Shown in pieces: positions 1 to 64,000 of a stretch of 64,000 nt of DNA. The stretch covers positions 1 through 64,000 of IMG/VR virus record IMGVR_UViG_3300050120_000361; one strand, 5' to 3'. The notes beneath the pieces are model-generated. The model worked only from the letters and a program-made list of their open reading frames with translations, searched no databases and had not been told where the DNA came from. The translations under genes were made by a program, and so were the position numbers. Positions within the stretch are counted from its first letter, which is position 1. Every line of letters begins with the position of its first letter.

Positions 1-127
1 TTTCCTGCAGGTATACTATCGCTTCCGAGGTGTGCAGCATCTCCATGTCGGCTTGCGTGAACTTCTCCTTTGTTCCGTTCCAGTGCTGCCATATCGCCAA
101 AAGGCATATAAGCTTTGTCGTTTCCAT
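1..127 (-). CDS. hypothetical protein, runs off window edge (METTKLICLL...)
   Basis: ATG at 127 after A-rich leader and cassette hairpin; frame open to position 1; not in ORF track. Confidence 0.65.
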   Translation of the reverse strand, partial: METTKLICLLAIWQHWNGTKEKFTQADMEMLHTSEAIVYLQE

Positions 128-142
128 AAATTAAATGTGTTT

Positions 143-180
143 GATACCCATTAAAGGCCGACACTCACGCGCCGGCCTGC
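143..180 (-). promoter_or_regulatory. cassette hairpin + linker
   Basis: AGGCCG...CGGCCT stem followed on sense strand by TTTAATGGGTATC and A-rich leader. Confidence 0.55.
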
Positions 181-196
181 ATTAATCAATTTTCGG

Positions 197-496
197 TTAC
201 CCCCACTGGACTACGTAACCGCATCTCGAGCAAGACCACCCGTGCGACCCGTTTGGCCTTTCGAAGTATTCGGGACTCACGTGCTCTGCCATGTCCGCGT
301 CATCGCCACAGCACTCGCGTATCTCATTCAATTGTTGCTGTGTGTTCATTTCAGGTATCGGCATGAAACTGTCCATGCCCCGGACCTTGTCGACATTGTT
401 AGCCGAAAGGAATTTGGCGAACTCCTGAAGCTCTTCATCCGTAGCTACTATCGCATGCTCCATTCCGCCGCGCCTTCCGTAACCCCTACTGCTCAT
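197..496 (-). CDS. hypothetical protein with C-terminal CxxC zinc-ribbon-like motif
   Basis: 99 aa ORF; GWSCSRCG; start could be 463. Confidence 0.7.
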   Translation of the reverse strand: MSSRGYGRRGGMEHAIVATDEELQEFAKFLSANNVDKVRGMDSFMPIPEMNTQQQLNEIRECCGDDADMAEHVSPEYFERPNGSHGWSCSRCGYVVQWG

Positions 497-1160
497 CGCT
501 CGTTTCCCCCTTTCTGTGTATTGGGTGCTCAGGGTCGAATATCGGCTTCCACCACGCGAGCGGCATGCACTCGTTGGCCCATTTGAGCGCCGCCTTGTGG
601 GTGTTGCGCTCCCACATAGAAATCAGAAGGTTCGGGCAGTCATTGCGGCTGTCCCATTGGATGCTGTAGGCCGTGCGCGGGTCCTCGCCCTTCTGCTTGT
701 TCGCAAGCTCGGCCTCTATTTCTGTTATGGCGAGCCTCACGACAGCGGCGCACATGTCCTCGAAAAGCCCGCAAGCGTAAAGCCTTGCCTCGAGTTCCAT
801 ACGCACCGTTCTGCGCTGTTTGAGGATTGGATCCTTCTGTTCCGCACCGTCGCTGAAATGCGTCACCTTATCGAAGCCCTTGCAGGTCTCGTAGGCCTTG
901 ACGCATTCCTCAGCGGTTACGTAGTCTCCGAGCATTTCCATAACCCTTGAGCCTTCGCCGTCCCTGTGCGTCCACCTCGACAGGCCGAATGGCTTGTCCT
1001 CGTAAAGCGCGACGGACACCATGTAGGTTCCATCGATGTCAACTCCGGCGTCCGTCAGGTTGCCCTCGTCGAGCGGCGTAACCTCATTGGGGATTACCCC
1101 AATCTGCCAGAGCAGCCTCGCCACCCTGACCTCGTTCTTTAGTTCGTCTTCTATAAACAT
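486..1160 (-). CDS. hypothetical protein
   Basis: 224 aa ORF, A-rich leader, typical codon usage. Confidence 0.8.
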   Translation of the reverse strand: MFIEDELKNEVRVARLLWQIGVIPNEVTPLDEGNLTDAGVDIDGTYMVSVALYEDKPFGLSRWTHRDGEGSRVMEMLGDYVTAEECVKAYETCKGFDKVTHFSDGAEQKDPILKQRRTVRMELEARLYACGLFEDMCAAVVRLAITEIEAELANKQKGEDPRTAYSIQWDSRNDCPNLLISMWERNTHKAALKWANECMPLAWWKPIFDPEHPIHRKGETSDEQ

Positions 1161-1167
1161 GATTTTT

Positions 1168-1212
1168 GTTTCTTACCAATTAAAGCTCCACATCAATGAT
1201 GTGGAGCTTGTT
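1168..1212 (-). promoter_or_regulatory. cassette hairpin + linker
   Basis: AAGCTCCACATC/GATGTGGAGCTT stem then sense TAATTGGTAAGAAAC. Confidence 0.7.
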
Positions 1213-1222
1213 TCCATGCCTG

Positions 1223-1432
1223 TCAGGCGGACACGTACTCGGCGCTCTTTGCGGGGTCGCCGTAGAAGACTACCTGGTTCTTCAGGGAGTCCACTATCTG
1301 GACCACCTCATAGCCCACGCACGGAAGGGCCGCGAGCCCGGCGTCGACGGCCTTGTCGTGGCTGCTGTGGAAGTCCCCGAAGCCGCCCATAGGCTCTCCA
1401 GGGTTGAACTTGAATACCCAAAACCTTTTCAT
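1223..1432 (-). CDS. hypothetical protein
   Basis: 69 aa, ATGA-coupled to upstream gene. Confidence 0.75.
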   Translation of the reverse strand: MKRFWVFKFNPGEPMGGFGDFHSSHDKAVDAGLAALPCVGYEVVQIVDSLKNQVVFYGDPAKSAEYVSA

Positions 1433-1827
1433 AATTTCTTTTCGTTTATTGTTACAAGTCTACCAAGATTAACTCCTTTGTTAAGGTCTGCTGTCATGCC
1501 ACTCGTTACTGTGGTGTTACGCATTACCATTGCAACGCCGTATCTTTCAATTTCCTTGTAGTTAGCAATTCCAAAAAGTAGTACAGCAGTTGTCTTATCA
1601 GCGGCTTTGTCATAAGCTTCGCCAAAAGCCTTACAGAGCTTGGCGAGCTGTTCATCCACTTTGTCGCGAATGTGCGGTTTTGCGTACTTATTAAGCAGAA
1701 GCCATTCCTTGATTTTCCTGCTCTTATCGTCCTTGTTTAGCTCTTCCTTGAACTTTTCCTGGGCTTTATCCCAGTTAGCATCGGAAACCTTATGCTCCCT
1801 TCCGCTTATCAATATAATGTGGCTCAT
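1429..1827 (-). CDS. hypothetical protein
   Basis: 132 aa, ATGA overlaps both sides. Confidence 0.75.
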   Translation of the reverse strand: MSHIILISGREHKVSDANWDKAQEKFKEELNKDDKSRKIKEWLLLNKYAKPHIRDKVDEQLAKLCKAFGEAYDKAADKTTAVLLFGIANYKEIERYGVAMVMRNTTVTSGMTADLNKGVNLGRLVTINEKKL

Positions 1828-2117
1828 GACTCAAGCATTTTAATGTAACCCAAAGATAATGCTTTGTCGATAAGCGTGTCGCTTAGCATGTCCTTCACCT
1901 GCTCCTCAGTGGACCTTTTGAAGGTGTCCCTATGGTCCGTGTAGTCTCCGCCGTCCGGTGCGAGCCAAGCGAACTTGGTGCCCATAATCCCCTTAAAAGC
2001 CTCGTCAGACACGCACCACGCGCTCGAGGCGAAGCACCCCTTAACGGCAATTCCCAAGGCCTTATTATCCGTTGTCAGGACGAAGGGCTTGATGTCAATG
2101 ATTTCAAATTCTTTCAT
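1824..2117 (-). CDS. hypothetical protein
   Basis: 97 aa, cassette leader upstream. Confidence 0.75.
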   Translation of the reverse strand: MKEFEIIDIKPFVLTTDNKALGIAVKGCFASSAWCVSDEAFKGIMGTKFAWLAPDGGDYTDHRDTFKRSTEEQVKDMLSDTLIDKALSLGYIKMLES

Positions 2118-2132
2118 GATTTTTATTGTTTT

Positions 2133-2177
2133 TGTTTCTTACCAATCAAAGCCCAAGCGTCTCCGCCCGGGCTTTTT
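2133..2177 (-). promoter_or_regulatory. cassette hairpin + linker (contains 27-bp direct repeat copy 1)
   Basis: AAAGCCCAAGCGTCTCCGCCCGGGCTT at 2148-2174; sense linker TTTGATTGGTAAGAAAC. Confidence 0.7.
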
Positions 2178-2192
2178 GCTATTGGCTCGCCT

Positions 2193-2702
2193 TCAGTCGA
2201 GTATCTCTCCGAACAGCCATTCGCGCAGCTCCATCATCAGGTACTTCATTCCAATGTATGTATCTGCATTGAATTTTTGGTTTCTGTCTGGGTAGGGAAG
2301 TGGCTCGTTCTCAAGTACTGATTTAACGTTCCGAGACGCTTCAGAGTCTGTTAATTCGACTCTTTGGTCCCTCTCTATTTCGCAGTGCCTCATTCTGAGG
2401 TCCAGCCACCCTTTCAGGATTGTGACTTCCTTGCGCTCGAGAAGTATCTCATTATTCGCGCCCCACCTTAGCTCCATGTTCATTATGGATAGCTTTGAAA
2501 GGAGCCTGGTCTCGTCGTAGTTGTTGCCGTCCTCAGTTTCAAGCTTGATGGCGTGTCCAGCAATGAACTGGAATATTGAGAATTCTGAAAAGGAGAAAAT
2601 AGCTCCCTGATTGAACCTTACGAGCCGCCTGTCCTCGACGAAATCGTTCTTTTGTGCAACGAACCCGGTTTCGGGTATGTTGGCATGATTGTGTTTTTCC
2701 AT
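2193..2702 (-). CDS. hypothetical protein
   Basis: 169 aa; start moved to ATG 2702, just after cassette leader. Confidence 0.75.
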   Translation of the reverse strand: MEKHNHANIPETGFVAQKNDFVEDRRLVRFNQGAIFSFSEFSIFQFIAGHAIKLETEDGNNYDETRLLSKLSIMNMELRWGANNEILLERKEVTILKGWLDLRMRHCEIERDQRVELTDSEASRNVKSVLENEPLPYPDRNQKFNADTYIGMKYLMMELREWLFGEILD

Positions 2703-2709
2703 TTGTTTG

Positions 2710-2755
2710 TTTCTTTTATACCAATTAAAGCCCAAGCGTCTCCGCCCGGGCTTCT
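2710..2755 (-). promoter_or_regulatory. cassette hairpin + linker (27-bp direct repeat copy 2)
   Basis: identical 27-mer at 2727-2753; sense linker TTTAATTGGTATAAAAGAAAC. Confidence 0.7.
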
Positions 2756-2772
2756 TAAGAAACGAAACAAGC

Positions 2773-3135
2773 TCATGAAAGCTCGTCCCCTTCCGCTTCA
2801 ATTTCCTTGAACAGTTCGGCGTACATATGCGATGCACCCTCTTCCATATCGTATATGTTCCCTATCTGTTCTGTATAGTACTCGGTGTCGCTGAAGTCCA
2901 CAACGCTTTCCTTCCTGAACGCGCAGTCCCTGTTTACTTCAATGAACATCCGCTTCATACTCTTCGCATGCTCGTATATTTCCAGCACAATTCCCAATTC
3001 CTCGGGAGTGGCCGTTGAGCCGAATATGCTCTCCAATCTTTTCTGTTTGTGGAGGCGCGTAAGCCCCTTCACATTCTCCGACATGATGACCGTCATGATG
3101 TCGTGCTGCTTGAGCGTAAGTCCCGTTATCTTCAT
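2773..3135 (-). CDS. hypothetical protein
   Basis: 120 aa ORF. Confidence 0.75.
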   Translation of the reverse strand: MKITGLTLKQHDIMTVIMSENVKGLTRLHKQKRLESIFGSTATPEELGIVLEIYEHAKSMKRMFIEVNRDCAFRKESVVDFSDTEYYTEQIGNIYDMEEGASHMYAELFKEIEAEGDELS

Positions 3136-3149
3136 GTTCTTTCGTTTTG

Positions 3150-3191
3150 GTTTCCTACCAGTTCAGGCCCTGAGCGTTGAAGCTCAGGGCC
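3150..3191 (-). promoter_or_regulatory. cassette hairpin + linker
   Basis: GGCCCTGAGC/GCTCAGGGCC stem then sense TGAACTGGTAGGAAAC. Confidence 0.65.
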
Positions 3192-3221
3192 ATTCCTGTC
3201 AATCATACATATCCGATAATG

Positions 3222-4001
3222 TCAATCGTTATGGGCAATCCTCTCGATTTCGGGGTACTCGTTAGCCGTTATCCTGATAACCACGTCCCCGCACATGACA
3301 ATGAAGTGGGTGCCCTTGCGCACCAGCTCGAGCTCCGTGGTCTGCTTGAGCTTCATAAGCTTGGCTACCCTGATGCCGTCGTAGTACGCGAAGGACGCCA
3401 TGTGGCTCTCGCCGTCGTCCTCGTACAGCCAGACGTCGATTGTCTTTGGCTTCGTCTCCTTCAGCTCGTTGCGCTCGTCCAGTGCTGTTATGGTCGTTCC
3501 GAGCATGATGTTGAGGTCCGTGAGGGTGTTCCTGAAGTCACCGCTCGGAACGGCGTTTATCCATCGCTCGAGCCTTTCGCCGAATGCCCTGAGGGTTTCA
3601 ATTCCTATGTCCGTGCGCTCGGCGTCGCTTCTTACCTTGTCGGCGATGCGCTTCACGTCCGCGTCCCTGAACCTTACGAACCACTCCATTGCGTCCTCAA
3701 GGTACTTCTTCCTGTCGGACAGTTTTACGAAGTGGTAGGCGTCCAGAGTCACCTTGTCACCCAAGTTGGCCTTTATCTTATCCGATATTAGCATGAAGCC
3801 GTTTATCGCTGATACGTCCACCTTCACGTGCATTACGCCCTTTTCATCGAGTTCTCCCCAGTCCCACATCACGAGCATCCTGTCGAGGATTGTGTCGTGG
3901 TGTATAACCATTTCGGAGTTCTCATTAAGCCACCGGCACATTTCGCCGGTGTTGGAGAGCACCAGCTTGAGCTGGTGCTCTGTAGGTCTTTTGAGTTCCA
4001 T
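3222..4001 (-). CDS. hypothetical protein
   Basis: 259 aa ORF. Confidence 0.8.
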   Translation of the reverse strand: MELKRPTEHQLKLVLSNTGEMCRWLNENSEMVIHHDTILDRMLVMWDWGELDEKGVMHVKVDVSAINGFMLISDKIKANLGDKVTLDAYHFVKLSDRKKYLEDAMEWFVRFRDADVKRIADKVRSDAERTDIGIETLRAFGERLERWINAVPSGDFRNTLTDLNIMLGTTITALDERNELKETKPKTIDVWLYEDDGESHMASFAYYDGIRVAKLMKLKQTTELELVRKGTHFIVMCGDVVIRITANEYPEIERIAHND

Positions 4002-4011
4002 ATACTTGTTT

Positions 4012-4058
4012 TCGTTTTACACCAATTCAAGCCCGCACGGAGACGTGCGGGCTTTTAA
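4012..4058 (-). promoter_or_regulatory. cassette hairpin + linker
   Basis: AAGCCCGCACG/CGTGCGGGCTT stem then sense TGAATTGGTGTAAAACG. Confidence 0.7.
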
Positions 4059-4059
4059 A

Positions 4060-4488
4060 TTAGATTGTGTGCTGTTCCGTGAAGTCCTCAACGGCCTGCC
4101 ACACGGCCAGCGCGATTGACTCGGCCAGGTAGCCGCTCTCCACGTATTCCAAATTCTTTGGGTTGTCGACTCCCCAACTCCTTCCAAAGCCGGCGTAGCT
4201 TATGAAGTGCTCGCCTGGGGCTGTTGGGTGGTGCTCGAAGTTCACGTGGCATTCGGCGCTCACTGCTGGGACGCTTTTCCAGCAGTTCAGCTCGTATTCG
4301 GAGCCAGCGGTCTTGTTGCCCTTCACGAACATAATGAACTTTCTTGGATTGTCGCTTCCAATTGTGAACTCGAACGGTTTGGCGAACTTTCCCGATTTCC
4401 GGAGCTCTTCCACAGCTCCCTTGGCCGTCTTGGAGACATAGGCTATAAGCTTTTCCGCATCCTGTTTGGTTTTTTCTGCTTTGTCCAT
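4060..4488 (-). CDS. hypothetical protein
   Basis: 142 aa; start ATG 4488 after cassette leader. Confidence 0.75.
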   Translation of the reverse strand: MDKAEKTKQDAEKLIAYVSKTAKGAVEELRKSGKFAKPFEFTIGSDNPRKFIMFVKGNKTAGSEYELNCWKSVPAVSAECHVNFEHHPTAPGEHFISYAGFGRSWGVDNPKNLEYVESGYLAESIALAVWQAVEDFTEQHTI

Positions 4489-4495
4489 AAGTGTT

Positions 4496-4541
4496 GTTTC
4501 TTTAACCGTCAAAGGCCCATCGGTTAACCGATGGGCCTTTT
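4496..4541 (-). promoter_or_regulatory. cassette hairpin + linker
   Basis: near-perfect palindrome AAAGGCCCATCGGTTAACCGATGGGCCTTT then sense GACGGTTAAAGAAAC. Confidence 0.7.
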
Positions 4542-4543
4542 TA

Positions 4544-4786
4544 TTACCTTTCCCTGAATTTCACGTACTTATCGAGATGCACTCCTTTTGAAAGGTCCGA
4601 TATGAATTTTGTGGGTATTCCCGAAAGTTTGACAATCTTGGGCATCACGCCTATTTCAGACAGCTGCTTGGCATGCCTCAAACCGAACAGTATTACCTGT
4701 ATGGACTGTTCGTGGCGTTGGGCGTTGTTCCATGCGCCGTGGAGCTTCTCCGCAAGCGCCTGAATTTCCAATGGAATTACTTCCAT
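4544..4786 (-). CDS. small HTH-like protein
   Basis: 80 aa; ILFGLRHA...SGIP...KGVHLDKYV resembles a widespread small helical family (from recollection). Confidence 0.5.
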   Translation of the reverse strand: MEVIPLEIQALAEKLHGAWNNAQRHEQSIQVILFGLRHAKQLSEIGVMPKIVKLSGIPTKFISDLSKGVHLDKYVKFRER

Positions 4787-4788
4787 GG

Positions 4789-4923
4789 CTATTGAAGTCT
4801 TACGTGGTTTACTATCTCAACAGCTTCCATGCGCACAAGCGCCCTGTCTACGTCCTCAACCACCTTGTGCACAGGATAGTCGTCCTTGACTTCCACGCTA
4901 ATTTGAATTACAACCGTTTTCAT
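4789..4923 (-). CDS. hypothetical protein (44 aa, MKTVVIQISV...)
   Basis: read by hand; cassette leader upstream, stop 2 nt before next ATG. Confidence 0.65.
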   Translation of the reverse strand: MKTVVIQISVEVKDDYPVHKVVEDVDRALVRMEAVEIVNHVRLQ

Positions 4924-4933
4924 GATTTTTATG

Positions 4934-4980
4934 TTTCGTTTTAACCGTCAAAGGCCCAATGCTTGCGCACCGAGCCTATT
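4934..4980 (-). promoter_or_regulatory. cassette hairpin + linker (imperfect stem)
   Basis: shares TTTAACCGTCAAAGGCCCA with 4501-4519. Confidence 0.6.
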
Positions 4981-4990
4981 TTAAAATTCC

Positions 4991-5188
4991 TTAGTCTTTG
5001 TATTGTTCGAGTTTCTCCCTGAGCGCCGTGCGCCTCGCAAGGCTCTCAGACAGGGTAATGTTCGCCTTTATGCCGTCTTCTGAGGAAAGGTTTTCCTTCA
5101 TTTGGGCCTTGGTTTTCGTTATCGAAAGTGACAGCACATAGTGCATAAGGTCGATTTCTTCACTTTCCAATGGAATGCTTTTTGTCAT
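4991..5188 (-). CDS. hypothetical protein
   Basis: 65 aa ORF. Confidence 0.7.
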   Translation of the reverse strand: MTKSIPLESEEIDLMHYVLSLSITKTKAQMKENLSSEDGIKANITLSESLARRTALREKLEQYKD

Positions 5189-5199
5189 GATTTTTAGTG

Positions 5200-5250
5200 T
5201 TTCGTTTCTTACCTATTAATGCCCGATACACTTGCGCGTACCAGGCCTAC
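5200..5250 (-). promoter_or_regulatory. cassette hairpin + linker (degenerate)
   Basis: sense TTAATAGGTAAGAAAC after imperfect GC stem. Confidence 0.5.
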
Positions 5251-5254
5251 CTCA

Positions 5255-5650
5255 TTAATAGGTCCGTTTGTGGTTTTCCTTGAGGTATGCTATGACCTCT
5301 TCGAAAGTGCCTATCAGGACGGGCATTTTGCGTAGGTTGTTCACGTCGCATGCGGAACTGTCTCCCGTATATGTTCCGATATAAACCTCAAAGCCTTTCG
5401 CGTATACGCAAATCTGTCCCTCATTTCCGCCAAGAGACACGTCTATTGAGTGTTCGGAAGTTCTTCCGACATCCTCGAAACCCTCATCGTAGAACTTTTT
5501 GCGAAGCTCATCCGTGAATTTTTTCGAAGCACCTGTGAGCTTTTCTATATTCTCTTTGGTATCGTATTGCGGATAGTATTCCCATGCGCGTCTTTCCTGC
5601 ATGCGGTTCCATCCATTTTCTCGACTTTCGTCAAATGGCACTACTTTCAT
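5255..5650 (-). CDS. hypothetical protein, first gene of cassette array
   Basis: 131 aa; ATG 5650 lies just downstream of promoter motif. Confidence 0.75.
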   Translation of the reverse strand: MKVVPFDESRENGWNRMQERRAWEYYPQYDTKENIEKLTGASKKFTDELRKKFYDEGFEDVGRTSEHSIDVSLGGNEGQICVYAKGFEVYIGTYTGDSSACDVNNLRKMPVLIGTFEEVIAYLKENHKRTY

Positions 5651-5677
5651 GATTTGTCTTGTTTTCTTATATTGTAC

Positions 5678-5705
5678 ATATCCCATAAACGTCCGTATTA
5701 TAGGG
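5678..5705 (-). promoter_or_regulatory. phage promoter-like motif
   Basis: CCCTATAA-N13-GGGATAT. Confidence 0.75.
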
Positions 5706-5737
5706 CATTCGTTACGTTTCGACAAGCGTCCGCCCAA

Positions 5738-6023
5738 GCGCACCGGTGCAACGGGCCTTTTTGACGGCACGCCTTGGCAAATGGCTTGGAATATCCCGAA
5801 AGTACCGTATTATTGCGTATTTTCCGGTGCGCCGGGTTGTTGCTCCCCATGGCTCGGGTGCGTCGAATTGAATGCCCGTAATGTATGGGTTTCAGTGGGA
5901 TATGCCATGTTTTGGGAACCTTTCAATTGTGCGCACCGGATATGGAGGCCATTCGGCCGTTATCCTTGGCAAATGCCTTTGCGGTTTTGTGGGAACCCCT
6001 TATTGTGGCATTGTCCGGTGCGC
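5738..6023. repeat. five-site inverted-repeat module A
   Basis: GCGCACCGG 5738, CCGGTGCGC 5824, CGGGTGCGT 5855, GCGCACCGG 5931, CCGGTGCGC 6015 (spacing 86/31/76/84). Confidence 0.9.
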
Positions 6024-6074
6024 ATTGGCGGAACGGGCAATAGAAAAGTCCCAATTGGGACTTGAATGCGAATG

Positions 6075-6227
6075 CTATTTAACTGTCAAATGGAACACCG
6101 CCCTGCAAACCTCCTTGATATGGAACATGTCATGCTCGTGCAAATCAATGGACAAATAGCCGAATGTTAGGGAAACGATGATTTCGAAAAGGGATTTAGT
6201 TGTTTGTTTCTTGATTAGTTTCTGCAT
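6075..6227 (-). CDS. hypothetical protein (50 aa, MQKLIKKQTT...)
   Basis: read by hand; has its own promoter motif at 6277-6303. Confidence 0.6.
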   Translation of the reverse strand: MQKLIKKQTTKSLFEIIVSLTFGYLSIDLHEHDMFHIKEVCRAVFHLTVK

Positions 6228-6276
6228 GACGTTTGGGTTTTAGTTTATGATAAATGATTGTTTTCTTATATCATTT

Positions 6277-6303
6277 ATATCCTGAAACTCCAAACATTAT
6301 AAG
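6277..6303 (-). promoter_or_regulatory. phage promoter-like motif
   Basis: CTTATAA-N13-AGGATAT. Confidence 0.7.
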
Positions 6304-6354
6304 ATAATCGAGCATTATCCGCAATATATGCCCAATACCTTATTGCACAACTGC

Positions 6355-6448
6355 GCGCACCGGATACGGGACCAAAACAGGGGCTGTCCTTGACTAATGC
6401 CTTGCCAAACAGTTTGGCCTGCATTCTGACGATAAGTTTCCGGTGCGC
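6355..6448. repeat. single 94-bp inverted-repeat unit
   Basis: GCGCACCGG 6355, CCGGTGCGC 6440 (spacing 85); central AATGCCTTGCCAAAC. Confidence 0.9.
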
Positions 6449-6468
6449 ATGCGGCCTATGGGCAAAAT

Positions 6469-6501
6469 AAAAGGGTCACCGAACTCGCTTCGGGACCCTT
6501 T
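6469..6501 (-). terminator. intrinsic terminator of 126-aa gene
   Basis: AAAGGGTC...GACCCTTT stem with sense-strand U tract. Confidence 0.65.
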
Positions 6502-6545
6502 CAACCTAAACCTTATCACAATCTGCGGCGGTTGCCGCATTCTCT

Positions 6546-6926
6546 TTATGCTACGACCAATTCGGCTTTTGCGGCTTTGGCTTTCGCCTTTGAAGCGCGG
6601 CTTGCCTTGTTGCGGGCCAAACGTGCTTTCTTTTCTTCAGGAGTTTCAACTTTTGCAACTGTTTCGATAACTTCAACCTTGTGGGTTACGGGAACGATTT
6701 TCGCAAGCATTGCGTCCTTAACGCTGTTGGTTGCGGCTTCGATGAACAGGCCCTTGAAAACAGGCAGTTCGATAACGTCTTCTGAACCAGCTTCGATACG
6801 GTCAGCGATTTCGAATGCAACGTCTTTTTTGATGCTCAAACGTTTTGCGGTTGCAACTACGAAGTTTAATTTTGCGCCGAATGATTTAGTTGAATACAAT
6901 GCGGCTGATTTGAATGATGCTTTCAT
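6546..6926 (-). CDS. small protein with Lys/Ala-rich C-terminal tail (putative DNA-binding)
   Basis: 126 aa; tail KKARLARNKASRASKAKAKAAKA; monocistronic. Confidence 0.7.
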   Translation of the reverse strand: MKASFKSAALYSTKSFGAKLNFVVATAKRLSIKKDVAFEIADRIEAGSEDVIELPVFKGLFIEAATNSVKDAMLAKIVPVTHKVEVIETVAKVETPEEKKARLARNKASRASKAKAKAAKAELVVA

Positions 6927-6979
6927 GATTTTAATTTTTTAAGTTTGTTTAAATAATTTGTTTGTTTCTTATGATAATT

Positions 6980-7007
6980 ATATCCTGAAAACCCAAACAA
7001 TATAGGG
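6980..7007 (-). promoter_or_regulatory. phage promoter-like motif
   Basis: CCCTATAT-N13-AGGATAT. Confidence 0.75.
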
Positions 7008-7041
7008 AATACGGGAAAATAGTTCATATAGTTATGCTTAC

Positions 7042-7329
7042 GCGCACCGGTACATCATGAATTATTGGTTGTATGCAGGGCATTTGGCAACCAATCCCGA
7101 ATACATGGCCTTTTCTGTTCCCAATACCGGTGCGTACGGTTGCGTACCAATAAGGTACTGGTGCGCGCGGTTGTATCGATTATTCAATGGGAATATCGGG
7201 CATTGCATGGCAAACGGAAACCAATTGCGTTCCATGCGCACCAGACAGTCATTGAATATCTGCCATTGACAAGGCATTATGCCTGATGGTTCCAATACGG
7301 TCCCAATACGGTCAACAGTGCCGGTGCGC
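7042..7329. repeat. five-site inverted-repeat module B
   Basis: sites at 7042(R), 7127(L), 7158(L), 7236(R), 7321(L); spacing 85/31/78/85. Confidence 0.9.
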
Positions 7330-7347
7330 GCGAACGGCCGTATACAG

Positions 7348-7372
7348 AAAAAGCCCGACTTTCGTCGGGCTT
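7348..7372 (-). terminator. intrinsic terminator of 253-aa gene
   Basis: AAGCCCGAC-TTTC-GTCGGGCTT with sense-strand U tract. Confidence 0.75.
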
Positions 7373-7403
7373 AATCTTCATTAGTCAGTTAATTGTTTCT
7401 TTA

Positions 7404-8165
7404 TTACAACGCCTCGATTGCAACGGTTTGCTTAACCGAAAGAGGGATAAGGTATGCCTTCAATGAAGCGTTGCCGTCATTGGCATCCTTGAATTTGATT
7501 TTGGCCTCTTCGAAAGCCGCAACGGGAACGTCGTATATTTCGCCGTCGATTTGCAGCGGTTTTGTAACGACTTTGGTAGATAGCGGTTTGCGGGGTTTGT
7601 AGTAGGTTTTGGCGTAGCGTATACGGTCAATACCTGTTTGCATTTCGGCGATGATGTCAACCTCTTTGGCAAGTTCAACTTGCATGTAGACATCGGCAGC
7701 GTAGCCCTTAGCAGCGGCCTCGTCGTCAATCATTTTCTTGATTGCTGTACGGGCGGGCTTAACTTCCCACCATGAAGACAACAGCAACAGGAGAGGATTG
7801 ATTGATTGGCCTGCAATCTGAATGGTTGAGATAACCTTCAAACCGTCCAAAATCTTAGGCTCGCGCTCTTTGTCGTATTTGGACGATGCAACGGTCTCGT
7901 TGATATAGTCCAATGGGCTGTGAGCTTCCAACCATTCGCGGTCCGTGAACTGCGGAGTGTTTTCATCAACAACGTGCATTGACAAATTGCCTTGCGCGGC
8001 GTCTTCCAGGTCATTTCCAAGCTCGGGGTCAGCGGCGCCAGCGTTTGGCTGTTCGTTCTGAGCTCCTTCGTTTTGCTCGTTTTGTGCGCCTTCTTTGTTG
8101 GCTGCTACTGATTGGTTTTGTTGTGCTTTAGCGGCTTTTTCAGCGGCTCTGTTTTTGTTTGACAT
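7404..8165 (-). CDS. early paralogue-family protein (253 aa), acidic/disordered N-terminus
   Basis: C-terminal half aligns with 11584-12150 and 12210-12524. Confidence 0.8.
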   Translation of the reverse strand: MSNKNRAAEKAAKAQQNQSVAANKEGAQNEQNEGAQNEQPNAGAADPELGNDLEDAAQGNLSMHVVDENTPQFTDREWLEAHSPLDYINETVASSKYDKEREPKILDGLKVISTIQIAGQSINPLLLLLSSWWEVKPARTAIKKMIDDEAAAKGYAADVYMQVELAKEVDIIAEMQTGIDRIRYAKTYYKPRKPLSTKVVTKPLQIDGEIYDVPVAAFEEAKIKFKDANDGNASLKAYLIPLSVKQTVAIEAL

Positions 8166-8206
8166 GACTTTAATTTTTGGATTGATTAATTTGTTTCTTA
8201 TTTACT

Positions 8207-8235
8207 GTATCCCAAAAATGATGGAATTATAAGGG
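8207..8235 (-). promoter_or_regulatory. phage promoter-like motif
   Basis: CCCTTATAA-N13-GGGATAC. Confidence 0.7.
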
Positions 8236-8299
8236 ATTTGGAAAGTTTTTTCGTTTTGTTTTCGTTTAGATGTTCAAATCCTCATCGCTTATATTATAT

Positions 8300-8326
8300 A
8301 TATCCCAAAAAACGTTATTATATAGG
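8300..8326 (-). promoter_or_regulatory. phage promoter-like motif (tandem with 8207)
   Basis: CCTATAT-N13-GGGATAT. Confidence 0.75.
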
Positions 8327-8369
8327 AATATCGGAAACTTTGTGCTAATAGGCAGTTATGGACAGTCGC

Positions 8370-8657
8370 GCGCACCGGTTATTCGGCATATTTTAAGGTT
8401 GTGCAAGGCATTTATCCTCATGGCTTTCCTACACGGCATTCAATAAATAGTGTTCCGGTGCGCTTGGATGTTATAGTCTTTGCGGGCCGGTGCGCCGGGT
8501 TGAGCCTCCAAAACTGAAAAAGCCCCTGTTTCCCAAGCATTTTTGGCATACCGACAGCATCTATGCGCACCGGATATTATCCGATAATCCAGAAACCGTT
8601 GGCATTCATCAGGGCTTTAACAGTATTCGGAGGCTTCCGCAGGATTGTCCGGTGCGC
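8370..8657. repeat. five-site inverted-repeat module C
   Basis: sites at 8370(R), 8455(L), 8487(L), 8565(R), 8649(L); spacing 85/32/78/84. Confidence 0.9.
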
Positions 8658-8670
8658 ACAGCACAACAAA

Positions 8671-8699
8671 CCCTATAAGTATTGGCGTCCAACGGATAT
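8671..8699 (+). promoter_or_regulatory. phage promoter-like motif
   Basis: CCCTATAA-N14-CGGATAT, 13 bp from module C. Confidence 0.7.
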
Positions 8700-8722
8700 A
8701 ATTTCTGTTAAAACTTACGAAC

Positions 8723-8947
8723 ATGCAACAGCACACAACCTCAGAACTAATCGACCATTTGGCCCATATCATATATGATTTGGGATGGCCCATAGTAATA
8801 CCAATAATCATACTCGCTCTGGTGCTGATGGCTCTGGTGCGCGTACTGAGATTGATATTCAAAATCCCTATATTAACATGGATTTTCGGATATATAATAT
8901 ACAAGAGAACATCAAACAAAGACAAACAACCAAAATGGAAACAATAA
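8723..8947 (+). CDS. small membrane protein
   Basis: 74 aa, long hydrophobic stretch then basic tail. Confidence 0.65.
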   Translation: MQQHTTSELIDHLAHIIYDLGWPIVIPIIILALVLMALVRVLRLIFKIPILTWIFGYIIYKRTSNKDKQPKWKQ

Positions 8948-9180
8948 CCAAAATCGTAGACGGTCTGAAAGGCCAGCCAATCTACATACAAGCAGCAGCA
9001 ATCCTTTTCGCATTAGCGTTGGGACTTTTCATCGGATTGCTGCCAAAAGTGATACTCGTTGACATCATGGGATTGCCGTTCAATCCACCAAAACTGAAAT
9101 TCTTAGGGGCCAACAGAGCCCCTAAAATTTTGCCTGTTCGGAGCGTGCGCACCAGCGCACGCTCCCAGAGCATCGTGTAA
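8935..9180 (+). CDS. small membrane protein
   Basis: 81 aa from ATG 8935; one or two hydrophobic segments. Confidence 0.6.
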   Translation: METITKIVDGLKGQPIYIQAAAILFALALGLFIGLLPKVILVDIMGLPFNPPKLKFLGANRAPKILPVRSVRTSARSQSIV

Positions 9181-9238
9181 TTAAATTGCCTTGGCAAACG
9201 CCCGCAAATACGGCAATAATTGGAAATGCCCGGTGCGC
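9147..9238. repeat. single 92-bp inverted-repeat unit
   Basis: GCGCACCAG 9147, CCGGTGCGC 9230; central TTGCCTTGGCAAAC; left arm inside hairpin GAGCGTGCGC/GCGCACGCTC. Confidence 0.85.
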
Positions 9239-9253
9239 GTGAATGTCTTAAAT

Positions 9254-9281
9254 CCCTATCTTTTCGGCTTGCATGGGATAT
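9254..9281 (+). promoter_or_regulatory. phage promoter-like motif
   Basis: CCCTATCT-N13-GGGATAT. Confidence 0.7.
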
Positions 9282-9306
9282 AGGAAACTAAGAAACATAC
9301 AATAAC

Positions 9307-9582
9307 ATGGAAGACAACACGAAAACAGACAGCACCGAGCAAAAAGCTCAGGTGGAAATTGGGCCAATGCCCACGCTGCACGAGGACATGGTGCTCACTT
9401 GGCAGGAGGCCGACATGCTCGCCGCTTTCAGGCTGATGGGACTTACCCCAGAAACGGTGGTAGTCCTCATAAGGGGCACGATTGACATACTGTCAATAAG
9501 GACGGGCGGAACGGAGCAAATCAGGCTTCTTACCCAAAAGGAGAACCTCAGCTCACTGTTGAACCTTTTAACGGTAAAATAA
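9307..9582 (+). CDS. hypothetical protein
   Basis: 91 aa, follows promoter. Confidence 0.75.
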   Translation: MEDNTKTDSTEQKAQVEIGPMPTLHEDMVLTWQEADMLAAFRLMGLTPETVVVLIRGTIDILSIRTGGTEQIRLLTQKENLSSLLNLLTVK

Positions 9583-9998
9583 TGGAAAAGGTAAGAATAT
9601 CAAAGCACAAGACCCTCGGCTACATTGAAGTACAATTCGAGTTCGATGAGGAGAACGCCACGGGCAAGGAGGCCATAGTAAGGGGCATATCACAGCCTGG
9701 AAGCTACACCGTGAAGCAGAAGGACTACAAATCCTCTGAAATTGAGGTTGACTGCTGGGACGGGGTGTATGAAAAGGGCGTTGTGGCGCATCTCGCCAAG
9801 GGGCTCCTGCTGCTCGCCGTGGACCCAAATGACGGCATGATTGAGCACCTGCACCTGATGAACGTCAGGGCGATAAGGTGTCCAGCGAAGGGCGAGCGAA
9901 TACTGATTGAGTGGATTAACTACGCGCACATCGAGCAGAACCGCAAGACGTACGCCACGGACATCTGCATAGTCAACGAAACCCTCTGGAATGACTAA
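9582..9998 (+). CDS. hypothetical protein
   Basis: 138 aa, TAATG coupling. Confidence 0.75.
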   Translation: MEKVRISKHKTLGYIEVQFEFDEENATGKEAIVRGISQPGSYTVKQKDYKSSEIEVDCWDGVYEKGVVAHLAKGLLLLAVDPNDGMIEHLHLMNVRAIRCPAKGERILIEWINYAHIEQNRKTYATDICIVNETLWND

Positions 9999-10075
9999 AA
10001 TTGTGAAAATGACGGTAGACGCGATAGTCGTGGTCATACGTACGCTTTAAGACATGTTTTCTTATGTGTTGTCAA

Positions 10076-10120
10076 ATGCCTGCTGGTTAAAATCAGCGGG
10101 CTTTGTCCGTTAAAAAACAA
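10076..10120 (+). promoter_or_regulatory. cassette hairpin + linker
   Basis: GCCTGCTG/CAGCGGGC stem then TTTGTCCGTTAAAAAAC, like the 4496 element. Confidence 0.6.
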
Positions 10121-10129
10121 ACCATTAAA

Positions 10130-10651
10130 ATGAAAAAGACAAGACCATCGCACTTCACGAATTACCCGTGGAGCAGCGTAAAGCAGAAATCCGAATGGGA
10201 GTCGATAGCGCAGAACATCATGAGAGTGATGTCAGAGCACGGCAACGACTTCTCGATAGGCCTCAGCCTGGAACAGTACACCGCCTACAGGGAAAAGGAG
10301 GGCGGTTCGGTGCGCATCTCCCAAGAGAGTTTTGATGAACTTATGGAGTACTGCAAAAGCGCTGAAACGGCTAAGCTGTTCAGTAAGGACTGGAAAGACG
10401 GCGTGCACATGGAAGTATTCGGCAACGACGAAAAGACCTCCAATGAAGACCATAACTCTCGCGAGATAAGCGTTGTAATGACTGTTGGGAACCGCGGGCT
10501 CATTGAAGCCGCCTTGAACCATTACTGGAACGACGCCAACGCCAACCTGCAGCGCAGCGACCTGGGCGACCTTGAGCGCTTTATGTACGAAAAGACCAAG
10601 ACATCCACAAAGGAATTGCTAATGGTTATTGACCTAAACTGGTACCTGTAA
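10130..10651 (+). CDS. hypothetical protein
   Basis: 173 aa from ATG 10130; HFTNYPWSSV motif. Confidence 0.75.
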   Translation: MKKTRPSHFTNYPWSSVKQKSEWESIAQNIMRVMSEHGNDFSIGLSLEQYTAYREKEGGSVRISQESFDELMEYCKSAETAKLFSKDWKDGVHMEVFGNDEKTSNEDHNSREISVVMTVGNRGLIEAALNHYWNDANANLQRSDLGDLERFMYEKTKTSTKELLMVIDLNWYL

Positions 10652-10655
10652 ACAT

Positions 10656-11372
10656 ATGGAACTTTCAAAGAAAGAACAGGACCTGATGCTCAGAGCATTG
10701 GGTTTCCTCCGCAAGGCAATGGCGTGTTCGGAAGAGCAGGAAGACCTGGAAAACGAAAAGGCCCTGGCATCGATGATGGTTTCCGTTAAGGAGGCGCCAA
10801 CCTACGAGAGCACCTCGCGCTACCAGATAGCATCCTTCAAGGAGGACAAGCAACTGATGGTGATGCTCCACAGGGACCTGCTCGCGGCTCTGAAGCCTAT
10901 TGACAGGAAGTACGGCGTTAGGATAACTGGCGGAACGCTCAGGTATGAGGACAAGGGTTTCGGATTGCGCCTGCAGTGCGTGATACCAGCAGGGAGCATG
11001 GAACAGCTCGTAGCGGGGCTCCGCGAGGGCGACCAGTTCAAGCGCAAGGGCACCATATTCACGGTAACATCGATAGACCATCAAACAAAAAAGGTTTCGG
11101 CAATCACCGAGCGCAGGAAGCGGTACCTTGTAAGGTTCGACCAGCTGATGCAGATGATTAAGGTTGAGCGTTTCGCCGGCGGCGCGATGGCCTTTAAGGA
11201 GCTTCAGACATTCGTCAACGTTTCAGAGGCAACCAGGGATGTTGACCAATTGGACTTCGCGAACCTGCCCGTCGGGGACGGAAACGGTGAGATTGTCGTT
11301 GACGAGCCGCTAAAGAAGAAGCTCCTGATTAATGGCAAGCTTTGGAACGTGGACGACATAGAGGTTATCTGA
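10656..11372 (+). CDS. hypothetical protein
   Basis: 238 aa; ends DDIEVI. Confidence 0.8.
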   Translation: MELSKKEQDLMLRALGFLRKAMACSEEQEDLENEKALASMMVSVKEAPTYESTSRYQIASFKEDKQLMVMLHRDLLAALKPIDRKYGVRITGGTLRYEDKGFGLRLQCVIPAGSMEQLVAGLREGDQFKRKGTIFTVTSIDHQTKKVSAITERRKRYLVRFDQLMQMIKVERFAGGAMAFKELQTFVNVSEATRDVDQLDFANLPVGDGNGEIVVDEPLKKKLLINGKLWNVDDIEVI

Positions 11373-11397
11373 TAATTCAGACCAAATGAAAACGCTA

Positions 11398-11426
11398 GGG
11401 CCCGACGGAAATCCGTCGGGCCCTTT
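11398..11426 (+). terminator. terminator of plus-strand island
   Basis: GGGCCCGACGG-AAAT-CCGTCGGGCCC-TTT. Confidence 0.75.
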
Positions 11427-11517
11427 ACGTCTTGTTTAAATGCTGTAAACCAATTCTGATGAAGCCGTACAATTACATCACCAGTTAAGGTAAGGGGAAC
11501 CCTCGCGGTTCCCACCC

Positions 11518-11551
11518 AAAAAAGCCCTGTGGAATTTCCACAGGGCTTTTT
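11518..11551. terminator. bidirectional terminator
   Basis: AAAAAAGCCCTGTGGA-ATT-TCCACAGGGCTTTTT. Confidence 0.8.
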
Positions 11552-11583
11552 ATCATTCCGATTGAACGGGGCAGGTGGGGAGG

Positions 11584-12150
11584 TTACAATACCTCTACGC
11601 CTTCGTTCTTTTTGGTGTTCGGGTCTGCTAACAATGCAGCGCGTTTCGAAGCTGCGTCCATACCTGACAGTGATGCCAAGAAGTCTGCCGATACTTCGTA
11701 AAGGTCGCCGCTGATGCTTACCTGGATCAGTTTTGTTTTCGCGGTTGTTGCGCGACGGGCGTAGAATGATTTTACGTTGTTCAGCGTTGAAGCCGCTTTC
11801 TGCAAGCCATTGATAACTGCCAATTCTGTTTGGAAGTCGCCGTCGATGTAATTTTTGAACTCTTCCGAACCGCCGAAGCTTTCGATAACCGAAGCCTTAA
11901 CCGGAGCTGAAGCGTCTTTGTCATGCCATACCGGCACCAGGCTCAATACCTTCGCGAAGTTAGCGCTAACGCCGAACTCGTTGATTTTGGCAACTGCAGC
12001 TGTAAGGCCGGCAATTTCTTCAGGGGTTAATTCTTTCGGCTCTTTTGAGCTTTTCTTGGTTTCAGTACCTTCAGCCGGTGCTGTTGAAGTTTCCAAATCG
12101 GAAACGTTTAATTCCTGGTCTTCAGCAGGAGATTGTGCGTCGTTTGACAT
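11584..12150 (-). CDS. early paralogue-family protein (188 aa)
   Basis: aligns with 7404-8165. Confidence 0.8.
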   Translation of the reverse strand: MSNDAQSPAEDQELNVSDLETSTAPAEGTETKKSSKEPKELTPEEIAGLTAAVAKINEFGVSANFAKVLSLVPVWHDKDASAPVKASVIESFGGSEEFKNYIDGDFQTELAVINGLQKAASTLNNVKSFYARRATTAKTKLIQVSISGDLYEVSADFLASLSGMDAASKRAALLADPNTKKNEGVEVL

Positions 12151-12209
12151 GTTATTGGTGTTTAATGATTAATTAATTATTTTTGTTATCTCTTGTTATT
12201 CGGTATTTC

Positions 12210-12524
12210 CTATATCTCAAGGACTGGTGGGGCCGAGGCTATTATCTCATCGATGAGCTTTTGCTTGCTCTTCTCCGACTTCATCTCCTTCAGCCTCTCG
12301 TACATCACCAGGCTTATCGTGTAGTGTCTGCCCTTGAGGGTGACGGCTATGCTTCCTGTTGGCGTGCGTGGCTTCTTAGCCTTTTCCTCTTTGACTCGAG
12401 CAGTCTGTTCGGCAAGTTTTTGTTCGAGCTCGTTGAACTGGTCTATGTCGAGGTTGTTCCAATCAACCTGTGAAAAGTCGATTATTTCGGTTTCCTTTTG
12501 ACCTTGCGCATTTACGTTGCTCAT
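12210..12524 (-). CDS. early paralogue-family protein (104 aa)
   Basis: shares the C-terminal V-x-I/L-x-G-x2-Y module. Confidence 0.75.
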   Translation of the reverse strand: MSNVNAQGQKETEIIDFSQVDWNNLDIDQFNELEQKLAEQTARVKEEKAKKPRTPTGSIAVTLKGRHYTISLVMYERLKEMKSEKSKQKLIDEIIASAPPVLEI

Positions 12525-12578
12525 ATACAGGCCTCCTTACTTTCTCATGTTTTAATATGTTTTTCTCTTATGATTATA

Positions 12579-12606
12579 TTATCCTTGAAAAGGAATTAAT
12601 ATAGGG
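12579..12606 (-). promoter_or_regulatory. phage promoter-like motif
   Basis: CCCTATAT-N13-AGGATAA. Confidence 0.7.
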
Positions 12607-12690
12607 AGAATAGGGCAAAATGGCAAACTATTTTAAAATTGTCTTTGGACTGGATTTGCGTGGTATCGGGTCGGATATAGGCCGGACAGT

Positions 12691-12984
12691 TTATCCTCTG
12701 CTCGGCCTTGGCATGCCCAGCCTTCCGCACATTTCGTCAATGGTCTTGCTCTCAGACGATGCAGGCATGTAGTCGACGCACAGGACGCCCTCATGCGCCA
12801 CGTAGCCGAACTCCACCACTATCCACTTGGCCCTTTCGAAAATTCGCTCACCATAGGAGTAGTCGTAATCGTGCCGTAAAGCGTTGAATTTGGCTTTCCA
12901 CTCCTCGTTCAGGAATGCTCCCGTCTTTTGGTGCATGCCCCTTTCTTCCAGGGCTGTTTTGTCAGACTCTTCGGTATTTTCCAT
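12691..12984 (-). CDS. hypothetical protein
   Basis: 97 aa. Confidence 0.7.
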   Translation of the reverse strand: MENTEESDKTALEERGMHQKTGAFLNEEWKAKFNALRHDYDYSYGERIFERAKWIVVEFGYVAHEGVLCVDYMPASSESKTIDEMCGRLGMPRPSRG

Positions 12985-12988
12985 GATA

Positions 12989-13267
12989 TTATTGCTGCTG
13001 GGTTGCTATCTTTTTCTGGTCCTGCTCGTGCTGCCAAGACATGTTGTTCTCAACCGTTCCGTATATGTGCAGTTCCATGAACAGGTCATACTCCTCCTTG
13101 GTTATCTCCTGCCACGATATGATGCTGTACCTGTAGTTGCTGCCGTCGTTCATTTCCTTAACGGCCCTGAACGGGTGCTTGTCCTTGCTGACGCAAGACA
13201 GAACCGCCATGTGCGGCGGTTCGTAGTACTGGGCCGCCGAGTAGAAGTAGTGTTTGGTTCTCGCCAT
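12989..13267 (-). CDS. hypothetical protein
   Basis: 92 aa. Confidence 0.7.
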   Translation of the reverse strand: MARTKHYFYSAAQYYEPPHMAVLSCVSKDKHPFRAVKEMNDGSNYRYSIISWQEITKEEYDLFMELHIYGTVENNMSWQHEQDQKKIATQQQ

Positions 13268-13271
13268 TGTC

Positions 13272-14123
13272 TTATTGTCTAAATGGGCAAAGTAAACAGG
13301 CGTTTTGACACCTTATCGGGTTCGTGGCGGAAATCACGTTCACTATCGGCTTCCACCTGTTGTTGTTCTCGTATGTTATCAGTTTAGTTATGGTGCCGTC
13401 CCTTTCCGTCCATGAGTTGTTCAGGCCGAACGGAAGCAGTTCGCGCACGCCAATCAGGCTTTCTTCGCCCTTGTCGACCGTCAGTATGGCCTCATACTTC
13501 TTGAGGAGCTTGTAGTAGTCGCGCGTGAAGGACTCGGTCTTTATCAGGTAAGGCATTATTCCCTTGGTTGAGGGGCGCTTGTTTATGTTGTTGTTTGCCA
13601 CCATGTACTTGGTGGCACCCTTCTTCTTGAGGTATTCGGGCTGCGGCTTGTCGTCGGCGTACCTGTAGGAAAGCAGCTGGACCCGAAGGTTCCTGAGCCT
13701 GAGTATCTTGAACTCCGTGAAGACGCGCAGGAGCAGCTCAAGAGCCCTGAGCCCGTTGTCGTTGGACAGGACAGGGTTCACGAAAACCAGCACCTGCTTG
13801 GCCGGGAACCCTCCCCTTATGAGCTTTGCGAGCTGGAAGAACGTCTCCTTTACCGATGGGATGTTCGGCTCGAGCGTGGTTTTGCCCATGCCCGTAATGT
13901 TGACGTGCAGGTATATGCGGGCCTGCTCCCTTATGCAGAACTCCACGAAATCATCGCTGAGCCTCTTGGTGAGTATCACGTTTATCTCCGTAAGCTGGGG
14001 GACCCATGCAAAATTGACATTGCATGGGTCCCCAGACTTCCAGTAGGATATTGTTGGCCTGTCGCGCCACTCCCTTATGTTGGGGAGTTCGTTACGCTGC
14101 CTTAGTTCGCTGAGTGTCGCCAA
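13272..14123 (-). CDS. DUF1848/spore-photoproduct-lyase-like protein
   Basis: ILTK...YLHVNITGMG..LEPNIP...GFP...VNPV and terminal C-x3-C-x2-C (CQNACLLC). Confidence 0.5.
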   Translation of the reverse strand: MATLSELRQRNELPNIREWRDRPTISYWKSGDPCNVNFAWVPQLTEINVILTKRLSDDFVEFCIREQARIYLHVNITGMGKTTLEPNIPSVKETFFQLAKLIRGGFPAKQVLVFVNPVLSNDNGLRALELLLRVFTEFKILRLRNLRVQLLSYRYADDKPQPEYLKKKGATKYMVANNNINKRPSTKGIMPYLIKTESFTRDYYKLLKKYEAILTVDKGEESLIGVRELLPFGLNNSWTERDGTITKLITYENNNRWKPIVNVISATNPIRCQNACLLCPFRQ

Positions 14124-14649
14124 TGCTTATATGGTTAATGTGCTTCAACTCCTCAAAAGAGCGCACGGTTTCAATGCAGCTCTGCTTTATGTGCTCCGGG
14201 TGGAAGGCGGATATGAACTCGAGCACGCCCGTAAGCGCCGTGGGGTTGAAGTGCTTGACGTCCTCGCCGTTCTCCTCAATTCCCCACACGTTGCTTTCAG
14301 CAAGGTATGACAGCACCACCGGCGTGTCCCCGCGCGTGGTGAGCATCAGCTTGGGCATGTCCTTCTGCCTGATGCCTGCTGCGGCAAGCGCCTTTGTGTC
14401 CCTTCCCATCCTGAACATCGTGGCAAGGAACACCTGGTATGGCGTTAGCTTGTCGATGTCGTTGAGGTCGATTTCCTCAATTTTGTTGTTTTTCATTTCT
14501 TCAAAGTTTTTGAACGCCTCGCACAGGTGATGTCTTTTGTGCGTTCGTATTTCCTTACGTGGGCCGCTTTTCACGTCAGGAAATACGAGAGGCTTGTTTT
14601 GGTTACGGCCTTTCCTCTTTCTTTCATCGGTTCGGTTATGGTACCCCAT
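14092..14649 (-). CDS. hypothetical protein
   Basis: 185 aa, follows promoter motif. Confidence 0.7.
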   Translation of the reverse strand: MGYHNRTDERKRKGRNQNKPLVFPDVKSGPRKEIRTHKRHHLCEAFKNFEEMKNNKIEEIDLNDIDKLTPYQVFLATMFRMGRDTKALAAAGIRQKDMPKLMLTTRGDTPVVLSYLAESNVWGIEENGEDVKHFNPTALTGVLEFISAFHPEHIKQSCIETVRSFEELKHINHISIGDTQRTKAA

Positions 14650-14680
14650 GGTAGTAAAATATTTAACTGTGATGTAAATT

Positions 14681-14707
14681 ATATCCTATGGCTTTGGATT
14701 GTATAGG
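14681..14707 (-). promoter_or_regulatory. phage promoter-like motif
   Basis: CCTATAC-N13-AGGATAT. Confidence 0.75.
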
Positions 14708-14755
14708 CTATCAGTTCGGTTTCGAGAAAACTATTTAACTGACTGCTTTGAAGAG

Positions 14756-14989
14756 TTAGCGCCTGTTTTTTGGCTTGAGCAACTCGAGGTCCACTGGCCT
14801 GAAGCCGAGGAAGTAGTCCATTTCAGGCATGAAGACGAAGACCTTGCCCTCTTTTTCGGGACCCATCACGGTTCCCGTCAGGCCAACGAAATACTCGTGC
14901 CCGTCGCCAATTGCTTTGTGGTGCTGTCCGTCGGAAACTGAAACAATTTCGACTTCGTCGCCTTCCTGGTATTCTGGTTCATTACTCAT
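14756..14989 (-). CDS. small SH3/KOW-like beta protein
   Basis: 77 aa; GDEVEIV...GLTGTV...VFV pattern. Confidence 0.5.
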   Translation of the reverse strand: MSNEPEYQEGDEVEIVSVSDGQHHKAIGDGHEYFVGLTGTVMGPEKEGKVFVFMPEMDYFLGFRPVDLELLKPKNRR

Positions 14990-15158
14990 TGTCTTTGATT
15001 TTTATGGTTCTTTTGCGGGAGCGTATCTCCGATACGAGCCTGTCCCTTGCGGACTTGCCTGCGGAGTAGGCGTACCATATTATGTACGCTGTAACGCTGA
15101 AACCAGTAAATGCTATAGCTATAGCCCAGAACTTCAGTGCTCCCATAAGCCTAAACAT
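14982..15158 (-). CDS. small membrane protein (58 aa, MFRLMGALKF...)
   Basis: read by hand; one TM then basic tail; fills the gap with short overlaps. Confidence 0.65.
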   Translation of the reverse strand: MFRLMGALKFWAIAIAFTGFSVTAYIIWYAYSAGKSARDRLVSEIRSRKRTIKIKDNE

Positions 15159-15489
15159 TTGGGACGCGTTCGGGTATCAAGTCCTTGCGGGACAATTGCC
15201 TGTGCATTTCGAAGAGCGCCGTCTTTAGCGACGAAATCACCATAGGAGCTTCAGGGTGCCGGGGGCTCCTTGAGTCTGGGAAGTTCGTGCGGTACTGCAC
15301 AACCCACAGCGCCCCGCCGCCGTCTATTGAAATCGAAAGCCCGAATGGCTCGCAATGGTAAAGCTTTTTTGGAAGCCTCTCGAGCAGTTCCTCTATGGTG
15401 AATTTCCTTTCGACTTCGCGCTGAGTCTTGATGCGCACGATGCCCGTTTCAGCTACTTCCTGCGCCTTTGTCTTCTTTTCAGTTTCCAT
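15151..15489 (-). CDS. hypothetical protein
   Basis: 112 aa. Confidence 0.7.
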   Translation of the reverse strand: METEKKTKAQEVAETGIVRIKTQREVERKFTIEELLERLPKKLYHCEPFGLSISIDGGGALWVVQYRTNFPDSRSPRHPEAPMVISSLKTALFEMHRQLSRKDLIPERVPNV

Positions 15490-15703
15490 TTCCTGTCCTC
15501 CGCTTCGCTGTCCATAGTATTCTGGCTATTCTCCATAGCCCGAGAAGCAGGCCTGCCGAGCCGAGCAATGTCGCCCCGCCGAGGCATGCGTTGGAAAGCA
15601 CGCCAAACCACCAAAGCATTAACAGCGCCCCGGACGCGAGCAGAAGCACTACCGCGAAAACCCCCTCGCCTCCGTAGTTCAGTTCATTCTTGTCTATTTT
15701 CAT
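15479..15703 (-). CDS. small membrane protein
   Basis: 74 aa, two hydrophobic segments. Confidence 0.7.
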   Translation of the reverse strand: MKIDKNELNYGGEGVFAVVLLLASGALLMLWWFGVLSNACLGGATLLGSAGLLLGLWRIARILWTAKRRTGNGN

Positions 15704-15730
15704 GATTTTTATGATTTATCGTTGCTCCAC

Positions 15731-15758
15731 ATATCCCATGGGATATGGTGTTATAGGG
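15731..15758 (-). promoter_or_regulatory. phage promoter-like motif
   Basis: CCCTATAA-N13-GGGATAT. Confidence 0.8.
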
Positions 15759-15951
15759 CATCATTGCCCGTGCGTTTATCCCAAGGTAGTGAGCTTGTAA
15801 GCAACGTCAAAGCGCAAAAGGACAGTACGAATATTGCGGTATTGGTCTGAACATCATTAAATGGCGTCCAATCCCTTGAGTAGTGGAAGTACCACAGCAG
15901 CAGTATGTCAAGCAGTCACCCTACGCCAAAACCAAATGAATTCCATTTCAT
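15751..15951 (-). pseudogene. small membrane protein interrupted by in-frame TGA
   Basis: MKWNSFGFGVG*LLDILLLWYF...NDAL; TGA at 15916-15918; fills the whole gap. Confidence 0.55.
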
Positions 15952-15953
15952 GT

Positions 15954-17906
15954 TCAGAGCTTTAGGAATGTCACGCGCTTGGTTATGAAGTCCTGCGTCT
16001 TGAATATGAGCTTCTCCAATGAGGAGTCGAGCAGGTATGTTACAGACCAGTCCTCTACGAAGCGGTTGGTACGGCCAATGGCCTGAACCAGCTTCTCAAG
16101 CGTCTGCCTCTCGTACCAGAAAGCGAACCTGTCCATCTTCTTTTTTGTGTATTCCGTCAGGCCTGAGTAAGGCGCCTTGACCACGATGTTGAAGCGCCCC
16201 ATGTCACCAGAAAGGTCGAGGCCCTCGTACAGGGACGGCCCTACGATGACGTACGGCGGAGAAGACAGGTCCTTCATCCTGCGCACAGCCTCCTCCTTCT
16301 CGGCGGAGTTCGTGTAGAACAGGTACCTGTGCGGGTGGGTTACGGCGCCGGCCCGGTACACGGCCTCCTTGAGCTTTTCAGCTATCTGGAATGTTGACGT
16401 GTGTATGATGCCCTTCTCCTTTGGGTGCCTCTTCTCAGCAACCTTAATGGCGTCCAGGAGGACTGAGTGTATGTTCTCATTGAACTTAGAGTAGTTGAGG
16501 TAGCCTGACTTGGTCAGGTATATCGGCGACTTGTCGAAGTTGAAGTTGGACGCGAGCCTGAAGCCGGAGTACTCCTCCTTCTTCATGCCCATCAGCAGAG
16601 CGAACTCGTCCACGTTTCCGAGCGTGGCGCTCATGAACACCGCGCGGTCAACCTTTGTCAGGAAGTGCTTCCTGCACATCTCGGCCTCGTTCATGTCGTA
16701 CACGGTGTGCCTGAAAGTCTTGTACGAGCCGCCCTCGATTATGCTGTTCGTCACGAACTCGCTTTCTATGAAAAGGTCGTCAGGCCTAAGCGCGAGCTCG
16801 TCCAGGTACTTGATGTCAGGCATGCCCTTCATCTCCTCCACGATCTTCTTCACCTCCTTGTCGAACATCTGCTTGAAGGTCTCGTTCTTGGCCTTCATCT
16901 CCGTGTTCAGCGCTGCGAGCCACTTGACCAGGAGCAGGTAGTTGTCAACGTGCTCGCGTATGTCGTCCAGCGTGGGCCTGTCCATACTGAACAGCTTGAA
17001 GGCGGCCATCAGGGGCTCCCTGCCCTCCTTGAGCATCGCGCCGGCCGCGTTCTTGAAGTTTATCTCGACCTGCTGGAATATCTTGTATATCCTGTTCATG
17101 CCCCACTGCGTGAGGGCCAGGTTGAAGTGGCTGAGCACTATGTCAGGAACCAGGTGGGCCTCATCGCATATCGTTAGCGGCCTGATGCCGAAGTACGGGT
17201 TCTGCTTCATCTTCATTATGTTGATGAAGTACGCGTAGTTAAGCACGGCGCAGCCGGCCTCCGAGGTCTGGAACCTCTTCTGTATGTACGGGCACGTGTC
17301 GTAGCAGCCGAGCGCCATTATGTCTGGGCGCTTCATTCCCAGACAGTACCTGTCAGGGTACTTCACTGGAACCTTCTCCTCCTCGGTCAGGAGCGTGCAA
17401 AGGTAGTTGGACGTGCCCTTAAGCATTGAGAACCAGCGGTGCATGTCGAACTTGTCGAAGTCCTGCTCGAGCTGTTCCTGCAGGGCCTTGGAACTCGTCA
17501 GGAAGTAGGAGTGCCCGCTGAAGTTCCGCAGGTATGCTCCCTCGCCGTCTATGGGGTCAACGCCCTCCATCACCCAGTCAAGGTAGGCCGTGCAGTAGTG
17601 TATCATGTCGCCTATTATCGACTTGCCCGTGCCGGTGGGTGCCGACAGCAGAACGTAAGGCTTCTTCTCAATGTAGAGCGACTTCAGCACGCTGTAGAGA
17701 GTTATTATGAGGGTCTCATCCTTCCTGAAGAGCGGGTTGAAGTTGAGGCATGTACCCAATGCGACCCTGATATGGCTGTCCATTTCAGCCGCGTTCGGGA
17801 ACAGCACCTGTTCGTGCTGGCTTGGCTCCTCCTCAGGAGCTGGGATTATAGCTGTCTCTCCAAGGGGGTCTTCATCGTCCCAGTCAAGGTCTCCGTATTC
17901 AATCAT
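15954..17906 (-). CDS. dinG: DinG/XPD-family ATP-dependent DNA helicase
   Basis: SAPTGTGKS, DEAH, four-Cys Fe-S region, GIIHT, QAIGR. Confidence 0.9.
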   Translation of the reverse strand: MIEYGDLDWDDEDPLGETAIIPAPEEEPSQHEQVLFPNAAEMDSHIRVALGTCLNFNPLFRKDETLIITLYSVLKSLYIEKKPYVLLSAPTGTGKSIIGDMIHYCTAYLDWVMEGVDPIDGEGAYLRNFSGHSYFLTSSKALQEQLEQDFDKFDMHRWFSMLKGTSNYLCTLLTEEEKVPVKYPDRYCLGMKRPDIMALGCYDTCPYIQKRFQTSEAGCAVLNYAYFINIMKMKQNPYFGIRPLTICDEAHLVPDIVLSHFNLALTQWGMNRIYKIFQQVEINFKNAAGAMLKEGREPLMAAFKLFSMDRPTLDDIREHVDNYLLLVKWLAALNTEMKAKNETFKQMFDKEVKKIVEEMKGMPDIKYLDELALRPDDLFIESEFVTNSIIEGGSYKTFRHTVYDMNEAEMCRKHFLTKVDRAVFMSATLGNVDEFALLMGMKKEEYSGFRLASNFNFDKSPIYLTKSGYLNYSKFNENIHSVLLDAIKVAEKRHPKEKGIIHTSTFQIAEKLKEAVYRAGAVTHPHRYLFYTNSAEKEEAVRRMKDLSSPPYVIVGPSLYEGLDLSGDMGRFNIVVKAPYSGLTEYTKKKMDRFAFWYERQTLEKLVQAIGRTNRFVEDWSVTYLLDSSLEKLIFKTQDFITKRVTFLKL

Positions 17907-18367
17907 CTCTTGTTTGCTAATTTGTTGTAGTAGTAGTGCCTTTCGATTATCAGCTCAATGTACCTGCACACCGTGTCAAAATCGAGCATGGTGTCATCCT
18001 CGTCGTAAAGCACGTCCTTGACGTCCGGATGGCGCATAACGGTCACGTACTCCAAAGGCTCGCATATCTCAAGCAGACGTTCAGTTATGGGTTCAAATGC
18101 CTTGTGGTCGTCAAGCTCATTGTCTTCAAAGCCCGTATTGGCCCCGTAGTACCAGTCTACCGTGAACCCGATAGCATTGTCCTCCGGGAACACGAGTATG
18201 GTCAAATCGTTTTTGAAGCAGTCGTAGGTCAGCATCGCCCTGTCAGTGCCGGTTATGCCGACGGCTATCTGCTTTTTGCCATCGTGCAGCACGGCCTTTT
18301 CCATCAGGAAAGTGAACATGTCCTGCAGCACAGGACTGAGCGTGGTTATGTCTATATTGTTTTCCAT
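17903..18367 (-). CDS. hypothetical protein
   Basis: 154 aa. Confidence 0.75.
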   Translation of the reverse strand: MENNIDITTLSPVLQDMFTFLMEKAVLHDGKKQIAVGITGTDRAMLTYDCFKNDLTILVFPEDNAIGFTVDWYYGANTGFEDNELDDHKAFEPITERLLEICEPLEYVTVMRHPDVKDVLYDEDDTMLDFDTVCRYIELIIERHYYYNKLANKR

Positions 18368-18378
18368 TCAAATTTGGC

Positions 18379-19116
18379 TTAAAAGTTCCCGTAACAGAAC
18401 AGGTTAATCACGAATTTTTCGGCGTCCTCCATGCGCACCACAGAGCCGTACAGCTTGTCGTACTCGAGGAACCTAACATTGTCAAGCGAGCGGTTCTCGT
18501 TGAGGTCGGACGACAACACCTTGAATATGGTGTAGTTGAATGACACGCTGTTGTTCTGGCTGAACTTGATTATGTACTCGAAGCGGTTGTACATCTTCTG
18601 CATGAAGACCTGCTGGTTCTCAAGCTTTCCGCCGATCTTGGACTTGTATGGGATGAGGAAGTACGAGTTGGTCAGTAGGTCATGGTACTTCGGCTTCTCA
18701 ATCATGTTCACTATGTTCCTGATGAGCTGGTTGGGAACGTCGTTGTAGCCCAGGCACACGCGGTTGTACATCTGCAGGTACTGGAAGAAGCACGTCTCCA
18801 CCTCGAGCATGTTCCTGTTGATGGACTGCATTATCTTCATCTCCTCTGGGCCCATTGGCTTCAAGGCGTGCACGAGCATTTCGTTCCTTTCCACCATAAG
18901 CTTTACAAAGCCCATGATGATTATGCTGTCCGAATTGAATATGAGGTCCGACTTGATGTTGAGCTGGTTGGGCGCTGCGACGCGGGAGTAAGGCCCGTAT
19001 ATGACGTCGTTGAGGCGGTCGCTTATCTGCAGCTGGAAGTTGTTGAATGCGCTCAGAGGGCTCTCTATCTCCCTGAATGCCTTGTCGAGTACTGGTGATT
19101 GGTTGTTGGCGCTCAT
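18379..19116 (-). CDS. hypothetical protein
   Basis: 245 aa from ATG 19116. Confidence 0.75.
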   Translation of the reverse strand: MSANNQSPVLDKAFREIESPLSAFNNFQLQISDRLNDVIYGPYSRVAAPNQLNIKSDLIFNSDSIIIMGFVKLMVERNEMLVHALKPMGPEEMKIMQSINRNMLEVETCFFQYLQMYNRVCLGYNDVPNQLIRNIVNMIEKPKYHDLLTNSYFLIPYKSKIGGKLENQQVFMQKMYNRFEYIIKFSQNNSVSFNYTIFKVLSSDLNENRSLDNVRFLEYDKLYGSVVRMEDAEKFVINLFCYGNF

Positions 19117-19262
19117 GTCTCTATATCTTTTCAACTACCTTGAGAATTTCAGAACAGTGCGGTTTCTTGCGGAACAGTCCAGCTACGACTTTCAGTATCG
19201 AAAGGAGTCTGAACCTTATGGATTGGGGCCTTCTCATGCTATTTGCGTTTATCTTGTTATCG

Positions 19263-19670
19263 TTAATTTTTGGTTTCTGGTGGTGCGGGGTTTTCCGCCT
19301 TTTCCTTGCTGAGCCTGTAGTACTCGTTCCAGTAAGCCACCTTCTCGTTTATCAGGGGTATGAACTTGGTCTCGAACGTGTCTTCGTACCAGCTGGTGGT
19401 GTTTATTATCGCGGACATCTGCATCATTTCGAACGCCTCGTCCTGGTCGAGGCCTCCCTTGTATGGGAAGTCCCCGTGGTTTGTCACGCCGTAGGAGCCT
19501 ACGCTCATGCTGCCGCCGTTGCAGTACAGCAGGTAGGCGTAGCGCACCCACCGCTCAACAGTCGGGTTCTCCAGGGGCATGTGTGGCTGTTGGTGGTGCT
19601 TGTGGCTTCCGTGCAGTTGGTTGTCAATTAGGGTTGTCATCCAAACCGTAAGTGGTGATGTTTCAGGCAT
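19263..19670 (-). CDS. hypothetical protein
   Basis: 135 aa. Confidence 0.7.
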   Translation of the reverse strand: MPETSPLTVWMTTLIDNQLHGSHKHHQQPHMPLENPTVERWVRYAYLLYCNGGSMSVGSYGVTNHGDFPYKGGLDQDEAFEMMQMSAIINTTSWYEDTFETKFIPLINEKVAYWNEYYRLSKEKAENPAPPETKN

Positions 19671-20094
19671 TGTCGTTTGGGTTTTTCTTTACCATAAAAT
19701 CGAATTTGTTTCCCTTCATCATCGGGTTGCTTCCGCAGAATGCTATAGTACCTATGTGGTAGTCGGACGCTGACCAGCTGAAGTAGCCCTGGCGCCTCTC
19801 GATAAAGGCCTCCGTTCCCTGCAGGTCCACCCTGTCGTTAACGTGGAGCATTATGCCGAATGACTGGTTGTCAGGGAATATAGGTATGAGCATCCCGGTG
19901 GGCTCGCACATGGTGTGCGGAAGCACCTCAACGTAGCTTTCTATTTCGAGCATGTTTATCTTTGAGCGCATGAAGTACCAGGCCTCCCCTATGTATATCG
20001 GATAGCCGAAGCACCAGTGCCCTTCAACGCTAACCGCCTTCCATGGGGCTGTATTCGGTCCGTCAATGAATTTCAGGTTGTTCCTCATTATCAA
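19663..20094 (-). CDS. YopX-like protein
   Basis: WCFGY...VEVLPHTMCEPTG pattern. Confidence 0.4.
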   Translation of the reverse strand: MIMRNNLKFIDGPNTAPWKAVSVEGHWCFGYPIYIGEAWYFMRSKINMLEIESYVEVLPHTMCEPTGMLIPIFPDNQSFGIMLHVNDRVDLQGTEAFIERRQGYFSWSASDYHIGTIAFCGSNPMMKGNKFDFMVKKNPNDNA

Positions 20095-21100
20095 GTATGT
20101 TTTTAATGTCAGCGCCCATAGTAAGCCTCCTCTGAAGCTCGGTTAGGAAACCGCGCATCGCGTCAGACTCGCCTATGTTCATCTCCCCTTCGAAAGTGTT
20201 CCTTATCATGTTGAGCCCCTTGCCAAAGTCCCTGTAAACCGCGAGAACCATAAGGTACAGGGCGTGCGCCGGCTGCTGGTTGTCATCCGTTTTGGGTATG
20301 CCGGCAATCCAAAGCCTCTTGGCCCTGTGGTCGACTTCCGCCCTGAGCTGGTTGTTAAACCAAATGGTGTTCACTCCGTTTCGCGCGTTCAGCAGCAGCA
20401 CCCCATTGTCGGCAATATCCACGTAGTGGGAAAGAAGTGGCTCGTTTCGGTGCCTCCACTGCAGGTTTGGCACATTCAGCACAAGGCCTTTCTTCCAAAC
20501 CAGGTCAATGCCCAAACGCCACATGTCCTCGCGGAACTGCCTGTACGATGTGACGGGCAGGTCGTAGGTGTGCACTGTTGGCTTCTTGCCCATTCCAGCG
20601 TTCACCAGAACCTCCCAGGCCATTGGCCTGTTCAGGTAGGGCGCGCAATACTTTATGATGTGCTGAGTGGCGCCGTACTCGTCGGTCACGTTCCAAACTC
20701 CCTGCTTGTCAAGGACAACGTTTTCGTAGTACTGCTCAATAGCCTCCCTGTTGAAGCTCTCGTCCACGTCATGCCGCGAAGGATGCCACCTATCGCAGTC
20801 GTAAAACCACCCGATGGTTTCCTTCTGTTTGGAGTGCCTGGCCACATCGTCTTCGTGTATTGTACGCCAATTGTCCTTGGAGTCAAGGACCTTAACACGC
20901 ACGGCGCACTCCGCGAAGTAGCATATTGACTCGTTGGCCGGAACCACGATGTGCTTCTCCCAATGCCTTTTGGATATTGCCGCGTCTGAATTGTGCTCCT
21001 TTTCGAACTTGTCCCACAATTCTTGCTCGTACCGCTTGCTGAATGGGTTGACGTACATGACCTTGCCGTATACGTACTGCAGTATGTGGTTGTTAAGCAT
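20063..21100 (-). CDS. hypothetical protein
   Basis: 345 aa. Confidence 0.8.
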   Translation of the reverse strand: MLNNHILQYVYGKVMYVNPFSKRYEQELWDKFEKEHNSDAAISKRHWEKHIVVPANESICYFAECAVRVKVLDSKDNWRTIHEDDVARHSKQKETIGWFYDCDRWHPSRHDVDESFNREAIEQYYENVVLDKQGVWNVTDEYGATQHIIKYCAPYLNRPMAWEVLVNAGMGKKPTVHTYDLPVTSYRQFREDMWRLGIDLVWKKGLVLNVPNLQWRHRNEPLLSHYVDIADNGVLLLNARNGVNTIWFNNQLRAEVDHRAKRLWIAGIPKTDDNQQPAHALYLMVLAVYRDFGKGLNMIRNTFEGEMNIGESDAMRGFLTELQRRLTMGADIKNILDNEEQPEIH

Positions 21101-21105
21101 TGACG

Positions 21106-22080
21106 TCAGTCGGCCATCTCAACCAGTATGTCCGAAACGGATACCAGGCTCTGCGCGTAACCCTGGAACAGCTCGCGGAGCTTGTCTATGCCCTCGGACG
21201 CGTCAAGGAACTCCTGCACGTCAAACTTGGTGGTGGTTCCAGCGTTGGTGAACCTGTAGAAGGTCAGTTCGAAACGTCCCTTAATGGCGGTTATCTTGGC
21301 GTAGTTGATGCTCTCTCCGTCTGAGGAGTAGGGTATGCCGTTCCCGCTGAATATGAAGTCGGAGAAGTTGAATATCCGGTTCAGGCCTATCTTGTTGTAG
21401 TCGCGCTCCTCCTTGGATTTGGTAAGCTCGGCAATCATTTCCTTTGTGGAGATTTCCGACCTTACGGTGAATTCCCTGAACTCGACGTACTCGCCCTCGT
21501 TGCCGCCATCAATGGTGAGCCTGTCGCGGAATATCACGGTAACGTCCGTTGCGTCGTCGCCCACAACGTTTATCTTCAGCAGGATGTTCTCAGACCACGG
21601 AAGTATCTTGTTGACCAGCTGCTTGTAAGCCGGGTTCTGCTGCAGGCGGGACTTCTTCTCCTTGAGGACGGACTCGCGTATCAGGTCCAAAAGGGTTGAC
21701 TTGTTGCTGGATGGGAGCTGCACATTCCATATAATGCGCCTTATATCAAAGTCTATTGGGAACTCGTACCATGCCCCGCGGGACACGAGAAGCTTGGAAT
21801 TCTCAGGATTTTTGTGGTCCACCTGGCGTATAACCGTTATTGGAAGCATTATGTTTCCGTCGAGTATCACCTTGTCGCCCTCTGGCGGTGTCTCGTAGTA
21901 GTACTCGCGCGTTCCCGTATTGAACTTGATAACGCCCTTGGCGAGCAGGGTCTCCACTATATCGTTGAGCGTCTTTTCGGAAACTGACATGTTCGCCTTC
22001 AAGGCGTCAAAGGTCCGAAAGCCTTCGTTGAATTTTGACAAGAATGTGGCCTCAAGAGAGGTCAAGGATTTGACTTCCAT
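21106..22080 (-). CDS. hypothetical protein with N-terminal winged-HTH-like segment
   Basis: TFDALKANMSVSEKTLNDIVETLLAKGVI...EYY. Confidence 0.55.
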   Translation of the reverse strand: MEVKSLTSLEATFLSKFNEGFRTFDALKANMSVSEKTLNDIVETLLAKGVIKFNTGTREYYYETPPEGDKVILDGNIMLPITVIRQVDHKNPENSKLLVSRGAWYEFPIDFDIRRIIWNVQLPSSNKSTLLDLIRESVLKEKKSRLQQNPAYKQLVNKILPWSENILLKINVVGDDATDVTVIFRDRLTIDGGNEGEYVEFREFTVRSEISTKEMIAELTKSKEERDYNKIGLNRIFNFSDFIFSGNGIPYSSDGESINYAKITAIKGRFELTFYRFTNAGTTTKFDVQEFLDASEGIDKLRELFQGYAQSLVSVSDILVEMAD

Positions 22081-22111
22081 TAGTTTATATTAATTAGTAC
22101 GTTTAAGATTT

Positions 22112-22399
22112 TTAATTCAAGTTGATGTCCATGAACTCTTCCATGAACATCCTGCTCAGTCTCTTGCGCTTGGGTTGCGCTTTGGAGGCGGGCTTCTCCT
22201 GCCCCTTTATGGATAGGGCTTTGATGTTGGTCAGGTCGTCCCAAGGTATCTCTTCAGTGGTGGCGAGTTCGGTGACTATGGACACGTAGCCCGTCTTGGC
22301 GTGCATGTAGGTGCGCCCGATTACGTACAGGCCGTCGTAGTACGCGGTTACCCAGATGTCGTTCACGAATTTCACCTTTCCTGGGCTTTGTGCGTTCAT
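22112..22399 (-). CDS. hypothetical protein
   Basis: 95 aa, follows promoter motif. Confidence 0.75.
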   Translation of the reverse strand: MNAQSPGKVKFVNDIWVTAYYDGLYVIGRTYMHAKTGYVSIVTELATTEEIPWDDLTNIKALSIKGQEKPASKAQPKRKRLSRMFMEEFMDINLN

Positions 22400-22427
22400 G
22401 GCTGTTTTGTTTTATTCGATAGATAAC

Positions 22428-22454
22428 ATATCCTGCGGAGCGGATATTTATAGG
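22428..22454 (-). promoter_or_regulatory. phage promoter-like motif
   Basis: CCTATAA-N13-AGGATAT. Confidence 0.8.
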
Positions 22455-22520
22455 CTTTCTAACGCAACTCGCACGATTATTTCTAACATGCGGGCCGCGT
22501 CAGTTTTATGGCGCATGGTA

Positions 22521-24377
22521 TCAGGCCTCGCCTTTCAGGCCCTGTTCGTAGGTCAGTATTCTGAGGTTGTATTTCCGAGCACGATTTAATTTGCTGCTGT
22601 TTGAGCTCAGGGTGTCAACGAAAAGCACCTTCGTGTCCTTCGTCAGGGAGACGTGCACCGAGTTCGGGTACTGCTGCTTCAGCTTGGCAGCGAACTCCCC
22701 CTTGGTCATGCCAGGCGGGGTTCCCGTCATTTCGAATGTTAGGCTGCTGTCGTCAATCTTTATGGGACGCACGACCCTGACTCCGTATGTAACCAAAAGC
22801 TTCATAGCGTCGTTTATGCGCTTGAAGCCCTCTCCCCGGCACACCATATTCAGCACGTTCTTGTCTATGCCCGCAACCGACTGCGACTTGTCTCCGAGTA
22901 TTATGTTCGCAAACGTCCTGCTCAGGACCTTGCCGCAGCCGTTGAACTGTAGCAGGTTTATGAGCATGTCCAGGGTGAGTGTCCTGGTCTGGTAGAATAT
23001 GTCGAACTTGTCCCACACCTTGCCGCCGCCAAGAACCAGCCTTATTGCGGGCTTGTTCGCAGTGTCGAAAAGCTTGATTATGTCGTAGTCCACTATGGCT
23101 CCAATCTGCATCGCAAGGGTCTCGCCTATCCCGTCTATCTGTAGCAGTTTCAGGCCGAGAACGAACTTGTAGCTCGTGGACACCTCCATGTTAACGGCGT
23201 ACATGTGCTTTCCGGAGATGTAGTACTCGACATCGGGCATTGGTATGTTGTCAGAGCGCTTAAGGACCTTGTCCACTACAGGTATTATGTCCCCCGACTT
23301 GGTTATAAGGACCTCGGCTCCGATGCCTATGTGCAGCACCTTCAAATTGTTGTAGTTGTATGCGGTCGCGCGGGAAGGGTAGGAGCCGTCAAGCAGCACT
23401 GGGTCGTAAAGCACCACAGGGGTAAGGGCTCCAGACTTCTTTTGGGTATATATTATGTCCTTTATGGTGACCTTTGCCGATGGCGCCTTGAACTTAACGG
23501 CAATCATGTTCTTGACGTAGTTGTCCTTAATCTCCTGCTTCTCAGCCGGATAGCCCACCACCACCCCGTCCGTCTGGTATGGGAAATCGTCTGATTTGAA
23601 GAACTGGTGGGCCGCCTCTATGCCGTATATCTCCTGCTCGTTGTTGAAGGCCTTCCAGATGTTCTGCCTGTTGGACCCGTCAAGTGGCTGAAGCGGCGAT
23701 ATCCCGTCAGTGCACGGCATGAACTTCAGGTCGTTCGGGTCACGCTTCAGGACGCCAGGAACCGCGTTGCGCGCGTTGACGTAAGGGTGTATGTTGCCAG
23801 ACTCTTCTGACCACTTCTCGAGGAAAAGCCTCTTGGGCAGCACGAGCTCCCCGTGTATCAGCAGCGTGCCGATGTTCCAGTCCTTTTCAGAGAACTGAAA
23901 GTCCTTGTGGAACATGAGTATGTCCGTGACGTCAAGCCCGCCCCGCGTTATAATCATTTTCGGCTGGTAGTAGCCGTTTATGGGCGGGTCGAGAAACACC
24001 TTAATGGCGATGCCGTCCAGCTTGGGCCCGTACATCAGACCCACTCGCCTGTCAAGGAATTTAAGCAATACCAGGACGCTCGCGCGGCTCTCGTACTTCT
24101 CCTTCTTGAGGGAAACCATCTGCGATACCGCCTCAGTGGCTGGAACCAGTCCGCCCTCAGACCATATGGTGGTTGTCAGCCATTTGGTCAGCTCCGGCAC
24201 GTTCAGCGAGAGGAGCTCGGAGTGCAGCTGCTCGAACTGCTCGTCGCTCATCAGCGGCTCATCCTCGGACTCGCCCTTGGATATGTCGTAGTAGGACTGG
24301 TTTGCGTCAAGCCAAAGGCTGAACTTTTCCTTGTCTTCATGGGATAGCCCCAACGCGTCAATGGCTTCAGTCGTCAT
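22521..24377 (-). CDS. ligA: NAD+-dependent DNA ligase
   Basis: KLDG adenylation motif, TRG, NARN, DGVV, AVKF, SGDIIP, C-terminal BRCT. Confidence 0.95.
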   Translation of the reverse strand: MTTEAIDALGLSHEDKEKFSLWLDANQSYYDISKGESEDEPLMSDEQFEQLHSELLSLNVPELTKWLTTTIWSEGGLVPATEAVSQMVSLKKEKYESRASVLVLLKFLDRRVGLMYGPKLDGIAIKVFLDPPINGYYQPKMIITRGGLDVTDILMFHKDFQFSEKDWNIGTLLIHGELVLPKRLFLEKWSEESGNIHPYVNARNAVPGVLKRDPNDLKFMPCTDGISPLQPLDGSNRQNIWKAFNNEQEIYGIEAAHQFFKSDDFPYQTDGVVVGYPAEKQEIKDNYVKNMIAVKFKAPSAKVTIKDIIYTQKKSGALTPVVLYDPVLLDGSYPSRATAYNYNNLKVLHIGIGAEVLITKSGDIIPVVDKVLKRSDNIPMPDVEYYISGKHMYAVNMEVSTSYKFVLGLKLLQIDGIGETLAMQIGAIVDYDIIKLFDTANKPAIRLVLGGGKVWDKFDIFYQTRTLTLDMLINLLQFNGCGKVLSRTFANIILGDKSQSVAGIDKNVLNMVCRGEGFKRINDAMKLLVTYGVRVVRPIKIDDSSLTFEMTGTPPGMTKGEFAAKLKQQYPNSVHVSLTKDTKVLFVDTLSSNSSKLNRARKYNLRILTYEQGLKGEA

Positions 24378-24750
24378 CTCTCTTGAATTTTATGTTTATC
24401 CTGAAATCTCCCTGAGGCATGCGCAATTCGTAGATTTCGCGCTCAATGTCTATAAGGGATATTATGTCGTTTGACCACCATCCACCCAATTCACCTGGGT
24501 GGTTCTTAAGCTGCTCGTCGTGCCATGAGGCACGGAGGCTGAGCGTGGTTTTGCTCTTCTTTATATCGAGCCCGTATCCCAAATCGCCCTCCTTCTCAAC
24601 CGTGACTACGACCTCGTAGTCGCCGGCCGGTATGCATGATAGCTCCAGCGCGTGCTGTATGTCCACGCGCTCATCGGCGCCGGCGTACCTTATGTCGCTT
24701 CCCTCGATGCGGCACTTTATCTCGAACTCGGTTTCGTTTTCCACTTTCAT
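24367..24750 (-). CDS. hypothetical protein
   Basis: 127 aa. Confidence 0.7.
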   Translation of the reverse strand: MKVENETEFEIKCRIEGSDIRYAGADERVDIQHALELSCIPAGDYEVVVTVEKEGDLGYGLDIKKSKTTLSLRASWHDEQLKNHPGELGGWWSNDIISLIDIEREIYELRMPQGDFRINIKFKRDDD

Positions 24751-24753
24751 CGA

Positions 24754-24891
24754 CTATTCCCCCATAGGTATTTTGTTGGAATTGCCTGGTGCCGCGGTTG
24801 TCGTCTTTCTGACTATTCCGCAGGAGCACAGCCACATAGCGGCCAGGAATGCGACGAGCAGTATCAGTTTGGTCCTGTTTCCTATTCTCAT
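24754..24891 (-). CDS. small putative lipoprotein
   Basis: 45 aa; hydrophobic signal then LCSC. Confidence 0.55.
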   Translation of the reverse strand: MRIGNRTKLILLVAFLAAMWLCSCGIVRKTTTAAPGNSNKIPMGE

Positions 24892-24967
24892 AATATATTT
24901 GTTTATTGTGCATATCCCATGGAATGTCGCCGCAAAGGGCAACTTATTGGAATTGGCAATAATTTAA

Positions 24968-25333
24968 TTAAAGCTTTGGCTTTGGCTTGCCCTCAGGCCA
25001 CAGGGAGTGGCTGGTGGCGCAGTGGAACAGGTAAGGCTCAAGTATCGGCACGTCCCAAATGGCCTGTACCCTGTTGCACTGATGGGCCGTCATGTCCAAT
25101 TGCCCGCAGTTCCATGCTATGCAGAGTATCTGGCAGTCGCGGAACTTCTGAAACCCCTGCTGGTCGGACTGTATCAGCTGGTCGGCGTACTGGTTCACCA
25201 TTACCGGGTACCAGCCCGACTTGAACTTGATTGCTCCTATCTTGGTTTCTGTGCGGAACTCTACAGCCACCATGGGGTGCTGAAGCTCAACCGGGCGCTT
25301 GTCGGCTATTTTGATGTTGTTCTCTATGCGCAT
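24968..25333 (-). CDS. hypothetical protein
   Basis: 121 aa. Confidence 0.7.
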   Translation of the reverse strand: MRIENNIKIADKRPVELQHPMVAVEFRTETKIGAIKFKSGWYPVMVNQYADQLIQSDQQGFQKFRDCQILCIAWNCGQLDMTAHQCNRVQAIWDVPILEPYLFHCATSHSLWPEGKPKPKL

Positions 25334-25346
25334 GTCGTTATTGTTG

Positions 25347-26657
25347 TTATGGCCTGTTATTGTTATTGAAAAGAAGCATGAACCTGTCCAGACCTATCCT
25401 GCACCCGGCGGAGCCTTCGTGCCCGCCGCCGTTGTCGAGTCCCACATTTGAAGCGAGTTCGGCGCAGTTGATGTTCCCGCCTATGTCCCTGAACGACAGC
25501 TTGACGACCCTTTTGATGAAGTCTATCTTGTAGGACATGAGCACTTCGGAGGCGGGCATCCAGTCGTGCAAGTGCATACTCGCCATTCGGTCCGTGTCGG
25601 TCTTGAGCTCGCGTATGAACTGCGAGTTGTAGTGGTCCGCCTGGCCCTGACAAGTAACGCAGTGCACCGGATTTCCCTTTGGCCCGACGCCAGGAAGTAT
25701 CACCATGGTGTAGTCCTTGTTACGGGCGGCCTTCTGCTTGTCGCGCAGGTAGCGCCATCCGACGTTGGTTTTGTCAACCCAGTTGGGCTCCCACGCGCCG
25801 AGCACAGCCTCGTGGCTCTTCCACTTGATGTCCTTCCAATTGCCCGCGTTCCTGCCGAAGAAGCAGTCGTAAACGAACTGCATGTTGAAGTCCGAGCGCT
25901 CCAGCCCGTAGAACCACTCATTGAACGCCAAAGGGTCCATTGAGCGCTGCGCCCAGCTCTCATCTCTTTGGGCTGCGGGTATTGCCGACCATTCGGCGTA
26001 CCACCCCCAAGTGTCGAACCTGCTCACCATGTCCACTATTGGTTGGAAGTACTTCTGCGTGAGCCACCGGTCGAGCCCCTCGCGTATCGCGCTTCTCATC
26101 TTGCGCTTCGGCAGCAGGTTCCGTATGCGCCCTATCACGTTACCGTCCATGTTAAGCCGGTCTATGAGCGGGTCAATCCAGAACCTCATCTCGTAAAGGG
26201 AGTTGTGGTATATCTTGGCGCCGCTCTCGTCCGAACAGAACCACCACTTAACGTGGTCTGAAGGCCAGTCCTCGGTATCCTTCATCGCCTCCGTCATGTC
26301 CCCAATCAGCTGCTGCCACCCCTTGTAGACGAATGGGTGGTGGTCGAAAACCTCCACTACCGGGTGCCATGGGCCATTGTCCAGGCGTAACGTCTGTCCC
26401 TTCATTGAGAAGGTCTTTTCAATCCAATCAAGGGGCGGAGTAACGTCTATGAACTGGTAGTGGTCGTAGGGTTCGGCTATGATGTCAAGCCACTTGTCCT
26501 GTTTGGGGTCGGTGCCGTAGTTGTACCCGACGTGCTCCGCGTCGAAGTCCAATTCCTTGGACACTATCTCCAACGCCTTTTTTGCGATAGCGCCCGACAT
26601 CAGCCCGTCCATGTCCGCGCTGTGGTGCACCACGAGCATTCTGTATCTTCTGTTCAT
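25347..26657 (-). CDS. DHH-family phosphoesterase (DHH + DHHA1)
   Basis: HHSADMDG, FIDV, FDHH, SFR, GGGHEGSAG. Confidence 0.85.
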   Translation of the reverse strand: MNRRYRMLVVHHSADMDGLMSGAIAKKALEIVSKELDFDAEHVGYNYGTDPKQDKWLDIIAEPYDHYQFIDVTPPLDWIEKTFSMKGQTLRLDNGPWHPVVEVFDHHPFVYKGWQQLIGDMTEAMKDTEDWPSDHVKWWFCSDESGAKIYHNSLYEMRFWIDPLIDRLNMDGNVIGRIRNLLPKRKMRSAIREGLDRWLTQKYFQPIVDMVSRFDTWGWYAEWSAIPAAQRDESWAQRSMDPLAFNEWFYGLERSDFNMQFVYDCFFGRNAGNWKDIKWKSHEAVLGAWEPNWVDKTNVGWRYLRDKQKAARNKDYTMVILPGVGPKGNPVHCVTCQGQADHYNSQFIRELKTDTDRMASMHLHDWMPASEVLMSYKIDFIKRVVKLSFRDIGGNINCAELASNVGLDNGGGHEGSAGCRIGLDRFMLLFNNNNRP

Positions 26658-26687
26658 TGTTATCCTGTGTTATCGGTAAATTACTGT

Positions 26688-27734
26688 TTAGTCCTGAACC
26701 CTTACGGTTCCCTCGAAGAACGCCTCTGTTGTCACAGTAAGGCTGAATGTGCCGTCCTGGCCCTGTACCATGTCCGGGTACGGGCCGCCAACGAGTGTGT
26801 CGTACCATCCCTCCTTGTACGCTGTCATGGAGGCTATCGCGTCCTGTCCGACAAGGTCGGTGAGCGCCTGCTGATTGCGCTCAAGTATCGGAGGTATGAG
26901 GAAATCTATCGGCTTCAGAGTTATCTTTATGAGGTGGTGGTCATCCTCGTCATTGGCGGGCACCGCATCCCAATACTCAACGAATGTCGTGTTGTCGTTT
27001 GAGAAGTATGGGGACAGGTAGTTCTGTGTGAGGTGCCTGTCAACAGCCTGCAATTGGTTCGCCTGCACCTGAAGCCTGTAGATTTGGTACAGGACCGGGG
27101 TTTCGATACCTATCGGCACCTGCGCCGCTACCGAGCCCGCGAATATCGCGGAGGCGTCCGCGAGTGCGTTGGCGGACGCCCATGAGCCGAGGAGCTGGGA
27201 CTTGAGGTCCTGTCCAGTGGTAGAGTAACCGGTCTTGACGATTTCGTTCAGGTATTGGAACGTGTACCTCAGGTCCTCTCTCGTCACGTCGTTCAGGTAC
27301 ATGGAGCACCACAGCTCGAAATGGTCAACGAGCGCGAGGACTGTAACGAGCTGGCGGTAGAAGGAAACTGAGTCCGCCTCAGTCAGCAGCCATCCGCTGA
27401 ACACCTTCGCAACTGTCATCGCCTCGCCCATTGGCACTATCACAGCCCCGAGGTTTTGCTGCCAATTGGGCGGCGCGTACGCGAACAGTATGACCGACTT
27501 CTGGTTGGCTAGAAGCGTTGTCAACGATGCCTGGTTAGGCGGAAGCTCAAAGAAGATGTACCTGTCGTACGCGTTAGCGGTCTGCGGGTCTATCGGGAGC
27601 TCGGTGAGGTTCCTGCCGTCGTACGGTATGAACACGTCTCCCGTCAAGGAAAGGTACCCCATGTAGTTCTTGTACAGGAACGTGCACAGAAGGCTGTCGA
27701 TGCTGTTCGCGTCGTAGTAGATTATTGTTTTCAT
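26688..27734 (-). CDS. degenerate DHH-like paralogue
   Basis: N-terminus aligns with neighbour (YDRYIFFELPP vs YDHYQFIDVTPP); DHH motifs absent. Confidence 0.55.
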   Translation of the reverse strand: MKTIIYYDANSIDSLLCTFLYKNYMGYLSLTGDVFIPYDGRNLTELPIDPQTANAYDRYIFFELPPNQASLTTLLANQKSVILFAYAPPNWQQNLGAVIVPMGEAMTVAKVFSGWLLTEADSVSFYRQLVTVLALVDHFELWCSMYLNDVTREDLRYTFQYLNEIVKTGYSTTGQDLKSQLLGSWASANALADASAIFAGSVAAQVPIGIETPVLYQIYRLQVQANQLQAVDRHLTQNYLSPYFSNDNTTFVEYWDAVPANDEDDHHLIKITLKPIDFLIPPILERNQQALTDLVGQDAIASMTAYKEGWYDTLVGGPYPDMVQGQDGTFSLTVTTEAFFEGTVRVQD

Positions 27735-27756
27735 TTATTGACTGTTTTATGGGTTT

Positions 27757-28116
27757 CTAATCTTGATTAGTCATTGCATCGAATTCGGTCTGAAGCCTGC
27801 CATTGTCGAATGCCTTGAATATGGGGCTTGTCTTCATGCGTTGAGCGTCCTTTTCGTCGTACTCGAAAACAACGAACGGTTCCTTTATGACTTCGGATAT
27901 TGGCGTATGTATGAACCAGTAGGCCGCTGTGATTTCCCACTTGCGCCTGGCCTTCGCCCTTGACTTCAGAGTGCCGCCGTACACCTCGCCCTTAATGGTG
28001 CAGGAGTGCCCGTGCTTCTTGGCGAACCAGAACACAGTTTCCTTCACGGTTCCTTTGGGCGGGTCGCCGATTTCGTGGGCAGGCTGTATAGGCCTCTGCG
28101 GGGTGTTGTATCTCAT
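27757..28116 (-). CDS. hypothetical protein
   Basis: 119 aa from ATG 28116 (ATGA coupling). Confidence 0.7.
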   Translation of the reverse strand: MRYNTPQRPIQPAHEIGDPPKGTVKETVFWFAKKHGHSCTIKGEVYGGTLKSRAKARRKWEITAAYWFIHTPISEVIKEPFVVFEYDEKDAQRMKTSPIFKAFDNGRLQTEFDAMTNQD

Positions 28117-28535
28117 AATATATGTTTTTTCCTTGATTTGGCGTAAGTCCTGAACATCCTGTATGTGGCAGAGCATCCGGCTATTATAATCGGCGAGCCT
28201 ATCGCGAAGTAGTGCCAATCCCTCAGGCCCATTACAACCGTAAGCCCCACGGCGAAGAACAGTCCGAAGAAAGCCACGAAAGACAGCCCAATCACTGCGC
28301 CCATGCCGAAGCCGAGAAGCCTCTCATTAGGAGCTGAAAGGTCGTTGAACCATTGGGGCCTGATTGAGTACACGAGACCGAATACGAAGCACGCGAGCAA
28401 GAGCATCCCAATAGGCATGAACTGGAACCTGCCCCTGGCTATTTGCGTCGCGCACACGACCGTCATTGGCGCAGAGGCCGCGAGTATCAGAAACGGCAGT
28501 ATTGTCCGCAGCTTGTCAAGTCTTGATTTCTTCAT
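28113..28535 (-). CDS. four-TM membrane protein
   Basis: 140 aa, four hydrophobic segments. Confidence 0.75.
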   Translation of the reverse strand: MKKSRLDKLRTILPFLILAASAPMTVVCATQIARGRFQFMPIGMLLLACFVFGLVYSIRPQWFNDLSAPNERLLGFGMGAVIGLSFVAFFGLFFAVGLTVVMGLRDWHYFAIGSPIIIAGCSATYRMFRTYAKSRKKHIL

Positions 28536-28619
28536 CTATGTCAGTCGTGTATTCACGGATTTAGCCCGCACGTTTCCGCGCAGGCCTTGTCCGTCCTTAT
28601 TGGGTCAGTCAACCAATTC

Positions 28620-30698
28620 CTATTGTTCTACCAGTCCTACCACGGAAGTGTACCCGTTCTCCCACTCCCGCTGCTGGTCTGGGTGCTGGTACGGGTTGAA
28701 CGCTATCCCGTTCTGTCCGTCCTCAACACCCTTGTTGAATGCTATGTCCTTGTACCTCTGGCCGTTCTTCTCGCCTATCCCCCACCCCTGCAGCCATATA
28801 GAGTGCTTGAGCGGCTCCAAAACAACATTGAACGGGTTCTCGTCATCGGTTATGTAGCCCTCTATGCCGGCCTCTATGATCTTCTCCTTCTCGCCGGGCT
28901 CCATTATCAATAGCTCGTCCTTTGCCCTCTCCTCAGCCAGCTGCCAGCCGTCGGCCCACAGCTCGAACTCTTCGGTTGACTTCGCCCTGTCATACGGGTT
29001 CTCGTTCTTGTTGGCGAGAGACTGCACGTAGGCGGTGAAGCCCTCGCACTCAGGGGGCTGAAGGTCCGACAGGCCCATAGTCCTCCTGACGCCCTTTTTA
29101 GGCAGCGTGTCCTCGGCGCGCAGAAGGGAGCATTCGTATATGAAGCCCTGGTCCCATGCCGCGGATGGAGTAAGCAGCCCCTTGCCCAAATCGTCGGTAT
29201 TGCCGAAAGGGTTCTGGTCGAGCGAGCCTCCGTGCTGCTTCCATATCCTGCCGCCCTCGAAGTGCCAGTTCATCTTGTCCTGGTAGCGGGCGTTCCTGCA
29301 GAGCTCTGACTTTGACGCGAGCAGCCACCCCTCCTCCCAGGCCTTAGCGGCCTCGTCGCTCGTGTATGGGTTGTCATCCAAGTCCTTACCCTCCGAGTAG
29401 GCGCCGTGCCCGGTGTGGAAGGCGTTCTCCTGGAACTGCGTGCGGTTGCCGGACTCCTGCTTGGTGTATGCCGCCAGGAACTCGTTGTGCCTGTCTTCCC
29501 AGCCGCGCGTCCATATAGCTATCCGCTCATCCCCGTCCAATGGGCATTCTGTGAGCTGCATTCCTTCAGCGTACTGCCTGCGCCCCATCTCGTACAGTGA
29601 GCTTTCGATAGGCCTTTCGCGCTTGGACTCCGTTTCCCTGCACACCGCATCTGCGGACTTCCAGCCAAGGTCCCACTCGCCCACGAAGCCTATGGCCTTT
29701 ATGGTTTTCATGAAGTCCTTGGCGTAAACCGTGTTCTCTACGAGGTGCGGGTTCGAGCACCTGCGCATGTCGTTGAAGCGGGCCTCGTATCCTGCCTGGA
29801 ACTGCTCAGGCGCGTCCTTTTCGTACACTGGAACCTCGCCAATCACCTTCTTCTCCATTGAGTCGAAACGCTCGGATATGTCCTTGTCGAAAAGTGAACG
29901 CTTTCCCCACCCGGCATTCCACGACTGCCATACGAATGTGTCCAAATCGGACTTGAAAGGCTCGTCACCGACACCGAATGGATTATCCGCTTTTGTAAGC
30001 CCCCTGTCGTACGCCCTCTTGCCCATGTCCCCACAAATAGTGCCAATCTCCCCAGCGGTTTTGTCATTGATGGCGTTCCACATATTCCTAAGCTGTCTGA
30101 GGGTCTTTATCTCCGAATTCGAGAAGGTGAACTCGATGCTGTCGGCGTCAACAAGCCCGATAAGAGGCGTTGCCTTTTTGGACATGAACTCCTTTTCCAT
30201 GGCGGAATTGTTGGCCACGTGCCATCCGTCAGCCCAGTTGGTGGCTGCGTTGTCCTTGGCGTCCGGCGTAACTATCCACGGATTGTCGGTAAGCGCCTTG
30301 CCGGCAACGAACGCCCGCTGGCCCTCATTGTACTGGTTCCCATTGTCCCACCCGATCGACCACATCTTCTGCATCATGCCAGGCCCGAATGGGTTCTTGA
30401 ACTTGTCAATGCCCGTAATAACGGCATCCTTCCAGCCACGAGCCTTGGCCTCGGCGTACTTCTCCTCATTCGCGTTGCGAGGGTTCTCGATGTCAAGCAC
30501 CACCTGACGCTCAACCACATCCGGCTGTATGCTTCCAGCTATCTGGTTCAGAATGTCCTGCTTTGAGTGCTCCATTATGCCGAGTATCTCGTATGGAGTG
30601 AACCCGTCGTTGCGGCGCTTGATGCTCATTGCGCCCTCGCCGTCCTCAACGCTCATGGTGTACACGCGCTTTTTGCTGTCCTTGTTTTCTTTGTCCAT
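28620..30698 (-). CDS. protein with 10 RMF/CrpP-like repeats
   Basis: 10x G-x(8-12)-[NC]P[FYW]-x(7-25)-W-x2-G[WFY]. Confidence 0.75.
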   Translation of the reverse strand: MDKENKDSKKRVYTMSVEDGEGAMSIKRRNDGFTPYEILGIMEHSKQDILNQIAGSIQPDVVERQVVLDIENPRNANEEKYAEAKARGWKDAVITGIDKFKNPFGPGMMQKMWSIGWDNGNQYNEGQRAFVAGKALTDNPWIVTPDAKDNAATNWADGWHVANNSAMEKEFMSKKATPLIGLVDADSIEFTFSNSEIKTLRQLRNMWNAINDKTAGEIGTICGDMGKRAYDRGLTKADNPFGVGDEPFKSDLDTFVWQSWNAGWGKRSLFDKDISERFDSMEKKVIGEVPVYEKDAPEQFQAGYEARFNDMRRCSNPHLVENTVYAKDFMKTIKAIGFVGEWDLGWKSADAVCRETESKRERPIESSLYEMGRRQYAEGMQLTECPLDGDERIAIWTRGWEDRHNEFLAAYTKQESGNRTQFQENAFHTGHGAYSEGKDLDDNPYTSDEAAKAWEEGWLLASKSELCRNARYQDKMNWHFEGGRIWKQHGGSLDQNPFGNTDDLGKGLLTPSAAWDQGFIYECSLLRAEDTLPKKGVRRTMGLSDLQPPECEGFTAYVQSLANKNENPYDRAKSTEEFELWADGWQLAEERAKDELLIMEPGEKEKIIEAGIEGYITDDENPFNVVLEPLKHSIWLQGWGIGEKNGQRYKDIAFNKGVEDGQNGIAFNPYQHPDQQREWENGYTSVVGLVEQ

Positions 30699-30724
30699 TT
30701 TGACTGACTGTTACTTTATGGTTT

Positions 30725-31255
30725 TTACTTTATCTCTGGAATGTTCACGACCTGCAGAACCTCTGTTCCCATGCGGTGGAGAAACGCACGCGGTGAGTAG
30801 TACCCTATGTCGAATTTGGTCTCATGCTTCTCGATGAACAGGAGCCGGTGTATGCCGACATGGGCAGTCATCTTTGAGCACTGCAGGCACGGCGCGTATG
30901 ACACGTACATTGTCATGTTGTCCAAGTTGCCCCTGTTCTGCATCTTCATGTAGTGAATGGCGGCCTGCTCCTCGGCGTGTATAACGTAGGGTATCGAAAG
31001 CTGGTCGTCCACGTCGTCCTCGCACCTCTGCACGCCCAGGCTGTCGAACATTTTATTGTACCCTATCGACAGCATGACGCCGGTCTTGTGGTCGCCTATT
31101 ATGGCGCCAACCTTCTTCTTGACGGCGGGCGAGAGCATGCGTATCGCGTTCAGCTGCGTTACGAGAAGCTGCTCCTTTACGGTCAGTTTCAAATAGTCTA
31201 TCCTTTTTGTGTCTATGAAGTACTTCTCTCTGTCGAAGCTGAGCTCTTCCGCCAT
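30725..31255 (-). CDS. dCMP deaminase-family protein
   Basis: KVGAII, SIGYN, HAEE, PCLQC; start 31255 after promoter. Confidence 0.85.
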   Translation of the reverse strand: MAEELSFDREKYFIDTKRIDYLKLTVKEQLLVTQLNAIRMLSPAVKKKVGAIIGDHKTGVMLSIGYNKMFDSLGVQRCEDDVDDQLSIPYVIHAEEQAAIHYMKMQNRGNLDNMTMYVSYAPCLQCSKMTAHVGIHRLLFIEKHETKFDIGYYSPRAFLHRMGTEVLQVVNIPEIK

Positions 31256-31284
31256 GTTCAATCGTGTTTTTTGTTGTAAATGAA

Positions 31285-31311
31285 ATATCCCGCAGACCAT
31301 GTAGTTATAGG
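31285..31311 (-). promoter_or_regulatory. phage promoter-like motif overlapped by an inverted repeat
   Basis: CCTATAA-N13-GGGATAT; CCCGCAGACC/GGTCTGCGGG arms. Confidence 0.75.
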
Positions 31312-31353
31312 TCTGCGGGACAGTTTCGGCCCTAAAGTTGCTAACGCCGGGCG

Positions 31354-31737
31354 CTACTTGGCGTTTATCAGCGCCAAAATGTACTTCTGCTTCTGCGCGG
31401 TATCGGCCCTCAAAAGCTTTATCTCGTGCAGCAGAGGCTCCTTGCCGGACTGTTTCAATATCCTGCGGAGTTCCATGTTCTCGCGCTTCAGGCCCGCAAC
31501 CACGACGGAGCGCAGCACGTATGTAGGAAAGAATACCGTGTCCCTGCCGTAGAACACTATGGAAACCTTGCTTGAAGTGTCTCCTCCAGAAATCTCCTGC
31601 TTGTAGGCGTAGTCGATAACCGATTGTGTCAATTGTCGCTGACAGTTCCAGCGCTCGTACCACCCTGTCAGCAGGATGAGGGTTACGGTCCATGCCATTA
31701 CGACTATTTTCTGCTGTTTGTTGAGGTTCAGTTTCAT
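31354..31737 (-). CDS. membrane-anchored protein
   Basis: 127 aa, N-terminal TM. Confidence 0.7.
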   Translation of the reverse strand: MKLNLNKQQKIVVMAWTVTLILLTGWYERWNCQRQLTQSVIDYAYKQEISGGDTSSKVSIVFYGRDTVFFPTYVLRSVVVAGLKRENMELRRILKQSGKEPLLHEIKLLRADTAQKQKYILALINAK

Positions 31738-32150
31738 GGCTGTGTTTGGTTTGATGGGTTTGCCTGGCTTTCAAGCGAAGACAGTTGCGGAAGTATGTCG
31801 TTGAGGCACTCCCTCAACAGGCTCATTAGCTCGTACATTTTCAAGTTGGCCGGCGAATGGTCACTGTACTGGTACACCTTGAACATCTGCTCCTCAAGGT
31901 TTTTCTGGTATTCGGCCAACTGCTCGTGACTGAACTTCTGGTGCAGGAACCTGAGGTCGTCGTGGTGCAGCTGCAGCAGGGACATGTCGCTGCCATCCAA
32001 TTTGGGCGTGAAAGTGGCGAACATGTTCCAGGCGTCCCCGTTCACTGCAACGGCCTGACACAGTATCCCCTTGTCCCGCCTCTCGTCACCGAGCACCTCG
32101 AGTAGGCCGTCTATGGTGTGGAACGGCTCCGTCCTATCAGTCCTTGGCAT
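31734..32150 (-). CDS. hypothetical protein
   Basis: 138 aa. Confidence 0.7.
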   Translation of the reverse strand: MPRTDRTEPFHTIDGLLEVLGDERRDKGILCQAVAVNGDAWNMFATFTPKLDGSDMSLLQLHHDDLRFLHQKFSHEQLAEYQKNLEEQMFKVYQYSDHSPANLKMYELMSLLRECLNDILPQLSSLESQANPSNQTQP

Positions 32151-32457
32151 GCTGGGGCTTGTTGCGTATGTCCCTTGACGGATAGTATGTCTCGAATTGG
32201 AACGTGCCGCGCGAGAAGCGCTTGGTTTGAACGTGCGTTGGTACCATGGCGAACTCGTAAAGCTCCTCCTTTGTCATGAGGTCCAACAGCTCCTTGCTCG
32301 CCTTGAAGTGCACTACCTTGCTCGTTTCCCAGTATATTGTCAATTCGCCCCCCTCGAGCGTTTTCACTGCGAGTGACTGGTTGTCCTCGCGCTGCAGCAG
32401 GTTGCGTATCAGTGAGCCCTTTTTGGGCATTTCTTTCAATTGTCTTGTGACAGCCAT
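32137..32457 (-). CDS. hypothetical protein
   Basis: 106 aa. Confidence 0.7.
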   Translation of the reverse strand: MAVTRQLKEMPKKGSLIRNLLQREDNQSLAVKTLEGGELTIYWETSKVVHFKASKELLDLMTKEELYEFAMVPTHVQTKRFSRGTFQFETYYPSRDIRNKPQHAKD

Positions 32458-32504
32458 AATCTTATATTATTGTTTTGTTATTATTCCTTTGGTAATCAAC
32501 GAGT

Positions 32505-32535
32505 AAAGGGCGGCAACCTAAATCACCGCCCTTTT
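32505..32535. terminator. terminator after endolysin
   Basis: AAAGGGCGG...CCGCCCTTTT. Confidence 0.7.
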
Positions 32536-32559
32536 GGTAGAAGCCGAACTGCGAGGCCT

Positions 32560-33144
32560 TTACGCCGCCTTGGCGTATGTCTTAAGTCTGGATGTCCACA
32601 CCTTTCCGTATATAGGCCAGTCCTTGTCGCGCTTGTAGTGCACGAGGCGCTGGTCGTTTATCGTGCCGTACAGCTTCTCCTGGTCGCACCTCGCCTGGGC
32701 CTGAAGCGTCTTGGGCCCGATGCCGCCGTCCGAAACTACCGTGCCGGAACCCAAAAGGATGTTTATCGAGTCCTGCAGGATGTGCGCCGCCATTCCCGTG
32801 CCCTGGTTGACCCCGCAGTCGTAGAGGTTGTCAGCCACCTGGTTGTCGGTAACCTGAGACAGGAGGTTCACGTTCCAGAAATTGGCCATATAGAACCCGC
32901 TCACCAGCTGGACAACCACTGGGTTTCCGCGGAGCTCAAGGTTTATGTTGTGGGTGTCCGCCTGCGTGGCGCCATTGTTGAATTTCGCCATCGCGGCGCG
33001 CACGTACGGCCACCCGCCCCATTTGGGCCAGAACGTGCTGGCTATGCCTGCGTATGTTAGGCCGCCGTGGTCTTGAGGATCATTGGTAAATCCGCCTTCG
33101 TTTATGGCGGTAAGGTGGTCCGCCTCGTTGAAATTTCCGTTCAT
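32560..33144 (-). CDS. glycoside hydrolase family 108 endolysin with peptidoglycan-binding C-terminus
   Basis: EGGFTNDPQDHGGLTYAGI, FY..NFW, DCGVNQG, DGGIGPKT. Confidence 0.9.
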   Translation of the reverse strand: MNGNFNEADHLTAINEGGFTNDPQDHGGLTYAGIASTFWPKWGGWPYVRAAMAKFNNGATQADTHNINLELRGNPVVVQLVSGFYMANFWNVNLLSQVTDNQVADNLYDCGVNQGTGMAAHILQDSINILLGSGTVVSDGGIGPKTLQAQARCDQEKLYGTINDQRLVHYKRDKDWPIYGKVWTSRLKTYAKAA

Positions 33145-33327
33145 AATGTAATGATTTGATTTTCATTACATATCCGGAAAATTACCGCGGATTTAAGAAG
33201 TCCTCAATGGCCTATCGGCTCGTCCTAGTCCTCTGTCACGATGAACGGAAGGCACAGCAGGAACAATACGATTATAGCGCAATAGCCGACCATTGGCCGG
33301 TTCGTGTTCCCCCAATGGATTGCCTTA

Positions 33328-33639
33328 TCAATGGCCTTCATCATCCGCTACTTGCTTGTAGATTTCGCCCTGGGGCAGTCCCATGCAAAGCTTATCCACA
33401 TAGGCTATGGAGTCCTTCAGGGATTTTGGCTTTTCACGTCTTGGGTCGTGGTGGAAGGACTTTATCGCCATCAGCCTTCCGTCCCTTTTCCATATGGCCT
33501 TTATTTGCTCGTCCTTTTCAGGTCCAAGCGACTCTATTAGCATGGAATTCACGAGCTCGGCCACCATGCTCAGTTCATGCTTGCTTAGCTTGTTGAGCCA
33601 TTTCTCGAATGACTCAAAGTTTTGTGGTGTATTTTCCAT
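33328..33639 (-). CDS. hypothetical protein
   Basis: 103 aa. Confidence 0.7.
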   Translation of the reverse strand: MENTPQNFESFEKWLNKLSKHELSMVAELVNSMLIESLGPEKDEQIKAIWKRDGRLMAIKSFHHDPRREKPKSLKDSIAYVDKLCMGLPQGEIYKQVADDEGH

Positions 33640-33643
33640 AATG

Positions 33644-33943
33644 TCAAACTGATGTCAGCGGTGTCGTGATGCCTCCCCACGGGGAGCTGTTCGTGGCGAC
33701 GCACCGAGTTAGTTTCAGCTTCAGACCGTGCAGCAGGTTCACGGAGGCTACCGCCTGTTTTGCGTGCCCTACGGCGTCGTCCATTGTATCGACGCCCTGC
33801 CGCCAGCAGCAGTTGAATGGAAGCGTGAGCTCCCTGTCGTTGTTCTTCCACGCCTTGTGGTAATCGTGCTTCTCGACAAGGCAGTCTATAACCTTGTCCA
33901 AATGGGTGTTGTCGTTCAGTTCAATCGCGAGTACCGGGTACAT
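33644..33943 (-). CDS. hypothetical protein
   Basis: 99 aa. Confidence 0.65.
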   Translation of the reverse strand: MYPVLAIELNDNTHLDKVIDCLVEKHDYHKAWKNNDRELTLPFNCCWRQGVDTMDDAVGHAKQAVASVNLLHGLKLKLTRCVATNSSPWGGITTPLTSV

Positions 33944-34211
33944 GTCCTTTTTCCTTTAGTTTTTCGTGTATCTTTTCGTATGCGTCCGGCAGAAGGCCGT
34001 TCAGAATGAACTCCCTCTCATCGGCGCTGTGCCTTGGGAAGGCCTCCTGCACCTTCATGCCGTCTTCGGCGAAGGCCTTTATTCTGTCCGTGTCGGCCGC
34101 CGGCATATCCATTTGGAATGGGCCGTTGCCGAACAAATCGTTTCTGGTGACCCTCATCATTTCACCTCTGTTTGGGTCCGTGAAGAATTCGAATGTCGTC
34201 GTAGCGTTCAT
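33921..34211 (-). CDS. hypothetical protein
   Basis: 96 aa; VQEAFP..SADEREFILNG motif common in phage proteins. Confidence 0.7.
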   Translation of the reverse strand: MNATTTFEFFTDPNRGEMMRVTRNDLFGNGPFQMDMPAADTDRIKAFAEDGMKVQEAFPRHSADEREFILNGLLPDAYEKIHEKLKEKGHVPGTRD

Positions 34212-34232
34212 GGTTTTTCTTGTTTGTGTCAA

Positions 34233-34580
34233 TCATCTTTCGAGAGGCTCGTAAGTAGGTATGCCGAGTTCCTCAAGCTCTGTAAGCAGCAGTTCATCGG
34301 CATTGCTTTCCTCGGTTTGGCCGACGCTTGCGGTCTTCCGAAAGCGCCAAGTAGCGAACGCCGGTTCCTGTGTCCTGTTTATTATTTTGAAGTATATCGG
34401 TATGTTGCGTATTTCCTCGAGAAGCACCCCAGTTACTATGTTGTCGTTGTGGTACACTTCCCTGACTGTATACTCCTGTCCCTTGACCACCCATTGCTGG
34501 TAGGCGTGCAGGAATTCGAGTATGAACTCGCTTTTTACCGATTGGTCCACGCAGATGACTCTTTCGCCTATTTCAAACAT
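34233..34580 (-). CDS. hypothetical protein
   Basis: 115 aa; MFEIGERVICVD SH3-like start. Confidence 0.7.
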   Translation of the reverse strand: MFEIGERVICVDQSVKSEFILEFLHAYQQWVVKGQEYTVREVYHNDNIVTGVLLEEIRNIPIYFKIINRTQEPAFATWRFRKTASVGQTEESNADELLLTELEELGIPTYEPLER

Positions 34581-34804
34581 GTTTTAATGACTTTACGTTT
34601 CCTAACCAAAAGTGTAATGACACCAATCAATAAGTACAGCGGTCCCAGTAAAAAGCTAAAGAGAATATATGCAACCCACCAAAATGGTTTCCGATTTTCA
34701 TAGTGTTCTGGTCGGGTTTTTCTTAAAATGAAGTATGCTGCTACGCCTTGTATTGCCCATAGCAAACGAGCAATTTCCACATTATCTTTAATTAGTTGTA
34801 TCAT
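34568..34804 (-). CDS. small membrane protein, AT-rich
   Basis: 78 aa, two hydrophobic segments; lower GC than neighbours. Confidence 0.65.
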   Translation of the reverse strand: MIQLIKDNVEIARLLWAIQGVAAYFILRKTRPEHYENRKPFWWVAYILFSFLLGPLYLLIGVITLLVRKRKVIKTCLK

Positions 34805-34821
34805 TTGTTTTCCATTGATTT

Positions 34822-35061
34822 TTATCGTGTTTTCCTTATGGCCTTGACGGCCCGCCAGACCGTTCTCCTGTCGGTTCGGTGCTCCCTGACCGTCATGTCC
34901 ACCGATTTGCTTATGCCGTTTCCCATCTCCATCTACGCGGCAACCGAGTAGAAATACTTCGAATACCTGAAATACTTAGGCGATATGAAGCCCGTGCCTA
35001 TGAGGTATTCGAGCGTACCGTCCTGTTCCGCATTCAGCAGAACCTCCTTCTTCTCAAGCAT
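34822..35061 (-). pseudogene. small HTH-like gene interrupted by in-frame TAG
   Basis: MLEKKEV...YSVAA*MEMGNGISKSVDMTVREHRTDRRTVWRAVKAIRKTR; TAG at 34933-34935. Confidence 0.55.
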
Positions 35062-35066
35062 GTCAG

Positions 35067-35405
35067 TCAGAGTCTGGGTGAGAGAACGAGCCGCCCATTT
35101 TCATTAAAAAGAATACGGCGCAACCCCAGAAAATACCAACTTATCTGCATCAGCATCTTCTCGTTCGACTCCCTCCTGCTTTCGGGAAGGTCGCTTATCT
35201 CCATGGAGTGCACTCGAAGCAGCGCCTGAGTTATTCCGAGCACCTCGCACATATTCTTGATGGTTCCTGGGTGCGGCCTGACCTTGTTTGACTCTATGTG
35301 AGAGAGCGCCGTCTGCGTTATACCAACCGCCCTGGCGAACTCAACCTGTCCGATGCCCAAGCCGCTCGCCCTGCGAAGGTCTTTTACGGCCTTTCCGAGG
35401 TTCAT
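35067..35405 (-). CDS. XRE-family HTH transcriptional regulator
   Basis: LGKAVKDLRR...QVEFARAVGITQTALSHIESNK..P. Confidence 0.85.
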   Translation of the reverse strand: MNLGKAVKDLRRASGLGIGQVEFARAVGITQTALSHIESNKVRPHPGTIKNMCEVLGITQALLRVHSMEISDLPESRRESNEKMLMQISWYFLGLRRILFNENGRLVLSPRL

Positions 35406-36088
35406 GGCTTGCTCCCCTTCCAAACGAATATCCTGTTCAGGGACTGGTCCGCCGCGCGCGTTATAAGCCATGGGAATTGTAGTTCCTCGTGAGGAAGCTT
35501 GAGTAGGGGCTCGTTCCTGTGGGTCTTCAGGTTGCCGACCATCACGTACATCTTAAGCAGCTTCAGGAAGCCCATGGTGTCCGGTCCGTAGACGTTCCCG
35601 CTCTGGGTGGCGTCATCGAACCTGTGGGTTATGAAGCACCCGAAAGCAGTGTCCGAGGCGTAGTGCCTGATGGCCTCGGTCGCCTCCATCTTCACGACGT
35701 CTTCGGGGTACTCGGTTGGCGGCTGCTTAAGAGCGAGCATGTACATTCGGTACTCGAGAGAGTCGTGCATCTTTGAGTCGGTTATGGGGAACCCGAGGTC
35801 CCTGCCTATGGCGCCGTTTCCGCAACCTATTTCGACCCTTCGGCCCACGCAGCAGTTGGACACCCAGTCGGAAAGCTCCCTTGTGGGCACCACGTACATC
35901 CCGTGCTTCCACATGAAGGTCTGCACGGCGTCCAATCCCCAATCATTCCAGAAAGCCGCTGACCTTACGATTAGCTTGTTGCCGTTCAGGAACTGCTTCT
36001 CCATTTTCATGAGAGTTTCCTGGGACACTCCTCCGAGACGGGTCCCCTGCGGCGCCTTTACAGTTTCATGCATGACGCCTCCTTCCAT
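35402..36088 (-). CDS. class I SAM-methyltransferase-like protein
   Basis: YVVPTREL...VEIGCGNG glycine-rich motif I. Confidence 0.55.
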   Translation of the reverse strand: MEGGVMHETVKAPQGTRLGGVSQETLMKMEKQFLNGNKLIVRSAAFWNDWGLDAVQTFMWKHGMYVVPTRELSDWVSNCCVGRRVEIGCGNGAIGRDLGFPITDSKMHDSLEYRMYMLALKQPPTEYPEDVVKMEATEAIRHYASDTAFGCFITHRFDDATQSGNVYGPDTMGFLKLLKMYVMVGNLKTHRNEPLLKLPHEELQFPWLITRAADQSLNRIFVWKGSKP

Positions 36089-36786
36089 GGGAACACGTGG
36101 TTGGGGTGCAGGTTGATGCGGAGCAGCTGCCTGTTGCAGTGGAACCCGGGCGCAATCCCCTCGTGGATGCCCAGCGCGTTGACGTAGTAGACGGTGTTCG
36201 CGTCCATTGGAACCATCTCCAATCCGTCAAGCGATACCTGCGAGCAGTCCCCGCCAGGCAGTATGTTCCCCTCGAACCGTCCGCGCCAGCCGTTGCATGC
36301 GTAGACGTTGGAGAGCATCAGCATTCCGCCGTGCGTCTCGTCTTTTGAAGCTCCTGGGTAGTGGTCATGTCCCGGATGCCTACGGTGCCCGTGTCCTGAC
36401 CCTAAGTCATGCACGCCCTTGACAGGCACGTGGTCTGGATGAGCTGTTGGCACAACAGCCCTGTGGTACGGCATGCCGTCAGTGTGTCGGCCGCTTCCAG
36501 CGCCGTCGTGTGCCGTCGCGCCTTCATGCCAGTTGTAGTCCACGTGCACTCCCGGCCTGCGATGCACTTGGTTCGGCTTGAGCCACTTCTCGTCGATTGT
36601 TACGTAGGCCGTTATCTCCCGCTCGGGGAGCTGGCGCGCTATTTGCTGCAGCGCGACCGACCAGTCCGCGAAAGCGATGGGCAGGACCAGCTGGTCCATC
36701 CTTACCTTCTCCATGTATAGGAGCCTGTCGCCCCTGAACGGGGGCATGTCCACCGCGTACGGCAGACCCTGTATCACGCTTTCCAT
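36058..36786 (-). CDS. 2OG-Fe(II) oxygenase-like protein
   Basis: RRPGVHVD (HxD), distal HE, RQLLRI; His-rich insert. Confidence 0.6.
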   Translation of the reverse strand: MESVIQGLPYAVDMPPFRGDRLLYMEKVRMDQLVLPIAFADWSVALQQIARQLPEREITAYVTIDEKWLKPNQVHRRPGVHVDYNWHEGATAHDGAGSGRHTDGMPYHRAVVPTAHPDHVPVKGVHDLGSGHGHRRHPGHDHYPGASKDETHGGMLMLSNVYACNGWRGRFEGNILPGGDCSQVSLDGLEMVPMDANTVYYVNALGIHEGIAPGFHCNRQLLRINLHPNHVFPWKEASCMKL

Positions 36787-36789
36787 GTC

Positions 36790-36936
36790 CTATCTGAAGG
36801 CGTTATCGAAAATGTTTGGTGTCTTCGGCTGTGGCGGGACCTGCTGCTTGGGCGCGAATAGGGCCGTTGTGAACTCCTTTGATGCTGGCTGCTTGATGCG
36901 GGGCCTCTTGGCTTTTTGATTGTTCTGGTTTATCAT
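36790..36936 (-). CDS. hypothetical protein (48 aa)
   Basis: read by hand, MINQNNQKAK...NAFR. Confidence 0.55.
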   Translation of the reverse strand: MINQNNQKAKRPRIKQPASKEFTTALFAPKQQVPPQPKTPNIFDNAFR

Positions 36937-36958
36937 GATTTTTGGATTTGTTTTCTGT

Positions 36959-37537
36959 TTACTTCCTTAGGTTCCGCAGGTCTTCGACAATGGATGCCAG
37001 CAGAGATATGCGCATGTCGTCCAGTTCCTCGAAATCGAACTCGTTGTGCCTCTGCTCCTTTGTCTTCTGCGCTATTTCCAGAGCGGTCTTGTACTTCAGC
37101 AGGTCCCTGTCTATCAGGGCCTGCATAGGATAGTAGTCGAACAGGGCCCAGCACAGGCACTTGAAGCGCCACGAGCCCTTCACGGCCGCGTACTGCATAA
37201 GGGAGTGCACCATCACCATTCCCTCTGTTCCCGAGTACAGCTTCGAATAGTCCTCGGCGGTGATGGGGCGCTCGTCCCCGTATATCGCGAGCCTGGTGCT
37301 GATGTCATTTGCGCATTGGTGCCAAAGCTCCCAAGTAACTAATGAGTCTTTGTCCCATTTCTGCATTCCCTCGCTGCCGTGGGCTATCCCGTATATGACC
37401 TCTATCTGGTACCGCAGGCAAGACTGCAGCTCCCCGTTCCCGAACATGAAGTGCATTAGAGACGCCTTGTCCCTGTTGGTCATAAGGTCGCTATTAGCGT
37501 TTGTATGCTCAGAGTAGTTGTATATTGTTTCTTCCAT
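36959..37537 (-). CDS. hypothetical protein
   Basis: 192 aa. Confidence 0.75.
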   Translation of the reverse strand: MEETIYNYSEHTNANSDLMTNRDKASLMHFMFGNGELQSCLRYQIEVIYGIAHGSEGMQKWDKDSLVTWELWHQCANDISTRLAIYGDERPITAEDYSKLYSGTEGMVMVHSLMQYAAVKGSWRFKCLCWALFDYYPMQALIDRDLLKYKTALEIAQKTKEQRHNEFDFEELDDMRISLLASIVEDLRNLRK

Positions 37538-37538
37538 A

Positions 37539-37775
37539 TCAGTTTTGTATTGTCTCCATTATGCCGTATTTCTGTACCATCTTCTCATAGCACCCTCGGC
37601 CGATAAGCGCCGTTTTCTCATCGGTTCTATCGGCCTTCCTGAACCAGGGGTTTTCAGTGTGCACCACTATTCGCAGAGCCTCCTGTCCGGAAACTATCTT
37701 TTGCTTGCAGCGTTCGCAGTGCCTTCCATCAGGAACTTTGGCGTTATTGTCTGGGTCTAAGTAGTACCAATCCAT
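37539..37775 (-). CDS. small CxxC protein
   Basis: 78 aa; HCERC...GRGC. Confidence 0.65.
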   Translation of the reverse strand: MDWYYLDPDNNAKVPDGRHCERCKQKIVSGQEALRIVVHTENPWFRKADRTDEKTALIGRGCYEKMVQKYGIMETIQN

Positions 37776-37858
37776 GTTCGCAATTTGGTTAAATGAAAAC
37801 GCCCGCAACTACCAAACGATAGTATGCGGGCGCATGTCAGTATTTGGTTACATTACAT

Positions 37859-37885
37859 ATATCCTATGGGAATATGCCGTATTGG
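37859..37885 (-). promoter_or_regulatory. phage promoter-like motif (one mismatch)
   Basis: CCAATAC-N13-AGGATAT. Confidence 0.55.
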
Positions 37886-37906
37886 ATAACCGGCCGAATT
37901 CGGGCA

Positions 37907-38491
37907 TTATTTTTGGGCGTCCAGCTTGTCCATGATTGCCTTAAGGCCCTGCAGTGTCGCGACGCTCACATCTGTCAGCTTGTTCGGAACGGCTGGGAAG
38001 TGGAGCGGCACTGTGGACGCGATGTACTTCATGTTGTGCTCGATGTATATGTCCTCGGGCGTGAAGCCGAAGACCCCGTCGCCGTTGGTCCCGTAGCTTC
38101 CGTCCTCAGCGGGCGAGGGGAGCACCCCGTACCCTCCGCCGGAGCCGCCGTACACGAGCTGCATGGTATTCGTAAGCTGGCTGTTGACGGATGAGACCTT
38201 GTTTATCTGGTAGTACCCCACAGGCACACGGTCCCCCTCTATGAACACGTACATGTAGAACACCACGCCGCGGTCGTTCATCAGCAGGAAGCGCTTTATA
38301 AGGTTCTCCCGCTCGAGCGACCACTTAACGTTTGGAGGAGGCTGCGTCCTGTTCAGGGAGCGCTGGTTCAGCTCCGTATGGGCCTGCTCATCCTTGGCCG
38401 AGGTGTTCGATGGCCTGTCGTCGCAGCCCTCCGAGGACATCAGTGCGAATAGCCCGATGCATGCTATTATTGTCAGTAGTCTGGTTTTCAT
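37907..38491 (-). CDS. lipoprotein
   Basis: signal peptide + EGC; WSLERENL, KVSSVNSQLT, EDGSYG. Confidence 0.75.
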   Translation of the reverse strand: MKTRLLTIIACIGLFALMSSEGCDDRPSNTSAKDEQAHTELNQRSLNRTQPPPNVKWSLERENLIKRFLLMNDRGVVFYMYVFIEGDRVPVGYYQINKVSSVNSQLTNTMQLVYGGSGGGYGVLPSPAEDGSYGTNGDGVFGFTPEDIYIEHNMKYIASTVPLHFPAVPNKLTDVSVATLQGLKAIMDKLDAQK

Positions 38492-38503
38492 TTCCTTATG
38501 TTT

Positions 38504-38881
38504 TTACGGTGTTTGTGTGCAAATGGTGTTTGGGTCCAATTGGTACGGAAGGTCCTTGCGCTTCCACAGGCTTTTGCGGAACTTGTGCGTGTTTGCGTTG
38601 TATTCGCTGACAACCTTTGACAGGTTCATCTCAAGGGCGGATATGCGGTCCTCGTTGGAGAAGTTCGCGTCGCTCGTCTTCTTCGCCTTAAGCACCTGTA
38701 TGTTCTGGCATATCTTCTGGCAGGCGGCGTACTCGTCCTCGAACTCCTCGTACGAGCTTATAACGTTTTCGGTGCTGACGGTGGCGTCGAACAGGCCCAC
38801 TCCGGTATTGCATGACCGTATCACGAGTCCTGCGAATATCAGGCCGACAACAATTCCTATTATCTGTAGCGTGGTTTTCAT
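38504..38881 (-). CDS. membrane-anchored helical protein (LemA-like C-terminal pattern)
   Basis: N-terminal TM, coiled coil, YNA...LP.QL. Confidence 0.65.
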   Translation of the reverse strand: MKTTLQIIGIVVGLIFAGLVIRSCNTGVGLFDATVSTENVISSYEEFEDEYAACQKICQNIQVLKAKKTSDANFSNEDRISALEMNLSKVVSEYNANTHKFRKSLWKRKDLPYQLDPNTICTQTP

Positions 38882-39660
38882 ATCGATGTCTCTCCTCCCC
38901 TTCTTCTGTTATTGGTTTTCGGCGCGTTTGCCTGTTTCGGCTTGGCGGCATCGCCGTCCGCCTGCTTCTTACTGCGCGGCTGCTGTGCTCTTTTCTTTGC
39001 TGGAACCGCAGGGTCCTTGGGGTCTCCCTTGGCTTTAACGAACTTCGACACCTTAGCTGGGTCGGCCGCACCCGGGTGGGTGTCCGAGCGCTTGTCGCGA
39101 GCTATCTGCGAGGCCATAGCCTCGGCCGTCATCTGCGGCTTGTCGGAACCGAGTATCTGCTTTGCCTGCTCGCGCTTGTCCTGAGCGTGAGCGACCTCCT
39201 TCTTGCCGCGCTCCCCAGGCTCGTTCCTGTAGTTTCCGTCGTGGTAGAAGCGCATGTCGGCCGTAACTTTGGTAAGGTCAACGATTATCGGAGGTATGGT
39301 CCACCACTGGTAGTCCAGTCCGGCCATCTGCAGCGGGTTGATTGTCACCACGTCCTGTGTTACAAGGGTCTTGGTGAACCTGTGCGCTTCCCACACGCTC
39401 AGCGGGTAGTGCTGGCGCAGTATCTCGCGCTCCAGCTGGTACGGCAGGCAGTCGGCTGACTTCACTATCAGGTGCCATGTCGTGGCACTGCTCAGGCCGT
39501 GCCACCTCTTCTTGCGCACTCCCCTGTAGAGTTCAAGCCTGTTGCGGCTCGTCATTGTCTGAATTTCCTCCACTTTGTAGTGGACCGGCTTCAGCTTCTT
39601 CCAGGCGGCCGTCTTCTCGTCCTCGGACAGCTGACGCTCCTGTTGTCTTTCATTGCTCAT
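38878..39660 (-). CDS. hypothetical protein with basic low-complexity tail
   Basis: 260 aa. Confidence 0.75.
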   Translation of the reverse strand: MSNERQQERQLSEDEKTAAWKKLKPVHYKVEEIQTMTSRNRLELYRGVRKKRWHGLSSATTWHLIVKSADCLPYQLEREILRQHYPLSVWEAHRFTKTLVTQDVVTINPLQMAGLDYQWWTIPPIIVDLTKVTADMRFYHDGNYRNEPGERGKKEVAHAQDKREQAKQILGSDKPQMTAEAMASQIARDKRSDTHPGAADPAKVSKFVKAKGDPKDPAVPAKKRAQQPRSKKQADGDAAKPKQANAPKTNNRRRGGETSI

Positions 39661-39696
39661 TGGCTTTTCGTTTTTGGTTTCTATTTATCGGTTAAT

Positions 39697-39906
39697 TTAT
39701 TCGTATCCGTCGTAGCCTTCCCAGTTTAGGGAGGTGTTGTTTGCCCGCTGCTCAACCGCGAATGTCCTGATGCGGTGCACGCGCTGTGCGTGCGTCTCGC
39801 CGGCGTGCTCCGCCTTCTTGGCCTTAGACTTCGCGCGGTTCCTGTTGGCGCCGTTGGGTCTGTGCTTATTCCTGCTGCCGGCCATGCTTTTCGGTATCGG
39901 TTTCAT
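39697..39906 (-). CDS. small basic protein
   Basis: 69 aa (start may be 39885); R/K-rich. Confidence 0.6.
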   Translation of the reverse strand: MKPIPKSMAGSRNKHRPNGANRNRAKSKAKKAEHAGETHAQRVHRIRTFAVEQRANNTSLNWEGYDGYE

Positions 39907-40228
39907 TGCCTTCCCTGTGGCTCAAAAGGGCCTCTTTTATCTCACGGATTGGAGTCACCATGTCATCAGATTTCTCCCAAGCCCTAACCACATTCCTGAG
40001 AAGGGATATGCACTTCAGGTGGGCGCCCACGCCATTGGTCTTGGAATTGGACCAGGTTACCATTACCCCGTAATTGACCGTCTGCCTTGTTGCAATGTCC
40101 GTGTCGCTCATTTGGTCGATGCGGGTTTCAAGCAGTATCGGAGTAATTGTGTGGACGCGCTTTTCGGGGTTGTCGAGCTGCCATTCGGCAAGCTCATCGT
40201 CTGTTTCGAATTGTTGGAAGTGTATCAT
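39866..40228 (-). CDS. hypothetical protein
   Basis: 120 aa. Confidence 0.65.
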   Translation of the reverse strand: MIHFQQFETDDELAEWQLDNPEKRVHTITPILLETRIDQMSDTDIATRQTVNYGVMVTWSNSKTNGVGAHLKCISLLRNVVRAWEKSDDMVTPIREIKEALLSHREGNETDTEKHGRQQE

Positions 40229-40238
40229 TTCTGTGTTG

Positions 40239-40802
40239 TTATTTCAATAGGTGCTTTGATGGGTCGACGCGGAAGTCCCAGCCCCATTGGAGCATGGACT
40301 GACAGGCGCGCGGGTACAGTTCCCGAGCGTTTCCCATGGGTTCGCCGCGCCTTTCCATCTTATTGGCCAGCCCTTTCCATTGCCTGCTGACGAATGAACG
40401 GAACCTGTCTATCTGCCTCGCGTCGTCGTATGTGCGCCTGCCCGAATGGTAGTTGATGTACCACTGGTACCAGCCGTAAGGGTCCATTGGGTCGAGCAGT
40501 CCCTTGTCGCGCCACCAAAAGAAATCTAAACCAGCCCTTATGTGAAAGTGGTTCACTTTCTTGAAGTCTGGGCAGTTCCTCAGGTTCGGCCACGAAAGTA
40601 TTTCTGGGGTTTTGTCCGCCTGCCTGTCGAATTCCGTATTAGGAATAGCCTGCTCGTAAAAGTACCCGCCCCCAAAGACGCCCATAAGAGCCATCTCTTC
40701 AGGGGTGTGGCATGTGCTGAAGTATTCGCTGTACTTGTTCATATTTTGCTTATACCTGTAAAAGCCGGCGAAAGTTTCCGCCGGCTTGTTTTTGATTTTC
40801 AT
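40239..40802 (-). CDS. conserved hypothetical protein (family also seen in giant viruses and eukaryotes)
   Basis: TPEEM..GVFGG.YF, DPYGWYQWY..Y..GRR..DD.RQI.R. Confidence 0.6.
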   Translation of the reverse strand: MKIKNKPAETFAGFYRYKQNMNKYSEYFSTCHTPEEMALMGVFGGGYFYEQAIPNTEFDRQADKTPEILSWPNLRNCPDFKKVNHFHIRAGLDFFWWRDKGLLDPMDPYGWYQWYINYHSGRRTYDDARQIDRFRSFVSRQWKGLANKMERRGEPMGNARELYPRACQSMLQWGWDFRVDPSKHLLK

Positions 40803-40830
40803 GGATTTTTAAATTTGTTTATGAAATCCA

Positions 40831-40858
40831 CTATCCCGTGGGATGTTCCGTTATAGGG
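40831..40858 (-). promoter_or_regulatory. phage promoter-like motif
   Basis: CCCTATAA-N13-GGGATAG. Confidence 0.75.
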
Positions 40859-40874
40859 TATCGGATAATGTGCG

Positions 40875-41546
40875 TCACTTCCGCCTGTGCTTGGGAACCC
40901 GCTGGACCTCAACCTCCGCCGGCCTGGAACGGTCGAGGTCCTCCTGCATCGTGGCGCGTATGGACTCCTCGTACTGCAGCTGCGTCCTGCCGGCAAGCTC
41001 CCTGTTTATGAAGGTGTTGACGACCGTGACGTTCTTGCCGTGCTTGTTTCCCAGCAGGAAGCCGCCGTCGACCACTCCGAACACCTCTTCCTCCTCGTTC
41101 CTGAGCAGCTTGAACACGACCTCGGCGTTAGCGTCGAAGAAGGCCTCAATCATGTCCATTGGCTGGACTATGCCCTTTCCGAGCCGTTCGTTCCATCGCT
41201 TGACCGCGTGGCTGTTGACCACTATGAACCCCTCCCTGAAGTCCTTGGCGGAGTTCACGGATATGGCCCGTATGCCCTTGGAGGTGTAGAAGTACACGAG
41301 CATGGTGCACCAGACGGCCTTGTCCCGCCCGGGCACCTTGTCTATCAGTATCATCCAGGTGTTCTTCCGCTTCGTCTTAATCATGAAGCGCCTCTTCCAC
41401 GTCTGGGAGTTGGGCACCTTGGCCTTCTGGCGGGCCCTGAGGTACTCGTCCTGCAGTCGCGACAGGGTGCTCGAGGTCCTTATCACCTCGGCGTCGGCCC
41501 GCGCCTCAGCGCACGCCTGGTCGAGAGTCATCGTCTCCAGTATCAT
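40875..41546 (-). CDS. hypothetical protein
   Basis: 223 aa from ATG 41546 (ATGA coupling). Confidence 0.75.
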   Translation of the reverse strand: MILETMTLDQACAEARADAEVIRTSSTLSRLQDEYLRARQKAKVPNSQTWKRRFMIKTKRKNTWMILIDKVPGRDKAVWCTMLVYFYTSKGIRAISVNSAKDFREGFIVVNSHAVKRWNERLGKGIVQPMDMIEAFFDANAEVVFKLLRNEEEEVFGVVDGGFLLGNKHGKNVTVVNTFINRELAGRTQLQYEESIRATMQEDLDRSRPAEVEVQRVPKHRRK

Positions 41547-41731
41547 TTCCTGGGCCCTTTCCAAACGAACCAGATTGCGAACAGGACGCAGGCGAGCACT
41601 ATGCCAAGTCCGACCTTCCACCAAAAGGGTATGTCAAGGGTCATGCAGTACGCCAGCATGTGAGCAGCTACAATGGCGTTTCCGGTCACTGCGTACTTTA
41701 TGGGGGAATTGTTAGGGTATAGCTTGTTCAT
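41543..41731 (-). CDS. small membrane protein
   Basis: 62 aa, two hydrophobic segments. Confidence 0.7.
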   Translation of the reverse strand: MNKLYPNNSPIKYAVTGNAIVAAHMLAYCMTLDIPFWWKVGLGIVLACVLFAIWFVWKGPRK

Positions 41732-41738
41732 GTCCTTA

Positions 41739-44700
41739 TCAGTTTATGTCTATGTACATGGAACCCTTTTCTGAGGGGATTACTTGAAACGCATGAGTCT
41801 CGAACATCTGCTCGAGGTTGTGGTCTATTACAAAGAGGTTCTTGGACTCAAAGCGGTTCAGAAGCGTTATGAACATCTCCTGATAATTCACTATATTCTC
41901 CTTTTTAGAGAGTTCTTTGCCGCTGTTGAGCTGACCCGAGAGCTCGTCTATGAATATGCATGAAACACTGTTCTTGACATTCAGGGTGGATATGGCGTAT
42001 ATTAGCGCAAGTCCCTGGAATGCTGTTTCCATGCCTGATACGAGCTGAACCGGCCTGAATACGGCGTGGCCGTCTTTCATCTCCACCATGTAAAGCTCGC
42101 CGCTCTCGTCCCAGAACAGTTTGAAGCTGAGCCCCTCAAGCAGCAGGTTGAGCGTGTTGTTCAAAAAGCTCCTGTAGTAGTTGAACACTATGTCCTTAAA
42201 GTCCCGCTTGATGAGCTTCTCGTATATCGCAAAAACCATGGACTTGCGCTGCCACTCCACGTACTCTCTGATGAGCTTCTCATTGGACTCTATCTTGAGT
42301 TCGTGCCTTTGGAGCGCGAGGCTGTGCTGCGCCCGTTGCGTGTTCATGACCGACATTGACTCGTTTTCGTCTCGCTCATTCCTTTCTTGCTCGTCAAGCC
42401 CGGCCACCGCCTCATCCCACATAGGCTCCTTAAGCCTCAGGTTTTCAAGAGTGGATGCCTCCAAAGCGTGTGTCTGCTTCAGCTGGTCAATGCTACGGTT
42501 GTGCTCATCGACAGTGAGGTTGTGCCGGCGCACGGCGTCCAAGGCTTCGTTGTGCGTCTTTAGCCTGTCGCCGTATGACTTCAAATCCTTTGAGTACTTT
42601 TCCGTGGCTTCGGTTGCCGCCCTGACTATTTTCTCAATGCCCTGGTACAGCAGGGCCATCTTGTCTGATGAGTCCTTTGCGCCTTTGGTCCACATATCCA
42701 ATTTGGCCTTGGCACCGGCCTGCTCATCGAACACCAGCAGTGTGGCGTCCTTTCGCAGGGTCACCTCCCGAAGCGCGGCGAGCTTGGTAAGCCTTGCGGT
42801 AATCACGTCCAATTCGATGTACAGGTTCTCATCGGCGCTGTAGTCCTTCTTCTGCTCCTTAGCGGCTTCGGCCGTTGTTTTGAGCCTGTTCCACTTGTCC
42901 CTTGCAGTCACGGTCGCGACAGCCAATGGGCGTATCGCGTCATTGTAGGACGCGTGCTCAGCAAGCACTGTATTCCAGTCGCTTTCAGCCGAGGCCACGC
43001 TTGCAAGTATTCCGTAGGTGTCGACATGCGTCTTCGCCGCTGCGGCGAGGCTTTGCTGCTTTTCCAGTTCAGGAGTGATTTGCGTCAACTCTATCACTAT
43101 CGCCTCATTGTCGTCCTTTAGCCGCTGCTTGAGAACCTCCCAATGCCCGGCATCCCCTGATATTGGTTTATTGCAGGTGGGGCATATGCCCGACTCGAGC
43201 TGATTTTTGTTGGAAGACAGCCTGTCGCTGAGCGCTTTCTGCCTGTCCTTGATTTCCTGGACCTTCTCATTGAATGTCTTTTCCTTGGCCTGCAGGACTT
43301 CGTGCGTTTCCCTCACCGCATCGAGGTAAGCGCCACCTGCGGTGTCAAGCTCTATTTTTGCGGTTGCCGCTGCATTGGCGTAGTCCTGTTCGATGCGCCA
43401 GTACTCCTTTGTAACCTCCTCCCAGCCTCCGTCAATTTCCGCTTGTGTCTGCTTCTCGAGGATGTCCCACATGGCGGCTATGTCATCAGCGTATGCTTCA
43501 TTTACCGTCTTCAGCGCGCCTATTTCATCAGCAAGTATTTCAATCTCTTCCTTATCAGCTTCTTTGGTGTCAGGCTCAATTGGCTCGGTTTCAGTGAATA
43601 TCGGCTCTTCCCGCTTTTCCCTGCTTTCGAATGAGTCCACGGCCGCCTTGGCGTTATCCACCTTGACCTGCTGCTCCTTAATGAGCGTTGGCACGTTGCC
43701 CAATTCGAGCTTTTTCTGGTGGCCCTCGGCTATTGCCCGCCTTATGTGATTGAGCCTGTTTTCTGTGAATGCCTTGGAGTCGTCGAGCAGCTCAATTTTG
43801 TTCTGGGCGGCGTTCCTGTCGGCAATCGCCATTATTATCTCCTCCTTGAGCTGGGTCATGTTCACCTTTGGCTTAACGAGGTCGTAGTATGACTTGACCG
43901 ACGCGAGGTTGCCTTCAAGCACCTGCAGGTAGTCTACGCCTATGTAGTTCAGGACCATTTGGGTCAGCTCCGCGGGCGGCATGTTCAGCATCGACAGTAT
44001 CTTCGCCTGGTTCAGTATCATTATGGTATTCGGAACCTCACCGAACCATCTGTCCAATAGCTGCTGGGCCTCGTCGCCTATCTTCTCCACTGGCTCCGCG
44101 CCCTCCTTGTGAACCTGAAGCTTCAGGTTCCGCGTCACGCCGCTCACGTACTGCTTCCAATTCAGGGAGCGCTTCATCTCGTCTGTGGTGTTCTGCTTCC
44201 ACGCGCGCTGCGCCCAGCGTATCGCGTGCACCTTTGTGCCGTTTGCGCGGAATATGAGCCTTACCATTATGGTGTCAATCTCCGGAAGCTTGTCGTTGAA
44301 CAGGTGCAGTGAGTTCTGAACCTTCTTGGCCTTCGGCATGCCCTCCATTATCTCGTCCTTCAGCACCCACCGCAGCATATTGTACATGGTGGTCTTGCCT
44401 ATTCCATTGGTGCCGGTTATGCGTGTCAGTCCTGGTATGTTCAGCTTTATCTTGTTTTTGCCGAGGGCCATGAAGCAGTTGCACTCGATGCTCTCGAGCT
44501 CGTTCACGTAGTTTGAGGTCTTGGTCAATGAGTTCGAGAGTTGCTCAGAGAACAATTGCCTTATCTCGGCCAGTATCTCATTGACGTCCTCCTCCTCAAC
44601 GAACTCCTTCTCAATCGTTTTCTTGTGTCCTTCGAGCACCTTGACGAACAGTGCGTGCAGCTTGGCCTCATCGAGTACCATCTCATCCATGGTTTCTTCA

Positions 44701-45827
44701 GGCTCTTCACCCTCTCCTTCCGTAACGGCCTCAGTAGGTTGGACTTCGCTTTGGTTCATTACGAACTTGTCGTACTGGCAGTTAACTGAAACGGTTCCCA
44801 TCCGCTGCGAGCCGAGCTCGTGCGTCACGCGTATCAGTTCGAGCTCGTGCTTTGAGTAGGTGCTCGAGAGCTTGAACTTTATGAACGTGTTGCACGTTCC
44901 CCAAACGCTGTCGAGCCTGAGCACCGCGAGAACCTGCTGCAGCCAGTTCTCAGAAACCGATGAGGTAGTCATGTCGAACGTCACGTAGCTTATCAGGTTT
45001 GTAAGCGGCTCATCCCTTACGGTCCATGAGCCGTTCTCGATGTCTATTATCTTGACTACCTTTTGGTCGCCTACCGCCAGTCCGGGCTTGTTGCGGACCT
45101 TGGCGAATGTGCCCTCGGAGTGGTCGCGCTGTATAGGCGAGCCTGGATATATGAAGGTTTTGGACTTGTCGATGCTCTGGACCGTCCAGTTCACGTGAAT
45201 GTCCCCTGCGAGGGTAAGCGTGGAGAGGAAGTCCTCAACGGACGCGAGCCTCTCGTACCTGTCCTTCTTTACCGGAAGCTTTGTGGCGTCAACGTACTCC
45301 CGCAGAATGTCGTGGTACACGCATATGTTGAAGGTGTAGGGGTCTATGCCTTCCGCCTTGATGTTAGCCCCGTTTGACGGCCCGTCCTCCAAAGAGTAGG
45401 AAATCCATCCGAGCCCTTCAACCCGTGACCTGTAGTACCGCTGCTCCTTCAGGTAGGTCACCTTCTTGCTGAGCTCGGGCTCAAGCTTGTCTATGAACGA
45501 CTTGAACGTGTCAACGGCGTTGTGCCCCTTCTCGGCCTCAAGCGCCTTCCGCATGTCGTGAAGGTCGTGGTTGCCGTTCATTACGCAAATCTCAACCAGG
45601 GTGGGTATCGCAAGGCATTCTGACAGGTGGTTGTATATCGCCTTCTTCTCAGCGTCATTCGAGGCCGCATACTCCGTAAGGTCGCCGGCCAGCAGGTATA
45701 CCTCAACGCCCTCGCGAACGATAATGTCCCGTATCTCCGCAAGCACAGAGGCGTACGGCTTGGTCAGGTCCCGCTCGCGCAGCTTGACCTGGATGTCTGC
45801 TGTGTGCAGTATTCTTGTTTTCAGCAT
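41739..45827 (-). CDS. fused SbcD/Mre11 nuclease - SbcC/Rad50 ATPase (gp47-gp46-like)
   Basis: HTADIQ, AGDL, GNHD, AGDIH; GTNGIGKTT, coiled coil with CPTC hook, VSGME signature, FIDE Walker B. Confidence 0.9.
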   Translation of the reverse strand: MLKTRILHTADIQVKLRERDLTKPYASVLAEIRDIIVREGVEVYLLAGDLTEYAASNDAEKKAIYNHLSECLAIPTLVEICVMNGNHDLHDMRKALEAEKGHNAVDTFKSFIDKLEPELSKKVTYLKEQRYYRSRVEGLGWISYSLEDGPSNGANIKAEGIDPYTFNICVYHDILREYVDATKLPVKKDRYERLASVEDFLSTLTLAGDIHVNWTVQSIDKSKTFIYPGSPIQRDHSEGTFAKVRNKPGLAVGDQKVVKIIDIENGSWTVRDEPLTNLISYVTFDMTTSSVSENWLQQVLAVLRLDSVWGTCNTFIKFKLSSTYSKHELELIRVTHELGSQRMGTVSVNCQYDKFVMNQSEVQPTEAVTEGEGEEPEETMDEMVLDEAKLHALFVKVLEGHKKTIEKEFVEEEDVNEILAEIRQLFSEQLSNSLTKTSNYVNELESIECNCFMALGKNKIKLNIPGLTRITGTNGIGKTTMYNMLRWVLKDEIMEGMPKAKKVQNSLHLFNDKLPEIDTIMVRLIFRANGTKVHAIRWAQRAWKQNTTDEMKRSLNWKQYVSGVTRNLKLQVHKEGAEPVEKIGDEAQQLLDRWFGEVPNTIMILNQAKILSMLNMPPAELTQMVLNYIGVDYLQVLEGNLASVKSYYDLVKPKVNMTQLKEEIIMAIADRNAAQNKIELLDDSKAFTENRLNHIRRAIAEGHQKKLELGNVPTLIKEQQVKVDNAKAAVDSFESREKREEPIFTETEPIEPDTKEADKEEIEILADEIGALKTVNEAYADDIAAMWDILEKQTQAEIDGGWEEVTKEYWRIEQDYANAAATAKIELDTAGGAYLDAVRETHEVLQAKEKTFNEKVQEIKDRQKALSDRLSSNKNQLESGICPTCNKPISGDAGHWEVLKQRLKDDNEAIVIELTQITPELEKQQSLAAAAKTHVDTYGILASVASAESDWNTVLAEHASYNDAIRPLAVATVTARDKWNRLKTTAEAAKEQKKDYSADENLYIELDVITARLTKLAALREVTLRKDATLLVFDEQAGAKAKLDMWTKGAKDSSDKMALLYQGIEKIVRAATEATEKYSKDLKSYGDRLKTHNEALDAVRRHNLTVDEHNRSIDQLKQTHALEASTLENLRLKEPMWDEAVAGLDEQERNERDENESMSVMNTQRAQHSLALQRHELKIESNEKLIREYVEWQRKSMVFAIYEKLIKRDFKDIVFNYYRSFLNNTLNLLLEGLSFKLFWDESGELYMVEMKDGHAVFRPVQLVSGMETAFQGLALIYAISTLNVKNSVSCIFIDELSGQLNSGKELSKKENIVNYQEMFITLLNRFESKNLFVIDHNLEQMFETHAFQVIPSEKGSMYIDIN

Positions 45828-46111
45828 TTTATGAGTGGTTTAGCTTTTTCGTATTTGTCCGCGTACAGATGCGGTAGGTTGTACTCGAATGTCTTGAACG
45901 ACTCGAGTATTTTCCACTTATCAGTGAGCGACACTATGTCGCCGTACATTATGCACAAATCCCTTCCACTATCAGATAGTGGAAGGGCGGTTAGTTTGAT
46001 GCGCTTTTCGTAGTTGGTTTCGGTTACGGCTTCCGCCGTGAAATCCAGTATATGCCCCGTGGGGAAGACGGCTATGGCCTCACGAGCCTGAAGCGTGAGT
46101 ATCGTTATCAT
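45821..46111 (-). CDS. hypothetical protein
   Basis: 96 aa. Confidence 0.65.
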   Translation of the reverse strand: MITILTLQAREAIAVFPTGHILDFTAEAVTETNYEKRIKLTALPLSDSGRDLCIMYGDIVSLTDKWKILESFKTFEYNLPHLYADKYEKAKPLIKC

Positions 46112-46335
46112 GGCTTAATCAGTGTATCGAACTTTGAGGCGGCTTCAGTCCTTATATGGGCGAGTATCTCCTTACCCCTATCGGACAGGCACCGCATTGT
46201 TGGATTAAATGCATGGTCCAACAGGCCCCTGTTATGCATTGACCTAAGGTCGCTTTCGAGCATTAGTGGAGGCATCTCACTGTTCTCCTCGAGCCACAGC
46301 ATTGCTATAAGCTCGGCATTGGTCATATCCCTCAT
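46108..46335 (-). CDS. hypothetical protein
   Basis: 75 aa, ATGA coupling. Confidence 0.65.
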   Translation of the reverse strand: MRDMTNAELIAMLWLEENSEMPPLMLESDLRSMHNRGLLDHAFNPTMRCLSDRGKEILAHIRTEAASKFDTLIKP

Positions 46336-46892
46336 ATGCTTCCAAAGTTTGGTATCTCCCTGTTGTAGTTTTCAAGCTTGGTGAGCTTTTCGTTCATGAT
46401 TATCTCGGCCTGCGTGTCGCTGAACCTGAAAAGGGCGCACAGCCTGTAGATATGGCACCTTACCTCCATGATGCCCTCGGCCATCGGGCCGAAGTCCTTT
46501 GTCGACTTGCGCTTTGTCACAAACTGCACGAGCATGCGCGCGAGTGCCGTGAAAGAGGAGACCGAGTTGAAGGTTCCGGAACTGTGCTCCCAATGCCCGT
46601 GCATCTCAATCTCCTTATCGATTTCCATGCGGTCCTTTATCAGTATGTCCTTTTCAGGGCTGCCGTGCCTTTCCTGCATAGCGGCGATAACGAGCATCAC
46701 GTCGCAGAGTTCCACGCAAACGTCATGGACTTGCTTGCGCCTGCCTACCTTAACGTCCGCGAACTTCAGGTACTTAAGAAGCTCCTCGGACAGTTCGAGA
46801 AGCTCCTCGGACGCCTTCATCAGCAGGTACTGGTCCGAGTGCTTGGAAGTTGCGTTCAGGAGGCGCTGCTTGACTGTACTGCTGAGTATCAT
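46332..46892 (-). CDS. MazG-like NTP pyrophosphohydrolase (tandem domains)
   Basis: KASEELLEL...VELCDV motif plus degenerate second copy; start 46892. Confidence 0.7.
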   Translation of the reverse strand: MILSSTVKQRLLNATSKHSDQYLLMKASEELLELSEELLKYLKFADVKVGRRKQVHDVCVELCDVMLVIAAMQERHGSPEKDILIKDRMEIDKEIEMHGHWEHSSGTFNSVSSFTALARMLVQFVTKRKSTKDFGPMAEGIMEVRCHIYRLCALFRFSDTQAEIIMNEKLTKLENYNREIPNFGSI

Positions 46893-47149
46893 TCGCCTTC
46901 TCCTTCCGCCTTCTTCTTGGCCTTTTCGTACTTCTTCTTGGTGTACGACACGACCCCGCGAAGGCTGCTGAACGTCATTCGGAACGGTATCCAGATGGGG
47001 CATGTAAGCAGGGTGTACTTCACTATTATTACCACAAGCCACCAAACGGCCGGCAGTATCAGGAACATCCACCAGTGGTTGAAGCCGGTGATGTCATCCT
47101 TGACGCCTTCGAGCATGTACTGAAGGTAGTCGGTTAGCAGTTTCTCCAT
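46889..47149 (-). CDS. small membrane protein
   Basis: 86 aa, hydrophobic core. Confidence 0.7.
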   Translation of the reverse strand: MEKLLTDYLQYMLEGVKDDITGFNHWWMFLILPAVWWLVVIIVKYTLLTCPIWIPFRMTFSSLRGVVSYTKKKYEKAKKKAEGEGE

Positions 47150-47153
47150 AGCG

Positions 47154-47975
47154 TTACATTTTCGTTGGCGGTACGATGCGTCTCCAGTGCGTTATGTCCT
47201 TGTTGTCGTACGCCCAGCCCGTGTTGTTCCAGGTCTGGTACTGCTGCTTCTTGCAGCCCGCGCGGTAAACCTCGTACTTTCCGTACTCCTTAGGCTTATC
47301 GTCTACCATCCTTACCCATCCTTTGTCCTCAAGGCTTGCCGGCGCAGTGCTGGCAGTCTCGACATCGGCCACAGGGTCGCACCGAAGAAGGTCCACGAAG
47401 CGGTACCCGTGTATGTTGCCCTCTGATGGCTGGTGGACCTCCTCGTTCAGTTCACGCCAGCCGTAGGGCCAGTCAGGCATTCCAGGAAATATTACGTACT
47501 CATTGTCTCCATGCGCATAAACCGTGGTGGCAATAACTGTCATGTGGAACACATCTATTACGTCCATTTCCAGAAACTTGGACCATATCTCAGAGCCTCC
47601 TATTACGTATGCGGTCATTGCCCTTTCATTGCCCTCCTGCATCAGCGCCCCAGCGAACAGCTGCGAGGCTATCTGCAAAGCACGCTCAGGGCTGTTCACG
47701 AGTATGGTCTCCCCATCAACCTGGTACCCCACGCGACGTGAAATCACTATGTTGTACCTGTCCTTCAGCGCTTTGCTGCCCATGCTCTCATAGGTCTTGC
47801 TGCCCATTATGACTATATTGCCCGTGGTTAACGCTTTGAAGCGGGCCATATCCGCCTTTTGCGTGCCGAATTTCCACGGCAACCGGCCGTTAATTCCCAC
47901 CACATTGTCGGCAGTTGTTGCCCCTATGCCGTGCACCGCCATTTTCGGCACCGCCCTGTTCTCATTCTCAATCAT
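47154..47975 (-). CDS. folA: dihydrofolate reductase with DUF551-like C-terminal domain
   Basis: VVGINGRLPW, DMARFK, IMGSKTY, L..R.NIVIS, IGGSEI; tail ends ITHWRRIVPP. Confidence 0.9.
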   Translation of the reverse strand: MIENENRAVPKMAVHGIGATTADNVVGINGRLPWKFGTQKADMARFKALTTGNIVIMGSKTYESMGSKALKDRYNIVISRRVGYQVDGETILVNSPERALQIASQLFAGALMQEGNERAMTAYVIGGSEIWSKFLEMDVIDVFHMTVIATTVYAHGDNEYVIFPGMPDWPYGWRELNEEVHQPSEGNIHGYRFVDLLRCDPVADVETASTAPASLEDKGWVRMVDDKPKEYGKYEVYRAGCKKQQYQTWNNTGWAYDNKDITHWRRIVPPTKM

Positions 47976-48015
47976 TGTCAGTGAATTTAGTGTAACTAAT
48001 TTTTGGTGTGGAAAC

Positions 48016-48052
48016 AAAAAAGGGCCCCACAGATTGCTCTCGGGACCCGTTT
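48016..48052 (-). terminator. terminator after acidic protein
   Basis: GGGCCCC/GGGACCC stem with sense-strand U6 tract. Confidence 0.55.
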
Positions 48053-48091
48053 CTCTGGTTAAACAAATCGGTTCAATCCTAAAACCGAAGG

Positions 48092-48310
48092 TTAGTCTTC
48101 TGAAGCCGTGTCGGCGTCTTCGTCTTCGTCTTCGGCGTCAGACGGGTCTGCGTCATCCTCGGTCAAATCCTCATCGGCCGGTTCGGCGTCAGACAAATCG
48201 TCATCGGATGTTGCGGCTTCGTCTCCGCCAGTTGTTTCTTCAGCTGCTTCGCTGGTTCCAGTTGTTTCTTCGTTTTCGTCGAATTGCTCTTCGCCTTGGT
48301 TGATGTTCAT
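48092..48310 (-). CDS. hyper-acidic 72-aa protein
   Basis: 33 D/E, no K/R/H; own promoter and terminator. Confidence 0.75.
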   Translation of the reverse strand: MNINQGEEQFDENEETTGTSEAAEETTGGDEAATSDDDLSDAEPADEDLTEDDADPSDAEDEDEDADTASED

Positions 48311-48361
48311 CGCTTTTGGATTTTGTTGTTTATGGTTTTTGTTAGTTACTTATTAGTATTC

Positions 48362-48390
48362 ATATCCCATTGGGCTTTACGGTTATAGGG
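48362..48390 (-). promoter_or_regulatory. phage promoter-like motif
   Basis: CCCTATAA-N14-GGGATAT. Confidence 0.75.
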
Positions 48391-48406
48391 CGGCGGACCG
48401 CAAATT

Positions 48407-49327
48407 TTAATACCCTCCCGGCCTGTTCTGACGCTCTATGTTGTGCGCGTTCTTGCTGAAATACATATTCACAATGTCCTGCATTCCCATTCCCATAACC
48501 TTAGCCATTTTGAGCAGTGCCACAAGGGCCTCGCACCACACGGAATGTATTTCCTGCTCCTCAACGAATGTTCTTTCGCCCATTGGTGAGCCATTTATAA
48601 AGTCGAACAATATCAAATACTGCTGCTGCCACTCCTTCTGCCTGTTGTCAATGTATGTCAGCAACATCGCATTGTTGCTTCGGTACGACTCCCACGGCGC
48701 ACCCTTGCCTATGTGGGCATACATCGAAAGCGACCAAGCGGGCATGCCCGTACCTCCAAAACGTGGCGCGCCCTTGACCGTTGAGCCGTAGGCCATCCAG
48801 ATGTCCCTTCCCTCTATTCCGAAAGCGTGCCCAACGTTGAAGTGAAAGTGCAGCAGGTCTATCAGTTCAAACCAAGCCTCAAGCCTGTCAGTATCCGTAA
48901 GATGCGAAAAGCCGTCGGCCTGCGCCTTTTTGTGGTCTGATTTCCATGTCTTCCAGAAAGCCATGCCCCACTTGGACATTCCGCCAAGGGCTGTATACAA
49001 TTCTCTGATTTCGTCCTGTTGAGCGTTCCAGTTCCAATTCACGAATTCCATCAGCTTATTCTCATCCGCTTGCAAGGAGTCAAAGTCTATTTTGTAAACG
49101 TCTCGCTGCACCTCGTATTGAAGCTGGTATATTGCTCCCAAACCGTCTCTGCCACTACGGGCGAGTTCAGACCATTTGTCAATTACTTGCAGGCCGGCGC
49201 ACGACTGAAAGTTCGCTGCTATGCCCTTTTCCGTTTCAAGCGTGAATTCTTCTGATTTAAAAGCATCCGGCATCCCGTCCATCATTTGGACCAGCCTGTC
49301 ATCATCCATGTTTTTTCTTTCTTCCAT
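48407..49327 (-). CDS. dimeric (all-alpha) dUTPase
   Basis: DEIREL, FWKTWK, ELIDLLHF, Y..KN..N..RQ..GY. Confidence 0.8.
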   Translation of the reverse strand: MEERKNMDDDRLVQMMDGMPDAFKSEEFTLETEKGIAANFQSCAGLQVIDKWSELARSGRDGLGAIYQLQYEVQRDVYKIDFDSLQADENKLMEFVNWNWNAQQDEIRELYTALGGMSKWGMAFWKTWKSDHKKAQADGFSHLTDTDRLEAWFELIDLLHFHFNVGHAFGIEGRDIWMAYGSTVKGAPRFGGTGMPAWSLSMYAHIGKGAPWESYRSNNAMLLTYIDNRQKEWQQQYLILFDFINGSPMGERTFVEEQEIHSVWCEALVALLKMAKVMGMGMQDIVNMYFSKNAHNIERQNRPGGY

Positions 49328-49331
49328 AATA

Positions 49332-50288
49332 TCAAACGGCTATTTTCGCTGGTATGTGCGGGTATGACTTGTAGTCGTAAATCTTGAGGTCTTGCAGGCC
49401 GTTTTCGAGCATGTCGTCCAGCCAGTGGTCTACCTCGAAGTCCCTGCGCGTGTAGGACGGCGCTATGAACAGGCTCGTCTTCCTCCCTATGAGCCTTTCC
49501 GGGTCGTTAACCCAATTGTCGAGGTACTTCCGCACGGCCTCCTCGTGGTTGAGGTACATGTGGTAGTCGGCTATCTGATAGTGTATGTGGCCGCACGGTA
49601 TGCCCACCATTTCGGATATTGCCCTGAAGAACATCGTGAAAAGCACGAAGTCGTACGGTATTCCCAGAAAGCTGTCGCCGCTTCGCTGCGTGACGTGCAT
49701 GTCCATCATAGGCGCGTCAGTCTCCTGGTCCAGATACACGCCCACCTGGTACATTAGGTGGCACGGCGGAAGCTTCTGCAGGTGGAGTTCCGTAGGGTTC
49801 CACAGGCTCATCATGTGGCGCCTGCTGTCCGGGTTGTTGCGTATGGAGTTTATCAGGTCTGAGAACTGGTCCTTTCCGCCGAAGTCGCGCATCTGCTTCC
49901 CGTATATAGGGCCCAACTGACCGTTCTCGTCCGCCCAGTCGTCCCAGTAGTGCACGTTGCGCTCGTGCAGGAACTGCAAGTCCGTGCGGCCCTTCATCAT
50001 CCAGAAAGCCTCAATGAATATCTTCTCTCCGTGTATCTTCTTGCCGTTCAGCATTGGAAGCGCCCCCTCGCGCACGTCGAGTCGGAAGTGCTGCCCCTGA
50101 ACCTTAATGGTTCCCGTTCCCGTGCGGTCCGCCGAGGGCCTTCCGTAGTTGAGCAGGTTGACGAGCGATGCCGCGTACTGCGCCTCGAAGTTCTCTTGAA
50201 ACAGCGTATCGTATCGGTCGGACTGCTGTATGAGGTATTGACCCATTTTGTGGGTTTCAAACCATTTTAGGTTTTTGCTGTTTTCCAT
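49332..50288 (-). CDS. thyA: thymidylate synthase
   Basis: DRTGTGT, WD.WA, LGPIYG.Q.R, DSRR, LPPCH, QRSGD.FLG.P.D. Confidence 0.95.
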   Translation of the reverse strand: MENSKNLKWFETHKMGQYLIQQSDRYDTLFQENFEAQYAASLVNLLNYGRPSADRTGTGTIKVQGQHFRLDVREGALPMLNGKKIHGEKIFIEAFWMMKGRTDLQFLHERNVHYWDDWADENGQLGPIYGKQMRDFGGKDQFSDLINSIRNNPDSRRHMMSLWNPTELHLQKLPPCHLMYQVGVYLDQETDAPMMDMHVTQRSGDSFLGIPYDFVLFTMFFRAISEMVGIPCGHIHYQIADYHMYLNHEEAVRKYLDNWVNDPERLIGRKTSLFIAPSYTRRDFEVDHWLDDMLENGLQDLKIYDYKSYPHIPAKIAV

Positions 50289-50297
50289 CAGGTATGG

Positions 50298-50863
50298 TTA
50301 TGAGGGCCTCGTGAATTTCATGGCCGGTCTTTCTATCCTGCAGAAATGCGTGGGTATAAAAGGGTGCAATTGCTTGTTCTTCCTGTAAGTGTCGTTCAGA
50401 ACCGTGTCGCCGGAACCGTGTCGCCGGAACCGTGCTCGCTTTCGAAGCGGAACCCTTTCTTGTCTATGCCCATTAGCTTGCCAACCGTGAACAGCTCCGT
50501 TGTCCTGTCTTCATGGTCCCCATCCTCTTCGAGGAACATCGCCAAAAAGACGCGCTCTTCGAATTCTGGCCTGTTGCTGCTGTCGAGTTTAATCCATTCC
50601 ATATTTTTAATCATTGATGCCATATCCCATTTGTGTTTTCTGTAGGTGCCCCTGCCGACCTTTCCCCATATCGGAAGCCAAACCTTTTCGCAGAACTGCA
50701 TGCAATCGGCGCACAGGTAAAGTTCGGGGTCTCCCAGGCATGCTGGCACGACCTTTACCTGTGCGCAGTGGCAGTGCGATTTGGCCACGCTCATTCCGTT
50801 GTGCGGGTTCTCGGGGTTCAGGGCCTCTATCCCGAAATTTGGCTTATTGTCCCTGTTCCCCAT
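50298..50863 (-). pseudogene. DUF551-like gene truncated by a 14-bp tandem duplication
   Basis: as sequenced stops at 50396; removing one 14-mer restores ...PTHFCRIERP... to TAA at 50298. Confidence 0.65.
50401..50434. repeat. 14-bp tandem repeat (ACCGTGTCGCCGGA x2.4)
   Basis: read directly. Confidence 0.9.
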
Positions 50864-51278
50864 TTGGAAATAGTTTGCTGTTCAACATGTCTGTAGCGGC
50901 CCTTATGGTTGAGAGCTCGTGGTACGAGAACACCGTGGCGCCCTTGAAGCTTATCTGGTTTATCGTGCACCCTCCAAACAGCAGTGGTTTGCCGTCAACT
51001 TCGGAAGTGCCGTACATTGCGGCCATGAAAAGGTGCGAGAGCATGCTGTCCTCTACGGTCATGTCCACGGTTATGCGCTGCCCCTTCATGAAACTGGTCC
51101 TTCCGAACATGTCCCTGACGTGCGGGTGGTTCAGCTGCTCTATGAGGTGCCCGCGCGACATGAAGTTAGAGAACAGTTTGAGGTGGTCGCTTATCGCCTT
51201 TTCGTTGTATTCGAGCACCCTTCCGTCAATCTCCAATGGTTCAGGCAGTTCCTGATCCTCTCTGTTTGTTTCCGCCAT
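50844..51278 (-). CDS. hypothetical protein
   Basis: 144 aa. Confidence 0.7.
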   Translation of the reverse strand: MAETNREDQELPEPLEIDGRVLEYNEKAISDHLKLFSNFMSRGHLIEQLNHPHVRDMFGRTSFMKGQRITVDMTVEDSMLSHLFMAAMYGTSEVDGKPLLFGGCTINQISFKGATVFSYHELSTIRAATDMLNSKLFPNGEQGQ

Positions 51279-51943
51279 TATTTCTTGTTTTTGTACTTAC
51301 TTCTTGATGCTGCCCGGCGCTCGGCGCGCGTTGGCTGTACTGCTGGTTGTTTTTCATTGCCTGTCGGTGAACTGACTACAACCGTACCGAATGCCGCGCT
51401 CTTGACCGTTATATTGTTTGTGTTTTCGTTTATGATGTCAGAGCCTGTGCGCTCGTCAACCAGGACGTGCGAGTGGTCGTGGCCCGGCAGGCGGCGCACT
51501 ACTTGCATCCTGCCACTGTTCTCGGCCCAGGCCAGATAATCCGGCTCCGCAACGTAACCGTTGTCCAGGCGGCTCCAAACAGCCGTCATCGGCAGGCTTT
51601 TCTGGTCCTTTGTGTCTGGGCCCTCCATCCAAAGCTGCTTGGCCCAGTCCCTGCGCGACATTGTGTTAGACGCCATGTAGGCGTGCCCAACGCCAACAAT
51701 ACCAAAATCCCTGAGCGGGTTCGGTCCTCCTATGGCAAATGGTCCGCACCCTGGCTGCATTGGCGGGTTCTCCGGGTCCCAGCCCGGTCCCTTGACGCGT
51801 GGGTCGTCTCCAGGCCCCTTTGGCCAGCGGTCCAGTGCCCGCATGAGCCTCATGGCGCGCAGCCGCGCCTCAACAGCCTCTATAAGCTCAGGCGACCATT
51901 CGCCTATTGACTCGTACAATTCCTGTTCCTTTTCCGTGAGCAT
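51278..51943 (-). CDS. hypothetical protein, Pro/Gly-rich middle
   Basis: 221 aa. Confidence 0.65.
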   Translation of the reverse strand: MLTEKEQELYESIGEWSPELIEAVEARLRAMRLMRALDRWPKGPGDDPRVKGPGWDPENPPMQPGCGPFAIGGPNPLRDFGIVGVGHAYMASNTMSRRDWAKQLWMEGPDTKDQKSLPMTAVWSRLDNGYVAEPDYLAWAENSGRMQVVRRLPGHDHSHVLVDERTGSDIINENTNNITVKSAAFGTVVVSSPTGNEKQPAVQPTRAERRAASRSKYKNKK

Positions 51944-51983
51944 GGTATGGCTATCCTCCGTTTACGTGCCTTCATCAGGCGTT

Positions 51984-53600
51984 TTAATCCTCGATCGCTT
52001 TCCAGTAGGATTTGCGCTTGCCGAGCGTTAGCCTGTTCTGACGCTCAAGACCTGTGGACATTATCAGCTTGGGGTCGTTGGTCATTAGGTTGGTGAAGCG
52101 CATGCCCTCCTCGTTGTTCAGCTTGTTCGGGTTGAGCGTGCCTGAAACAACCACGTCTATTATGTCGTTCTTTGATATTTCGTGCGCAGCTATCACGTCG
52201 AACATGTGCGTTATTACCGGAACGCAGTAGTTGGAGTAGTGCTTCACCAGCGATGCCCGGCCAATATCCTCAATGGCCCAGATGTCCTTCTCCACGCCGA
52301 AGACGCAGTACCCGCGCTCTATCAGGTAACGTGCCGCATTGGCCTTTCCGAGAACCTTCTCAACGGTGCGTATCACGCGGTTGTCAGTCATGAAGTCCTC
52401 GACAATCCTCACGTTCGCGAAGTGCCCTTTGAAGCTCACCCTGGTGAGCGTGCCGTAATCGTTCATGCGCCGGATGCACACTATGTCCCTGTAGGTCGTG
52501 TCGAGCATTGTGGTCAGAAGCGATTTGAGCACGTTCCTGTCGTACTCGTACTGCGAAGGGACCTTCCAGCGGGCCCAGTCTATTTGCGCCCTTATGGATG
52601 GCACCAGGTGCTCCTCGGCTATGAAGCACTCGTGGCTGTTGGCGAGGTAGTCCTTTCCTATCACGCCGTTTGTGGAGTGCACCCGTATCGTGAACTTTGA
52701 GGTGTATATGTAGAACTCGCGCGGGAACACGTATATGGAGTACTGACCCCTGTCGCCGTTGAACATCTGCACCAGGCACTTGTCAAGGGCCTCGTACAGC
52801 CGGTTCTTCATTGCCTCGGTCTCCTTCCACCAGGCGTGCAAGGTGTCGAGCTGCTGCTCCGATATGGCCACGGATGTCTTGGTGAATTTGGCGCAGGCCT
52901 GCGCGAGCTTCCTGTTTGATGTCGTGTCGGAAACCCATGTGGCCCTGAAGCCGAATGTGCCGCAGCGAAGCGCTGAGTATTCCATGAACTTGGCGAAAGC
53001 GGGCAGCTTGTAGAGTATGGGCCATGCGGACTGTAACAGTGACATGCCGTTCTTCGGCTTTGTCATCCTGCCAACAACCCCGCTTCCCCAGCCGTAACCC
53101 AGCTCAAATGGGGTGCTCTGCGGGCCGCTCATGGCGGCGCACCATATCCTGGTCGGTGTCATCTCCAGTTCCCAAACAACCTTATCGAGCCCCTTATTCA
53201 CCAGCGCCTCTTCCACGCGCACGTAGTGCAGGAACACCATGGTGCAGTACGCCATTATGCGGTCGTACTGGCGCAGGTTGCACATGAGCATGTTCTCGAA
53301 CGTGGCGTAGAGCTCCCGAAGGTCGCCTCTCACGTAGGCGTCCTTTTCCGCATCGGTTATTGTCGCGTTTATGAAGGGCTTTACCCGGAGATAGTCCGTG
53401 TCTTCAAACAGTAGTGGATTGTTCGTTATTAGCGATGACCACCTCCAGTCAAAGCCCTCTACCTTGTCGAAGTTGCTGGCGATGAAGTCGCCTACGTTCT
53501 TTACGTATTTCGTGTTTTCGAGGCTTGAGGACTCGAAAATAGAGCGCATGCTGATGACCTTTTCGCGGTCGGTCAGCAAGGCCTCCTTCTCATTTGACAT
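51984..53600 (-). CDS. hypothetical protein
   Basis: about 538 aa, no motif recognised. Confidence 0.8.
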   Translation of the reverse strand: MSNEKEALLTDREKVISMRSIFESSSLENTKYVKNVGDFIASNFDKVEGFDWRWSSLITNNPLLFEDTDYLRVKPFINATITDAEKDAYVRGDLRELYATFENMLMCNLRQYDRIMAYCTMVFLHYVRVEEALVNKGLDKVVWELEMTPTRIWCAAMSGPQSTPFELGYGWGSGVVGRMTKPKNGMSLLQSAWPILYKLPAFAKFMEYSALRCGTFGFRATWVSDTTSNRKLAQACAKFTKTSVAISEQQLDTLHAWWKETEAMKNRLYEALDKCLVQMFNGDRGQYSIYVFPREFYIYTSKFTIRVHSTNGVIGKDYLANSHECFIAEEHLVPSIRAQIDWARWKVPSQYEYDRNVLKSLLTTMLDTTYRDIVCIRRMNDYGTLTRVSFKGHFANVRIVEDFMTDNRVIRTVEKVLGKANAARYLIERGYCVFGVEKDIWAIEDIGRASLVKHYSNYCVPVITHMFDVIAAHEISKNDIIDVVVSGTLNPNKLNNEEGMRFTNLMTNDPKLIMSTGLERQNRLTLGKRKSYWKAIED

Positions 53601-54930
53601 CAATTCCCTCCACGCTTCTTGGGTTCACCTGTATGCCACTACGCGTCATCACCTCATCCATTGCGGCGGTCTGGTCGTCCCTGTTGTCCATGCAGATGTT
53701 CTGCACGTCGGACATTGAGATGCCCGCAGGGAAGGCCTGCTCGCTGAAGTACTGCTGCAGGTACTCCTCATTGCGCCCGTTTCCGTAGAACAGTGCGAAG
53801 TACTTCTCGATTGTCCTTTCGTCGGGGTTCTTGACGGTCAGGTGGTAGTCCATCCTGCCCGCCCGTATCAGTGCCGGGTCGAGCTCGGACTTGCGGTTCG
53901 TCGTGAATATTACAATCATGCCTGGCTTGTGCATGGCGCCCGATATGCTGTTGAGTACAGCCGAAAAGGACAGTTCGGACTTCTTGTTCCTTATCTCCCT
54001 GCCATTAAAGAACGTGTCGATGTCCTCCACCAGGAGTATCGCGTTTTCGCCTATGTTCTTCACTGCCATCTTCAAAGACATGTTGCCGTTCAGTTCGTTA
54101 AAGTCTATGGTGTACACGTCCCTGTTAAGGTGCGAGGCGAGCGCCAATGCCAATGTGGTTTTACCGTTTCCTGGGTCTCCGTCGAATATGTAGCCGCGCG
54201 TGTATGGTATGCCCATTCTCTCATACCAATCCCTGTCGCCCGCAAACCTCTGCATGTCAGCGAGCAGGTCGGTGACCGTGTCGTCGGTCATCACCACCTT
54301 GTCGAGAGGCTTCACGTCTATCTTGTTGGCGAGGTAGTACCATCCGCCGTAGTCGGCAGCGTACACGCGCACCGAGTTGGGGTTCTGCTTCTTGTTGGTT
54401 GCCTCAACTATTGTTTCCAGAAGCTCGTTTATCTCCTTCTTGGCTCGGACGCCTATTATCGTGTACTCGTTGAAGAACATGCTGAGCACACTGTTGGTGT
54501 TCGTGAGCCTTTCCTTGTTCTTGAAGATATAGACCCGCTTGCCGTTAAGGCGTATCACGAACTTGCCCTGGTTCTGCCTGTAGAACACCCTCCGCGCCTT
54601 CTCCACCTCCTTGCCGCTGTCACCCTCCTTGGGCAGCGCGGACTTGTCAACATGGTTTCCGAAAGCCTCGTACTCCTGGGTCGTCGCCACCACGTTGCGG
54701 TACTTTACGGAGTGGTTGGCGTAGAACCAGTTCTCAAAGTCGAAGTACAGCGGGTCGGTCTGGTTGATGTTGACCCGGTACATTACCAGGCCCTCGACCT
54801 TCCAGTAAATGGCCTGCGGGACAGTCCTCAAATAGTACAGTATGGAACCCATCGAGCCAGCGAGCGCGGCCGCGGAAAAGAACTGATTGGTCTCAAGCTG
54901 GTGCCTGACCCATAGCCATATTTCATGCAC
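53590..54930 (-). CDS. BCS1-like AAA+ ATPase
   Basis: N-terminal TM; GIPYTRG...GDPGNGKT, VEDID, TTN, LDPALIRAGRMD. Confidence 0.85.
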   Translation of the reverse strand: MHEIWLWVRHQLETNQFFSAAALAGSMGSILYYLRTVPQAIYWKVEGLVMYRVNINQTDPLYFDFENWFYANHSVKYRNVVATTQEYEAFGNHVDKSALPKEGDSGKEVEKARRVFYRQNQGKFVIRLNGKRVYIFKNKERLTNTNSVLSMFFNEYTIIGVRAKKEINELLETIVEATNKKQNPNSVRVYAADYGGWYYLANKIDVKPLDKVVMTDDTVTDLLADMQRFAGDRDWYERMGIPYTRGYIFDGDPGNGKTTLALALASHLNRDVYTIDFNELNGNMSLKMAVKNIGENAILLVEDIDTFFNGREIRNKKSELSFSAVLNSISGAMHKPGMIVIFTTNRKSELDPALIRAGRMDYHLTVKNPDERTIEKYFALFYGNGRNEEYLQQYFSEQAFPAGISMSDVQNICMDNRDDQTAAMDEVMTRSGIQVNPRSVEGIDVK

Positions 54931-55246
54931 GTTGAGTCCCTCCCATATTTGTTTGAAACTCGTGGTACAGGTAGTCTATCGGGTGCTCCGAAACCACGAG
55001 GGTTGTCATGAACCCGTTAACGCCTCCAAAGACCTTGGCCTCGCTCGGGAACCTGCCGAGTATCCGGTCTGGAAGGGATGTCATGCACAGCTCAAACCAG
55101 TGTATTTTCGGAAATGAGTTGGTTTCAACCATTCCGTCCTCCCCGCAGGTGCGCGGCCCGTACTTGTCCGGCCAGAACGCCTCAATCATCTCAGCGAGTT
55201 TGGCCCGCTGGTGCGGCGTTGTTTGCATTGTGAAATCTATCGGCAT
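54923..55246 (-). CDS. hypothetical protein
   Basis: 107 aa. Confidence 0.7.
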   Translation of the reverse strand: MPIDFTMQTTPHQRAKLAEMIEAFWPDKYGPRTCGEDGMVETNSFPKIHWFELCMTSLPDRILGRFPSEAKVFGGVNGFMTTLVVSEHPIDYLYHEFQTNMGGTQRA

Positions 55247-55250
55247 ATCA

Positions 55251-55778
55251 TTACTTTTTAAGCGTTTCCCTGAACCAAGAAATGAACCCCCAATTGGCTA
55301 TTCCAATTCCAATTCCAGGCTCTTCCGCTTTCACACGACCGAGCCTGTTGGCAATTTCATCATGCACTGGGAGTACGATTTCCTTACCGTCATAGCCCTG
55401 CCTGCCCTCTCGGGTCTTCTGCGCCCACCGGTCCTTCATTTCCTCGATGAATATGTCCATGTAGTCGAATGTAGTGAAAAGGTCGATGCGTTGCCTGGTG
55501 CTTAGGTCTTCAAGCCTGTTTTCTGCGTGCGCGTTCGAAGCCCTTTCGAGCGTTTCGCCGTGCCTTGTCATGGTGATGTAGTCGGCGCCGCACGCTATGG
55601 TCAGGAACTTGTCCACTGCCTCGCGCTGGTTCGGCGTCATGCCGTCATAGGTCCGCTCAATCATGGTCTCTATAACTTCCCCATTCTGCTCTGCCTTTTC
55701 GCGGAGCCTTAACGCCATTTGGTGCGGGAGTGTTAGCGGCTGCTGAAGCCTTTGCTGCATTGTTTTGTCGTTGCTCAT
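55251..55778 (-). CDS. hypothetical protein
   Basis: 175 aa (alternative start 55664). Confidence 0.7.
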   Translation of the reverse strand: MSNDKTMQQRLQQPLTLPHQMALRLREKAEQNGEVIETMIERTYDGMTPNQREAVDKFLTIACGADYITMTRHGETLERASNAHAENRLEDLSTRQRIDLFTTFDYMDIFIEEMKDRWAQKTREGRQGYDGKEIVLPVHDEIANRLGRVKAEEPGIGIGIANWGFISWFRETLKK

Positions 55779-56157
55779 ATTCTTGTGTTTTCTCGTGGTA
55801 GTTGTCCAATTCCCCGTTCAGGGCGCGCATCTGGAAGTCTCGCGCTATCGCCTTCTTGTCAGCTCCGGAACCGATGTCCATCTGTATGTACTTGCATACG
55901 GCCTCTGAGGTGTTCACGCCGAGTACAGAATGCACTGTGAACCAGCTCCTGGCCCCTCCCTGGGTCTTGACCTTTTCTGGAACGTTCAGCAGAACGAACC
56001 ATCCGACGTCTGGGACCCTGAAGCAGTAGTGCCTTCTGCCGTATTTGCAGAACTGTACCGTTATCGGCAGAGGCTTGACCTTGCCGCCGTGCACGTGGCT
56101 TTTGCCGCCCTTTCCAGAAGCGGCTTTGGGTATTACAGGGGTGCTGTATCTACTCAT
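55657..56157 (-). CDS. hypothetical protein
   Basis: 166 aa; overlaps next gene by 122 nt if 55778 is its start. Confidence 0.65.
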   Translation of the reverse strand: MSRYSTPVIPKAASGKGGKSHVHGGKVKPLPITVQFCKYGRRHYCFRVPDVGWFVLLNVPEKVKTQGGARSWFTVHSVLGVNTSEAVCKYIQMDIGSGADKKAIARDFQMRALNGELDNYHEKTQEYEQRQNNAAKASAAANTPAPNGVKAPRKGRAEWGSYRDHD

Positions 56158-56185
56158 TTCCTTATGTTAATTGTGTGTTTTGGTT

Positions 56186-56647
56186 TCAGTATATCTCCTC
56201 TGAAGTCAGTGGGTCGCCCTCCTTCCACCAGAGTATTTGCCCGCACCTGTACGCGAGCACCGCGGCCTCCTCCCTGCTGAGGAAGATGTTCTTGCTGGTG
56301 ACGAAGCCCTGTATTATGCGCCTCGGGCCTGTAAGCCTGGCGAGATTAACAATATCCCCCGATGGCATGCGCACTTCAGAGGGGCCAAGGCCGCCGCTAA
56401 GGGCCGACTTTGTGGCGTAGCAGTTGTCGTGCCTCTTTCCCGTTATCACGAACCCAGACTTGATATTGAACGGCTGTCCCCAATGCTCGTGGCCGTCATC
56501 GAACCAGATAGCGGACATCGCGACGTACTCGCGCCAGATGAGCACCCAGCGCCACCTGAGCCTGAACCTTTTGAAGCCTTTGAAGCCTTTCGCTATGTGG
56601 TGTATGTTCTTTCTCATCTGTTGAAGTATCTTAATTCCTTGCCGCAC
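56186..56647 (-). CDS. hypothetical protein
   Basis: SAIW...G.RH..C...QGFVTS...FL.REEA, a common phage family. Confidence 0.7.
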   Translation of the reverse strand: MRQGIKILQQMRKNIHHIAKGFKGFKRFRLRWRWVLIWREYVAMSAIWFDDGHEHWGQPFNIKSGFVITGKRHDNCYATKSALSGGLGPSEVRMPSGDIVNLARLTGPRRIIQGFVTSKNIFLSREEAAVLAYRCGQILWWKEGDPLTSEEIY

Positions 56648-56853
56648 CTTAGGCAGGTTAGGCCCTTGTCGTCGCTTAGGAAATTGCGCTTGGTTCCTGC
56701 AATAACGTATTCCTTATCCAGCTTGAACTCAATGCCATTGGATATTCTGTGACTTATGGCGCATATCACCGCTATCCCGTCAATTGTTACAGTTGCCGGC
56801 AATGGGTCCAAATGGCTGCCGATTTCGCACCGACACAATTCGTTTTCTTTCAT
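56614..56853 (-). CDS. small Cys-containing protein
   Basis: 79 aa; CRC...CLRC. Confidence 0.6.
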   Translation of the reverse strand: MKENELCRCEIGSHLDPLPATVTIDGIAVICAISHRISNGIEFKLDKEYVIAGTKRNFLSDDKGLTCLRCGKELRYFNR

Positions 56854-57284
56854 ATAGATTTGTAGATGTTCCTGCGCATGGCGTCCATCGCCTCGATGTC
56901 CCTGACGCGCTTTTCGGGGGATTTTGTCAGTCCGGTCCTGGCAACGTGCTCGAGCACCCACTGTATCTGGTGCGGGAGCTGCACGTTGCACCCGAGCCAG
57001 TGGTCCCAGTAACGGGATATTTTCCACTCGGGGTCCACAACCATCACGTCGACCTTCCAGTCCCGGATATGCATAGGCTCGTGCACCCTGACGGTGAATT
57101 CGGGGAATTCGAGGATGTTGACGAGCTTTCCGCCGTGCCTCCTCACTATGAGGTCCAGGTCATTCGGCACCCGCTCAAGGAAGCCGAGATGGTGCAGAGC
57201 CGCCGACCCTCCTAGAACGAACTCGGGGCAAAGGACACGCAGGTCCTGCAGCACCTTTAATACGCCCGTATCGGATGAAATCAA
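56850..57284 (-). CDS. nucleotidyltransferase-like protein
   Basis: FVLGGSAAL...NDLDLIV (GS + DxD, Pol-beta superfamily). Confidence 0.6.
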   Translation of the reverse strand: MISSDTGVLKVLQDLRVLCPEFVLGGSAALHHLGFLERVPNDLDLIVRRHGGKLVNILEFPEFTVRVHEPMHIRDWKVDVMVVDPEWKISRYWDHWLGCNVQLPHQIQWVLEHVARTGLTKSPEKRVRDIEAMDAMRRNIYKSI

Positions 57285-57757
57285 GCGTTCGCGGCCCTTC
57301 TAAGCTCCTCGCCGTTCAATAGCATGAAAGCGTATATGGCGGACACGTCCGCGGTGGGGCTCTCGCACAGTTTCCAAACCGCCTTATAGTCAGAGTATTT
57401 GGGAACCCTGTTCCCTGTTGTGGCGAATGCGAGCACGGCCGCGTTGTATATTCCGGGAAAGGTCTGCACCATTGCCATCCAATTGATTTCCTCCATTGTG
57501 GTCATATTGGTCGGTACGAGGTGGTTTCCCTGGTCTTTCTTCATTGGTATGAAGAACAGAACGTCAGAGGCGTCAATTGTCGCCATTCCAGTCTTGCCCT
57601 TGGGCTCGAGGCACAGGCAGTCGCCTTCCGGGTTCCGCTCAATCACCTGCACCAGCTTGCCTTCAAAGGCCTCATTGCCAGGCATGCAGTGGCTAGTCTT
57701 GCTCATTATCGGGTTTGCTATCATGGCGTGCCCTGTCTCCTTGTCATTTCCAAACAT
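57281..57757 (-). CDS. hypothetical protein
   Basis: 158 aa. Confidence 0.7.
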   Translation of the reverse strand: MFGNDKETGHAMIANPIMSKTSHCMPGNEAFEGKLVQVIERNPEGDCLCLEPKGKTGMATIDASDVLFFIPMKKDQGNHLVPTNMTTMEEINWMAMVQTFPGIYNAAVLAFATTGNRVPKYSDYKAVWKLCESPTADVSAIYAFMLLNGEELRRAANA

Positions 57758-57758
57758 T

Positions 57759-57983
57759 TTATTGCTCCTTGAGTACTGGGTTATTGTATATGTTGTCCTC
57801 TGTCACTATGTGGACTGCTGACGGGTTCAGGAGGACGTTTCCCTGTATGGTGCTGAATATCACCGCCTTGCCGTTGTTCCTTATCAGGTCTCCCATAAGG
57901 TCATGGAAGTTGTTCCTGCCGATTTCCTGTATCTCCTGGTTCGGCTGCATCGCGAAGTACTTGGTTTTTTCTGACATGTTCAA
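57759..57983 (-). CDS. hypothetical protein
   Basis: 74 aa. Confidence 0.7.
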   Translation of the reverse strand: MNMSEKTKYFAMQPNQEIQEIGRNNFHDLMGDLIRNNGKAVIFSTIQGNVLLNPSAVHIVTEDNIYNNPVLKEQ

Positions 57984-58720
57984 TCGGTTATTTCAACAGT
58001 GTAATTAATAAGTGCTATGTAAACATTATCGGTTATAAAGCCTTTCCATTTTTCAGCAAGCTCTTTCAGCTTAGTCTCCTTTTGCTCCTTATACCAAAGA
58101 AAGGCTTCTTCGGGTGTCGCGCACAGTGGCCCAAAAATCTTCTTGCCGTTATTGTCTAAAAGCTGTCCCCTGTAATATTTACCGTTAAGCATTACTCCAA
58201 TAGGTAAAACACCCCTTGCGCCATCGCTTTTGCAGAAGAAGTTGTTTATCTCCTTCGGCACGAAGCAGCACCTGAGCGGATGGTATGCCTTGTTGCCTTT
58301 TACGAGAATGTCCTTGTCCAGCTCCCAACCCTCAACGTAGTTCTCTTCGAACCAGTCGCCGAAAACCTGGAAATCAGCCCATCCCTTGAATACTGCTGTT
58401 TCAGCGTATGTCGGATTTCTTCCATGCAGCTTCTTGTCCATTACCCTCCTAATCATTGCCTGCCAAACAACATACTTTACGCAGGGTTTTTGGTCAACAT
58501 TGCATTTGTGCTTTCCTATACCCAAATAGCCAAAACCGTATATGTTCGGTATGTATGGGTTCCTGACCTTTCCACCAAGCAGGTTGCTGTACGACACCTT
58601 TTCAACCACGTGGCCGTCGTCAAACCTTACGGTTGCATCGTGCGGCCCCTTGTATTCTATTATCTCAAGAAACATGCCATTACCCATTTGCATTCGCTTT
58701 CCAGTAAAGTCTCTTGCCAT
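57980..58720 (-). CDS. HNH-like/AP2-domain homing-endonuclease-like protein
   Basis: W..M..R, W.DFQ.F.DWF, LDKDIL..GNK.Y....C.FVP..IN, AP2-like tail; AT-rich. Confidence 0.75.
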   Translation of the reverse strand: MARDFTGKRMQMGNGMFLEIIEYKGPHDATVRFDDGHVVEKVSYSNLLGGKVRNPYIPNIYGFGYLGIGKHKCNVDQKPCVKYVVWQAMIRRVMDKKLHGRNPTYAETAVFKGWADFQVFGDWFEENYVEGWELDKDILVKGNKAYHPLRCCFVPKEINNFFCKSDGARGVLPIGVMLNGKYYRGQLLDNNGKKIFGPLCATPEEAFLWYKEQKETKLKELAEKWKGFITDNVYIALINYTVEITD

Positions 58721-58721
58721 A

Positions 58722-59342
58722 TTAGTCTGTCTTGAAGTGCGTGAACTCGTTGTGCTCGAACATTACCATTACCCTGAGGTGCTCCGCGTTCGGCAGGTGA
58801 TCGAGCGCGACTATCAGGTCCGAGGCCTTAAGCGGGTAGCTGTCGGACTGGCCGAACAGCCAAAGCACGGGTTCCTTCCACAGGTAGGCTTCCAAGTCGA
58901 ATGACTGATGCACGTCGCGTGGCGTGTTCTTCATGGCGTTTTCGCACTGGTAGGAGTAGAAGCCGCCACCGAGCACCGCCCAACCTTCGGCCTCTGGAAA
59001 CAGCACGGAGTACTCATCGACTATTGCCTTGTGCGGCATGCGCCTGTTGGCGAACTGCCATGAGTACCGGTTCCCAGGGCCTCGAAGCACCACGTACTTA
59101 AGTGCTATGCACGGGTAAGTTGAAACCCTTTCCATGTAGCGCCTTTCCATGCCTGTTGGGGACGCGTTTTCAAGCGCTGTCCGCTCATCAAGAGTTATCA
59201 ACTGGCTCGCTTCCTGTATGTTTGAGTATTGGAGCAGTGACATTCCGGCACTCTTTATCTGGTAGAGGCCGTAGTCCAAATGCGTCATGTGCGTGTTGTC
59301 GCTGAAGTACACGAATTCAGGGTCTGTGTATATCACGTTCAT
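58722..59342 (-). CDS. hypothetical protein
   Basis: 206 aa from ATG 59342; PHK...LGGGF...L.GQS.SY. Confidence 0.7.
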   Translation of the reverse strand: MNVIYTDPEFVYFSDNTHMTHLDYGLYQIKSAGMSLLQYSNIQEASQLITLDERTALENASPTGMERRYMERVSTYPCIALKYVVLRGPGNRYSWQFANRRMPHKAIVDEYSVLFPEAEGWAVLGGGFYSYQCENAMKNTPRDVHQSFDLEAYLWKEPVLWLFGQSDSYPLKASDLIVALDHLPNAEHLRVMVMFEHNEFTHFKTD

Positions 59343-59608
59343 ATCTTTCCGTATTTGTGGAGCATTACGATAATTCCTATTGCTATTTCGATGTGTATTA
59401 TCCAAAAGTACCATCCCCACTGTATGAGCAGTGGCGTGGCACCTTCGGCGAATTCAGCGAGCGTGTGCTTGTGCCGCTTCCACGGGTGTTCCGGCCTCAT
59501 CCACGGAAAGCACGCGGCGTATATTAGCCATGGTATGAGCACGGCCACTTGGCGCCAGAAGCTTGAAGGGCCGTTCGGGCCGTCCAATAGTTCAAGGTTG
59601 TTCCCCAT
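59339..59608 (-). CDS. small membrane protein
   Basis: 89 aa from ATG 59608. Confidence 0.65.
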   Translation of the reverse strand: MGNNLELLDGPNGPSSFWRQVAVLIPWLIYAACFPWMRPEHPWKRHKHTLAEFAEGATPLLIQWGWYFWIIHIEIAIGIIVMLHKYGKI

Positions 59609-59619
59609 ATCAGTATCTT

Positions 59620-59931
59620 TTAATGTCGGTTCTGGCCAATGAGCTGTTTGAATGCCCAGAACCTGATGCGCTTTGCGGCTGGCCTGTTCGCCCAATGGAT
59701 GTTGAGAACCAATTGGAAGCAAAGCAGTACGACGCCAAGCCTCCACCAAGTGGTGGCGTGAGTTTTTGCGGATTGGTCTCGCACTATAAAAACAGCGGGC
59801 ATTGACAATCCAAAGCATGTCGTGAATGACCACTCGAACTTCAGGTCGAGTTCAGGATTGTCTGATGCCTTCAGCACAACAAGCGCCGAAACGAAAAAGG
59901 CGAATGCCGCAAAGTCTATGGCGTATATCAT
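59620..59931 (-). CDS. membrane protein
   Basis: 103 aa, three hydrophobic segments. Confidence 0.65.
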   Translation of the reverse strand: MIYAIDFAAFAFFVSALVVLKASDNPELDLKFEWSFTTCFGLSMPAVFIVRDQSAKTHATTWWRLGVVLLCFQLVLNIHWANRPAAKRIRFWAFKQLIGQNRH

Positions 59932-60185
59932 GGCTTTGACGTGTTTGGGTACGGCGCGTAAGGCCCAACGGACCTTGAATTGTAGTGCTGCTTCTGCAGA
60001 CCGTCAATAATTTCCTGGTAGCCCATCTCCAAATGGATTATGACGCTTTCCACGTGGCTGTTGAGCGTGCCCTCATCCATTACTCCTGATGTCTCTTCGG
60101 GAAAGAACTGGTAGCCCGTGTTTTCTATGCTTTCTATCAGCTTGACCATTTCAGGTAATGGCTGGTAACCGAATTTTGCTTTCAT
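59928..60185 (-). CDS. hypothetical protein
   Basis: 85 aa. Confidence 0.7.
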   Translation of the reverse strand: MKAKFGYQPLPEMVKLIESIENTGYQFFPEETSGVMDEGTLNSHVESVIIHLEMGYQEIIDGLQKQHYNSRSVGPYAPYPNTSKP

Positions 60186-60409
60186 TAGTTGTCGAAGGTT
60201 ATTTCGTGTATTGTCAGGCCGAAGCGGCCCTCGGCATCGTACTCAACGGAAGGCTTGCCCAAGTCCCAATCGGAACTGTCGCCTGAGCCCTTTGCGGAAC
60301 GGCACTCCTCGCTTTCGAGGAAGGCCTTTTCGAATGCGCCGCTTTCGAAGAACATCGCAACGGCGTTCGCGCCAATTTTGCTAAGTCCTGTAATCTTTAT
60401 GTCTGCCAT
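60185..60409 (-). CDS. hypothetical protein
   Basis: 74 aa from ATG 60409, follows promoter. Confidence 0.7.
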   Translation of the reverse strand: MADIKITGLSKIGANAVAMFFESGAFEKAFLESEECRSAKGSGDSSDWDLGKPSVEYDAEGRFGLTIHEITFDN

Positions 60410-60429
60410 AATAGTTGTGGTTTTATACG

Positions 60430-60457
60430 CTATCCCGTAAGCGCGTGCAGTTATAGG
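60430..60457 (-). promoter_or_regulatory. phage promoter-like motif
   Basis: CCTATAA-N14-GGGATAG. Confidence 0.7.
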
Positions 60458-60470
60458 CATTCAGGACAAA

Positions 60471-63400
60471 TCAGAACTGCTGTATGGCGAGCACGATGTG
60501 CTTCTGCTTCAGCTTGTTCTGCCTGTTGTCTATCAGCTCATGGCTCAGCTTGAACATGTTCGCGACTATGCCGTCGATGCTCCGCCTGTTCAGGACCTGC
60601 GCGCTGTCCGTTTCGGGCAGCCTGTTGTAGGTGAACCTTATGCCGTTCTTTCCCGAGGACTTGGTAGCAAGGTCGGCCAGCATCTCCTGCAGCCCGTCGC
60701 GTATCTTGTCGAAGCCGTACTTGGTGTTCACCCTGATGCCAAGGCTGTCGATGTACTCGTTGGTCCAAGCGTCAATAATGGCCTGGTGGGTCTCGTAGCC
60801 TATCCGGAAATCCTTGCGGGACTCGAACCTGTCCACGAGGTCGTACATCTTGCCGAGCGCCTGCGTTATCGGCTCCGCGAGCTCATTGGCCTCCGAACTG
60901 TCTATCAGCTTAAGCAGGTTGATGGCCCGGTTGAAGTTCTTAATCTTCAGTATCCCGTCGTCGCCCACGTACGAGTATATTATCTCGAGCGCCTTGACCA
61001 TTGAGTACTTGCGCACCATGTAGTGGGCAGAACGGTATATCTTGTCAAGCGCTTCCCGCGAACGGACCACTACCTGCTGCGGCGTGGCGAAAAGGTCGAA
61101 TATCACCGCCACGTGGCAAGGCTCTGGATTGCCCTCGGAGTCAAGCCGAGTGAGCTCCCTGTCCTCTATCACCTTGTCTGCGTGCTTGCCCACCCACTCG
61201 ACCACGTTGGAGAACTCGAGCCCGTGCTCGTTCACGTGCACGTCGCCCCTGACGAGGTCCACGTATGTGCCGACCAGCAGGTTGTGCTTGCGCACCTTCT
61301 CCTCCTTGGCCGCCTCTATGCCCATCTTCTTGAGGGTCTCCTTCTCGCTTTCAGACAGCCCCTCGTACTCGGTGCTCACAGAGACCTTGTAGCCGTACTT
61401 GGCCAGCTCGCGCGCGACCTTTATCGGGTGCTGCATGCACTCCGAGTACTTGTTCTCAAATGAGACCAGCTCGTACTCCTCGAGGTTGAACACTATCTTG
61501 CCGTTGAGCAGCGAGAAGCCTGGGGTTACTATGCGGTGCAGGACCGGGTCGTAAGTGGCTATGAACTCGGTCTTGGCGGAAGCGATGGCCTTGTCGTCTA
61601 TGAAGAACATCTGGTCCTCGTCGGTTATCTTCAGAAGCAGGTCGGGCTCGTTCATCAGGGAGTCGTTTATCGTGCCGTCCATCTTCGTGGTGGTTATGCA
61701 GTATATCGACCTGATGCCCATCCTGCGTATGCGCGCGTTGAACTGCTCAATCTCATAGCCGCTGAAAGCCCCGAGGTATATTGAGGCGAACTTGCACTCA
61801 TCGTTGATGTCAACCCCCACGCTCAGGTAGTTGGAGCAGAATATGATCTCGTAGTCCCCCACTGTGTTGTCCACGTTGATGAGCCTGCATATCTCCTGTT
61901 CGGTGTTCGAGCGCTTGTAGTAGCCGTACTTTACGGGCCGCTGCAGCAGGTATGAAACCATTCCAATTATCTTCTCTGAGTATATCTCGCCCTTGTTGGT
62001 GGGTATCATCAGCTTGTAGCCCTCCCGCAGGAGCTCCACCGCCTTCGCGGCAAGCCTCGTAACTGAGTCCAATGTGTCCCCGCACACCATGAACTCCATA
62101 AGCTTCTCGTGGCTTGGCTTGGTCATGCGTATCACGTTTGCAACCTGACTGAAGAAGCTCAGCTCCCCGGTCTCAGTGCCGGTGAGCATTACCAGTTTTG
62201 CGGCGAAAGGGTCGTTGGACGATATGAAGAACAGTTCCTTCATCTTCTTAATCACATTGGACGTTGCCTCTATGCGGTATGCGGAAGTGAACAGCAGGTG
62301 GCTCTCGTCTATCAGTATGTAGTCGAACATCCTGCTCAGCTTCTCGTAGTTCGACCTGCTGAACTTGTCGAAAGTGGTCACAGCGTTCCTGCCGTACTGT
62401 ATGTCCTTTATGTCCTGTGAGCCGTAGAAGGTGTCAAACATCTCCGTTATCGAGGCGTCATTGACCACCTTGTTCTTTATCACGCTTATGTACGGAAGCA
62501 CCAGCAGTATGCGCTTCCCGTCGCGCGCCATCTGCTTTATCCATTCGGTCTTACCGCTGCCGGGTGGGGACAGGACTATGTTCACCCTGTCGCCGACAAC
62601 GAGCTTGTAAAGCTGCTCCTTGTAGTCTGAAATGTACTCGTGCTCGGACATTATGAACATCGGCACCAGCACGTCGTTCTTCAGGCTCTTCATTATCTTT
62701 TCGGAGAAGTTCCGCCTGAAGTCGTTGTCCACCTTTTCGGCGACCTCGGGCTCTATGGACTTTATGATGCCTGACCGCTTGAGTATTTCAAGGCCGTATT
62801 TGGTGGGCTCCTTGCGGTTCGACATGGCGCAGGAGTAGAACGAGTTTATTTCGCCCTTGTTCTTGAGCTGCTCGGAGTTCAGTATAATGTGCGCTATGGG
62901 CAGTCCGTTCTTACCGAAAAGGGCCGCGAGCGTGTTGCATACGTTGTACCTTATGTTGTAGTCTATCTTTCCGGTAATGTGGACTATCGCGGAAAGGTCC
63001 CCTCCGAGCGCGACGAATTTGGACAGGTCGACCTTCTCCTCGCGCTTCCTCAAATGCTCCACGGGCTCCTCGACCACGAGCTCCTCGTTCAGGCGGGTGG
63101 TCAGCCGCGTGGTTCGCATCAGCACCCTGTCAATTGTCTTTTGGCTTTCATACCCGTCAGGCGTCTGGCCGAGCGCGAGCGAGCAGTGCAGGTCCATGAA
63201 GTTATGGTTTATCAGCGGCATTGGGTCGTAGGCGAGGCGTATGCCCGCGGTTATCCTCGCAACTACGTTGTCCATGTACCTGTTCTCAAACACCTGCTTT
63301 CCGTCGCCGTCCCTGTAGTCGAAGGAAATCCCATTACCGTTTATGTTGTGCAGGCGCCACAGGGCCTCGTGTATGTTGCTCGACTTGACGTGGTAGTTCA

Positions 63401-63986
63401 CCTGGTGCCAGTACTGTGAAACGTACTCGTTGTCGCTGTCCATGGTGTAGACGTGGTGCGGCGGGGTGGACTTGGTGTATATGTGCAGTCCGTTCCCAGA
63501 TGCGGACTTGCATATCCAAAGGTACCAGTGGAACTCGCACATCATGGCGTGAAGGGCTGTCTTCAGGAGTTCAAGGTCACCACCCATCTTCTTCCAGTCC
63601 TTCAAGTCCAAATCGAAAACCTGCATGCCGTTCCACTTGTGGTAGTCAGTCATAGCAGGCCTGAAGCCGTCATATGTCATGTATATCTGCTGCCTTTCGG
63701 CCTTCGACTGTTCCGACACGTCCACGTTAGTTATCTCGAGAAGCAGTTCCCCAAGCGTCCGCGTGCGGTACACGTGCTCCGCAGTCATGTTGTTGACGTA
63801 CATTGTCTCGTGGCAGGTGACGCTGTTGTTGGTTATGAAGGCCTTTGAGAAGAGCACTCCGAGCATCCTGTTAGAGATTATCTGCTGGTACACGAGCCCC
63901 TGCAGCGCCGAAAGCGCGCCTGTGACCGGAAGGAACTCATTGACTATGTTCTTGGCTGTGTCCCCGGAAGCTACCTTATTGAACAT
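60471..63986 (-). CDS. primase-like (BT4734/VirE-N or AEP-type) domain fused to SF2 helicase-like domain; may extend past window
   Basis: VFDLDLK, KSASGNGLHIY; SPPGSGKT, IDESH, SVGVDI, EQFNARIR; frame open upstream to the edge. Confidence 0.7.
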   Translation of the reverse strand: MFNKVASGDTAKNIVNEFLPVTGALSALQGLVYQQIISNRMLGVLFSKAFITNNSVTCHETMYVNNMTAEHVYRTRTLGELLLEITNVDVSEQSKAERQQIYMTYDGFRPAMTDYHKWNGMQVFDLDLKDWKKMGGDLELLKTALHAMMCEFHWYLWICKSASGNGLHIYTKSTPPHHVYTMDSDNEYVSQYWHQVNYHVKSSNIHEALWRLHNINGNGISFDYRDGDGKQVFENRYMDNVVARITAGIRLAYDPMPLINHNFMDLHCSLALGQTPDGYESQKTIDRVLMRTTRLTTRLNEELVVEEPVEHLRKREEKVDLSKFVALGGDLSAIVHITGKIDYNIRYNVCNTLAALFGKNGLPIAHIILNSEQLKNKGEINSFYSCAMSNRKEPTKYGLEILKRSGIIKSIEPEVAEKVDNDFRRNFSEKIMKSLKNDVLVPMFIMSEHEYISDYKEQLYKLVVGDRVNIVLSPPGSGKTEWIKQMARDGKRILLVLPYISVIKNKVVNDASITEMFDTFYGSQDIKDIQYGRNAVTTFDKFSRSNYEKLSRMFDYILIDESHLLFTSAYRIEATSNVIKKMKELFFISSNDPFAAKLVMLTGTETGELSFFSQVANVIRMTKPSHEKLMEFMVCGDTLDSVTRLAAKAVELLREGYKLMIPTNKGEIYSEKIIGMVSYLLQRPVKYGYYKRSNTEQEICRLINVDNTVGDYEIIFCSNYLSVGVDINDECKFASIYLGAFSGYEIEQFNARIRRMGIRSIYCITTTKMDGTINDSLMNEPDLLLKITDEDQMFFIDDKAIASAKTEFIATYDPVLHRIVTPGFSLLNGKIVFNLEEYELVSFENKYSECMQHPIKVARELAKYGYKVSVSTEYEGLSESEKETLKKMGIEAAKEEKVRKHNLLVGTYVDLVRGDVHVNEHGLEFSNVVEWVGKHADKVIEDRELTRLDSEGNPEPCHVAVIFDLFATPQQVVVRSREALDKIYRSAHYMVRKYSMVKALEIIYSYVGDDGILKIKNFNRAINLLKLIDSSEANELAEPITQALGKMYDLVDRFESRKDFRIGYETHQAIIDAWTNEYIDSLGIRVNTKYGFDKIRDGLQEMLADLATKSSGKNGIRFTYNRLPETDSAQVLNRRSIDGIVANMFKLSHELIDNRQNKLKQKHIVLAIQQF

Positions 63987-64000
63987 TATGGCCGAGAGCC

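What the first reader, a model, noticed from the sequence alone, without database searches (positions are those of the whole stretch)
48092..48310. 72-aa protein with 33 acidic and zero basic residues in its own transcription unit
Seen: 33 D/E of 72, no K/R/H, one aromatic residue; own promoter (48362), terminator (48016) and high-expression-type codons, inserted between dUTPase and DHFR. Established: phage DNA mimics (Ocr, Arn, Ugi) are acidic but folded, whereas this sequence looks intrinsically disordered. Inference: a polyanionic decoy that titrates nucleic-acid-binding defence proteins, or a chaperone/partner for the Lys-rich proteins (prothymosin/H1-like pairing with 6546-6926).
Basis: partly seen in the sequence, partly recalled or inferred. 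Interest (0 to 1): 0.66.

Follow-up and report, generated by a model that had tools for sequence, protein, structure and literature searches.

The report
Disordered hyper-acidic orphan phage protein
A 208-kb phage from peat carries a stand-alone gene, with its own promoter and terminator, for a 72-residue protein that is nearly half Asp/Glu, has no basic residue and is predicted fully disordered; no relative was found, and it most likely mimics nucleic acid, though this is untested.

Summary
ORF 48092-48310(-) encodes 72 aa with 17 D + 16 E, no K/R/H and one Phe. It is the only such ORF among about 3,600 six-frame ORFs of this phage and its relatives.

It has a lineage-specific tripartite promoter (CCTATA-N15/16-GGATAT-N8/9-TAAG), which is 25 vs 1.3 enriched in the genome and conserved in two relatives. 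It also has an A-rich, SD-less leader typical of this genome, and a strong intrinsic terminator. The claim of "high-expression codons" fails: GAA is 81% here vs 29% genome-wide, and GC3 is 0.51 vs 0.71.

AlphaFold2 and the ESM Atlas model both give pure coil. Pfam, PHROGs, NCBIfam, PDB, the word search, an exhaustive phmmer over 1.84 billion proteins and a metagenome scan found no relative.

The gene lies in a hypervariable island between the conserved thymidylate synthase and SbcCD genes. No available relative (DNA polymerase 45-61% identical) has a counterpart.

The closest known analogue is the disordered, basic-free, 57% D/E ssDNA-mimic segment of SPO1 Gp44, which binds RNA polymerase. There is no sequence similarity, and here the segment stands alone.

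Best reading: an accessory host-takeover or counter-defence polyanion (confidence about 0.3). Neither translation nor function is shown. No RNA data exist, and the three samples carry identical DNA.

The parts
48362..48389 (-). Phage-specific promoter core: CCTATA (48389-48384), 16-nt spacer, GGATAT (48367-48362)
   Evidence: The motif occurs 25 times in the genome against 1.3 in shuffles. Sites cluster at 5.6-31 kb, with this one isolated site. It is conserved in relatives G004 (7 vs 0.7) and G001 (4 vs 0), upstream of orthologous genes.
48349..48352 (-). Third promoter element TAAG, 9 nt after GGATAT (probable initiation region)
   Evidence: The same (A/C)TAAG lies 7-9 nt downstream of GGATAT at most strict sites. 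Its role as the start-site region is inferred.
48311..48348 (-). A-rich leader without a Shine-Dalgarno sequence
   Evidence: 27 A in the last 45 nt. It contains AACAAAA, the most enriched upstream 7-mer of the genome. The start-context PWM score is at the 87th percentile of long genes, and 0.4% of random ATGs reach it. The genome generally lacks SD sequences.
48092..48310 (-). CDS of the 72-aa hyper-acidic protein (stop codon included)
   Evidence: Searches give the sequence and composition. JGI called it as a gene in 3 samples. Codon-position composition is strong: G 64% at position 1, A/C 86% at position 2. It is predicted to be coil.
48105..48278 (-). Internal in-frame repeats: a 30-nt duplication (EETTG..EAA twice), three 36-nt-spaced copies, and (GAAGAC)x3.3
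   Evidence: All repeat spacings (6, 30, 36, 51, 99 nt) are multiples of three.
48068..48088 (-). First small hairpin directly after the stop codon
48012..48057 (-). Intrinsic terminator: A-tract, GGGTCCC/GGGGCCC stem (48048-48022), T6 (48021-48016), then GTTT
   Evidence: RNA fold -29.1 kcal/mol against -20.8 +/- 3 in shuffles, z = -2.77. The consensus scan missed it because the loop is longer than 8 nt.

Best explanation
This is a real, lineage-specific accessory gene. It is transcribed as a roughly 340-nt monocistronic unit from a phage-lineage promoter of the early/middle (replication-gene) class, and closed by its own intrinsic terminator. The product is a 72-residue intrinsically disordered polyanion with net charge about -33, no basic residue and almost no hydrophobic residues.

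Its charge spacing is about one carboxylate per 8 Angstrom of contour, close to that of single-stranded nucleic acid. The most likely mechanism is therefore a flexible nucleic-acid mimic. It would bind competitively to the cationic DNA/RNA-binding surfaces of host proteins (RNA polymerase, HU-like nucleoid proteins, or nuclease-type defence proteins) and keep them off DNA. In other words, it would be a host-takeover or counter-defence effector working by polyelectrolyte competition rather than by a folded shape.

Shown: composition, promoter, leader, terminator, predicted disorder, orphan status and location in a variable island.
Inferred: translation, binding, and the targets.
For: - Gene signals: promoter, start context, terminator, gene call in 3 samples, in-frame repeats, codon-position periodicity.
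- Physical nature: 46% D/E with no K/R/H; coil in AF2 and in the ESM Atlas model; charge spacing 1 per 7.9 Angstrom.
- Accessory status: the core order 1413-aa helicase-like / 538-aa / TS / SbcCD is conserved in all relatives. The TS-SbcCD interval, however, ranges from 0.26 to 5.9 kb and holds unrelated genes. This is typical of phage accessory and anti-defence hot spots (established knowledge).
- Timing: the same promoter class drives DNA polymerase and other replication-arm genes in G004, and small left-arm ORFs here. That fits expression before late genes.
- Precedent: SPO1 Gp44 residues 56-122 are 57% D/E, lack K/R/H, are disordered, contain two internal repeats, behave like ssDNA and bind RNAP beta/beta' (PMC8208478). 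E. coli MsyB (pI 3.6) binds HU more tightly than dsDNA does (bioRxiv 10.1101/2025.02.25.640118).
Against: - No expression data: no RNA run holds the phage.
- No population variation with which to test purifying selection.
- No counterpart in any available relative, so there is no evidence of retention over time.
- Codon usage is atypical for the phage.
- The open frame alone is weak evidence in a T-poor stretch (P = 0.08).
- Gp44 needs its folded DNA-binding N-domain and its C-domain for activity, and both are absent here.
- No partner has been identified, and the one complex prediction gave no verdict.
Confidence: 0.3

Rival explanations
1. Not a functional protein gene. It is a GA-rich low-complexity stretch that happens to be open, transcribed (or not) as a short non-coding RNA or spacer between the NTP pyrophosphatase and DHFR genes.
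For: - Atypical codon usage: GAA 81% vs 29%, GC3 0.51 vs 0.71.
- Two frames of the opposite strand are also open.
- The frame is open in 8% of shuffles.
- It is absent from all relatives.
- No homologue exists anywhere.
Against: - A promoter sits at the usual distance from the ATG: 52 nt, against 26-55 nt for other genes of the class.
- The start context is at the 87th percentile.
- The terminator follows right after the stop codon.
- All internal repeats keep the frame.
- No Rfam family reaches threshold.
- The gene caller accepts it.
Confidence: 0.2
2. A translated but young ORF that grew by in-frame repeat expansion inside a variable island. It is tolerated because a soluble polyanion is harmless, and it has no selected function yet.
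For: - Internal duplications and a hexanucleotide array.
- Orphan status.
- Atypical codons.
- Location in a hypervariable island.
Against: It carries a complete, well-matched tripartite promoter and a dedicated terminator. That is more regulatory investment than expected for a neutral ORF. The complete absence of K/R/H over 72 residues suggests that composition is constrained.
Confidence: 0.15
3. An electrostatic partner or chaperone of a basic phage protein (prothymosin/H1-like pairing). One candidate is the 126-aa protein at 6546-6926, which has a K/A-rich C-terminal tail. The acidic protein would keep it soluble or off DNA until needed.
For: - Both genes use the same promoter class.
- Both are lineage-specific: neither has a tblastn hit in relatives.
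- Both prefer GAA and have low GC3.
- The 126-aa protein ends in a predicted long K/A-rich helix.
Against: - The 126-aa protein is only 19% K/R, net about +9, which is a poor charge match for -33.
- The genes lie 41 kb apart.
- About a dozen other genes share the promoter class.
- The complex prediction scored 0.00, which counts as no verdict.
Confidence: 0.12
4. An acidic tether for the phage's nucleotide-metabolism enzymes. It would be analogous to the disordered acidic C-terminal domain of T4 gp32, which recruits replisome and dNTP-synthetase proteins. Alternatively it is a sink for Mg2+, Ca2+ or polyamines.
For: It sits between TS, a gp56-like NTP pyrophosphatase and DHFR. Both flanking enzymes carry extra N- or C-terminal extensions beyond their catalytic domains. 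High carboxylate density binds cations (general chemistry).
Against: Its promoter class differs from what is seen in front of its neighbours, and it is insulated by its own terminator. Relatives keep TS without any such protein. No binding motif such as a hydrophobic C-terminal tip is present.
Confidence: 0.1

Closest known systems
Central acidic domain (residues 56-122) of Bacillus phage SPO1 Gp44, a host-takeover protein (PMC8208478)
   Same: A stretch of about 70 residues, extremely D/E-rich (57% there, 46% here; 62% in the C-terminal half here). It has no K/R/H, is intrinsically disordered, is built from internal repeats, and is encoded by a large lytic phage in an early-type region. In Gp44 it acts as a flexible ssDNA mimic that binds RNAP beta/beta'.
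   Different: There is no sequence similarity (BLASTP E = 91). In Gp44 the acidic segment is embedded between a folded DNA-binding N-domain and a C-domain that are both needed for activity. Here the polyanion is the whole protein. The residue palette differs: E/V-rich in Gp44, D/E/A/T/S-rich here. The target here is unknown.
Folded phage DNA-mimic proteins (T7 Ocr, T7 gp5.9, T4 Arn, PBS2 Ugi, phi29 p56, ArdA)
   Same: Small, very acidic, encoded by phages or mobile elements, often early genes, and acting by occupying DNA-binding sites (own knowledge).
   Different: Those proteins have stable folds that fix carboxylates in a DNA-like geometry. This protein is predicted to be pure coil, matches none of their Pfam or PHROG families, and matches no PDB sequence.
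Eukaryotic prothymosin-alpha (polyanionic IDP that pairs with histone H1)
   Same: About half acidic residues, almost no hydrophobic or aromatic residues, and fully disordered.
   Different: No homology. It comes from a different domain of life. A basic partner in the phage or host is not established (one search gave no verdict).
E. coli MsyB, an acidic (pI 3.6) inhibitor of HU (bioRxiv 10.1101/2025.02.25.640118)
   Same: A small, highly acidic protein that competes with DNA for a nucleoid protein and has a disordered acidic tail.
   Different: MsyB has a globular N-terminal domain and specific motifs. No sequence match was found.

Membership tests
Folded DNA-mimic proteins (Ocr / ArdA / Arn / Ugi / gp5.9) | Sequence or profile membership in one of the described families | tested here: not met
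   No hit in Pfam, PHROGs or NCBIfam. The PDB sequence search gave only E > 6 noise.
Folded DNA-mimic proteins (Ocr / ArdA / Arn / Ugi / gp5.9) | A stable fold that places carboxylates in a DNA-like array | tested here: not met
   AF2 gives no helix or strand, with pTM 0.12. The ESM Atlas model has pLDDT 0.23 and pTM 0.08. Both are single-sequence predictions, so this is not proof of disorder.
Folded DNA-mimic proteins (Ocr / ArdA / Arn / Ugi / gp5.9) | Binds the DNA-binding site of a target protein | not testable with these tools
   Needs biochemistry.
Gp44-type disordered acidic ssDNA-mimic segment | About 70 residues with roughly 50% D/E and no K/R/H | tested here: met
   33 of 72 residues are D/E and none is K/R/H. 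The Gp44 figures come from PMC8208478.
Gp44-type disordered acidic ssDNA-mimic segment | Intrinsic disorder and internal repeats | tested here: met
   Coil predictions. In-frame repeats with 30-nt and 36-nt spacing.
Gp44-type disordered acidic ssDNA-mimic segment | Sequence homology to Gp44 | tested here: not met
   BLASTP E = 91 against Gp44 residues 50-130.
Gp44-type disordered acidic ssDNA-mimic segment | Flanking folded DNA-binding N-domain and C-domain required for inhibition | tested here: not met
   The ORF is bounded by an in-frame stop 39 nt upstream of the ATG and by its own stop codon. Several in-frame stops separate it from the upstream gene.
Gp44-type disordered acidic ssDNA-mimic segment | Binds RNAP beta/beta' and is toxic on expression | not testable with these tools
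   The host is unknown (peat metagenome).
Prothymosin-like polyanion paired with a basic partner | Forms a complex with a lysine-rich partner (the candidate at 6546-6926) | tested here: inconclusive
   Complex prediction scored 0.00 and gave no verdict. The partner is only 19% K/R.
Phage head scaffold / internal acidic proteins | Encoded in the structural module and conserved among relatives | tested here: not met
   The gene lies in the replication/nucleotide arm and has the early/middle-type promoter. The conserved acidic structural-arm protein is a different gene, at genome 193414-194829, with counterparts in all four relatives.

The most novel reading that the evidence does not exclude
A free-standing, fully disordered 'phage prothymosin': a protein that is nothing but a polyanionic chain, made early in infection. 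It would neutralise host nucleic-acid-binding proteins (RNAP, nucleoid proteins or nuclease defences) by non-stereospecific polyelectrolyte complexation. That would be a class of host-takeover or anti-defence effector with no fold and no conserved sequence, and therefore invisible to homology- and structure-based searches.
Probability: 0.2. Interest if true: 0.75.

Novelty: new variant of a known kind. Interest (0 to 1): 0.45.

Why it matters
Suppose a bare disordered polyanion is enough to disarm host DNA- or RNA-binding proteins. Anti-defence and host-takeover catalogues are built on homology and predicted folds, so they would systematically miss a whole class of effectors. Such proteins could instead be found by composition plus regulatory context, as was done here. 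The gene also offers a minimal 72-residue system for studying polyelectrolyte competition with nucleic acids in bacteria.

Independently of the gene's function, the work defines two things:
- a conserved tripartite promoter of a poorly known jumbo-phage lineage;
- a hypervariable accessory island between TS and SbcCD, where further accessory genes can be looked for.

Tried and rejected
- **Homology.** All of these were blank: Pfam, PHROGs and NCBIfam, tblastn against 50,697 phage records, the word search of 5.8 billion proteins, exhaustive phmmer over 1.84 billion representatives, ESM Atlas features and structure, PDB sequences and a JGI metagenome scan. HMMER's bias correction, BLAST's low-complexity filter and the short length all reduce sensitivity for such a sequence. 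A diverged relative could therefore have been missed.
- **Population test.** The three JGI contigs and three Logan runs are letter-identical over the locus, so dN/dS cannot be computed.
- **Expression.** No RNA run holds the phage.
- **Close relatives.** Megablast against phages and peptide-pattern scans of IMG/VR with the flanking genes found nothing. The closest relative (DNA polymerase 73% identical, a 196.5-kb JGI contig) could not be fetched because the sample file is too large. A scan of GTDB genomes found none.
- **Sigma-70 consensus promoter scan.** No site was found upstream of the ORF. This was superseded by the genome-specific motif.
- **Read-through fusion with the upstream pyrophosphatase.** The two ORFs are in the same frame. 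This idea was rejected because several in-frame stops lie between them.
- **Paralogy with the phage's other acidic proteins.** Only low-complexity matches were found, E >= 0.03 with filters off.
- **Rfam.** The only hit was sub-threshold: BjrC68 over the terminator hairpins, 18 bits against a cut-off of 39.
- **Complex prediction of the acidic protein with the 126-aa K/A-tailed protein.** No verdict; this is not evidence either way.
- **AF2 of the 126-aa protein.** Confidence was too low (pLDDT 54) for a fold search.

Full report
**What is there.** On the minus strand, 48310..48092 is an ATG-to-TAA frame of 72 codons. The product has 17 Asp and 16 Glu, no Lys, Arg or His, and one aromatic residue (Phe10). 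The rest is Ala, Thr, Ser, Gly, Asn, Gln, Pro and two Leu. The C-terminal half is denser in charge than the N-terminal half (21 against 12 acidic residues).

The window is the first 64 kb of a complete 208,538-bp virus record with direct terminal repeats, assembled from a peat metagenome. Within that genome the protein is an extreme outlier: 46% D/E against 25% for the next most acidic protein. I scanned all six-frame ATG ORFs of at least 35 codons for D+E >= 30% with K/R/H <= 5%. This returned only this ORF among 1,044 in the phage, and one borderline 58-aa ORF among 2,210 in four related genomes.

**Is it a gene?** Several independent signals say yes.

1. *Promoter.* Upstream regions of this genome carry a bipartite motif, CCTATA-N15/16-GGATAT. 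It occurs 25 times against 1.3 in shuffles. Most sites lie 26-55 nt before the start codons of small genes between 5.6 and 31 kb. A third element, (A/C)TAAG, follows GGATAT after 7-9 nt at most sites and here. The motif is also enriched in two distant relatives of very different base composition: G004 at 31% GC (7 vs 0.7) and G001 at 24% GC (4 vs 0). There it stands before orthologues of the same genes, for example the homologues of 7404-8165 and 12210-12524, and before the DNA polymerase gene. It is therefore a genuine lineage-specific promoter of the early/middle, replication-arm class.
2. *Leader.* The genome has almost no Shine-Dalgarno sequences and uses A-rich leaders. A position weight matrix of the 30 nt before the starts of 136 long genes puts this ORF at the 87th percentile of real genes. 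Only 0.4% of random ATGs score as high.
3. *Terminator.* After the stop codon come a small hairpin and then a GC-rich hairpin (48048..48022) followed by T6-G-T3 ending at 48012. The fold is -29.1 kcal/mol, z = -2.8.
4. *Reading frame.* All internal repeats have spacings that are multiples of three: a 30-nt duplication, three copies 36 nt apart, further spacings of 51 and 99 nt, and (GAAGAC)x3.3. Codon positions are strongly differentiated.
5. *Gene call.* JGI's pipeline called the same 72-aa gene in three samples.

Some evidence points the other way.
- The frame is open in 8% of composition-matched shuffles, and two frames of the opposite strand are open as well.
- Codon choice is unlike the phage's norm: GAA 13 of 16 Glu against 29% genome-wide, GC3 0.51 against 0.71, 4.5 sd below expectation. 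The genes that share this bias are a low-GC3 minority that includes probable mobile genes.
- No transcript or peptide evidence exists: no RNA run holds the phage.
- The DNA of the three samples is identical, so selection cannot be measured.

**Physical nature.** AlphaFold2 from the single sequence gives no secondary structure at all, with pTM 0.12. The ESM Atlas holds the sequence with pLDDT 0.23 and pTM 0.08. With 33 negative charges, no positive charges and five non-Ala hydrophobic residues, the chain should be an expanded polyelectrolyte. At 3.6 Angstrom per residue this gives one charge per 7.9 Angstrom, which is in the range of single-stranded nucleic acid (inference).

**Relatives and context.** No search found a relative of the protein. 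These methods are weak on short, biased sequences, so I looked for positional counterparts instead. The phage's split family-B DNA polymerase has many metagenomic relatives at up to 87% identity. Those whose DNA could be fetched are distant: polymerase 45-61% identical, GC 21-43%. Gene order is largely collinear.

The block 1413-aa helicase-like / 538-aa / thymidylate synthase / SbcD-SbcC fusion is conserved. The interval between TS and SbcCD, however, is hypervariable:
- 0.26 kb in L053, 0.9 kb in G004, 1.5 kb in L054, 2.2 kb in L059 and 5.9 kb in G002, each with unrelated ORFs;
- 3.5 kb here, holding seven genes: the gp56-like NTP pyrophosphatase, the acidic ORF, DHFR, and four small ORFs.

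No relative has a hyper-acidic, basic-free ORF in that island or anywhere else. The other acidic protein of the lineage, in the structural arm at genome 193414-194829, is conserved in all relatives and unrelated to this ORF. So the gene is a lineage-specific accessory gene in a variable island. The closest relative (73% polymerase identity) could not be fetched.

**Mechanism.** Nothing here measures function, so what follows is inference from anatomy and precedent. The best precedent is not Ocr, Arn or Ugi but SPO1 Gp44. Its residues 56-122 are 57% D/E, have no K/R/H, are disordered by NMR and simulation, and contain two repeats. They are described as a flexible ssDNA mimic that binds RNAP beta and beta' (PMC8208478). 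The present protein shares those properties but has no sequence similarity to Gp44. It also lacks Gp44's flanking domains, which are needed for Gp44's toxicity. E. coli MsyB shows that a very acidic protein can out-compete dsDNA for HU.

I therefore favour an early/middle-expressed polyanionic nucleic-acid mimic that sequesters cationic host nucleic-acid-binding proteins (confidence about 0.3). The rivals are:
- a non-coding or spurious ORF (0.2);
- a young, translated but unselected repeat-expanded ORF (0.15);
- a partner or chaperone of a basic phage protein (0.12);
- a tether for nucleotide-metabolism enzymes, or a cation sink (0.1).

But it is only 19% K/R, with a K/A-rich tail of about 30 residues. 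The complex prediction returned no verdict, and its own model is of low confidence.

**Verdict.** The codon claim is not. The function remains open. In kind, this is a new variant of a known idea: a stand-alone version of a disordered acidic DNA-mimic segment. Interest is moderate, because no relative, transcript or partner backs the functional reading.

Noticed in passing
window 5678-31285 plus 48362; genome-wide list; relatives G004 and G001: A tripartite promoter, CCTATA-N15/16-GGATAT-N8-TAAG, is conserved across a jumbo-phage lineage whose genomes range from 24% to 53% GC. This suggests a phage-encoded specificity factor. A 121-aa ORF conserved in all relatives (genome 180639-181004, L065) gives a weak Sigma70_r2 hit (E = 0.01) and is a candidate for that factor.
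   Followed up: partly
window 28620-30698 (-): A 692-aa protein carries a ribosome modulation factor (RMF, PF04957) domain at residues 425-458 (E = 8e-23). An RMF domain embedded in a large phage protein is unusual and hints at manipulation of ribosome hibernation.
   Followed up: no
window 486-5188 (-): Each gene in this stretch is preceded by a terminator-like GC hairpin followed immediately by TTTAATTGGTAAGAAACAAA. This is a second, distinct regulatory or processing motif class at the left end of the genome.
   Followed up: no
window 45828-49331: The interval between the thymidylate synthase and SbcCD genes is a hypervariable accessory island. Its length (0.26-5.9 kb) and its content differ in every relative examined.
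   Followed up: yes
window 48407-49327, 49332-50288, 30725-31693: A T4 gp56-like dCTPase/dUTPase-family pyrophosphatase, a TS-family enzyme and a dCMP-deaminase-like protein occur together. This set could serve a modified-pyrimidine pathway. The TS-family enzyme was not tested for hydroxymethylase signatures.
   Followed up: no
genome 173942-175474 and 177486-178757 (L010:9942-11474 and 13486-14757): The family-B DNA polymerase is split into two genes, separated by a 287-aa acidic low-complexity protein and a 325-aa protein. The split and the intervening genes are conserved in the relatives.
   Followed up: partly
window 41739-45827 (-): A single 1362-aa protein fuses an SbcD-like phosphoesterase (Metallophos, N-terminus) with an SbcC/SMC-like ATPase.
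   Followed up: no
window 57980-58720; genome 196885-197829 and 189010-189645: Genes with very low GC3 (0.23-0.52) and a GAA/AAA preference match one and the same locus of relative G001. They are probably mobile (homing-endonuclease-like) gene copies.
   Followed up: no
window 47154-47975 (-): The DHFR domain ends at about residue 200 of the 273-aa protein. A C-terminal extension of about 75 residues has no family match.
   Followed up: no
genome 83063-83145 and 99361-99432 (-): The phage encodes tRNA-Leu(GAG) and tRNA-Gln(UUG). The latter reads CAA, a codon that is rare in the phage (14%) but is used for both Gln residues of the acidic ORF.
   Followed up: no
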